Assembly (NCBI GenBank): GCA_002269645.1
Contig: NIVC01002656.1
Span: forward strand, 51,247-115,246
Source: Macrostomum lignano
Lineage: Eukaryota
Length of the DNA: 64,000 bases
Direction of reading: 5' to 3'
Shown: one piece after another, positions 1 to 64,000 of the stretch
Numbering within the stretch: the first letter of the stretch is position 1
Layout: each line of letters starts with the position of its first letter
Notes under the pieces: model-generated
The model's database searches: none
Told to the model about the DNA's origin: nothing
The model's input: only the letters and a program-made list of their open reading frames with translations
Program-made: the position numbers and the translations under genes

Positions 1-212
1 CATGGTCAGCTTAAAAACTTTGCGAGCTAAATAGATAAAATAGGTGGCCTTTACATAGAGCGGAGCACTCAAAGTTAAGGTTTGCTAAATGTTAGCTTAA
101 ATGGCGACATTAATAAACAATACTTGGTCTTTCTGTCCATCTATCAGGGGCGTGGCGTGGACATGAGGGGCATCGCGGCCTTCAATAATGACATGGTGCA
201 GAAGCCCCTTTT

Positions 213-652
213 AATGAAATGGCACCCCCTCAATAATGAAATGGCGCCCCTCAATAATGAAATGGCGCCCTCATTCAATAATTAAATGGCGACCCTCAAT
301 AATGAAATGGCGCCCCCCCTCAATAATGAAATGGCGCCCTCATTCAATAATTAAATGGCGACCCTCAATAATGAAATGGCGCCCCCCCTCAATAATGAAA
401 TGGCGCCCCCCCCTCAATAATGAAATGGCGCCCGCCTCAATAATGAAATGGCGCCCTCATTCAATAATGAAATGGCGCCCCTCAATAATGAAATGGTGCT
501 CCCACTCAATAATGAAATGGCGCTCCCACTCAATAATGAAATGGCGCCACCACTCAATAATGAAATGGCGCCCATCAATAATGAAATGGCGCCCTTTTCC
601 CTCTATAATGAAATGGCAGCCGCACTCAATAATGAAATGGCGCCCTCTCTAA
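213..652. repeat. Minisatellite, 21-24 bp unit (ctcaataatgaaatggcgccc + variable C run), about 19 copies
   Basis: Tandem copies read directly. The ORFs 82..285, 236..652 and 448..663 are translations of this repeat. Confidence 0.95.
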
Positions 653-1370
653 CATTCTTATGAAGGTATCTTCACCTCACAGTCACAATTTCTCCCCTTA
701 TTTAGTTGTACCCATATTTTTGCCAAATCAATTTGTTACCAATTAAATGAAAGTTAAATTGATTATTAAAAAGTTTCAATAAAAAAATTTAAATAAAACG
801 AAAAATGACATTTGGATAGTAGTTACTTCACTAGCTTTTTAAATATAACAAAAACTCATATTTAAAAATAAATATCTAAATAAAGCATTTAGATTATTAC
901 ATTATATACCACATGAGTTACAATTTATAACTTGAAACTAGACTTAAATTATTTTTTTAACCATGAGAATATATTTAAAGGCATGCTTTTCATGCCTTTT
1001 AAATAGGTAAATAAGTAAAAAATATAATAAAAAATAATGTATAAGCTATTATATTTATTTTGTATTAGCAACAAATATTCTTTCTAACTGAATAAGAGAC
1101 ATAGTAGAGGGAACTTTAAAAGATTTTTTTTATAAAATAGAAAGAGAAGCAGCTCATTGAATCTATACTGTAGAGCAAAGAAATGTTATATTTAATTAAT
1201 ATTATCTACAATAGTCCCACATCAATATTTAAAGGCTTTGCCTAATAATTTTACATAACTGCCATACAACTCTGAAATTGCAAGTGACATAAGTTTCATA
1301 AACTTAAAAAAATTATTATCTTGCACAAATATCTTTTAAACAAAAACAGCATTTTAAGAATTAATAAGTA

Positions 1371-2342
1371 CTTCGGGTGTGTCATAAGTAATGTCACTGC
1401 AGGCTTCTGTCTAAAATATGTAGGCACATGGACTTGTGGGTAGCGTAGCTGCAAAGTATACTTAGTGAAGCAATACCAGTGCATTTGAGACGTGCATAGG
1501 TTGTTTATGGCCCAAGCTATCGCAAGAATACGCCAAGCAGATTTAGCAAGTGCAACGCGATGAAAAATCGTCTATGCAGCGAACAAAAATCACCATGAAT
1601 CTCGACAAGACGCCTGCATCAAGCAGATCCGCAAGGTGTTCAGCAGGCGGGGCTTGAATGACATCCTAAACTGCCTGGTTGCTGAGGATGAAAGCTGGCT
1701 CCACCTGGATGGCAAGGGCAGCAAGGCAGACAATCGCTGCTGGCTGGGAGCTGGGGACTCCAGGGCGACTGTGACCAGGAAGTCCATCTCGGACAAGAAG
1801 ACCATGCTGCTGGTAGCCTTCACGCCAAACAAACGAGTCTCCATCTGCACAACTCCACCGAACACCAAGGTCGATGGCCAGTATTTTATCGACTTTGTCC
1901 GGCACACTGGAGACCTCTGGCGCAATCTCCGGTCAAATCCATGTCACCTGGACGAGGTTCTGTGGCAGATGGACACCGCACGGCTGCACACCTGTAAGGC
2001 TTTTTCGAATTTTCTGCCTGCATGGCGAGTGAATCTGCTCTAACACAGTCCCTACAGCCCGGACTTCAACTTGTGCAAGAGATTCCTGTTCAAATGGCTG
2101 AAGGCTGAATTTTCCAAGAAGAGTTTCGCAAACCATGAAGAGGTAAAACAGGTCGCGTTGCACTGGTTACGGCAGTTGGAGGAAAAACACCTGTAGGCTG
2201 AGGTGGACAAGCTGTATGAGCACTGCCAGAGGGTGATTGATATTGGGGGACTCTATGTTGTTGAGTGGTACAGTTTTGTTCATCTGCGATTGCAAGTTCG
2301 TCCGTTTTCACATCAGTGACATTACTTATGACACACCCGAAG
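1371..2342 (+). mobile_element. Mariner (D,D34D-type) DNA transposon, internally deleted, non-autonomous
   Basis: Perfect 29-bp TIRs cttcgggtgtgtcataagtaatgtcactg (1371-1399, and its reverse complement at 2314-2342), each flanked by TA. The transposase remnant has EDESW, QMDTARLH and HSPYSPDFNLCKRFLF. The third Asp position (34 residues after D2) is K. There is an in-frame TAA at 2041-2043 and a later TAG. The N-terminal HTH region is missing. Confidence 0.93.
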
Positions 2343-4120
2343 TACATACAAAATATGTCGAAAAAACGAAATTGAATTAAGGTAGCAATCAAAAGGTTTA
2401 TACATAATTCCGAATTAGATTATTATTACCCAGTCTGAAAAAATGGAATGGAAAACAAACGTAAACAAACATATTACGAAATGAATGATTTTCTCTGGTG
2501 CTCCGTCAAATTTCACGAAATAAGTGTCATTTTCGAAATGATGAGATCATTTGGTTTGGTTATAGTAGTAAGACAATCAGCGAAACTTTTCTGTTAATAT
2601 TAAACACTAAAAATCCTAAAGATATAGTTTTATCATCGCCACATATCATCAGCACTAGCAATCAGCAATGTCAGCATCACAACGTGAAGAAACAGAATAC
2701 GAACAACACGAAATGTTTCGAAAAAATTGACGTCCATTTGCATGTTGAAAAACTGAAGTAGCGCAAAATTAATAAACAATATAATTTCAAACAGAACCAG
2801 ATTATTATTTTATGAGCTTTTGCTATAGTTTCCTGAAAGCAGCTCAGTCTAGTAAGCCCTTAGTTCTTTTTAAAGCGATACTATTTGTTAAAATATGAAA
2901 TTTTACATTTTGTAATAAAATTATATCGCTTTTATAGCACTGGAGTTGGGAGTAGAATTTTCTTATCACATCCTCATCTGATACTTTTAACAACTCAGCC
3001 GTCTGTAGTACTAAATTAAAAAAATATATAGGCGAAAGGGCTTATAGGTCCCTGTTTATGCACTGTCTACACACGCGATCGTACCTTATTTACGTGCGGA
3101 TCCATGCATGAGTACGCGCTTAAAGTTATCTCATCAAGATCGATTATACATTCGAAACGTTTAAACCATCCAAAACTTAACATTTAATTGTACGATATTA
3201 TACTATAAGATGCATTAAGTAACACAATTCGATCGCATTATATCTCATGCAGTTAATCAAAAAAAACGTTTGTTGAAGACTAGCTTATATTACATGCACT
3301 GCGCTGTACAGCGCTGTACACTAAATGCACATGCTATATCTCGTATATTCATGCCCGTTTGAGAAACAACAGTTGGGTTGTAAGTAGCGGTACATCATGT
3401 ACTTGTACAATTTTACCAACCTGTGTATGTATAGCTTTTGCAAATAAACCTTTACAATACATATGTATGTCATTCTCTACGGATTGCAATTTTGAAAGCG
3501 CGGGGACGATTTTCAACGCGAGGACGAACGGCTGGGCGCAGCACTTTACATACGTATTTACTCCCTGCCTTGTGTTTAGAGACTTGTAATTCACATATTT
3601 TCATGCGTGCAGTTTTTGAGAATATTGAGACATATAGAGAGCGAGTATTATATTTATGTATCATAAAAGTATAATAATTACTGTCAGAAACACTTTTTCG
3701 TCCCCTAGCTTTCTTCGTTAATCTTTAATTTTATCTTCGTGCAGTATACTCTACGATATCATATGCATGCACGAGCCGTACGAGTGGCGACGGACCATTC
3801 TGGCCCATCCGGCCATACTAAGCCGTCACATGTACAGAGCTAGAGTGCCTCCTTTGTTGGTGTTTCGTTTGTCACGAGCGAGGATGTACACTCACGCACT
3901 GCAATATAGAGTCACTTTCGCATACTGGTGAAACGTTTATACGGGCTCAAATTAATTCTTCACTGGCTCATAGAAAAAAAATTCTATTTCACCAGCTATA
4001 TAAGTATTTTGATAAAAAAAGTATTTTACTAGCTATAATCTGTTTATCAAAGTGTGTTAAATTTTATAGAAAAAAACAACGCACGCCACGATTTTGTACT
4101 CTAAAAGTCGGGTGCACAAC

Positions 4121-4441
4121 AATTGACTTGCCAAAATTTGACTGCCGACAATTTGACTGCGGACAAATGACCGCAGTCGGTCATTCTGCGGACAAATGAC
4201 TGCCGACATAGGCAGTCAAACTGTTGGCCTTCAAATTGTCGGCAGTCAAATTGTCGGATTGTCGGCAGTCAAATTGTCGGCAGTCAAATTGTCGGCAGTC
4301 AAATTGTCGGCAGTCACATTGTCGGCAGTCGAATTGTCGGCAGTCACATTGTCGGCAGTCGAATTGTCGGCAGTCAAATTGTCGGCAGTCAAATTGTGGC
4401 AGTCAATTGTCGGCAGTCAAATTGTGGCAGTCAATTGTCGT
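4121..4441. repeat. 15-bp satellite (aattgtcggcagtca) with a short inverted arm and central hairpins (foldback-like)
   Basis: About 13 forward units at about 4230-4441 and reverse-orientation units at 4121-4165. Hairpins at 4166-4185 (aatgaccg-cagt-cggtcatt) and 4197-4218 (tgactgcc-gacata-ggcagtca). Confidence 0.85.
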
Positions 4442-6482
4442 AGAATCTTAAAAGTCCCTACCAGCACGAACAGCTTATAACTGATACGACAGACAGAACT
4501 TAATTTCTATTCTAATGTACATGTACAGTGGACCAACATCCAGCTCCTGCATTCCGGCCTCTATTTTAGGGGAGTAGCAAAGTCATAAAACTGTCGATCT
4601 GTAAGCGTCTGCCTAGCCTAGTCCATAGCCATACAATTTACTCAGCTAAAGCTGTCGGAGAATTGGCAGTTCAAGAGAATGGCCCAAGCGAATAGCCAAG
4701 CACAGAACCGAGAAAAGCGAGCTACGACAGGGGGGAGAGAGAGGACAGATGAGCAAGCATAAACCCTCTGGAGTCCCCCGTGTTCTTTCCGTCTGTTAGT
4801 CTGTCTATTAAGGCTATTGGCTGGGTAACGGTAGTCGCAGTCCTCACTCGTATCCCTTGCCCCGATGTACACTCGTATACAGTGAGATGGACTGAATGAA
4901 CTCGATGTAGTGGCCACAGCAACCTCAGAAAACGGCATACGCTGCGCCTCTACTAATGTCCAATTGTAAATACATAGCTTTAGTTGAATTCATTTTAACC
5001 AAAGGAAGGTCAAAGATTTGCATTTATTGTAGAATTGTTTTGAAGCTTGCCTTGATCTATATTACGAGACCTTGATTTGCTTTGATTATTAACAAATTAA
5101 ACGCGGCGGAGGTAAGTAAATTTGGTATTCTTTATTCTTGACGCTGAGTAATGCCATTTGTGATAGGGGCTCTACGCTCGTAAAATTCCAGGTGTGTCAG
5201 GGATCAGGGGGTGTCAGGACGCTAAAATATGCCAGCAGCAGGAGGTATCAGGGTGCAGGCCCATTGCTGATCTGCACCCGGGGCTAGATGGGAGGTGGCC
5301 CTTAGAGTGAACTTAGGAGTTACATGTAGAAGTGAGTTAGAGAGCATGAAGAGTACTCTCTAGGAGCCCTGCTGGGTTTCAGACCTAGCTCCTAAACACT
5401 GCTATATCAATAAAGAGTTGGATATTGGAAATACATATTTCAGGTCTGGATGACCATGCAGTTGTTATATCAAATATGGATGCTGCTTCCTCGTACAGAT
5501 GGCCCTAGATACCAAAGCTCAGATACTCTTATCCATATCTGTGTACAATAGAAGTACGTCACACCGAATCCTTTCTAACAAGAGGCTTAATGAAATCGCT
5601 ATTTCCAATTGCTAAAACTTCCTGTTGTAATTGATTTATCAATGTCAATATTGGTGACAGTAACAGTATTTCTTTCATCATTGATTTAGCTCAAAAATAT
5701 TTGCTGAGAATTAAGTACAGTGATTGTTACTTCAATTGTAAAAAACTTTGTGGCTTGCTGCATGCCCTGTACTTTATAGGTTTTTCCGGTCAAATAGCCC
5801 CAACTCAAGTGCTCATGTGAATTACTCAGTTCAATTATGGAATTTTCAAGTCAAGTGACAACATGCCAAATTAAATTGCAAATGGTCAATTGTTTCAGTA
5901 TGTGTTCTCTTCTGCTCAAGGTAATTTGCGCGTGACTTGGCTATATTGACAGATAAACTGAATTTTATGCATCTGAGATGGCTATAGCAATCCCGTAACA
6001 GCAATGTCGGTGATATGAAAAAGTACATATTTGTCATCGACGTCGTTATATGTAGTAGTCGGAAAGTAGTCGTCGTTAGCTGCCGTCGTCAGATTGCTGT
6101 AGGGGTATGTTAAATTTGAGTTGTATATCATGGGCTACTTGACCGGGAAATCCTATAATAGCATGCTGCCCCTCTAAAAATATTGCGCAATATGCACTCA
6201 TGCCTTCTTCTATAGATACACTCCCTCACTCTCAGGACAGACTTGAGGTCCCAGTCAAGGCTCGTTCAAATTGGCCGTCAAATATGGCGATCACACGTAC
6301 TGAAGTACATCAATTTTCATTCCTTTGTACGTTGGTTGAGTGATCTGATGGCAGTGTGAATTGGGCAGCTTTACGCATCGAATTCCACAACAATTTCAGC
6401 CGGCACCACACATGAGACCAGTTTGTGAGCTAGAACTGGATCCTATGCTATTATAGCTACAGTCATCACAACAGCGATCACA

Positions 6483-7262
6483 ATGCGATTCCAGAAGAAG
6501 ACCCTAATATTCTTCACCATCATGCTACCGACGATCATATTATGCATTATTCTGTTCCTCATTGCCTACTCCGGGCCGAAGCCGTCGCCCTACTGGCAGA
6601 CAACGGGCGAGGAAGACACGTCAGACTTGCACCGTGGCCGACTCAACACCTGGGGCGAGTGCTCGGCCAGCCCGACTCTGCAAGCCGTTGTAGCTGTTGA
6701 GTCTGGCCAATCGGACGCGTCCGGCAGGGCGTTGCTTCGTCGATCGTGGCCTTGGCCAACTGAGCAACCTGCTGAAGCGCAGTTAATTTTCTTTATTCGC
6801 TATTCCGTTAACGCTAGCTGGGAGGATATTGTGCAGGAGTTCTATGCTCACAACGATATGGTGCTGGACTCTGAGCAGCATCATAAGCAATTGTCGGAGT
6901 CTACACCTGACCGGAATGCAACTCAAATCGGTGAGTCAGAGCTGCTAACTGCGGCGACAGCCTGGATGCAGAATTACTGTCCGTCAGTTCGCTACCTTCT
7001 GTACGCCGATATTGCCACCACTCTGCAGCCGAAACTGTTGCCATGGTTACTAGACTATCTGACTAACAAGACAGTGCCGCCTAATAGGAAGTCACCTCCG
7101 TTGCTAGGGCGGTGTCTCCTTATTGCTGACGGTCACAGGACCATTGTGACAAATATTAACAGGGATAACAATTTGAAAATAAGAAACAATAATGACAGAA
7201 ATGCGTCTTGGTCACAGAATGAAAGTTATGGGTTATTAAATTATGAACAATTATGCCTATAA
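6483..7262 (+). CDS. Type II membrane protein, divergent/truncated GT31 (beta-1,3-galactosyltransferase-like) glycosyltransferase
   Basis: N-terminal TM segment. VVAVESGQSDASGRALLRRSW resembles the GT31 'S...R..IR.TW' motif, QEFYAHNDMV resembles 'E...Y.DI', and AWMQNYCPSVRYLLYADI resembles 'W...CP...y.lK.DDD'. Similarity fades after about 7130 (possible donor g|gtcaca), so the 3' end is uncertain. Confidence 0.6.
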   Translation: MRFQKKTLIFFTIMLPTIILCIILFLIAYSGPKPSPYWQTTGEEDTSDLHRGRLNTWGECSASPTLQAVVAVESGQSDASGRALLRRSWPWPTEQPAEAQLIFFIRYSVNASWEDIVQEFYAHNDMVLDSEQHHKQLSESTPDRNATQIGESELLTAATAWMQNYCPSVRYLLYADIATTLQPKLLPWLLDYLTNKTVPPNRKSPPLLGRCLLIADGHRTIVTNINRDNNLKIRNNNDRNASWSQNESYGLLNYEQLCL

Positions 7263-7549
7263 TAAGCTTCATTATTTCAAAGTTAAAGTTTTTTTAAATT
7301 CCGTAATCTTAATTTGTTTCGACTGCGATCAGAAAAATCAAAAGAAATAAAACTTTTTTTTGCAATTTTGAGGAACTGCTTTTGCTAAAATTTGAAGCGA
7401 CTGTGTAATTTTCTTCTATTATTTTCAATATATATTTTGTCGTGGAACTAACACAAAGTATTGAAATTTAGTAAATTTCATAATTTTTTCAATAGCCTTT
7501 GAAATTTTAAGTATTGAGTATGGATCTATGAAATAGTTCTTCGAAATTC

Positions 7550-8560
7550 CTCCCTGAGAATCTACCCCATAAATCTCTCCCTGAGAATCTACCCCATACA
7601 TTAGATCTCTCCTTGAGAATCTACCCCATAGATCTCTCCCTGAGAATCTACCCCATACATTAGATCTCTCCTTGAGAATCTACCCCATAGATCTCTCCAT
7701 GAGAATCTACCCCATAGATCTCTCCATGAGAATCTACCCCATAGATCTCTCCCTGAGAATCTACCCCATAGATCTCTCCCTGAGAATCTACCCCATAAAT
7801 CTCTCCCTGAGAATCTTCCCCATACATTAGAACTCTCCTTGAGAATCTACCCCATAGATCTCTCCCTGATAATCTACCCCATACATTGGATCTCTCCTTG
7901 AGAATCTACCCCATAGATCTCTCCCTGATAATCTACCCCATACATTAGATCTCTCCTTGAGAATCTACCCCATAGATCTCTCCATGAGAATCTACCCCAT
8001 AGATCTCTCCCTGAGAATCTACCCCATAGATCTCTCCCTGAGAATCTACCCCATAAATCTCTCCCTGAGAATCTTCCCCATACATTAGATCTCTCCTTGA
8101 GAATCTACCCCATAGATCTCTCCCTGATAATCTACCCCATACATTGGATCTCTCCTTGAGAATCTACCCCATAGATCTCTCCCTGATAATCTACCCCATA
8201 CATTAGATCTCTCCTTGAGAATCTACCCCATAGATCTCTCCCTAAGAATCTACCCCATAGATCTCTCCCTGATAATCTACCCCATACATTAGATCTCTCC
8301 TTGATAATCTACCCCATAGATCTCTCCCTGATAATCTACCCCATACATTAGATCTCTCCTTGAGAATCTACCCCATAGATCTCTCCATGAGAATCTACCC
8401 CATAGATCTCTCCCTGAGAATCTACCCCATAGATCTCTCCCTGAGAATCTACCCCATAGATCTCTACCTGAGAATCTACCCCATAGATCTCTCCCTGAGA
8501 ATCTAACCCATAGATCTCTCCCCGAGAATCTAACCCATAAATCTAACCCTGAGAATCCAA
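7550..8560. repeat. Minisatellite, 27/32-bp units (gagaatctaccccata[catt]gatctctccct)
   Basis: About 35 tandem units with variant patterns. ORF 8289..8636(-) is repeat-derived. Confidence 0.95.
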
Positions 8561-9535
8561 CAAGGAAATCGTCTTGCCCCGAAATCTTTCTTTTAGACAA
8601 TCTACCACAGAATATCTCACCATGAGAATTCCACAAAAATAAAAATGAGTTGTCAGTAACTTCTCATCTCTGCAATGTGTTTCCAAGAATTCGCCACTTT
8701 CGACTCTGGCCACTCCCGGATCCGACAGAGTTGAGGCATCGTGCTAGTTATAACAAAATTATCAAAATATGGTAAATAAGATATTATAACATTTTCACAT
8801 TCAAAATGTCTTACATATTCTCTGTTACTAATTTAACAATGTCCAATTATAGTCATTTCATTGCTATACATATGCATAAGTATTAATGCAGTGCAGCTAG
8901 CTAGTATTTGCTGATCAGCCTATTATTCAAGCGTTTATAAATTAAGGTGTTTATTTATGATAGAAATTTCAGCAACGAGAAACTGAATTCGGACTGAATT
9001 TCAGCATTCAGTCCGATTACCCTTTGAATGGCTTTTCCCATATTGAATGACCAAAGTTATAGTCTATGGCCAAGCCTCCCTCAGTAGACTTTGCTAAACT
9101 GCTAAAGTCCATGACTAGGGTGAGACCTGTGGCCTGGCTTGAATGTCTATGGCGTCCCGTTTTAATTGTCCAAATTAGATCGTCAAAAGCGATATTAAAC
9201 TTGAATATATATTTGAAACTCGTATCGTCAGTGCATAAAGTATGATCTAAAGAATGTATAGCGCTGGATAGGATTTATCCGATTTTTTATATTCTATGCT
9301 CATTTCTAAAAAATGAGAGTCTTTCAGCTACTTCGGCTGTCCATGCATCTACATGTATATGTACATACACCGAGTACGCACATACAGTAAAAATATGACC
9401 CACAAATGGGGGTTTGCAATTGCAAAGCAAAAAAAAACAGGAATCTATCATAAAAAACAGCTAGTCAAAGTGAAAGCAGGCAAAATGTAAGATACACATG
9501 TACATGCACTACTGTTTGGGTAGTTTGGGTAACTG

Positions 9536-12524
9536 TCAGTTGATCCTATTCACCATCTCAAAAGTTGTGAAACTTCGCTGGACCCAAGGTGAGGAGCCGT
9601 TAACTTTGATATTACTTGCTTCTTTAAATAATGTGGACGATGCTAAGCCTTTCTTTTGAACTGCGGGAAGCTTCAGTCGAGTTGTCGAAGGTGTCGACTG
9701 GTTCGACAAAACGCAGCCTCCGCCGTGCAGCTTGTCGAATCTGCCGGAGGAATTGATCTGCAGCCGGCGCACCGTCGCCAACACTTCGCCGCGTCGCCAA
9801 CGCTTCCAGTCGGTCTGGCCCTGACAGGCCCGGCGAAGACGCTTATCCGACGGCTGTTGGACGGCGGCGACAGTGGCAGCTGCTGTTGCGGCGTCGGGAG
9901 TCAGGACCGACATCAGGGTGGCTCGGGAGACGGCCAACACGTGGCAGCCACGGCTCACCAAGCGGAAAGCGCGAGTGGCGTCTGGACCGGCGGCCAGGCC
10001 CTAAACAGAATTGAACAGATTTGTAATTACAGTTTGATTGAGACTTAGCGTTACAGTGAAAGTTTAGCTCCATGCAGAGTGTACAAAAGCCGCAGTGCAA
10101 ACAAAACTATATGAAATTTTATAGCCACAAGTATATATCAACTCAAGCTTTGAAACCGAAGCGAGGGACTCGGTGTGGCATAAAGTTGCATTTCTCTAGT
10201 TGACTTGGTCGGACTTCGGGCGTCTTTCCAGTGCCACATCCCCTTTTGATGAACTCATAGAATTTAAACTTTTCAAAGCATCTTACGATCATGCAACTCA
10301 CAAAAGCATTGCCGGGCACCAGACGGCCAACTTTAGCCATGAGGCAGTCGGGCTCGTTTAGCAGTCTGTAGCAGTCGGCTGAACCGGACATTAGAATCCA
10401 GACGCAGTCGGTTCGACGCGAGTCCGACACAATCTGACAGCCGTCCAGATAGTCCAGCTGAACGCAACTGCTGGCAAGGCTGTTGATCTTAGCCTCAGCC
10501 GGTTCGGGCTCGACAGACTGCGGTTCTGACTCCGTCTCGGTGCGAGATCCGTCTTCACTGACAGCTGGCTGACGTCTAGCTGGTGACGCGAGGCTTGACA
10601 GTAGTGGCACACGTCTGAAGATTGTTGGACGTTTTTCTAGGATAAACGATTGTTGATTCTCATTATCTGAAATAAAACTATTGATCAAACGGTACCTATC
10701 GTGCAAAAAAGCCTGACGATGGACGCAACCCTGAGCCCGATCAAAATCTGATAACTTGTAAACGTAGTTTTAAAAGCTTTTGCGTCTAACATCAATCAGT
10801 TCGGTTGTAAAAAAAATTTACGACATTTTCCGTGAATACTCATTGGATTTAGTTTCAATCAATTCATGGAATATTGCTATAAATACCTTAAAAATTGAGC
10901 AGTCTGCTCAACTCTAGCCCTAAAGTACGCAGCCAGACCAGACTCAGTGAAGCACTCATCGTAGATGATTAGCAACTCCGTCAGCTGCGTCTCCGTAGTG
11001 ACGGTGGCATTTCGATTTGTCTCCAAAAGCAACGCTCTCTCGCCGAATGCGTCGCCTTTGCGCAGGCGAACGGACTCTGAGCCGGCGTCCGTGCTGGCCG
11101 CCGTTCTGACCACGACACCGCCCGAGAAGATCATGTAAAATGAGTAGCCGATGTGGCCCTCGCGAAGTACGTCGCGGCCCTTCTCTAGCCTGGGGAGGCA
11201 GAATTGTTTTATTTAAAATCTATCACATGTAATTGATGGTAAAATAGTATTATCTTACCACGTAAGCAAACCGTCGCTAGCAAATGGGTACATAATTTAA
11301 TTACACCGATTGATATTCACCCGACGTACATGTATATCATCGTCAGCTGTAAAAATAGCTAAAAATAGCCATTTGCCAGTGACGACCTTTGACATTAGCA
11401 ATGTCGGGTACGTCGATAGACATTGGAATGTTGCACGGGTTAGTGTGACTAGTGGAAGAATAAGAACAAACGAAGGACTCCGAATAATGTGTCAATTTTA
11501 TTGACTCTATTTTTTTACGTTAAATTCATTACAGAGATCATTACATCGAACCGTTTTGGCGGTTAAATCTCGATTGTGTTTCTATAACTATTTTTAATTT
11601 TAAGAATGTCTATAAGCTTCCGAATCAATTCATAGACCTTAATTGACTGAGAATCATTCATTACGAGTATTATCTAATTGAATTTTACACGTTCGTAAGT
11701 CACGGAACAACTTAAGTCTAAGTAGTTTAAGTCTAACGACGCTACACCTACAAAATGTGCAAATTTCACCTGAGGCAAATTTCATCGCTAAACGCAGTGA
11801 GAAAGAAGCTTTTAGTTAGCACTAAACTGACCATATCTCATATTTTCAAGACTTCTGCATTGCAAATAAAACAAGTGTTACAAGTTCTATTTCAGCCCGT
11901 ACATGTAGTTATTACAAGCTATAAATACTATGCCTACTATGTACATGTATGTTCGTGAAGCTGTATCCTTCGAAGTTTTTTCAGTGTTGACTATATAGAT
12001 AATTTATATCTGACCAACCTCATGTAGAAGGCCTGCTCAGACAGTAGTTGCAGCACCTGCTCCGGCAGTCGTCTGCAAAACTTCAACTGTCGCATCAGCG
12101 TCCTGATACAGTCGACATCATCGCTTGTTCGATGCTGCGGCAGGCGCAGCACGGGCCCGATTGCGTACCTGGGCCAGCGGTACTCATCGCCGGTACTAAA
12201 TCGATACTCGGCAGCGTCGAATTCCAGGTAGCCATCGGATTCTGAGTAGAACCTGGCCAGACTTGGCTGCTGCTGCGCCACTGTGGCAGCCGCTGTCGAT
12301 AGGGGCGCGTGGACGCCGGCTTCGCGGGCGCACTGGGAGAAAGCCAGACTGACTCGGCAGAGCACCCGAACAACGGTGGCTTTACGACGGAGCAGGCCCT
12401 GCAGCTCATGCCGGTGCTTTCAACTCGGTTGTTGATCGTCAAGCTTCTGCTGCAACTGCGTCTGGTTTTGTGGCACTCCGGCTCGCTGCTGTTCAACATC
12501 ACTTTGCTGCTTTTGTTGTTGTAC
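9536..12524 (-). CDS. Cyclic-nucleotide-binding-domain protein (CNBD2-like, two CNB domains); 5' start not located; in-frame TGA in first visible exon
   Basis: Phase-consistent exons 12524-12019, 11189-10887, 10614-10302, 10000-9536 with GT-AG ends. CNB motifs VLREGHIGYSFYMIFSGGVVV and GDAFGERALL...RNATV. The second, degenerate CNB domain (VWILMSGSADC...GNAF|GL) spans the last two exons. TGA at 12422-12420. Confidence 0.8.
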
Positions 12525-12768
12525 CTACAGTTTTAAAATATTGAAACGTAGAACGTAGCATGCCATATAAGCGTAGAGCAAATAAAGAATTATGCGCTAA
12601 TTATAGCTATAAATTCCTGTCGCTTCTAATGAGATTCGAGTCGAAGTTTTTCTACTGCGCAATGTTTTTTGGTCAGCCTTTTTCTGCCAAAATTCTTAGA
12701 AACTTCTCTTCGTCTTAAGCCTCTTAAGCTTTGTGTCGTACGTTGACCCAGCTAGTGGCGGCAATGCC

Positions 12769-12916
12769 GTACAGCAATCAGACGTTCTATCGATGTCGCC
12801 GACAAATATGTACTTTTACATTCCATCCATGGATAACAACGTCATACGAAGTGAACGTCGGTGTAATGTAAAAGTACATATTATTCGGCGACGTCGGGAA
12901 AGTCGGATTGCTGTAC
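12769..12916. repeat. Imperfect inverted repeat (about 54-bp arms), MITE-like dispersed family
   Basis: Arms 12769-12822 and 12865-12916 are reverse complements with few mismatches. Related copies at about 6001-6101 and about 49594-49620. Confidence 0.7.
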
Positions 12917-14074
12917 ATGAATGTGACGCCTTTTATGGCATTTGATCGATTAGGTTTGGTAGGTTGTATGTATTGCATGCGCTCTGGAGTCAGTGGAACG
13001 GGCAGAATTTTAACTTTTATTATGCTTCCACTTCATATTTCCATGCTGACGACTAGCTATATAATTTTAGCAAAGTGTTACTGCAGTACTCAAATCTCAT
13101 TATCAATGCTCAAGGAGCATTAGAAGTAGACTTCTAAATGATGTCCAGCAGTTTTATAATGGTCTCAGTTTTCCTGAATGAATTATAGGCTAATACGAGC
13201 GTAATAGTAACATTAAAGGTTAAATCAAAATTAAGATCGCAAAATTAAGATCCCATGAGTTCGACTTTTACTCACCGGATTTGTTAAAGTCTGAACAGTT
13301 TCAGCGTTATGAGACATTTTCTAAGTTCATAAGTGTATAACCTGATTTATTCTTGGAGCTGAGTTGTATTGAAAATTCTGATTAGAATCTTTTCTCCGAT
13401 TTAGCCAGAAACCTTTCATTTTCTTGGTCCTTAACTCGCCAAATTACTTCAGGCCGCGTTACAGCCATTGGTCGAGAGCGAGTTTTGAGCCAATAAAAGC
13501 AAATTTGCACACTCACGCATTAGCGCATATAACATTAATTATGTATTGTTTGCGCAAGCGAGCTGCACAAGTACATTCGCCCGAAATGACGCATTACATG
13601 TGTATAGACTTTGGACACTGAAGCGACGAATTATTGTAGACAAACATGTGCGAGCGGCAGAATGTTGGCTAACTTTACTCACAGAGCCAGGAGAGGAAGT
13701 TAGCTAGCTAAAAGCTCGCTTCCCTGAGAATATCTCTGTGTGCTTAGAAACCATGCAGAACCCTGTGAATGTGATGTGTGCGCTTTTGGCGAATGTTTAA
13801 TTAGATATAGTGATTCGTATTTTGGCCAACTATATAACTATACAGCCGTCCAAGTGACTGAAGAACCCTTCTTTGTGCAGTGGTTATTTAGCATATTAAA
13901 AGCTGATTTCGGGTCTATCGGTTGACTCTCCTGAGTATCTTTTAAGCTCTCTCAATTGAGTGTCTTTTAGGTGTGACTCTTTTAAGTGTCTTCGGTTGAC
14001 GTTCTTGAGCGTCTTTTAAGGGATTCTTAGGCGTATTTTAGGGTGACTCTCTAAAGTGTCTCTCTAGAGTGTGG

Positions 14075-14510
14075 GATTTTGAGCGTCTTTTAAGTGACTC
14101 TCGAGTGTCTTTCGGGTGACTCTCTTGAGCGTCTTTTAAGTGACTCTCGAGTGTCTTTCGGGTGACTCTCTTGAGCGTCTTTTAAGTGACTCTCGAGTGT
14201 CTTTCGGGTGACTCTCTTGAGCGTCTTTTAAGTGACTCTCGAGTGTCTTTCGGGTGACTCTCTTGAGCGTCTTTTAAGTGACTCTCGAGTGTCTTTCGGG
14301 TGACTCTCTTGAGCGTCTTTTAAGTGACTCTCGAGTGTCTTTCGGGTGACTCTCTTGAGCGTCTTTTAAGTGACTCTCGAGTGTCTTTCGGGTGACTCTC
14401 TTGAGCGTCTTTTAAGTGACTCTCGAGTGTCTTTCGGGTGACTCTCTTGAGTGTCTTTAGGGTGGCTCTCTTGAGTGTCTTTTAAGTGACTGTCTTGAGT
14501 GGCTTCTAAG
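14075..14510. repeat. 46-bp dimeric minisatellite (24+22 bp related subunits)
   Basis: gagtgtctttcgggtgactctctt + gagcgtcttttaagtgactctc repeated about 8 times, with degenerate flanks. Confidence 0.93.
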
Positions 14511-15639
14511 TGACTCTCTTGATTCTTTTTTGAAAAGACTGTCTTGGGTGTCTTTCGGGTGAATTTTTTAGGACTGAGTGCCTTTTAGGTAACTATTTGA
14601 CAGTTTAAATAACGACTATTAAATATAGGAGTTTTGGAGACTCTCGGACCGTAAGCTCCGTAAGCTTTTAAAGTGACAGCTCAAGTGTGTTGCAGAAGAT
14701 TCTCACAGCACTTAAGTGCTTAGATTTTTCGGCTGTTAACACAATCGCGCAAATGAAATATGAAGGTATTTTATTTAATTGAGGTACAAAATGACAAATA
14801 AAACGCATTTTCTACATAACACAATAAGTTTTTAAGAAAAAGTGATTTCGACTTGCCGTCCTGATTAAGTCAGTGCAAAACGCATTGGATATACGCTGTA
14901 TAACGACTTTATTCAATTACCAAAATGTCAATGAAAGTCGTAAAATTGTCTCTGTTAACTGTAAACGAGAAAAAGCTTTAAAAAGTTTTCATAAAGCTGT
15001 GCCTTTGATAAAAAAGTATCACTACTGTACGAGAGAGCGTATTGCCGGTTTAAGTGGGACGGGGCCAGGCCTTTAGAGACCGAAAAAGGTTTTCTTCTAA
15101 ATGAGAAACTTCCGTTTTGGATTTCCGCGGCTTTCACTAAACACGAAAAAACGAGATAATATTGTCCAAATCTTCCGGTAACACTTGAAAAAATATTCAT
15201 CACAAAAAATAAAACAAAAGTGCGTCAGATAAAAAACAGTAGAACAAAAGACACTGGCTACTGTATAGTCGAAATGTAAGAGCATAAAGACTAAAAAAGG
15301 GCAAGAGAGTTTAAAAAGTTTCATTGTTGTTTAAAACAAAGCAAAACCGATCGCCGAAATAAAACAATTGCACGGAAAAGAAATGGAATAGATAAATAAA
15401 AATGTAGTGAGAATATCTGACGCAGTATAGGTATAAAATAAAAATATACACATTAAGTTCGACATCCGCATAAAAAGCAGTTCAATGCTAATAAATCCTA
15501 CATATATATATCGAAAGGCACTGCTTACAAAAACGCGGGGATCATGGTATCGCCAGCGTGCAAAATTTTCTTAGTATAAAATTAAATGAATTAAAACATT
15601 CGAATAACATGGCATACATTGTTTCTCTAATTGGTAATA

Positions 15640-16050
15640 AAATAGCATGCCAATCTGCAAATGTACCTGAATGTGACATTCCACCATGGACTCAACTTGA
15701 TGCTCAACAGCCAATCTGCAAAGGTATCTGAATGTGACATTCCACAATAGACTCAAATTGATGCTCAACAGCCAACCTGCAAATGTACCTGAATGTGACA
15801 TTCCACCATGGACTCAACTTGATGCTCAACAGCCAATCTGCAAATGTACCTGAATGTGACATTCCACCATGGACTCAACTTGATGCTCAACAGCCAATCT
15901 GCAAAGGTATCTGAATGTGACATTCCACAATAGACTCAAATTGATGCTCAACAGCCAATCTGCAAATGTATCTGAAGGTGACATTCCACCATGGACTCAA
16001 ATTGATGCTCAACAGCCAATCTGCAAATTCATCTGAAGGTGAAATTCTAC
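15640..16050. repeat. 61-bp minisatellite, about 6.5 copies
   Basis: caaatgtacctgaatgtgacattccaccatggactcaacttgatgctcaacagccaatctg recurs at 61-bp spacing (e.g. 15780, 15841, 15902). Confidence 0.93.
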
Positions 16051-16229
16051 AAAAAAAATGAATGTGTTTGTAAAATTTGATATTTTACCACAAACAATTT
16101 TTGCTACCAAATCCGTAAGTGAAAAAAGTGTTTCTGTTCACCAAACTGACATAGCAAATTTATGTAGTTAGAGTAAGCTTAAATAAAGGCGTATTTGTCT
16201 TCAACAATATCATCATTGAGTCATCAATC

Positions 16230-17942
<1,713 letters not shown>

Positions 17943-19539
17943 TTTGCTAGCTCGTTAATATTTCCTTCTGAAAGCAAGTAAAATGAATAAAGAAATATTT
18001 TTTTAACTAGACTCCTGACCTCATATGTGTAGATACTAGTATGTACTCAAAAGTATGTACTCAAAAGTATGTACTCAAAAGTATGTACTCAAAAAGTGCA
18101 TACAATGGCTCTTAGCATAATACACCAATCAACATAGAAATATATGCTAATGGCATTGAAAATGATAAATTATATCTTATTAGCTAAGATTCAATTCATC
18201 TTATTCTGCAATTTTACTGCCAAAAAATCTGTTTAAGTTATTGTCAAAAATATTGAAATATCATTAGACTCCATATAGAATAACATTTAACATCCTAAGT
18301 ACAATGTTATAAGAGTAAACAAATACTTTCTACATTAAATAGATCATATTTTATATTATATTTCAAGGTATTATAAATTTTAGTATAAACTTACGCCAAT
18401 AAATAATATCACTAGCCACTCAGCTATGCTTTGAGTTCTTGGTCTTACAAAAAAAGTATTTATATTTTATTTTTCACAAACTTAATCTAATTCCTAAATA
18501 ACATGAAAAATATCAAATAATAGAAAAATTATATTTTAGTTAAAAGTAGTATACTTAAAATCACCAAAAAACTAATTCTAAAATTTATAGATATAATAGC
18601 CATAAAAATCTAGTATCTACTAAAAAAATAAAAAATTGTGTTTTTAGAAAAAATGTGCGTTTTGAAGAAATTCTGTTTTCAAAAGATCTGATCATAGTAT
18701 ATAATTATTTTTATAGTCACAAGTTATGCTCATATAAATAAGTTACACAAAATTACACAAATGCTTGAAATAAAACAATAAGTTTCAACCTGGCAAGCAG
18801 TAGCAAAATTTTTGAGTTTCCTACACTATTTTGGGAAATTTGGGGTAATTGATTAAAAATAAAAAATATGCTATTAGCTATGGGAGTATAAGTAAATCTG
18901 AATGAAAGGGCAATCCATAACCAGGCATGTAGCCAGGATTTATATCAGGGCCTTATTATATTAAACAGTTAGTGATGGAAGCAAAATAAAAAAGTAGTAA
19001 AAATTGTCTGCCCTCCAGAGGGGAGCATGCACCTGGTGTCCTCCCTCTTGGCTATGCTATGTACCTGCACTATAATATTAATAATAAATAATATATTATG
19101 CTTGTGTATAAAATTTATAATACATAATATAATAATAGTAAGACATATTTTACATTTAAGAAAAAGAAGAAAAGGAGGTTGAGGCTTTCATCGACTTTGC
19201 TTCTCTTATATAGAACCTATATCAGCCCAGCGAATACAATCTATTCATAGAAAGCCGCAAAGAGTAAGCGATAATTAGTCATTGTTTAAATTTTTATTTT
19301 CACAAACAACGGTACGCACTCTATCAAAATTTCCTTCTTTAAATCATCTATCATATTTATTACTATGAAGCAACAAAAGAACCGTGCTATATTGGTTTTA
19401 TTTTACTAATTTCAAACGTTTTTACAAGTAACAATTTAACCATCTAACCATTTACAAAGTAACCATTATTTTACGTCATATAGTTTCTTCTCAATGAAGA
19501 CGTGTTCGTTAACTTTGGTACATGCAACTAAGGGGGGTT

Positions 19540-19870
19540 CACAAACTCGAATTTTCACAACGTCGAAAGCACCTTCTTTCATAAGGTCGCAAATTTCACA
19601 ACGTAGAAAACTCAAATAACAGCCACTTTCCAGAAGGTCTTTTACTAGAGTTTTCGATGTTGTGAAATTTCGACCTTGTGAAGTTTCGACCTTGTGAAAG
19701 TGGCTGTTATTCAAGTTTTCTACGTTGTGAAATTTCGACATTGTGAAATTTCGACATGAAGTCTCTTGCTAAAGTTTTCGGTGTTGTGAAATTTCGACCT
19801 TGTGAAGTTTCGACCTTGTAAAATAATTTACTTTTCGACATTGTGAAATTTCGACCCTGTGAAAGCACCC
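19540..19870. repeat. Foldback-like array of about 18-bp units (gtgaaatttcgac...) in both orientations
   Basis: 19591-19630 is the reverse complement of 19696-19735 with 2 mismatches. The block 19645-19700 is near-duplicated at 19766-19820. Confidence 0.75.
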
Positions 19871-20413
19871 CCAACTAAGGACTTCATCAGCGTAGTGAAT
19901 TTGATTTATAGATGAAAAAATTGAGTAAAATAGTGCTATACCTACAAATAATCGTTCGAATATTTTTCTGGAGGTCGGTTTCTTTTGGAAGTTGTCTGTC
20001 TTTTGAGCACTGATCATGCACATGCACGACATCTTATCTTTTGGACTTCCAATTCAAATTGCGGAATCTAAAACAGGTCGTCGAAAGGATGCTCACACGT
20101 GACACAACCCTCTTGTGAGCATCAATCATATATATTTATCACACGGATCTAGCAAAAATGCATGCATGTACATTTGATCCATCTTTTAACTATTACATAC
20201 ATAATGCATATAGATCATGTTTGCGCTAGCAAATTAGTACTCGCTCGCGCGCACCTTGCGCTGGCAGAACGTTTGACAGTAACATAGAGCTGCGCTTTAT
20301 TTGATGTTGCTTCTCCAATTATGTTGAAAATATACAAGCAATATTCCTACTAAGCAATAATCCTATCGTTGGACTATAGCTTAGAGTATAGTTTTGCGTG
20401 CACATGTAAATTT

Positions 20414-21802
20414 TTATTCGTTATTTTGACAGCCAAATAAATCGGTATCTGGTCTGATGCCTGCAGCTATTTCACATCTTGGCCGCGATCTTTTGTTAAT
20501 GTACTTCTGCCAGACTTCGCTGGGTTCTCCGAGTTCCAGACCCGCCGTCGCATCGGTAAAAAGTAGCAATCGACACAATCCGCGTCTCACGCTAAATAAG
20601 CAGGCGACGCAACCATCAGATTGGTAGCAAAGACTGACGCAGTTGAAAACTCCAGATTTACTACTTCTTCCAGTCTGAAAGTGGTAGTAGTCGCTGTGGC
20701 AGTATAGCTATTTTCGTTTGTTACAATTCGTGGAGTTTTTTCCCTTATGATGTTGCCGAATCAAGTCAACTGGAGTGTAAAAAAGCGAGAAAAACATTAG
20801 GTCATGCGGCTCATTAACTCCAGAGAATTGTAGCTCGTATATGCGGATGCGAATGTTTTACTGAGTATAAGGTTATTGTTAACACCACGCCGATAATTAA
20901 AACATCGAAATGAATTTTGTATTTATATATGGTATCGTTCTTAAAATACTTCTAAGTGTTTTTTGCCTAAAAAGTTTTGCAAAATCGGAGCCAAATGAGA
21001 GATTATAGCTATAGAGCCCAGCATTTTTGAAGTCCCAAAAACAGATCTTTAATTTACATACATGTACATTTTTGCGAATTTTTTTTAAACAGCGACCCCC
21101 AGCAGATTCTACAACACCCCAATTTTAACAGTCCCTATAACAATTAAAATTCTTTAGAAAGTTGCCTACGACACTAACTATTCCACTATCCGATTTGCGT
21201 TGCAGCTAGGTGATACAGAAATCTTCGCCTTTCGCGACACTCGCCGTCTATCAGCCGCCAAAGTCGTTCCGGTCGAGGCGGCGTCTTTGTAAACTCTTCA
21301 ATGGCAATGCATCGGGTCACATTGGCATTGCTGCTAGAGCTGAGTTCTGGAGCACCGGCTGTCGTGTTGGGAAGTAGAAGGGGTTGGTCAGTTGCGACAG
21401 TCCAATAGTTTCCACCATACATAAGATTGCTAGCGCCTAGCCAGAAAGCTTTGCTGGCGACTTCCGTACCCAGGCCGGCTGTTCGTCTGGAAAGCAGCAT
21501 CTCGATGACGGTTGAATCGGATAGAAGTGTAGCTCCGGGAGCAATTTCTACGCACGATGAATGGGCCGAACAGAAATCTACCAGCTGATCCACTGCTGGA
21601 GAAGTGCAGACAGACAGGATCAGCGGCAGTGGTGTCTCCGCTGCGCGATTCGACGAGCATTGTAAGTGTCTCGTAAGTACCAAGTATTCATGTTACACGG
21701 ATGTATGGTCTTACAAAGACTATAAAATCACGAACCAAAGTTATACCAGTTATACCGCTTACAATCTGTTGGCGGGCTGCATGGTTGCCATGAGTGAGCC
21801 AT
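20414..21802 (-). pseudogene. Decayed C-type lectin-like gene with a downstream PAN/Apple-like exon
   Basis: The CTLD start CKRYNWYNFGS*FY has TGA (21730-21728) where Cys is expected, then a frameshift. It continues AFWLGA...RCIAI...WRLIDGECRERRRFLY, with the terminal Cys as Tyr (TAT 21215-21213). A separate segment at 20707-20414 reads CVSLCYQSDGCVACLFSVRRGLCRL (PAN-type Cys spacing). Linkage of the two parts is inferred. Confidence 0.55.
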
Positions 21803-22501
21803 AATTTTTGTAATAGTCGCTAATACTATAAGTTTTCGTGGAATCTGTGCATAATCTGTCGGAGACCATCAAAGTGACTTACCACAAGGACTTACCAAAA
21901 TACATTTAGTATTCCAGATACTATACACAGAAAAAAGTATAGTAGGATTCAATAAAATCATTGCTAGATTAAAATCCCACTGGTTAAGCAGAGTTTTTAT
22001 AAGTTTTATATTGCAAGAAATTCAATACCATATTCGGCTTCTCCAATGTGAACTGAACTATTTGGTTTCATCATCAGGCGTGACGCAGCATCCTAGTTTC
22101 CCAAAAATACAGCTGCAGCGGGATTCTTTTTTTGTCTGTCCGAATGCGTCTACAAAACAATGGTGAAATTAAATCCGATTTTTATATTCTCATTTAACGA
22201 AAATAAATGGCACGTGATGTTTGGTTGATTTTTTCGGCTTTACGAAAATCTGCTTTAAGGTGATGCGTAAAGACACCTTATTTTGCCTGTTTTACATTTA
22301 CTTTCAACTCTATTACCTCGTACATTTACAATAGACGTTTGTGTATTTTTTGATTAACTTAAAGTACCTGTCTTAAAACACTTTGAGTTTAAAAACTACT
22401 ACTTTTACAGAACCATTCGAAAACAAGTTAATTACATTACACTGATGTACGTCTATAAACTACGTAGTATAATATTTAAATCAATCGACGAATGTTCAGC
22501 C

Positions 22502-23095
22502 TTAGAAGAAATAATTCTCCAGGGCTTCATCGGCCTCGTCGACCTCCGACGCAGCTGGTCGACGCCGTCGTTCATCCCTGCCTGGGCGTCCCAGCTCGGA
22601 GCGCTCGCGTCCTCTCTTGGCGTCATTTTTCTTTTTGTCCTTCTGCTTCCTCTCTGGCCACAAATTGCGCCGGGCCTCCTTAGCGTAGGCGTAAAGCGTT
22701 TTGCCACGAGTGGGCGAACCGCAGCCTTTGAAATGGACCTCCAACTGGTCCTTGTACTTCACTTTGGAAGCGTCGAAATCAGTGGCAATCAGTTGCTTGT
22801 CGTTGCGCACGATCATTGTGATGTTGTCAGTTCACTGGTTAAAGAAAGTAGCCAGGTTGTTGCTAAGGTTGGCGAAGCTGTTGTTAAGAGTGTTCAGCTG
22901 CAGTGTGCGAAAGTACGGATGTGGCTCGTCCACCTTGCGCACAAGCAAATAAAAAGTCCCGTTCGAGCCGCTGGACCAATTGCCCCGTCCGCCGCGGTTG
23001 CCGCTTCGCCATCTCTTTCTGCCCCAGGCGTCCGAGCTGCCGACAAGGCAGACTGCTGCCACCAGCACAATTAAGAGTGCCAACGAGAATTTCAT
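22502..23095 (-). CDS. Secreted protein: signal peptide + R/G/W-rich segment + possible ubiquitin-like fold, with one in-frame TGA (87 aa to the stop, 197 codons if read through)
   Basis: Signal peptide MKFSLALLIVLVAAVCLVGSSDA. ORFs 23095-22832 and 22816-22502 are in the same frame, joined by TGA + TDNIT. The frame ends at TAA 22504-22502. Confidence 0.7.
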
Positions 23096-24172
23096 CTCTA
23101 TGTCTTACAGAAAGTCTGCCAATTCGAAGAGTTCCAGAATCACAGTCTTATGATCCCGTCTGACACTCGGCCTCCACTCCCTTTTATGCTGATTTTGAAC
23201 AACCCAATCTTGGCCGGTCAAGGTTTTCCGCTGGGTTTAAACTGCTGATAATGTTTGCACTGGAAAATGAAGAAACTTGTTATGATTAAACTGGCTATTC
23301 TTGTCAGAACCAGTCCAATACCAGCCTAAGTCACTTGCATAAATGATTCTTATCACTGAATTTCAGCTCTCTGAAAGCTTTGACAAAGGTCCTCGAGTGC
23401 TTTGGTCAAAAGAGCACCAATTCCTTTCTTTGCTACAATCAATGTGCCTAAAGCAATACGTCAAACTGATTAGATAACTTCAGACCCTTTTCTATGTGCA
23501 GGAAAAGGTGGGAAGAAATCTCAGTAGAGCCATTTTAGGTCTAAGTACGAGTGTATACAATCCAGGCTGTCTACAATGAGTCATACATGTAATGAACTAA
23601 AACTCATCCCAGACCAATGTAGAATTTCTGTTTCCTGTTTTTACATTCTACTATTTGCAAGGAACATGAATAGATTTCATTAATTCAGTGGTAGGATCAT
23701 CAAACTTTGGGCAGGCACACGTGTGCACATGCGCATACACATAAACTCCGGAATGAATAAATTAGGTGCTATTGTGTACTGAAGATAATCCAGTTAGAGA
23801 CAACCTAGCCTCTGGCAGATCTCAACAATGCGTCCTTTGTTTGCCCCCTTCTCAGCTGTTTGTGCTATCAGCTCTGAGTAAATTAGTTATGATCACACTC
23901 AGATAGGCTTTTGTCAGCAGAGTTAATGAGCTGCGAGCATCCGAAGTGGACTGCACTTGCTATGTCTGCTATGTTTGATTTGTAACCATCCTATTTGTGC
24001 AGTTGCTCCGTAATTAATTATCTACAATGAACCATTGTGTTTCATTTCGCTGTTGACCATGTCATTCAATTAATTAAGTCACACTTTTAGCAAATAAATG
24101 GCGCTGCATCGCTTCGGTGGCCAGAAAAATCCTGCTCATTGTTTGCCTCAAAATCAGCCAACGTAAGCCTCC

Positions 24173-25999
24173 ATGTTTGATCAAATTTCGTTACATTCAG
24201 TGTCAAATGACGACAACGAAAAAGAACTCTGCCCTATGCAGAGCTGCGGCAAGCTCCATAGTAACCGATTCGATGCTTTGTACTCTGGCCGATTGGGCGA
24301 GTTCGAAAGCTACCTGGAAAGTCTGGCTCCGAAGGAGGTGCGCGAGCTTCTATTGCCAACAACCGATGCTGTTGAAAATGCGGCTTTGCGATACGGAAGC
24401 CTTCAGCCTCTGAGCTCCATGACGGTGGCCGAGAAAAGAGTCGAGAATTTATCAATCACTCCACTGATTGAGCTGATGATCAATCAAAGAACCGAGTTAG
24501 TTATTAAAGCATTGGCGCTCATGACAGAAGATACCGAATCACAACATGCTGTCGCTCACAGTGCAAGATTTTCCTTATTCCAACTCGTCGACTTTTGTCG
24601 CTGCTTTCCAAACAGAGAGCTGCAGATGGCTGAACTTTTCACTCAGCTGGCGAATGCACAGCCGACCCTTTGTGTGAGATGGCTGTTAGTGGAGACCGCT
24701 CAAGAAGCTGTAAGACCATTGGAGTACGCTTCCATTTGGAATTGTTTTCAGCTGGCCAAAGTCTTCATTGACGTGCCCGGCTATCTCAAAACGACAATTG
24801 TCTCAGAGAAAGACAGCAGACTTGAGATTGACCGCTTCGACTTCTCCAACTATCGCTGGTTTACGGGCTCCCGGTTTACTAGGTCGCCATTTGTTCAACT
24901 GAGCTGCGCCACCACGCGACTGATTAGCGACTTTATCCCGGCGGGATACGCAGATTTCTACGACTGTCCCGCGGTTCAGGGCTACCTGCCAAAAATTCTA
25001 GCAACCGGCCCGACTTCACGCAGATCCACTTACATACTCATCGTATTTTACGTATTATATTACACAATTTACACAGTCACCCTAACGGCGCGCCTGTTCA
25101 CAGGAGGTCAATTCAGTTCGAGCTCTATACTCAAAGTGGCTGGCGAAGCTAATAATACAATCTCGTATCTGACGAAGCTGCCGCAGCAGGTATTAACTGC
25201 TCTACTCTACCTGTTCTATTTTAGGGTAGTTATCCAGCTGCTCTTTATATTCATGGCCTCATCGCTATTGATTTCCTCGCATCTGACCAACATTAGCCTT
25301 CCACGGCCGTCTAGAAGGCGGTGGCTGCCGCTGCATTGGTTACGCAGTGCTATATCGCTCTCTAGCGACATACGCGAAGGCTCGTCCATTGTCTATCTCT
25401 TGCATCAGTTCCTGTCGCTAATGCTAGAGTTTGGCTGGACAAAAATGAACTACGTCACCGTCAATGATGAGCGATTTGTAAATCCTGAAAATTTGAAGAT
25501 CTTCTTTGCGTTGCACATTCTATTCCTAATACTATTGATGATATTCTTCTTCGATGAACTGGCCTCGCACTTCAAGGTGTTTTTCTACTTGATTCACAGT
25601 TTGCAAGAATCAATGAAGGTTTTGTACATCATCATCATGCCTGTCTTTGTACTATGCACCACGATATTCATCTGTCATCCATTCACGGAAGACACTGACA
25701 AGGACCTATTGGAAGTACTGGCTGACATGATGGTGGGCGCTAGCCGCTACGCGCTGAGCCTCGGTGACTTTTCCGGTCCCAGTAAAGACTTGGTCCTGTG
25801 GGGCCAGCCTATGTTCTTCATCATGGTATCCCTGTTCCTCGTGAACTTCTGCATCGCTCTACTGACGCAACGCATCGCACTAATGGAAGAGCGAACCGAG
25901 CTGAGGCAGATAATGCGAATTGTAGATTTGCTCCATCAGATATGGCTGATTGCAAGGCTTATTATGAAACGATTTAAAAACATAGCTGAAAACCGTTGA
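24173..25999 (+). CDS. Intronless TRP-type (TRPA-like) 6-TM cation channel, 608 aa, no clear ankyrin array
   Basis: Six hydrophobic segments, pore-like ALSLGDFSG, and S6/TRP-like FIMVSLFLVNFCIALLTQRIALMEE. Pre-S1 YDCPAVQGYL resembles 'L.hP.v..yl'. Confidence 0.75.
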   Translation: MFDQISLHSVSNDDNEKELCPMQSCGKLHSNRFDALYSGRLGEFESYLESLAPKEVRELLLPTTDAVENAALRYGSLQPLSSMTVAEKRVENLSITPLIELMINQRTELVIKALALMTEDTESQHAVAHSARFSLFQLVDFCRCFPNRELQMAELFTQLANAQPTLCVRWLLVETAQEAVRPLEYASIWNCFQLAKVFIDVPGYLKTTIVSEKDSRLEIDRFDFSNYRWFTGSRFTRSPFVQLSCATTRLISDFIPAGYADFYDCPAVQGYLPKILATGPTSRRSTYILIVFYVLYYTIYTVTLTARLFTGGQFSSSSILKVAGEANNTISYLTKLPQQVLTALLYLFYFRVVIQLLFIFMASSLLISSHLTNISLPRPSRRRWLPLHWLRSAISLSSDIREGSSIVYLLHQFLSLMLEFGWTKMNYVTVNDERFVNPENLKIFFALHILFLILLMIFFFDELASHFKVFFYLIHSLQESMKVLYIIIMPVFVLCTTIFICHPFTEDTDKDLLEVLADMMVGASRYALSLGDFSGPSKDLVLWGQPMFFIMVSLFLVNFCIALLTQRIALMEERTELRQIMRIVDLLHQIWLIARLIMKRFKNIAENR

Positions 26000-26686
26000 T
26001 TATTGAGAACTTGCGGCTACGGTGTGACTTCGCTGACTAGAGCCATCAATCCTGTCAATTAAACTCTCAGGTACTTCTGGTTTCAGCGAACACCAAGACG
26101 CAATCATGCGTGAAATTCAAGATGTACAAGTAGAATATTTACGTGACAATTTTTGCATAGTCACACGAAAGGCTACGCACACTCGAGGTCTAACAAGCAA
26201 ACCGTCGCTATCTCTCCATTGGTGAAGAGTTGTAATATAGTTCAGATAAGAGTTACTAGTTTCGATAGCAAATAAGATCGAAAATCACATTTGATCCCTA
26301 TATAATGTTAGATTTCATAACGTCTAATCGTATTGATACTTTTGCACGTCGAATATCTGATCAATAGAAGAATCACTATTTGATATTTTACAATGGACAA
26401 TATCTATTGCCGAATTATAATCAATGTTTCGTACATTAGAATCTTTTTGTTTCCACTTCTTCGTATTTCTTTTCTTATAAATATAAAAAAAATCAAATAA
26501 GAGTCTGAAACTTTATTGATCATAAATATACATCAACGAAAATAGTGGCCTCCCTTGTCAGCCGCTTGGTTTTATTTTTCTTGCTCGTTTTCAAGTCATG
26601 CAAAATTGAAACAAGAAAACTGAAAATAAGTTTTTCTTGCAAGTATTTTCATGGACCGATGGACTTTTAACACGTCACGATTTCTC

Positions 26687-27624
26687 TCAACTGAAGATCC
26701 CCGTAGGTAGCCAGCGCTTCACGTTGAGTGCATTCTCGGCGAGACCTTTGATGCTTTCCTTGAAGTCCGAATTGATCTTTTCGATTAGAAACTTCTTCTC
26801 AGATTCGATCAAGTGTGTGACGACCGGTTTCACTAGGAAGCGATAAAATATCGACATGTTTGTTATTCCCACCGTGATTGCCCCGATCTCCTCTACTTTC
26901 AGCTTTTGCATGTCCATTTTTCCTTCCTTGATGTTGAAAATGAGGCTCACTATGCCGTCGATATACTCTGTGGTGGCATTGAACGTGGGGTGATATACAT
27001 GGTTCCGAAGCGTCACGTCACTGTCGTACGAGACCACAACTGGGCCGATGCGAATGGAGAACGTAATCTACAATTAGTGAAGGTTAAGGAATACAGTAAG
27101 CAAGTGATTTGACTATTATTGCAATTGTTACGAACAGAAGGCCTAAAAGTGAAATGACCCACCTCGGCTTTTCCTTCTTGCATATCTAAGCCGACTTCGC
27201 CGTGTCTTCTAGCCGTTGACAAGCCTTTGCAGACGCCGTTTTTGAGCTCGGCCACGCCGGGATAGGTTTTGCAGCAGACTTGCTTTTCGAATTCAACGCT
27301 GCGCTCAGGCAGTTTCAGCGGGTCCAAGTTAGCCAGCTTCAGCTTGGGCCCCACCGACTTCAGTAGGTCGTCGGCTAGATCGTTGACCATGCCACGAATC
27401 TTGTTGGTTGGTATTAGTGACAAAATCGAGTTGAAGTTTCGCAACTGTTGTTCGATGCTCTGATTCTGCTGATTCTGCTGCTCAGTAGTGCTGCTGCTGC
27501 TGCTGCTTTTTCGCAGTTTTTTCTTTCGACTCATCTCTTTCGGAATGCTCTTCAGTTTAGTATCGCCTTCGATCGCATTCTCCTTCTTAGGATTGTCGTC
27601 CACCTGAAATCCCACTGTTTCCAT
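26687..27624 (-). CDS. Group 7 mite allergen-like (TULIP/Takeout superfamily) lipid-binding protein, 280 aa, 2 exons
   Basis: Exons 27624-27163 and 27067-26687 with a 95-bp phase-0 GT-AG intron. Motif LDPLKLPE...F...GVAELKNGVCKGLSTARRHG, followed by beta-strand patterns and a C-terminal helix. Confidence 0.7.
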
Positions 27625-28275
27625 GTCTGCTTGAGGCTTTTAGAACCGCTGCTTGATCTTGAACAACTTTCTTTGCTTGATGGCAGAGCAGCTCCATCTG
27701 TCTACACTCGCGTCCCACCTCCCACTCACTTTATTCCAGCGCGGACGCCAGGCCATAGACATTACTCGACGTTTTGTTACCGAAAAGTTTGGCTACAAAA
27801 GTTCGAGTAGTTAGGGGCTTGGATTTAGACGTTAGGGTCAAGATTTAGACGAGCCTAGTAAGCTCACCACTTTGCTTTACCCATCGTAAAATCTCTTGTG
27901 GAATGAAATCTTCCATTTGTGAATCGAATATTGTCAGATCAGCGGTATAGAAGCCTGAAGACAATTCCTATCTCGCTAATGCATTTCGCTGCAAAAACCG
28001 GTCTTTCATTTTCACGTGCAGCGTCCTTCAACTTCGGTTGCTCATGACTCGCATGAGCAAGAGACTGCATTCAGTAGCATTTCCAACTCTACTTCCAACA
28101 ATTGCTTCTTCATCAGCATATTTTGAGGCGAAAATTAGGTTTCGGGGCACACAACTCAGTGACGAACAAGTGAATGATAAACAAATCGACATACGAGTAC
28201 CTAATTCACGTCGAAATTCAACTGTTCGTTGACGTAGAAAGTTGCTTTTTAAAGATTAACCTTAAAGAAGCATTC

Positions 28276-28466
28276 CAAATAGGTAGCTGTGGGGTTACAA
28301 ATATGTAGCTGTGGAGTGACAAATAGGTAGCTGTGGAGTGACAAATAGGTAGCTGTGGAGTGACAAATAGGTAGCTGTGGAGTGACAAATAGGTAGCTGT
28401 GGAGTGACAAATAGGTAGCTGTGGAGTGACAAATAGGTAGCTGTGGAGTGACAAATAGGTAGCTAT
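28276..28466. repeat. 22-bp minisatellite (aaataggtagctgtggagtgac), about 9 copies
   Basis: Tandem copies read directly. Confidence 0.95.
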
Positions 28467-28539
28467 GGAGAAACATTTAATAGCAGCGTCCTTGCTTCAA
28501 AGCAACCCATTGAATAAAATTGCTGCAATCTGGAGGCAT

Positions 28540-29295
28540 CAGTTAGTTTTTGTAGTGAGGGCTGAGCTCAGAGCCGAAAATCAAGGTGACAATCAACCCG
28601 CAGCCAATCAACGCTCGAAAATTGGACTCAACAACTCAAAAGCACAACAGCTCAACTGGATAACTGGCCATCAATCAACCTGCCGCTCACTCTCGTGCAG
28701 CCGTTACCTCGACTCGCTGTAGGTAAATCGACGGCTACGATAATTTTCACTAGCTCCTCTCCCGAACACAAGGCATCTTCACCGGTTCTGAATAAACGTT
28801 CACCTCCGATTTAACGCCAACATCCTAAAATCAAAAAGATTCGTCTTCGAACCTAACTGACTAGAGCAACAAAATAATCAGCACCAAAATCCTGTTCTTG
28901 GTCAATCTTACAACGCTTGCAGAATGCCGCTCTGCGCATTGTCACCGAATGCCAGCTGCTCTCCAGTCGAGCACCTGCATGCGGAATGCCACCATCTGTG
29001 GCGATCTCTGCAACTTTCAACGAGTTATTGGTCTTTCCTTCGTGCTTTTCACACTATAATTCATTCTGCCATCATTTATAAACACAATGAGCTCTTCTTC
29101 AACCCTGTCCTGGGCTGGGAACCATCCCTCCCGATATGGACATCCACCGAGCAACTTTGCCGACGTCAAAGAATCACTCAGGCTCAGCTACGCTCGCAGG
29201 TCACTGCAAGCCTCTGGCGACCTTATGCGGCCAAGCTCGACCCTACAATCTCTTCTCTGTCTGGTTACACACACACATACGCACACACACACAAA
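28540..29295 (+). mobile_element. Degenerate non-LTR retrotransposon (LINE) 3' remnant ending in a (CA)n tract
   Basis: Frameshifted QRLQNAALRIVTEC / SPVEHLHAEC is typical of the region C-terminal to LINE RT. There are multiple stops, and a CA microsatellite at about 29266-29293. Confidence 0.55.
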
Positions 29296-30440
29296 GAAAA
29301 TTTCAAAAATCGTTGTTTTTTGCTTTCTTAAGCTTAATCGTTTTTTTCAAAAGTTACCTTTATCTAAATCAGAAGCACTCTGCCACCGCCATATTTAGAT
29401 GTGAAGGTAATCCGCTATACATTTTTTCCATAAAAAGACGGGTACGCTCGTACAAAGATCAAATAATAATACGCTGAAAGTAACTCCTAGTGGGCTACTC
29501 GCGCATGCGACTCTTCGTATAAGTATATTTTGTTAATTCATTGCCTTCTAAGCTCTTGAAAAAATATTTTCATGCAACATCGCGAACTTGCTTAAGAAAA
29601 GAAAACAATACAGCTTTGGCAGTTCTTTGTACAGCAAACGATTCCTTATAAGTTCTCCTAGGTCTAAGGATACAGAAGCAAAAAAAACAGGATAACGTGA
29701 GATTCTACTGCAGATTTTCCTACCTACGAGTATAAATTGAATAGAAGAAGCGGAATATACAGTCTACGGGCAAGCACAAAATCCTTACTTGAAGAAAGCA
29801 AGATTATAAGGAAACTGTTAAAGACATAAGTATATTGAACTGCGAAATCTACTAATCAAATTAATTGCTAGAAGGCAGTAAATGAAGAGGACGCTAACAA
29901 AAACGACATTGAAAAAGACGACTATATGCGATGTGATGGATAAGAAGAATCCCTTAAAATCTTTCAAAGTGCAACATGTGAGTTGCGCATCACAAAAGGC
30001 ATGCAGTAGCGTCCTAAACGGCTGTGATACATGCGACAAATATCGTTTCTTAAAATGCAAGCTCAGCGAATCGGGAAACCGGCATGAAAACTCAGGAATC
30101 AATGCTATAAGTACTCATTCGGCTAACTGTAGACTCCTTATCTTGTTTGCTCAGAAACTGTTTCTATTTTTATTCATGTTCGATAAATCCTTCAATGCAA
30201 GCATAAAATTGAAATGAAGCTACTTATAGTAGCCTGTCACAAACCTTTCACTATTTCATTAAAGGCTGAAGGTTCACGATTTGAGATCAAGATTTTGCGA
30301 CTAAACTGGTCTACCCTAACACTATTTTATATGCATCGGAATTCCTGACCTTTCAAGGCTTCGTACAGACTTTTTATTGTTGATTGAACCAACAACTGAT
30401 CGACGCATAACAAAATCACCAATCGCTCAGTAATTCCCTC

Positions 30441-31569
30441 TCACCTGACCCCGCAGCTGCGCATTTGAAACTTGAGCTCCCACTCGGGAAAGAGGCTCTG
30501 AAGTCTGTCAACGCACCAGCTCAGCCGCCGCCAGTCTGGCCCGCTGATGCTGACGATCGCCCCGCGACACCGCCGAGGCAGCTTCAGCGTCTCCAGAACC
30601 TCGGCCTGGCAGCTGAAGTGGCTGAGGACTTTCAACAGCCGGCGATCCTCCCTGGTCACGAGAGAGCTGAAAACGTCAGACGCGTCTGTCACGCGGAACA
30701 CCTGGCAGACTGGAGTCTGCTGCTCGACCGGCTGCCGGCTGTTCGAGTTGGACCGGCCGCGATGACTCGGCCCGTCGGCTGCGCGGTTTCGCGACCTCGG
30801 CTTCGGCACCGGCGGCGCTGTGAGGTTGTCTCTGAGCTGCGGCTGGCGCTGCTGCTCCCGCCACGGCGAGCTCGGCATCGAGCGGATCTCCAGCGAGGAG
30901 CTGCGAATCCGCGCGGTGTGACGAGACCGGCGCAGCGACGGCTGCTGCTGGCGGTGCTGCCGAGGCGACGGCGACGGGTCAGGAGGCGGAGCTGGCGTTG
31001 GCCGGGTCGCGGTCGGCTCGTCGAGCGTGGTCACGGCGTCGAACGAGGAGCTCACAAGGCTGCTCGAGTTGGCCTCGGCATCCGTCGCCACGTCGGGTGA
31101 GGCGGCCTGGTCGGCTGGGGGCGCCGCCGCCTCCGTGTTGGTGGTCGGAGGGAAAGCCAGGAGGGATGCCCGCGACAGCGAGACGAGCTTTGTTGCGAGA
31201 TGGCGTTGCGACCAGGGCGCCGGCGAGCGCGACCGTCTGAGAGGCGGCGGCGGCGTCGACGGGAGACTGGCGAGAAACCGCTGCAACATCTCTGAACTCT
31301 GGGGCTGCTGCGGCTCTTTCTGAGTCTGAGGCTGCTGAGCTGCCTTTTGAGGCTGCTGAGGTTCTCTCTCAGGCTGCTGAGCTTCATTCTGAGGCTGCTG
31401 CGGCTCCTTCTGCTGCAGATGTGCGCCTTGGAACTGGTGCTGCTGCCTTTGCAAGCGTCGCAAAGAATGATCAACGTCCTGAGAAGCCAGTAGAGGATTG
31501 CGGATCGGTGGCGGAGGCAGAAGGTACCGGCGATCGCGACTGCGACTGAGTTGCTGGTGTTGCTGCTGA

Positions 31570-31600
<31 letters not shown>

Positions 31601-31760
31601 GCTGTTGTTGCTGCTGCTGCTGCTGTTTTTGCTGCTTCTGCTGCTGAGCATGCATTTGCTGCTCCTCGACGTGCTGGCGCTGGTGCTGAAGCCTGGAGTA
31701 GCGAGCCCGCACGTGTTCGAGCTTCTGATAGTTGCTAGCCATGTTCGAATCCTCGTGCAT
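30441..31760 (-). CDS. Intronless polyQ/Pro-rich protein with a C-terminal KH-like domain, 439 aa
   Basis: ATG-to-TGA ORF with a CAA/CAG tract at about 31553-31640 and EPQQPQ repeats. The C-terminal about 85 aa has a beta-alpha-alpha-beta-beta-alpha hydrophobic pattern (CQVFRV..DVFSSLV-TRED-RRLLKVLSHF..QAEV..IVSISG..RLSWCVDRL). Confidence 0.7.
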
Positions 31761-32927
31761 AGGACGCTTGTTTTTAGAGCCGTTCTTCCTACTTTTATAT
31801 TTATGACAATGTGAGGAAAATAAAGGTGCCTAGGCTCTTCACAGAGCTGGAATCGATGTACTTTTAGGCCTAACGAGAGCAAGTTTCTCGCTCTGTTTAA
31901 GGCATTGAGCCATTCTTAAAAAATGGAATAAGACTGCTTTTGATAATACGAAAGCGCAGTGTCTGTGGGCTAAAGCTCTAGTATTAAAGAAGGCCTTACT
32001 TGTGGCTATTCGGAGTTTTAAAAATAGTTTTCCTTGTCGAAGCAATTTTGCAGGGATTCTATCATTTAGCGTTCGTGAGGCTACAAGATACAACTAAAAA
32101 CCACACTGCACATTTCACCAAGACCCTCGGATCCTGATTGAGCTCTTGGATTCCAACATGAGGGGTCATACGACATTTTTCTAGCTTACAAAAAGCCACC
32201 TCAACCCACTACTGGAATACATTGTCCGGGTACTGCTGCACAAGATAGCAATGCGAAACTGTTCAGCATAAATTGTTTATCTCTTTGAAGTTGATGCGTA
32301 TCGACATACAGCGCGAACACAAAAAGCATTTTATATTTTTCCGGAGCAAAGCTATAAAAAAGGCAAATACGAGCGTAATTTCAAACTAAATCCAAAGTAC
32401 TTTCAGACGCACCAGGTCTAAAAATGTGATTATAATTTTTATAGCTTTGTAATGACGAAGCATGACAGGAAGTGCCACACGGTCTGCTTGTTTTGCTAAA
32501 CCGGAAAGTATTACAGAGCAAATCATATTTTAGCTATGGTTACAACGGAGATGCAGAAGGTAATCGACGAAATCCGCACGATTCGCACAGCGACGAAATG
32601 CTTTCACTTTTCTGTCCTACCCCTTTCTCTCCATTTCGTGATCCGTTCAGCCCCTCCCCCCTCCTATACTTAGCGACTGCACGTTAGCGAAATCTAATGC
32701 AGCCTGCTACACAGTGTTTGGGCCTAACGAAGGAAATGCTGTCAGTACGTCACTTCAGGTGTACGAAGGCTTTCAACCCCTGCGACCCCCACCCACCGGC
32801 ATGCTGATAAGCCCCGGCAGTTTCGCCTGTGTGGTTCAAAATGTAAAAACTGGTCAACTGACATTCACTGTTGTTGAACTTCAGTTAAGCGTCAATGTAA
32901 TTTCTCGAGTTTGTGCAGTACCGCAGG

Positions 32928-43148
<10,221 letters not shown>

Positions 43149-44029
43149 CAGCAGATAGCTGTTAAACTAGCTGTCCATTCTATTTGCATCACTGTAGCAG
43201 ACTTAATTTTACCGGCATAGCATTATTTAGCATGTCGGAAGTCTAATCAGTCAATACATAACAAATAAATGGAACCTCATATTTATAAGATTTTTACACC
43301 TGACTAGCACTTTCTTGATGTTTCAGCTCGAAAAAAGGAATTGATTGTTATGCAGAACTTTTCCAATTTATCAATATTTTAATTTTTAAAAACATCCTAC
43401 TCCGTTGAAGTTTTTCTACAATAACTATATTTAAGATAACTGATATGCTTTCTTCAATATTGTGAAAGCTGTTATACTTATCAATATTTCCCAGTCTGTT
43501 CCTGTTTCAGCTTGTAGATAGATTATATCTATACTTCTGTTTAATCAAATGGCAGAAAAACAATTCCTATACAGTTTTATCAATTTTTTCTCTATTGTTA
43601 ACTCACTGTATTCCTGGTTGTGAGATAATAAATAAATCACAAGATTCTCTGTTTAGCGACAGTCTATTATACTTTCAGAAGCAGTTTTTTAAAACAAAAT
43701 CAACTATAAATTGACTGCGGTCAATGTGTACTTAATGTTTTTCCGCTGGACAAACAAAAATTGAGACAATATCAGTAAAAAAATGTTCAGAGATGCATTG
43801 GATAATAGCTCGTATTATTTGTTTATTTAAACTGCTGGTGGAATAGCATTGTGAAGCAAGTTTAGTGTATGGCTGCTGATTATAAATACTCAGCAAAAAC
43901 GTATAGTGCTAAATAGTTCGTACCCTCAAGCATAAGAATTTCTATTGCAAATACTGCAGAATTATTTATTATATAGTTTTTTTGCGTCACAAGTACCAAC
44001 TGTTCTTCAAACTCCGCTGCATCTGTCAA

Positions 44030-47000
44030 TCAGGCGCGCAGTCTTTCTCGCGAGAACAGGTGCGGCGACTCCTCGGTGAAGTAGGCCCTTTTGAACAGGT
44101 CCGACTCAGCTGCCGGACTGTCACCCAGGACCAGCTTGCCGCCGAAGCGCTGCTCAATCGAGCGCAGCCGGTCGGGCAGGCAGCGGGCCACCCAGGTCTG
44201 ACCGGGGAAGAATGCCGGCAGGTGGCTCTCTTGCGCTAGAAGCTGGTCAAAGCTCGGCTGGCCAGTGGTCAAACTTGGATCGATCGGATAGTTGAAGAAG
44301 GCGAATATTGGCTGCAGATTGTAGCCCGTGATGTTGGAGAACACTGCAGAGGCAGCCCTGGTGCGGTGCTGAGCCTGCAATGGCTCCCTGGCATAGTAGT
44401 AGAAGTACATACGTTGAGCGTCCGCCAGAACGTCAAGGCCGAAGTAATTTATGACAATTAGCGCCGGGAAAAGGTCAACCAAATCAGTGCCAGTAGTTGG
44501 TACTCGAGTCCAATCGAACGATGTGGCCGATTGGCACAGAGATCTGTCGTTCACTGGTATCTGATGGTTGTAGTACCGGTCCAACAGGAACGGAGAATTG
44601 GTCAGGTCCAGGTTGTGCAGATAGCGTCGGAGTACGACCAACAGGAAATCAGCGGCGACCTCGCGATTTTCGATGCCAAACATTAGCGACACCGGGGAGT
44701 AGTTGTGTCCAAGTTCGTGATAGAAAACGTCATGTGAGTTCTGAAAATTACGTCGATAAGGGTGATTATTGTGTTTGTTACTATACCCAAGCTAATGCTA
44801 ATGGTATATTCTTCTGCAGTCGGGATGCATGATATCGGTATAACACGCGAGCGCCGGTAGGCGCGAGTCGTGTTATTCCAATATCATGCATCCCGACTGC
44901 AGAAAAGTGCATTGACTAGTGTTTCCAAATAGGCTAGTTGTTTATGATCGAGAAAGACAACGCAGTCTCAGTAGAATCTGTCTAGTTCAATTTTGTTATG
45001 TCATTTATCTCTCTCCCTCGCTGCCTTCTGATTGGCTCTCAGTTCTCGCCTCTTTCCTCGGTTGCGGACTCCACCCCACCCCCTGTCTTATCTTACACCC
45101 CCTCCAGTATATTTGAATAAATATACCCGTTTAGGCCCTGCGCTTCGCTATCGTTTTTTTCCGAAGCCTCTCCAAGGCCAATCTTTAAAACCGTACCGTT
45201 TCTCCGAGAAGACCGCTCGAGGATATCGATTCCTTCAAGAATTTATGAAGAAACTTAGTGCGAGGGCCGGTCTAAGCAAGGTCTACACTAATCACTGTAT
45301 TAGGTAAGTAAATTTCGTTTTCCGATATGGTATATAAATAGTATATAAATAGTATATTTATAAATAATAGTTTTAACTAGTTCATGTAAAATTACTTTCC
45401 TTTGATTCTCCCACAGAGTCACTAGAGTGTGCGATCTAGACGCCGCTGGCCATTCGCTGCAAGACATAATGCTTATTACCGGTCAGAAATGTGAGAAGAC
45501 GGTCAAAAGGTATTTAACCAGGTGCCGGGACCGCAGTCTGTTCAGGAGTTCCAAGGCAGTGAACTGTGCACTAAGCCGGCATATTCCAAGCACAAGCACA
45601 ATGCCGTCCAATGAGGCGTCTTTCTCTGCTAATGCGAGCGGCTCTATCAGTTCTACTGTCTGCACGCAAGTGATGACGGATCACCAGTTGCAATGCCACC
45701 CCACAATCAATTGACGAGCCGGTTCCTCGGCCAGTTCATATCGAGGCCTGTACGTCCGACCAAGAATATGCGTGTTTGCATTGAGGGCAACAACAATTTT
45801 ATTAACACTGTGTTTGAGTAGGGCGTATCTATCAAAAATACTAATTCTTCGAGAGAAACTATGGCTTTAGACATTTCCCCCTCATTTTCATGCTATAAGT
45901 AGTTGTTGTTTATAATTTACAATTATAAACCGTATAAATAAAAAATTAATCATCTAATAATTAATATTTGGGTCATCTAAAAACTCGTTAAACTAATGTT
46001 TTTTTCTATGGACAATAGCACGCATCCCGCGTGCGTGTTAATGGGTAGCGAAATGCTTGTCAATGGTAATTGTCTTGATAAAGGATAAGTGTTGTGCGCC
46101 CATCCACGGGAGCGGAACAAAGCTAACAATCTAGAGCCGATTGCCGTGTGGGGTACTTGTTACCGTAGAGTTTAGAAGCGAGCCAACTACCAAACACTGG
46201 ACATCGATTGGATTTCAGTTATCATTTCAACTACATGTATGGTTCAACTGTACGAACGTAAATTTACAGCAGGGCAAGGTGCGAGGTGGATTGATCAGGG
46301 TACGTACGTTAGAATAAGCTCGAGGGTGGGGCGGGCACAAGAGAAAAGGGGCACGAGGGCATAATATCAGTAAAACAAACAATGATAATGACATAATTCA
46401 CTTTTGAGGAGCAGTTCGTCCAACGCATTAGCTGACCCTAAGAATTATTAGCTAAAATTTGGCTAGAAAGCGTTGAATTCAGGGCATGCATCAAACCAAG
46501 CATCGAACACTTACTGGCACCCTGTCTGCTTCAAGAGCAGCTCCGTCAAGTAAACTGCCGAAAGGTGAGTCAGTGTTATGACGATCGCTTGGCATGTCGA
46601 CGTAGATGTAGAGCGGATTGCCGCTGTAGCCGCGGCACCTGACGTTCAAACACTGCAGATCCGTGTCCGAGTGCACCCGCTGCTGGCCCTGCAGCCGCCA
46701 GTGCCTGTAGTTCGGCCCACCGATCAGCACAGACAGACGAGCCGTCCGTTCAATAAATCGCATAGCAATCAGCGTATTGCCGTCAACGCGAGAAAAGCCG
46801 CTGCGTGGGGCGCCCAAAATGGCGAAACCGCTGCGAAATTCGCCCCATGGCGCAGGGCTGACCGCCGGGGACGATGCGTCAGCCAAATGCTGGCGTGGCG
46901 AAGCCGCTGCCAGTTTAAAGTCAACATAAGGCGCTTGAACTACATTGCGAAATTCGAGCTCAATACTGATGCCCTCGGTGTCGTAGTTCGTCACTCGGCT

Positions 47001-49392
47001 CGGCAGGCCATACAGCACATGAATTAGGCCTCCAAAAGGGGAAAAGAGCTCCACTTCATGGGTTGATTCCTCAGACAATGGGTAAGTCTGCGCCATATCT
47101 AGCCAGGGTCGGGCTTGGCAACTGCGCTCACCATACCAGCCAAGACCAGCCATGACATCAAGGTTGTGACCTACAGTTAGTTGAAGGCTGCTGCCAGATG
47201 GTCGAGCGGAAACAACTTTAACTCGAGCCTTAGTCAGGGCAGGCAAGTAAACTCCGGTGCTGAGAAGATCTCGTCGAGCACCTCTCGCCGCGTCGCCGTA
47301 AGCCAAACCGGCCTCTGTCAGACGCGAATTCCACGAAAGAGATTGCTCAGGTGGTGCGGCCGATTTGCCAACACGAACACGGTAGTTGCCTATTCGAGCA
47401 GCCAGATTTCTCACGGGTCCTGGGTGCACGCCAGCCGTATCGTACTGAGTCAGGCACGCAGGCGATTTCGTCAGAAAATTAAGCAGCTGATTAATGAAGC
47501 CAAAATGGTTGAGCTTGTTAAAGCATGGCCTTCCACTAGCCAAAGCTGCTCCGCACGTGTTGTCCTGACAGGCTTGATGAAAGGTGCACGGTGCGAACGA
47601 TACAATATCTTTGTTGTTGCACAAAGCCCGGCCCAGCAGAGCCTGAAAGTTCTCCGCTTCGACTCCGGTTTTCAGTCGGACGTCGTCTCTACAGTTGCGC
47701 GTAAGAATTTTCTTGTCTCGAATAAAAGTTGGGTTACGATCCCAGTGAAGCTCATTTTTAGCCATGTCAGTGAGAATGACGCGCAGCGACTTATAAACTC
47801 GGAGTAAACGATTGGCAATACGGTTGCTTAACGTCAGTTGTCGATCAGTTTCGGCCACTTCAGCCTTGGTAAAGTGCATACCGTGAGAATCCAGAAAACG
47901 CTCCACAACTGGCCAGCGAGTTCCTTCGCCAAAGAAAATCAAAACGCCGCGTCCTTGCAACAGCTTCTGGGTCAAATGAGTGACGACAGATTCAATGTCG
48001 TCGGCTGCGGATGATGATTCGTGATAATTCGGCACCCGCCACACGAAGACCTGCTTCGAAGCATCGATTGTCGAGCCCGTGACGTGATCAACAGTTACAG
48101 TGGATGAGGAATCCGCTCCAGCGAGCCAGGCAATTGAACCCGACAGCAGGTCCTCGTTGCGGGTGTCATAGTGCTGCGTGGTGGACAAGGCAAGCAGTCG
48201 ACCGCTTCCGTTTGCGGTTGGCAGACGGACGCCAGCCATGAAGACATTCTGGTGACACGGCGGTTCGTCCGTTGGTTTCGGCAGGTTTGCCATTAGCACA
48301 GGGAAAGCATCGGGGCCCGACAGCTCGAAAAAAGTGCCGGAGTTGCTCAACGAGATGGATGGCAGGTTTTTCAAGATGGTTCCTGCATCTTGCTGCCACT
48401 GTGGGATTGCATCAAAAAGATTTTAGCATAAAAACCCATCCGCAAGTCAGTACCCACCATTACTTAGGCTAGTTTGAAATTCGAAAATGAAATGCTCTCG
48501 AAAAAATCTTACATCGGGTGCCACCCATGACCTCGGGTACTCCGGAGTACCAACAGTGACCGACTTGACTAGGAACGGTGACCTGACCAGCAGATAGCTG
48601 ATAAGCTCTCTGGGACAGCTCAGCAGCATTCTGTTCCCTTCGGTGTTTGCGTGCTGGCACTGCACCCTGGTGTTGGCGTCCTTGTCGCATTTCTGACTGG
48701 CTCGCACGACAAACAGAGTTACGAATGACACGGCTAGAAGTTGACGAAATTGTAATGTTGAATACAGGAAAAACCCGCTTTTCTAGTTTAAAATATGGAA
48801 AATAAGAATCACTTTTTCAACTTTTGTATGTAGACGCAACGGCTGTGCTTAATTTCATTTTCTATTCAACCGCCATGTAGGTAACATGTAGTGAAATTTA
48901 GCACTTTTCAAGCAACTCCAGCTTCGTGTCATATTCAAAACTCACCATCGTCAATTGCATAGGCTGTTCCATCTGCAACGAAGAATAACAGTGCGTACAG
49001 CGTGAAAGTAGATTTCTAGGAGAAAAAATTGGCTAAAAATTTAGACTTACTGGAGCACCGACCGTCGCACTTTGTAGGGCTCAGGTCGAGACAGAGCTCC
49101 CGCTCAACGGGATCCTCAAATGCTGGCGACGTCTGGCACACTGCATTGTTTCAGTTATTTAATCTACTGGTGGTAGACAAAGTACCTTAAAGCCAATATT
49201 TAAAGCATCCATCCTCCAGTCTTACCAAAGCTATCAAACTCAATTGTTACTTGGGTAGCAACCATAGCTAGGGGTAGCTCGACAGCGATGCCGGCTCCAT
49301 TTTTGAAGCTACTCAGTTGGTTACCTTCGTAAGTGACGAAGGTTTCGGCGGCTGTCATCCCAGTCAGAGTGAAGGCAAAAATCACTGCAAGC
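44030..49392 (-). CDS. TCAF/FAM115-like peptidase M60-like metalloprotease with N-terminal extension and probable signal peptide (about 1,020 aa; first exon not located)
   Basis: Phase-consistent exons 49392-49226, 49140-49051, 48733-48513, 48398-46515, 44740-44030. TCAF-like motifs AFPVLM...GRLLAL...WL, LSTGVY, FGGLIHV, APY, PWGE and QRVHSD. Intact HELGH-x14-E (FYHELGHNYSPVSLMFGIENREVAAD). Confidence 0.85.
44800..46068 (+). mobile_element. Crypton-type tyrosine-recombinase DNA transposon (truncated YR gene with an intron), nested antisense in an M60-gene intron
   Basis: Spliced frame FMKKLSARAGLSKVYTNHCIR|VTRVCDLDAAGHSLQDIMLITGQKCEKTVKRY across GT-AG intron 45304-45416 matches the Crypton/DUF3504 YR motifs NHxxR..TGH..Y. 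Direct repeat aatggta at 44800-44806 and 46062-46068, with subterminal hairpins. Boundaries are inferred. Confidence 0.8.
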
Positions 49393-49959
49393 CTGCAATG
49401 TCAGGAGTCAGTCATGACATTTAAAATTAAAAGTTTTTTTAGATTTCATTGATCGCACGAGCTGTGAAAAAAATTCAGTGAAGCATATGAATATTTTTAA
49501 GCGATATTTCTCAAAACTGTTCTAAAACGATGCGAAGTCGGAGACGTCGACAGATGCTGCTACAACGAGTGCCCGAAACATGAATGGAAAATTTGTACTT
49601 TTACATTTCGCCAACGTTCAGCCCAATTTTTACAAAAAGTACCTCAGACGGAAAAAAACAAATAATTCGCACAATTCTCAAATTTTTGTACGTCGGCGCA
49701 ATGTCAAAGTACCCACTTGCCATAGACATCTATCGGCGTCGGGTACGTAAACAATGTCCGGCGGTGGGAAATTTGGTACGGAAGCTGGACTGTGGTAATC
49801 TGCTCCTGTAGTTTAAGCAATGGAAGAAGACGAACTCGAAACGGGAAATGACTATCGAAGACGTCAAGAGTTGTCAAGAAAGTTACGTGCCCAGAGGGGC
49901 AAGGGGCACCCCATAGCCCTCATGAAATTGCGCTCCTCTATAACTGGACTGAGGTAGGG

Positions 49960-50055
49960 TAGGGGTAAGAAGCGCCCACCGAGAGACAGGGGCGCCCACC
50001 GAGAGATAGGGGCGCCTGTCGAGAGACCGAGGCGCCCACCAGAATATTGGCGCCT
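49960..50055. repeat. Short degenerate 19-20-bp repeat (ggcgcccaccgagag...)
   Basis: About 4-5 imperfect tandem copies. Confidence 0.6.
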
Positions 50056-51516
50056 CTTGGGGTTGCATTCCCTCCAATTAAAATCCCTACGTGCCCAACT
50101 GCGTCAAGAGGTTGCTTAGTGTACCTTAATGAATTAAGAAAAATATACTTACAGCATATTGGCACCAGCGCTAAACGAAAGCAAACTTTTATGATTTACT
50201 TTTATTTTTATAAACACTGGGCTGAATGCAGTGAAAGTTATACCGCAAACGACGGCCTAGCCACTGCACAGAGGCCACTGCAGGCTGAAATAATGCATTT
50301 TTATACTACAGGCTACATTCGAGAGAAGGCCAGTTTCATGATGGTCCATCATCCACGCCGAGACCCAGTGGCGCTAGGGACGTCAGTCGGTTAGCTTTTT
50401 TTGACAGAAATTGTTATTAATGTTTGCTGTAAACAGAGTTGGAAATGCTGGACAGTCACAGTTGATTTTTATCGGGCAGCCATTTAACGAAGAAAAATTC
50501 ACTTCAGTCTCTTTTGATGAGGCTAAAGCCTCGAGACAAAACTTATTTAATGCAACGGTTCAAGCATTCATTCCAAAGAGCAATTATCAGAATTAGACAA
50601 GGAACTTAATTGCTAGCTAAATGGCAGGCCTTGGGTAGTCTGCTAATGCTATAAATTATATGCAGAGTCGACCACAATTAAAGTAAATTAAGATAGATAG
50701 AAATTTAGCAAGTTTTGATGCATTTAATACGCCGGTTTCAATTGATCTCTATGCCAATTTTGAATTTGATGCGTAGTGCGCATTTTGCAAACGAATAATT
50801 CAAAGTTTATTAAAGTAAACTTATTTGCACTGCTCGAAAATTTTTAAACTGCACTCCTTTACTCGTAGAATAAATCATTAAATAGCTTTTTCAACAGTCT
50901 AAGAATTGGAGGATCATAAATAAGTAAAAGGTTTTCTCTCTCTTCTAAAACCGTTGTGACTGTTACCACATCACTGTGACGGTTACCTCATCATGACTCA
51001 TCATGAAATTACAGTCATAAAAACAGTCAAACGCATCTAGCATTGATCTGCTCTGCTAAGCTGCGATTGTAGTGATAGGAAGCCCCGCTGGTGACATGCT
51101 TAACGCCGATGTCTTTAGGTTCGAAGAGTCGAAAATCCCGACGATGGTACTTAGCCAACTCATTTCTTAAACCAAAATATGCTCGTTGTTGCACTTCTTT
51201 TCAATTTCAATTAGTCGTCGTCTGCATCTTGAGTTCACCTGCACGGCACAATGATTCGCTGCATCAAATGCCCAGTGAGAAGATGATCTCAGCTAATTAG
51301 TCCAAGGTTTTCGACTCTCCGAGACAGGTAAGATTGGTAATCAGAGTAGGGCCGGAATCTGCAACAGATGGGTTTGATATTCGAAGCCACTTCTTGCAAA
51401 GGTGGCTAAGACCTTGATTGCTTTTTTGGAGGGATAAATACCCGGAGTTTTTTGCGCTCCAGTCTTTCAGTCCAGTCTTTTCGCGATTTTAGCAGCAGCT
51501 CCTTAAGAAGATAGAA

Positions 51517-52221
51517 ATGTCCGACATTGGCGAGCGCTCGCAAGGCGCGAATCTGAGCCTGAACTTCTCCGTAGACAGGCTGCTGGAGAAGAACGAGCCG
51601 CCTGCGCCGGCCAGGATCGACTCTCCGGTGCAGCCTCTGCCGAGGGGCTGGCTTGACTGGGCTACTGGACTATCTGCGGGCCATGCCGGAGGCTCTAGCG
51701 GGGTCGCAGTTAAAAACCGCAGCCCTAGAGTGCCGTTCAGTCGCATGCAGGTGCAGATATTGGAAGCCAAGTTTCAGGACACGCTCTACCTGAGCGGACT
51801 AGAGGTTCGACAGCTGGCTCTGCTGCTCAACATTAGCGAGTCCAGGGTGAGCAAATTTCAATGAATGAGCAAACACGATCTTGGGAGGCTCATTTTGTTG
51901 AAGCATTGCAAGCAAGAATCAGTGTTAGACAAAGTTAATCACGAGATCTGTCCACCTATTTCCATTTGACTTTATTTACTTAGCATGCATACGCCGCAAC
52001 TGTTTCCTTTTCAGGTGAAAATTTGGTTCCAAAATCGGAGAGCTCGGAAGCGACGCGAAGAGGCCAGAATTTGGCGCGACAGCTTCAGGGAGGCCGCCGC
52101 TGCCGCCGCCGCTGTCACCGCCGCCTCTGCCTGCCCCCCAAGCGCTGCCGTCAATGCTAAAGACGGAACCTGCGCCAACGAATACTGCGGCTGCATTGCC
52201 GCTGAGGCCTTGGACAACTAA
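51517..52221 (+). CDS. Msx/Msxlx-like NK-class homeobox gene, 178 aa, 2 exons
   Basis: Exons 51517-51846 and 52015-52221, with a phase-0 intron between homeodomain residues 44 and 45. eh1-like FSVDRLL. Homeodomain NRSPRVPFS...LEAKF...YLS...RVKIWFQNRRARKRR, followed by a polyAla tract. Confidence 0.9.
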
Positions 52222-52559
52222 ACCAGTGGCCTTCTGTTCCTGACAAATTTTATGGGGCGCAGTTCATGAAACATCACTTTGGAAAAGACTGTTTTATTGC
52301 TTATACAGCCGACGTATTCACCTTAGCAATGTGATATTAACAGAAATGAATAATTTACAAGAATGTTTGTTTACATGATAACCTCGTCTGCTGCATGTGA
52401 TACTTGTACTTATTTTGCTATCAATCGGTTTTTGTCTGTGGAACAGAAGTTTTTAATCACCGACTTCGAATAATCTATTCAGATAATATACATATATATA
52501 TGTCTATATATATATATAATACTCACTATTTAAGTTTATCCTACAAAGCTTATCTATGT

Positions 52560-53200
<641 letters not shown>

Positions 53201-53676
53201 CAGTTCGTCTGACTGCCTTTTTCATGGTTCATGTCTTTTCAGCTAATATGCAGCGCTCTCTTTACAGCTTTACTATGCCCTATTTCTCATATCTAAAAAT
53301 AGATAAACAATAAAAAACTTACTACACAAAAAACGCGCTGCAGCCTGTATGACCCGTTCAGCCAATAACATTCTAAACTTCCCTTTCTTACCTGCTTGGC
53401 GCATTTTCGCAATTTTCATTGTGTGGCAGCCATTTCTCGGCAATCGCAGTGCTTTCAAATACAAAAGCACTGGTGTTTTTTTTGATATCTCGCGTCCCAC
53501 CGCCAGCGGTCTCGTGCGCGCACCCTACTTTAACTTAGCGCATTCCAAAGTTGAGCTGGAAGACTGGCTGTCTACAGCTTGCCAACTCACTGCGGGTTCC
53601 AGTTTGAGCCTGACTTGACTTGACAGCTCCAGCTGCTCAGCCATTTCATTTGCACCGGTCTCACAGGCAAAAAATA

Positions 53677-54990
<1,314 letters not shown>

Positions 54991-55106
54991 ACTAGAACAG
55001 GCGTCAATAAGTTTGACTGATTTGCGTGGCAGCGCCATTGAAACTTCATCGAATTTATATAACATTGTAACATACATGTAGGATAACATTAGCCTATTCA
55101 CCATAT

Positions 55107-55880
55107 TCCACTGCTCATTCACCTTCTCCACTGCTCATTCACCTACTCCAGCGCTCATTCGCCTACTCCACTGCTCATTCACCTACTCCACTGCTCATTC
55201 GCCTACTCCACTGCTCATTCGCCTACTCCAGCGCTCATTCGCCTACTCCAGTGCTCATTCGCCTACTCCACTGCTCATTCACCTACTCCACTGCTCATTC
55301 GCCTACTCCATTGCTCATTCGCCTACTCCAGCGCTCATTCGCCTACTCCACTGCTCATTCACCTACTCTATTGCTCATTCGCCTACTCCACTGCTCATTC
55401 ACCTACTCCACTGCTCATTCACCTACTCCACTGCTCATTCGCCTACTCCACTGCTCATTCGCCTACTCCAGCGCTCATTCGCCTACTCCAGTGCTCATTC
55501 GCCTACTCCACTGCTCATTCACCTACTCCACTGCTCATTCGCCTACTCCATTGCTCATTCGCCTACTCCAGCGCTCATTCGCCTACTTCACTGCTCATTC
55601 ACCTACTCTATTGCTCATTCGCCTACTCCACTGCTCATTCACCTTCTCCACTGCTCATTCACCTACTCTAGCGCTCATTCGCCTACTCCACTGCTCATTC
55701 ATCTACTCCACTGCTCATTCGCCTACTCCACTGCTCATTCACCTACTCCACTGCTCATTCACCTACTCCAGTGCTCATTCGCCTACTCCACTGCTCATTC
55801 ACCTACTCCACTGCTCATTCACCTACTCCACTGCTCATTCACCTACTCCACTGCTCATTCACCTACTTCAATGCTCATTC
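55107..55880. repeat. 20-bp minisatellite (ctactccactgctcattc[a/g]c), about 38 copies
   Basis: Tandem copies. ORF 55251..55949 is repeat-derived. Confidence 0.96.
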
Positions 55881-57420
55881 ATCCACTTCACTACCCCACC
55901 TACTAGTAGTTTCTTATTCCTCATTTCATGGAAAGAGAACCCGCTGTAAGGAAGTGAAGAAGGGAGCCGATCAGTCAGTTAAAGAGCTCCTTGAAAAATT
56001 GCAACTTTCTTGGGTACTCTTATACAACATTTTGCCACCCCACAGACTAAACGACAACCCAGGGAATTTGAGTTCAAAGCACAAAAATAAGCTTTCCTTA
56101 ACACTTGAGGCGATAAAATTCTACACCGAGACACTTAAACAACTACACTTTTCGTGACCTGCTCAAACAGAAACGAACAGTTAGTTTGCGAAGCTTTTAG
56201 CCCTAAGTCTTGATCGTGTTTTCATTAACTTACTTTTTTGATATTTTGGTCACGTTCTTTTGGCATCGATCAACTGTCAACACTTTGTTCATTCTCTTGC
56301 AAATTATCAATACAAACTTGCTACTGATGCTGGACATCATCTTATGATCCTACTTATAAAATTGAAGCGTTTGTTCCGTACTGCTTGTACTTTTTTGCAT
56401 TAGCCACCACGCTTGCGGGACTGGCTCCCTTAGCCTGCAAAGGAGATGAACCGAATGAGACAGTAATTCGGGAAGCTAATGGAAATTTAGCAAGTATATC
56501 GAGTGCTGCATAGATGTAGGTGCCACCAGATATAATGTCATGAGAGGCTCACAGTTGGCTTGTATTTTCGTTTTCAAGCAACTGTCGATGCTTTTTCTGC
56601 TTTGAGGAAATGTATGCCCGCGAACTTATCTGATGTTGGAAGAAAAAAATGAAAAAAAGTCCTGACTTTGAAACTTTGTTTTTCTTAATAGACTTTATAG
56701 AATAATTTGCTAAATCCTACTGTGCGACCTGGAGTTTCCAGCGCTTTCTAATATCCAGAATTTGGCTTAAAAGTGCAAAACTTTCTGGTTAGAGCGACTG
56801 GAAGGGGAGATTTTTTGGTCCAGAGCGCAACTCCCTCGCCATCCCGAAAAAAATGTCTGTGTTTATTCGGTAAAACATGAAAATCGACTCGGCAAGGGCT
56901 GAGTCTCCCTGACGGCGAGGTGAATTAATTATATGATTTTTCCCGCAGCTTTGCTCCGCAGGCTGACATTAAAAAATTGTTGAGCAAATGGAAAGCCCTT
57001 ATAGTGGAGCAAGTGAGCACTTCAGCGTCTCGCCTAGCGAAAGGAAATGCTAAGCCATTAAAGGCTCAGAGACACAGAAAACAGGCGGTTGCCATAATCG
57101 GGGCCATCTATCGATTTCTAGTCCGGATAATGCCACCGTACAGGCAGACAGGCAACGTCCTGGCGCTGCTGGCTTTTGTAGAGGCAGCGACTGTCTTATA
57201 GAGAGCTTATCTAGCGAGAGGTCGACGGACTGTTAGGCGTCTTCAGGGTCTCGCGCGCGATCCAATAGGCTTGGGGCTGAGTTTCTTTCTCTACCAGCTA
57301 TTGGTAGAAGCTCGACTTTCGGTGTTCCCCTATTTCTGAATGAAATACTCCGACAGTGGGAAATTGTCGGCCAAGAAACAAGTAAGAGAATGACTAAATT
57401 GATCAGACGGATAGATCAGA

Positions 57421-60400
57421 ATGGCCCGTCGTGGAACTCGAAAACTGTCGAAAAAAGCCAGCATGCCTAACGCAAGCGGCGCAGCAAGCAATGGAGGCAG
57501 CCTGGCGCGCGAGTGTCGCGAAGCGCTACACGACTTTGTTGCCAACTCGAGCATTCGCGGACTTAAACGGACGCTGTTCTCACCAACTAGGCTATTGCGA
57601 GTCTTCTGGACTGTGTTTCTGCTCAGTAGCTTTGTGCTGGCAATGTCTCAGGTTAGTATTGACAAAGGGTAAGACATGGCGGTAAAATTTCGCATCGTTG
57701 AAGGCATTAAACTTCACAAAATCAAAAATTAAACATTAAAAAGTGTAAACCTTCAAGCTGGGATGGTCGTAAAGACTTTAAGAGTGTGTGAAATTATGAA
57801 CTTTTAAAAATTACTAGCAAGACAATGAGCAAACTTTACTTACGTCGTACAACCAACCATTCTTGAAGGTTGCCTTCCTATTGGAGAAGTATTTGAAACG
57901 CGAGACCACTGTTCAGCAACAAAAGATCTACGGCCACCTGGAAGCCTTTCCCGCGGTGTCCTTCTGCGTGTCTGACCCGTTCTCTGACGGTGCAACGGAA
58001 CTTTGGTCTAGCGGCGCCGTCGAGTCCCCAAACGAATACAGTCGGAAAGTTCGCCAGGCCGCTCTGCAGCTGATGCGGGCACCAACTCGGGAAAATCGGC
58101 AGCTGCTATCGGCGCTGCTCAGACTGGACCAGAGAGAGGCCTACTTCCAGAATGTGGACAACCTGACAAACTTGATGCAGCTGGGCCACACTCAGCCGTT
58201 CTACTTCTGCGCCATCAACCCGTTTGACCATGGCCAGCCGGTGTTCAAGTACTACGACAGAAACAGTTGTAATCTGACGGTGACGCGATGGCTGCATCCC
58301 ATCTACCTAAACTGCTATACGCTAAGCTTCGCCAATCGTGCATTCTCCCAGGCGCTAAAGTCCATCTTTCTGGTGTTGCCAGCTGGTCGTTCCGAGCCGC
58401 GTGACGGCTTCGGGCCGTACGAGAATGCCAGCTTCTTGCGCGACACGCTGAAAAAGTACACCACTATGCAGGTAGTGCTGCACGAGGCGAAGAAGAAGCC
58501 AAACTTTGACGAGACTGTTATGCTCACCGCTCATCAGTCGGATGTGAGTACTATCCTCATCCAATTCTGCTTAACCTAATGGCTACGTATCACTTAAAAA
58601 GCTACTTATATATGAAACATCGAGATCATTCCGGGTCAAGCAATCAATATGTGTACTCTTAAAATTTATGAGGATTAATGCCACAAGCCTGCACGTACTG
58701 AGGTGACTAATTTCATTTGATTCCCTCGTCGTAGCGATTTTCTCGACTTATCCTTCGGATTAGCGCCAAGTCAATCTGAATTGAAGAAAGGGCTTCTCCG
58801 ACAGAATACAGCTTTGTTTGATTGTCTTTAAATAAGGAACGGACTGGAGAGCAAATACTCCAAATACTCCACTTGAACTGGAACATGCAAAGGACGTCGG
58901 AGACTTCCTATCGAACTGTATGCCTGCCGATTCTCGATAAGGCATGCAAAGATCACGGATGAAACAAAATTTTCGAGGTCAAGTGCAGAGAAATTTTTCT
59001 GCGTGTCTAATCCGACAAACCATCGGTATAAACATGAGCGATGCTGGATAGCAAAATTTGCATTTAGAGATTTCGAGTGAGCGACTATGGGCTAGGCACA
59101 GTCTATGCGCGGTGGCTAAGCTCAGAGGATTATCAGTAAGAAAAAGTCACTCGCACCTTACTAGAATGGAGTTATGGTGAGTTACTTCGACTGTGAAGCT
59201 TGATCTTACCCGCCGACGCTGATGGACGTCGGCCAAACGTCGATGTACGAGCGCAAAAGTACGCACTTTGACAGCTACTTCGACAGAGAAGCAAGCTAAC
59301 TAAAACAAATATTATGTAAATTTTATAAGACCTCAGTGCTCTCAGTCCGCAGTAATGCAGCAGAAGATATGGGAAAAGGCATGCACACTTTATGTCATTA
59401 ATATAATGATCGGTTGCACTTCCAAGACAAGCCATGTAAATGTCAGTAATAAAGACGCTGGGAAATGTAAAGAAGCAGAAAAATTGTTTGCATTTTACTG
59501 CTGTAGAGGCTAAAAAATTTTTTTACATATTTTCCTGGCTGTAAATAAAGTACAGTAGTGCAGTTTGCGTCTGATACACCAAATCCAAGTTAGCAATGCA
59601 AAAGTATCACAAACTCTTGATAAACTACTTCAATAGAAAAGAAAAGCTTTTCAAAAGTAACAGTTTGATTGAAATAAAATTTCTGGAGATGTAGTTACAC
59701 GAGCTACATATTTCATTCAAAAGTTGTGCGTGATATACACAATCGCAATGCCACTGATTGTCTTACAGAGAAGATCAAGTACATAACTTAGTTTTTATGG
59801 AGCTTGTTTGCAGCATGCAAGTACGCTCGTACGAGCGGTATACGAGTGTGCGCTCGTACACAAAACGGCTCCAATGTACAGCGCATCCCTCTCTTAACGT
59901 CCAACCCTTCTGTGTTGAGTATTTTATACACTCCGTCACTTGTAAGCAAATCTCGCTGTTTTGCAACTCGCGAAATTTTGCTTAGTCAAGCGTTTTGATT
60001 TTTGTGATTAATGACACCATCATGAGTGTGCAATCGAAAAGAAGGCACGGAATGCTCAAGCGATGGTAAAAGTGTATTGCTACAGGTGGAGACTATTTTG
60101 AGAAGGCTGCCTTGAAGTTTGATGATGATGATGAATGACTACAGATTGGTTTCTTTGAGGACAAAATATCGCTTTTTATATTTTTAAACTTTTACTGTAA
60201 GACTATCAGTGGCATTGCGATGGTTTTTCAGGCATAACTTTCGAATGAAATGACCAAAATATACTCAGCAACAGTCAAAAGCTCCACCCCACTAAGCGAG
60301 ATGATTTTTTCACTTATTGCGAGTGACGCAACCTACGGCATGCGCAAAGCTTATTGCCGCTTGGGGTGGCTTGGCACTCTGCGCTGGCCCTCCCGGTCCC

Positions 60401-62456
60401 CAGACATGAATCCCATCGAGCATGTCTGGGACTTCCTAAAACGTAGCATTCGAAAAGAGAATCCACCATAGAATGTTGCGGAGAGCTCTGCGTCATGCCA
60501 TTGAAAACGCTTCGGAGCGGCTTCCCGAGGACTTTCTGCGCCGCCTCATCATTGGGATTCCCCGCAGAGTCGTCGCACTTCTGCGTGCGAGGGGATCCCA
60601 CACGCATCGCGATTCTAACTGAATATTGCATAAAAAATTATGATTTTACTACGAGTATTGATAGTCAATCAACTTTCCCTTCCTCGCGGCAGCTTAGTTG
60701 CGTAACTTGAGGGATATTGAATTGTGAGTGTGAAGTTTTCGCAATTTGGAGGGTGGAACTTTTGACTGTTGCTGAGTATACATGCAACTGAATTCATTGG
60801 AAAGAAGAGATGTACCGCTTTAAAATGACGCCAAAGTTGTGCTTGCAGTTGCTTTTTCTCTGGAATTATTCAAAACTTTCCGGACACCCCTCTTGAAAAG
60901 TATAGAAAAAAACTTTTGCATATACCCGTATAGTAGTTAAAAACAAAGATTTTGAACCATATCCAACATTGGGTTTGGTTTTTTGCCAGCCGCAGAACGC
61001 TTTAAAATGTGCAAGTCGCTCTTGAGTCACGAATGCGTATTTCGGAGGCTCTTAAGACGCACTCTTTTTTAATGTAAATAATGAGACATCTCGACTGATG
61101 TGGCTCAAGAGTTGACAAACAGTTGAGTCTCGTAACTTTGCTTGTTTTTAGTGCTACTTTTTTCAGTTTTAATTTTTTATCGTGATTTCAACAATCCAGT
61201 TGCAAGTATCAAACGCCGGGTATACATGCAGAGTGCCATGTCAGGCAAGGAAGTATTCAGTCGAGTTAGACATTAGAGGTCCCCAATGGGGTAAAACCAG
61301 TATTTCATGTCACTAATGCAGGCACTATTAAATCGATAAGGAGGCTTAGTAAAACAAGCAGAAGTCTTCCATCCTTTGCATTTAGATTAACGTAATCAGC
61401 TTCACGACAAGCAAGTACGTCAACAACGACTGCAGCATCGGCAAGGACGAGCAAAGCGAAATCGGCGACGCGGAGGTTGGCAACAATCCAAACGACTTCG
61501 ACGCTTGTCTGGAGCACCGAATCGAGCAGGACGTGATTGACAGGTGCGCCTGCACCCAGCGACTAATGCGTACAGACCCGACGGTGCCGTTCTGCTTTGC
61601 AATCAACTGGACTAATCTCAACTCGACCGTGTCTAGAATGGACTGCAGTCTGTCTGGCGGAACCTACCTCACCAGTTTCTCGGCCGCATCCAAGGCCTGC
61701 CCGCGGCCCTGTCAGAGCATCGTGTACGATCTGAACGTGCTGCGCAGTGCCAATAGAGCGTCGGCGTGGCAGGACTGCTGGTACATGTGGATGCTGATGG
61801 ATTCCACGGTGACCGCGCATCAAAGAGACAGCTACTTGATGCAGCATCTCAACGCCAGCGGCGACAGCTTCAACGAATCGGTCTGCCGACGCCCCTGGTA
61901 CCACCAGCTGCCCTACGTGAAGCTGAAGATTGTCCGGCAAGACTTTACCACCAGGACATTCAATGAGACTCTCGTACTCACCTCAGCGGCTCTCTTTGCT
62001 CAGGTGGGAGCGGCGCTGGCCTTCTATCTGGGATTGACGCTCACGTTTTTAGCCGAGCTGGCCGATCTGGCCATCCGGTTGGGCTGGCGCTGTCTCATTA
62101 GTAAACGAAAATCCTGGCGTCAGAGAAGAAGAGAACGTCAGAATCAGAACCAGAAACAACAGCAACAGCTGCGGAATCAGCAGAACCAGGCGGAAATAAA
62201 GACTGAGTCAACAATAAATTCAGTAGCCTGCAGCAGCGGGCGCAGTGGGGGTGGTCTCTGCATCGCCAACAACTCTGGTCTGGCTGTCGATGTCAGTCCT
62301 TCGGGTAGGGAGAACGCCTGGCAGGGCTTTGGACTTCATTGCGACTACATCTACGCGGACGAGGACGACTTCTCAGACGATGATGTCGAAGGAGACGCAA
62401 CCGCGGCGGTGTCCGACGACTTGCGATTGGATTCAGCTGACTATCGATACATCTAG
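57421..62456 (+). CDS. DEG/ENaC-family ion channel, 658 aa, 3 exons
   Basis: Exons 57421-57651, 57869-58543, 61386-62456, all phase 0. Motifs: TM1 RVFWTVFLL, FPAVSFC, HPIYLNCYT, VVLHE, the Cys-rich thumb (IDRCAC...CPRPCQSIVY) and TM2 LFAQVGAALAFYLGLTLTFLAE. Confidence 0.92.
60264..60776 (+). mobile_element. Tc1-family deletion derivative (513 bp) in ENaC intron 2
   Basis: 26-bp TIRs ctcagcaacagtcaaaag(c/t)tccaccc (60264-60289 / 60751-60776, 1 mismatch) flanked by TA. The internal WPSRSPDMNPIEHVWDFLKR is the Tc1 DDxE third-residue motif. Confidence 0.9.
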
Positions 62457-62670
62457 ATTCACTCGAATTGCTTCAAATGTCTGCCTAGTCTATTGAGAGT
62501 TCCATTGGTCAAACTACTTGTATAGTCTACAGTTTTATTGTCGCTACATTTATGAAAATCTACAAAGTAGGAGAACTGCACGCTTACTGGAACCCGCAGC
62601 TATGCTGGCAAACAGGTGGATGTAGATAAACGTAAATATTTTTAGCTAAGCTTATTACTGATTATTAGCT

Positions 62671-63266
62671 AGACTGGTAGATAAGCCTACAGACTAGTAG
62701 ATAAGCCTACAGACTGGTAGCTAAGCCTACAGACTGGTAGCTAAGCCTACAGACTGGTAGATAAGCCTACAGACTGGTAGATAAGCCTACAGACTGGTAG
62801 ATAAGCCTACAGACTGGTAGATAAGCCTACAGACTGGTAGATAAGTCTACAGACTGGTAGATAAGCTTACAGACTGATAGCTACGCCTACAGACTGGTAG
62901 CTAAGCCTACAGACTGGTAGCTAAGCGTACAGACTGGTAGCTAAGCCTACAGACTGGTAGATAAGCCTACAGACTGGTAGATAAGCCTACAGACTGGTAG
63001 CTAAGCCTACAGACTGGTAGCTAAGCCTACAGACTGGTAGCTAAGCCTACAGACTGGTAGCTAAGCCTACAGACTGGTAGATAAGCCTACAGGCTGGTAG
63101 ATAAGCATACAGACTGGTAGCTAAGCCTACAGACTGGTAAATAAGCCTACAGACTGGTAGATAAGCCTACAGATTGGTAGATAAGCCTACAGACTGGTAG
63201 CTAAGCCTACAGACTGGTAGCTAAGCCTACAGACTGGTAGCTAAGCCTACAGACTGGTAGCTAAGC
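62671..63266. repeat. 20-bp minisatellite (agactggtag[c/a]taagcctac), about 30 copies
   Basis: Tandem copies read directly. Confidence 0.96.
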
Positions 63267-64000
63267 GCCATTTCATCACTAACACAGCCATCACTAACAC
63301 ATCACTAAAAATTCGTATCTAACTTTGTTGCCAGTAGTTATGAAGACTGGCTAGCAGTACAGAATGTAATTATTGTCCCATAGAAATTACAAATAGAGTA
63401 AATTGTTTATTTAGTAATATATTTTGTACGTACTTTTATCAATCGTTTTTGTTTTAGTAGTTAGTAGGTCGATACAAATTTAAAAACATTGACTATAAAG
63501 CGAAAAAATATTTTACAGAATCAACTACCTGTGCATTATAATTAGGTCAATTCCTGTTTGCCTAAAAGTACATGAACTCATTTTGAAAAGGAATCTCTTT
63601 TCCTAATATCTGCAGGCGCAAATTTTAAATAAAAATCTACGTAATAAGCTCGGAAGGCTACTTATTACATCAGTAGTAGAATGGGGGTGATAAGCATGAT
63701 AATTAATCGAATTAGCCATTGGCTTTTTAAGGGCGCCGAATTGCATGATAATTACATTTAGCTTCAGGTTTCCGAGACACGGGGTCTCAAAGCTGTGCTC
63801 AGGTATTGAATAGTGTCAATTAGAAAGATATTACAGGTGGCAAGCATATAGTTAGTTAGCAAAAGCGGGGAAGCCGGCAAGAAGTCAGTGTCCGAAAATT
63901 CGAACAAACAAAGCTCATTTTACGAATAGCAATGCAAAAGCTCTGATAATGTGTTTGTAAATAAATTTATTCCCTATATAGATAGTGAATACAATTGTAA

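What the first reader, a model, noticed from the sequence alone, without database searches (positions are those of the whole stretch)
22502..23095. Secreted cationic + ubiquitin-like protein split by a single TGA: candidate readthrough or dual-product gene
Seen: a 198-codon frame with a strong signal peptide, then WGRKRWRSGNRGGRGNW, and exactly one internal stop (aac cag TGA act gac). An ATG follows 5 codons later, and the tail is charged. Inference: FRTLQLNTLNNSFANLSNNLATFFNQ*TDNITMIVRNDKQLIATDFDASKVKYKDQLEVHFK follows the beta-grasp (ubiquitin-like) pattern across the stop, so both halves look like one fold. A secreted Ubl would be unusual. The gene could give a short 87-aa peptide-like form and a long form by readthrough or Sec insertion, or be a fresh nonsense allele. 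No SECIS was evident by eye.
Basis: partly seen in the sequence, partly recalled or inferred. Interest (0 to 1): 0.7.

Follow-up and report, generated by a model that had tools for sequence, protein, structure and literature searches.

The report
Fresh nonsense mutation in flatworm gene copy
The in-frame TGA is a single-base change in one of three near-identical copies of a small secreted-protein gene in the flatworm Macrostomum lignano. The other two copies read serine there, so this is an ordinary new null copy, not a recoding signal.

Summary
In detail: on the minus strand, 23095..22502 is one 198-codon frame with a signal-peptide start and a single internal TGA (22834..22832).

The window is Macrostomum lignano DNA (assembly Mlig_3_7, contig NIVC01002656.1). 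The same assembly holds two more copies of this single-exon gene, Mlig017608g1 and g3. Both are intact 197-aa ORFs with TCA (Ser88) where the window has TGA.

- **Versus g1:** the window CDS differs at exactly that one base (1 of 594).
- **Versus g3:** it differs at 18 further sites, but g3 also has TCA, so TGA is derived.
- **Flanks:** they differ from g1 at about 0.3%, so one CDS difference is what is expected.

No SECIS was found, the UGA-A context is not the known leaky one, there is no downstream RNA structure, and TGA ends the paralogue's CDS. Three copies fit the published S/L1/L2 subgenomes of this recent polyploid.

A distant paralogue aligns straight across the stop. A medium-confidence model gives beta-beta-alpha-beta-beta-beta, and its top Foldseek matches are nearly all ubiquitin-like folds, though none is significant.

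Verdict: a fresh nonsense copy (or, less likely, a residual assembly error) of a lineage-specific secreted gene. Low interest.

The parts
22502..23095 (-). Whole single-exon coding frame of the window's copy of gene family Mlig017608 (197 codons plus stop in the intact copies), here interrupted at codon 88
   Evidence: It is 593/594 identical to the CDS of PAA57527.1 (g1) and 575/594 identical to that of PAA85629.1 (g3).
23027..23095 (-). Codons 1-23, predicted signal peptide MKFSLALLIVLVAAVCLVGSSDA
   Evidence: Read directly; inference from the n-h-c layout. The same layout is present in the paralogue P0004. No predictor was run.
22832..22834 (-). In-frame TGA at codon 88. The derived base is the G at window 22833 on the coding strand (C in both other copies, where TCA = Ser88 is part of the sequon N86-Q-S88)
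   Evidence: This position is NIVC01002656.1 position 74079 (offset).
22721..22966 (-). Residues 44-125, conserved core with beta-grasp-like topology. The stop falls in the loop between the helix and the third strand
   Evidence: Paralogue alignment over residues 44-149. Domain model elements E46-52, E61-67, H74-84, E92-97, E118-122 in protein numbering. Foldseek matches.
22505..22720 (-). Residues 126-197, charged low-complexity tail (pI about 10) with several dibasic or polybasic runs including RRRR at 176-179
   Evidence: Low pLDDT in both models.
22502..22816 (-). 104-codon ATG ORF downstream of the TGA, which is the product on record for this contig (P0003). It starts inside the third beta strand and has no signal peptide
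   Evidence: That this is simply the longest-ORF choice of the annotation is an inference.
23096..23345 (-). Upstream flank, nearly identical in all three copies, including an invariant GCATAAAAGGG (TATA-like) about 90 nt before the ATG
   Evidence: Promoter function is an inference.

Best explanation
The window holds one of three homeologous copies of a single-exon Macrostomum lignano gene (family Mlig017608). The gene encodes a 197-aa secreted protein that is probably N-glycosylated. After the signal peptide come a short arginine/glycine-rich cationic stretch, a compact domain of about 80 residues with a beta-grasp-like topology, and a charged disordered tail.

In the window's copy a single C-to-G change (window 22833) turned Ser88 TCA into TGA. 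The change is derived and recent: this copy is otherwise identical in its CDS to copy g1. It is one of the ordinary scattered differences (about 1 per 340 bp) between two near-identical chromosome copies of a recent polyploid. This copy therefore ends translation at codon 87. The resulting 64-residue mature fragment lacks the last three strands of the domain and is most likely non-functional. The two intact copies supply the protein. No recoding (readthrough or selenocysteine) is involved.

Shown: the sequence relationships, the derived state, and the absence of recoding signals.

Inferred: that the base is a true variant and not a consensus error; that the copies are the L1/L2/S subgenome copies; secretion; the fold; and the fate of the truncated product.

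The protein's own role is a low-confidence inference: an extracellular gland or mucus component whose cationic ends bind polyanions.
For: - **Source and intact copies:** the source is M. lignano, and intact 197-aa copies PAA57527.1 and PAA85629.1 exist.
- **CDS differences:** window versus g1 differs at 1 of 594 nt, the TGA/TCA site. Window versus g3 differs at 19 of 594, and g3 also has TCA.
- **Flanks:** 99.35% identical to g1 over 8.3 kb, and 28 mismatches spread over 9.5 kb. Identity to g3 is 93.8%.
- **Chance:** 1.7 differences are expected in the CDS, and 4.3% of single-base changes make a stop.
- **Selection:** g1 versus g3 shows purifying selection on both halves. dN/dS is 0.18 overall (0.12 before the stop, 0.28 after), with 11 synonymous and 7 nonsynonymous changes (binomial p = 6e-4).
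- **Regulatory flanks:** promoter and 3' flanks are intact and conserved in all three copies.
- **Genome background:** the Mlig_3_7 assembly of the inbred DV1 line contains three paralogous subgenomes S, L1 and L2 (PMC10733133) and 180 Mb of blocks that are at least 95% identical (PMC5730564).
- **No recoding signals:** no SECIS or other Rfam match at E <= 10, and no structure after the stop (z = +0.52). TGA terminates the paralogue's CDS.
Against: - No reads could be examined, so a consensus error at 22833 is not excluded.
- No transcript or protein data were found for this gene, so expression of the window copy and absence of a read-through product are not shown directly.
- No orthologue from another species was available. 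Polarity rests on the two other copies in the same genome.
- The window-g1 divergence (about 0.3%) is well below the published genome-wide L1-L2 figure (1.4-1.9%). The pair could therefore be a wrongly duplicated haplotype or a locally homogenised region, not a typical L1/L2 pair.
Confidence: 0.77

Rival explanations
1. The G at 22833 is a residual consensus or polishing error in the PacBio/Canu assembly. The real locus reads TCA, so all three copies are intact.
For: - The assembly is Canu on early PacBio data, polished with Pilon (PMC5730564).
- 93% of read pairs map to several loci, and many paralogous blocks are reported as wrongly represented (PMC10733133), so polishing in triplicated regions is weak.
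- The difference is a single base in an otherwise identical CDS.
Against: - PacBio consensus errors are mostly indels, not C-to-G substitutions (established knowledge).
- The two contigs differ by 28 well-spread substitutions of mixed types, a 23-bp repeat-length change and a roughly 760-bp indel. They are therefore distinct haplotypes, and this difference looks like the others.
- Neither other copy carries a G here, so mis-mapped reads could not have introduced it.
Confidence: 0.17
2. The TGA is functionally decoded, by programmed readthrough or selenocysteine insertion. The copy would then make both a short 87-aa form and a full-length form.
For: - The downstream frame is open and identical to a functional copy.
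- Basal UGA readthrough of a fraction of a percent to a few percent occurs in animals in general (established knowledge).
Against: - The stop is not conserved: both other copies encode Ser with TCA, not Cys or Sec.
- No SECIS-like element was found in 21500-23600 on either strand at E <= 10.
- The base after the stop is A (UGA-A), not the leaky UGA-C/UGA-CUAG context. This was read directly, and the context rule is established knowledge.
- Structure downstream is no better than in shuffles.
- The open downstream frame is fully explained by the mutation being recent.
Confidence: 0.03
3. The truncated copy has been kept because the 64-residue cationic secreted fragment (pI 11.6) has a use of its own, for example as an antimicrobial-like or polyanion-binding peptide. 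The downstream 104-aa ORF on record could be a second product.
For: - The fragment keeps the signal peptide and the Arg/Gly/Trp-rich stretch.
- The promoter is intact.
Against: - The copy has had no time to show retention: there are zero further CDS differences from g1.
- The fragment ends in the middle of the conserved domain.
- The 104-aa ORF lacks a signal peptide, begins inside a strand, and would need reinitiation after an 87-codon ORF.
Confidence: 0.03

Closest known systems
Mlig017608g1 (PAA57527.1) and Mlig017608g3 (PAA85629.1), hypothetical proteins of Macrostomum lignano
   Same: They are the same gene. Their CDS is 593/594 and 575/594 identical to the window's, with the same single-exon layout, and they share a flanking Grp7_allergen-like neighbour with g1.
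   Different: Both read TCA (Ser88) where the window reads TGA. On this contig only a 104-aa downstream ORF is on record.
Mlig013076g1 (PAA85536.1), the only other relative found among 1.84 billion representative proteins
   Same: It has a signal peptide, many N-glycosylation sequons, the conserved core LVRKVD..PY.R ... NIT.IVRN..QL..TD.D (31-37% identity over residues 44-149), and a proline/arginine-rich tail.
   Different: It has a 102-nt intron in the PYYR codon, which the window gene lacks. It has no Arg/Gly-rich N-terminal stretch and no lysine-rich tail. UniRef labels its cluster 'Doublecortin domain-containing' and 'DUF4430 domain-containing', which my Pfam scans did not reproduce.
Ubiquitin-like beta-grasp domains (e.g. 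Ubl domain of tubulin chaperone E, PDB 1WJN; ubiquitin; SUMO; elongin B; PB1; CIDE-N)
   Same: The order of secondary-structure elements is b-b-a-b-b-(short helix)-b. Nearly all of the top 50 Foldseek matches belong to this fold class, with TM 0.4-0.6.
   Different: No match reaches E <= 0.001, and the model is only medium confidence (one of five models). There is no sequence similarity, no Pfam hit and no C-terminal di-glycine. The protein is directed to the secretory pathway, so it is not a conjugatable modifier.
Selenoprotein genes and programmed UGA readthrough genes of animals
   Same: They also have an in-frame UGA followed by an open, protein-like frame.
   Different: Here there is no SECIS, no Cys/Sec homologue at the site, no conserved stop, no leaky context and no downstream structure.
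Early loss of duplicate genes (nonsense alleles) after whole-genome duplication
   Same: One of three redundant copies carries a single disabling change while the others stay under purifying selection. The genome is a documented recent polyploid.
   Different: Only one lesion is present and it is very young, so it may still be a segregating or line-specific variant and not a fixed pseudogene.

Membership tests
Selenoprotein gene | SECIS element in the 3' UTR | tested here: not met
   An Rfam 15 scan of 21500-23600 on both strands at E <= 10 gave only five weak snoRNA/sRNA chance matches and no SECIS.
Selenoprotein gene | Homologues carry Cys or Sec at the UGA position | tested here: not met
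   Both other copies have TCA = Ser. In the alignment the paralogue P0004 has His-Cys at the two columns aligned to Gln87-Ser88, in a poorly conserved, gapped loop.
Programmed stop-codon readthrough | Stop codon conserved among relatives, with coding conservation downstream | tested here: not met
   The stop is present in only one of three copies. Downstream conservation exists, but it is explained by the intact ORF in the other copies.
Programmed stop-codon readthrough | Leaky context (UGA followed by C/CUAG) or a stimulatory downstream RNA structure | tested here: not met
   The context is CAG UGA ACU. The 100 nt after the stop fold at -18.3 kcal/mol against a shuffle mean of -19.8, z = +0.52.
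Reassigned TGA genetic code | TGA not used as a terminator in the genome | tested here: not met
   The paralogue Mlig013076g1 CDS ends in TGA. This is a nuclear contig with ordinary animal genes.
Nonsense-mutated duplicate (null allele or young pseudogene) | An intact copy with a sense codon at the site in the same genome, and the stop derived relative to a more distant copy | tested here: met
   g1 and g3 both have TCA. g3 is the outgroup, at 3% CDS divergence.
Nonsense-mutated duplicate (null allele or young pseudogene) | The variant base is real in the organism, not an assembly error | not testable with these tools
   No reads were available. Exact-protein look-ups found these products only in GCA_002269645.1.
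Beta-grasp (ubiquitin-like) fold | b-b-a-b-b core topology with significant structural similarity to known members | tested here: inconclusive
   The full-length model was useless (pLDDT 39.7). The domain model has pLDDT 61.7 and pTM 0.57 with the right element order. Foldseek's top matches are almost all beta-grasp, but the best is E = 0.14 with TM about 0.5.
Ubiquitin family proper (PF00240-type modifiers) | Sequence match to the family and a C-terminal Gly-Gly for conjugation | tested here: not met
   No Pfam hit at E <= 10. The domain is followed by a 72-residue tail and has no terminal GG.
Doublecortin domain / DUF4430 (labels that UniRef gives the paralogue cluster) | Match to the Pfam model above or near threshold | tested here: not met
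   P0001, P0002, P0004, P0005 and the trimmed domains gave no such hit at E <= 10. A profile search against PDB sequences gave none either.
Secretory-pathway protein | Cleavable N-terminal signal peptide | not testable with these tools
   No predictor was on hand. By eye it shows MK, a 17-residue hydrophobic core, then SDA. Six N-x-S/T sequons in P0001 and seven in P0004 are consistent with it.

The most novel reading that the evidence does not exclude
Mlig017608 and Mlig013076 form a Macrostomum-restricted family of secreted, glycosylated proteins built on a ubiquitin-like (beta-grasp) domain with cationic ends. No relative is detectable elsewhere among 1.84 billion representative proteins. 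Within it, the window's TGA copy is a naturally occurring truncation that still yields a secreted 64-residue cationic peptide with some activity of its own.
Probability: 0.04. Interest if true: 0.4.

Novelty: new member of a known kind. Interest (0 to 1): 0.12.

Why it matters
It matters little. This is an example of the first step of duplicate-gene loss (or a line-specific null allele) in a recently polyploid flatworm, and hundreds of such cases are expected genome-wide.

Two practical points follow.
- The 104-aa protein on record for this contig is an artefact of choosing the longest ORF after a premature stop. The locus would be better described as a disrupted copy of the 197-aa gene.
- The gene family is a lineage-specific secreted family with a probable beta-grasp core and no known function. 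It could be worth an in situ or RNAi look by people who work on Macrostomum gland secretions.

Tried and rejected
1. **Intron hiding the TGA.** I looked for GT...AG pairs around the stop. The intact copies are annotated and translate as one uninterrupted 594-nt exon, so no intron is needed. Rejected.
2. **Alternative genetic code.** Rejected, because TGA ends the paralogue's CDS.
3. **Pfam.** Scans of both halves, the joined protein, the paralogues and the trimmed domains found nothing relevant.
4. **Profile versus PDB sequences.** Only chance hits, E > 1.
5. **Profile search of the 5.8-billion-protein index with the four-sequence alignment.** No new members.
6. **Full-length AlphaFold model.** Too poor to use. 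Its Foldseek matches (DOCK DHR2 and others) are meaningless.
7. **Independent evidence for the TGA.** Exact-sequence look-up of the 87-aa ORF found nothing on record, and the 104-aa ORF was found only on the source contig.
8. **Expression or tissue data.** A full-text search for Mlig017608 gave 0 papers. Four papers' supplements were searched. The single occurrence was 'Mlig017608.g5', listed in a large orthogroup in a truncated file. I could not tie it to this protein and did not use it.
9. **tblastn of both family members against the window.** No second copy in the 64 kb.

Full report
**1. The observation**

On the minus strand, window 23095..22502 is a single frame of 198 codons:
- ATG, then 87 sense codons;
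- TGA at 22834..22832, in the context aac cag TGA act gac;
- 109 further sense codons, then TAA.

The start, MKFSLALLIVLVAAVCLVGSSDA, has the layout of a cleavable signal peptide. This was judged by eye because no predictor was available. It is followed by WGRKRWRSGNRGGRGNW. Met94 lies five codons after the stop.

**2. Where the window comes from**

ORF density is low, tandem repeats are abundant, and there are no tRNAs. The window carries exons of ordinary animal genes: phospholipase C-gamma, GOLPH3, amiloride-sensitive channel and a Grp7_allergen-like protein.

A protein search with the joined frame (X at the stop) returned one cluster. [quoted passage not shown] Exact look-up of the 104-aa downstream ORF places the window on contig NIVC01002656.1 of assembly GCA_002269645.1 (Mlig_3_7). 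Record coordinate equals window coordinate plus 51246.

**3. What the TGA is**

The cluster has three members:
- PAA57527.1 (Mlig017608g1), 197 aa;
- PAA85629.1 (Mlig017608g3), 197 aa;
- a 104-aa entry, which is the window's own product on record, starting at Met94.

I fetched the two intact loci and compared the coding sequences base by base.

| Comparison | Differences in 594 nt | Codon 88 |
|---|---|---|
| window vs g1 | 1 (position 263, G vs C) | TGA vs TCA (Ser) |
| window vs g3 | 19 (the same site plus 18 others) | TGA vs TCA (Ser) |

Because g3 also reads TCA, TCA is ancestral and TGA is a derived single C-to-G change (window 22833).

The flanks tell the same story.
- The window is 99.35% identical to the g1 locus over 8.3 kb and 93.8% identical to the g3 locus.
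- The 28 substitutions between the window and g1 are spread evenly over 9.5 kb, about one per 340 bp. They are of mixed types and are accompanied by a 23-bp repeat-length change and a roughly 760-bp indel.
- At that rate 1.7 differences are expected in a 591-nt CDS, and one is seen. 4.3% of all possible single-base changes in this CDS create a stop, so about 7% of unconstrained ORFs like this one would carry a nonsense difference.
- Promoter-proximal and 3' flanks are intact and nearly identical in all three copies.

**4. Why there are three copies**

The published analyses of this assembly explain the count. The sequenced inbred DV1 line has extra copies of the large chromosome, and the assembly holds 180 Mb of non-repetitive blocks that are at least 95% identical (PMC5730564). 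A later study resolved three paralogous subgenomes: S for the small chromosomes, and L1 and L2 for two variants of the large chromosome. Heterozygosity within each subgenome is negligible (PMC10733133).

Three copies of this gene, two very close and one more distant, fit that picture. Assigning the window and g1 to L1/L2 and g3 to S is my inference. The window-g1 divergence (about 0.3%) is lower than the genome-wide L1-L2 figure (1.4-1.9%).

**5. Is the gene real, and are both halves coding?**

Between g1 and g3 there are 11 synonymous and 7 nonsynonymous changes. dN/dS is 0.18 overall, 0.12 before the stop position and 0.28 after it. The excess of synonymous changes is unlikely under neutrality (binomial p = 6e-4). 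The numbers are small, but both halves behave as coding sequence of one gene.

**6. Tests of the recoding ideas**

- **Selenocysteine.** No SECIS or any credible RNA family match was found in 21500-23600 on either strand at E <= 10. The homologous residue is Ser, not Cys.
- **Readthrough.**
  - The stop is not conserved.
  - The following base is A, not the C or CUAG of known leaky contexts (sequence read directly; the context rule is established knowledge).
  - The 100 nt after the stop fold no better than shuffles, z = +0.52.
- **Code reassignment.** TGA terminates the paralogue's CDS.
- **Hidden intron.** Not needed, because the intact copies translate as one exon.
- **The 104-aa ORF on record.** It starts inside a predicted beta strand and has no signal peptide. 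I take it to be the longest-ORF choice of the annotation pipeline, not evidence of a second product (inference).

**7. What the protein is**

An exhaustive HMMER pass over 1.84 billion representative proteins found only one other relative. It is Mlig013076g1 (PAA85536.1, 207 aa, also M. lignano), with E = 6.6e-8, aligned over query residues 44-149, straight across the stop position. BLASTP gives 31% identity from the signal peptide to residue 143. A profile search added nothing. On present data the family is restricted to Macrostomum.

Shared features:
- a signal peptide;
- many N-x-S/T sequons, six and seven respectively, with N-I-T conserved;
- the core LVRKVD..PY.R ... NIT.IVRN..QL..TD.D...D..E;
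- a proline/arginine-rich tail.

Pfam finds nothing in any member or in the trimmed domains, and PDB sequences give only chance matches. UniRef labels the paralogue's cluster 'Doublecortin domain-containing' and 'DUF4430 domain-containing'. By established knowledge both are beta-grasp families, but I could not reproduce either assignment.

**8. The fold**

- The full-length AlphaFold2 model is unusable (pLDDT 39.7), and its Foldseek matches are noise.
- A model of residues 43-146 reaches pLDDT 61.7 and pTM 0.57, but in only one of five models. Its elements in order are strand, strand, helix, strand, short strand, short helix, strand. That is the beta-grasp order.
- Its Foldseek matches to the PDB contain no hit at E <= 0.001. 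Even so, nearly all of the top 50 belong to the beta-grasp class: the ubiquitin-like domains of tubulin chaperones E and B, ubiquitin, SUMO, elongin B, NEDD8-related and ISG15 domains, and PB1, CIDE-N and RA domains, with TM 0.4-0.6.

In this model Ser88 sits in the loop between the helix and the third strand. The truncated product therefore loses the last three strands and should not fold.

**9. Most likely mechanism**

The window's copy is a fresh null, or nearly null, copy of a triplicated gene. Ribosomes stop at codon 87. The 64-residue mature remnant (pI 11.6) is probably unstable. The two intact copies supply the protein, so the change is close to neutral.

For the intact protein I propose, with low confidence and by inference only, an extracellular gland or mucus component. 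Its compact beta-grasp-like module would be flanked by cationic segments that bind polyanionic partners.

Probabilities:
- real nonsense variant: about 0.77;
- residual assembly error: about 0.17;
- functional recoding: about 0.03;
- useful short peptide: about 0.03.

**10. Novelty and verdict**

A premature stop in one redundant copy of a recent polyploid is an ordinary event. The gene family is uncharacterised and lineage-specific, which is mildly interesting in itself. Interest is low.

No step had to be referred.

Noticed in passing
window 22445..23074 (+): A 209-aa ATG ORF runs antisense across almost the whole CDS. It is the longest ORF at the locus in a mechanical list. It is probably a mirror ORF of the coding strand, with no support of its own.
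   Followed up: no
window 26687..27624 (-): The neighbouring gene encodes a 280-aa protein with a Grp7_allergen (mite group 7 allergen, lipid-binding type) domain. The same neighbour is present next to copy g1 in L001.
   Followed up: partly
window 24173..25999 (+): A 608-aa uninterrupted ORF with several hydrophobic, membrane-span-like stretches and no Pfam match at E <= 0.1. It lies head-to-head with the gene studied, about 1.1 kb away.
   Followed up: no
L004 3237..3338 (paralogue Mlig013076g1): The distant paralogue has a 102-nt GT..AG intron, phase 2, inside the Arg codon of the conserved PYYR motif. The window gene has no intron at the homologous PYFR, so the intron was gained or lost within this small family.
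   Followed up: partly
window about 19510..19517 versus L001 8619..9381; window about 21715: Structural differences between the two near-identical copies. L001 has about 760 bp extra, of unknown content, and a 23-bp longer TATAGTC-type repeat. Both are useful as copy-specific anchors for read mapping.
   Followed up: no
window 52557..55880 and 62671..63266; also 212..645, 7550..8557, 14079..14518, 15649..16047, 34738..35224: Dense tandem arrays, which create long spurious ORFs such as LSVC and LSIY repeats:
- (TGTC)n, about 160 copies;
- (GATA)n, about 180 copies;
- two 20-mer arrays;
- 24-, 27-, 35-, 46- and 61-mer arrays.
This is in line with the reported 15% simple and tandem repeat content of this genome.
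   Followed up: no
window 30441..31760 (-): A GC-rich (55%) 439-aa ORF with a long poly-Q/QQPQ-rich region and a Pro/Ser-rich region, with no Pfam match. Long ORFs on the opposite strand and in a second frame overlap it, probably because of its composition.
   Followed up: no
window 37729..43148 (+); 16230..16682 (-); 57863..62456 (+): Exons of a phospholipase C-gamma-type gene (PI-PLC-X, SH2, SH3, PI-PLC-Y, C2), of a GOLPH3 (GPP34) gene, and of an amiloride-sensitive sodium channel (ASC) gene.
   Followed up: partly
window 18001..20000: A marked AT-rich block (GC 0.29 against about 0.43 elsewhere). It overlaps the region where the window and L001 differ by the roughly 760-bp indel.
   Followed up: no
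PMC7336406 supplementary file 4: An identifier 'Maclig_37v3@Mlig017608.g5' is listed in the large orthogroup OG0000021 together with many M. spirale and M. hystrix transcripts. The file is truncated, and I could not establish whether g5 is this protein or another gene of the same transcriptional-unit cluster.
   Followed up: partly
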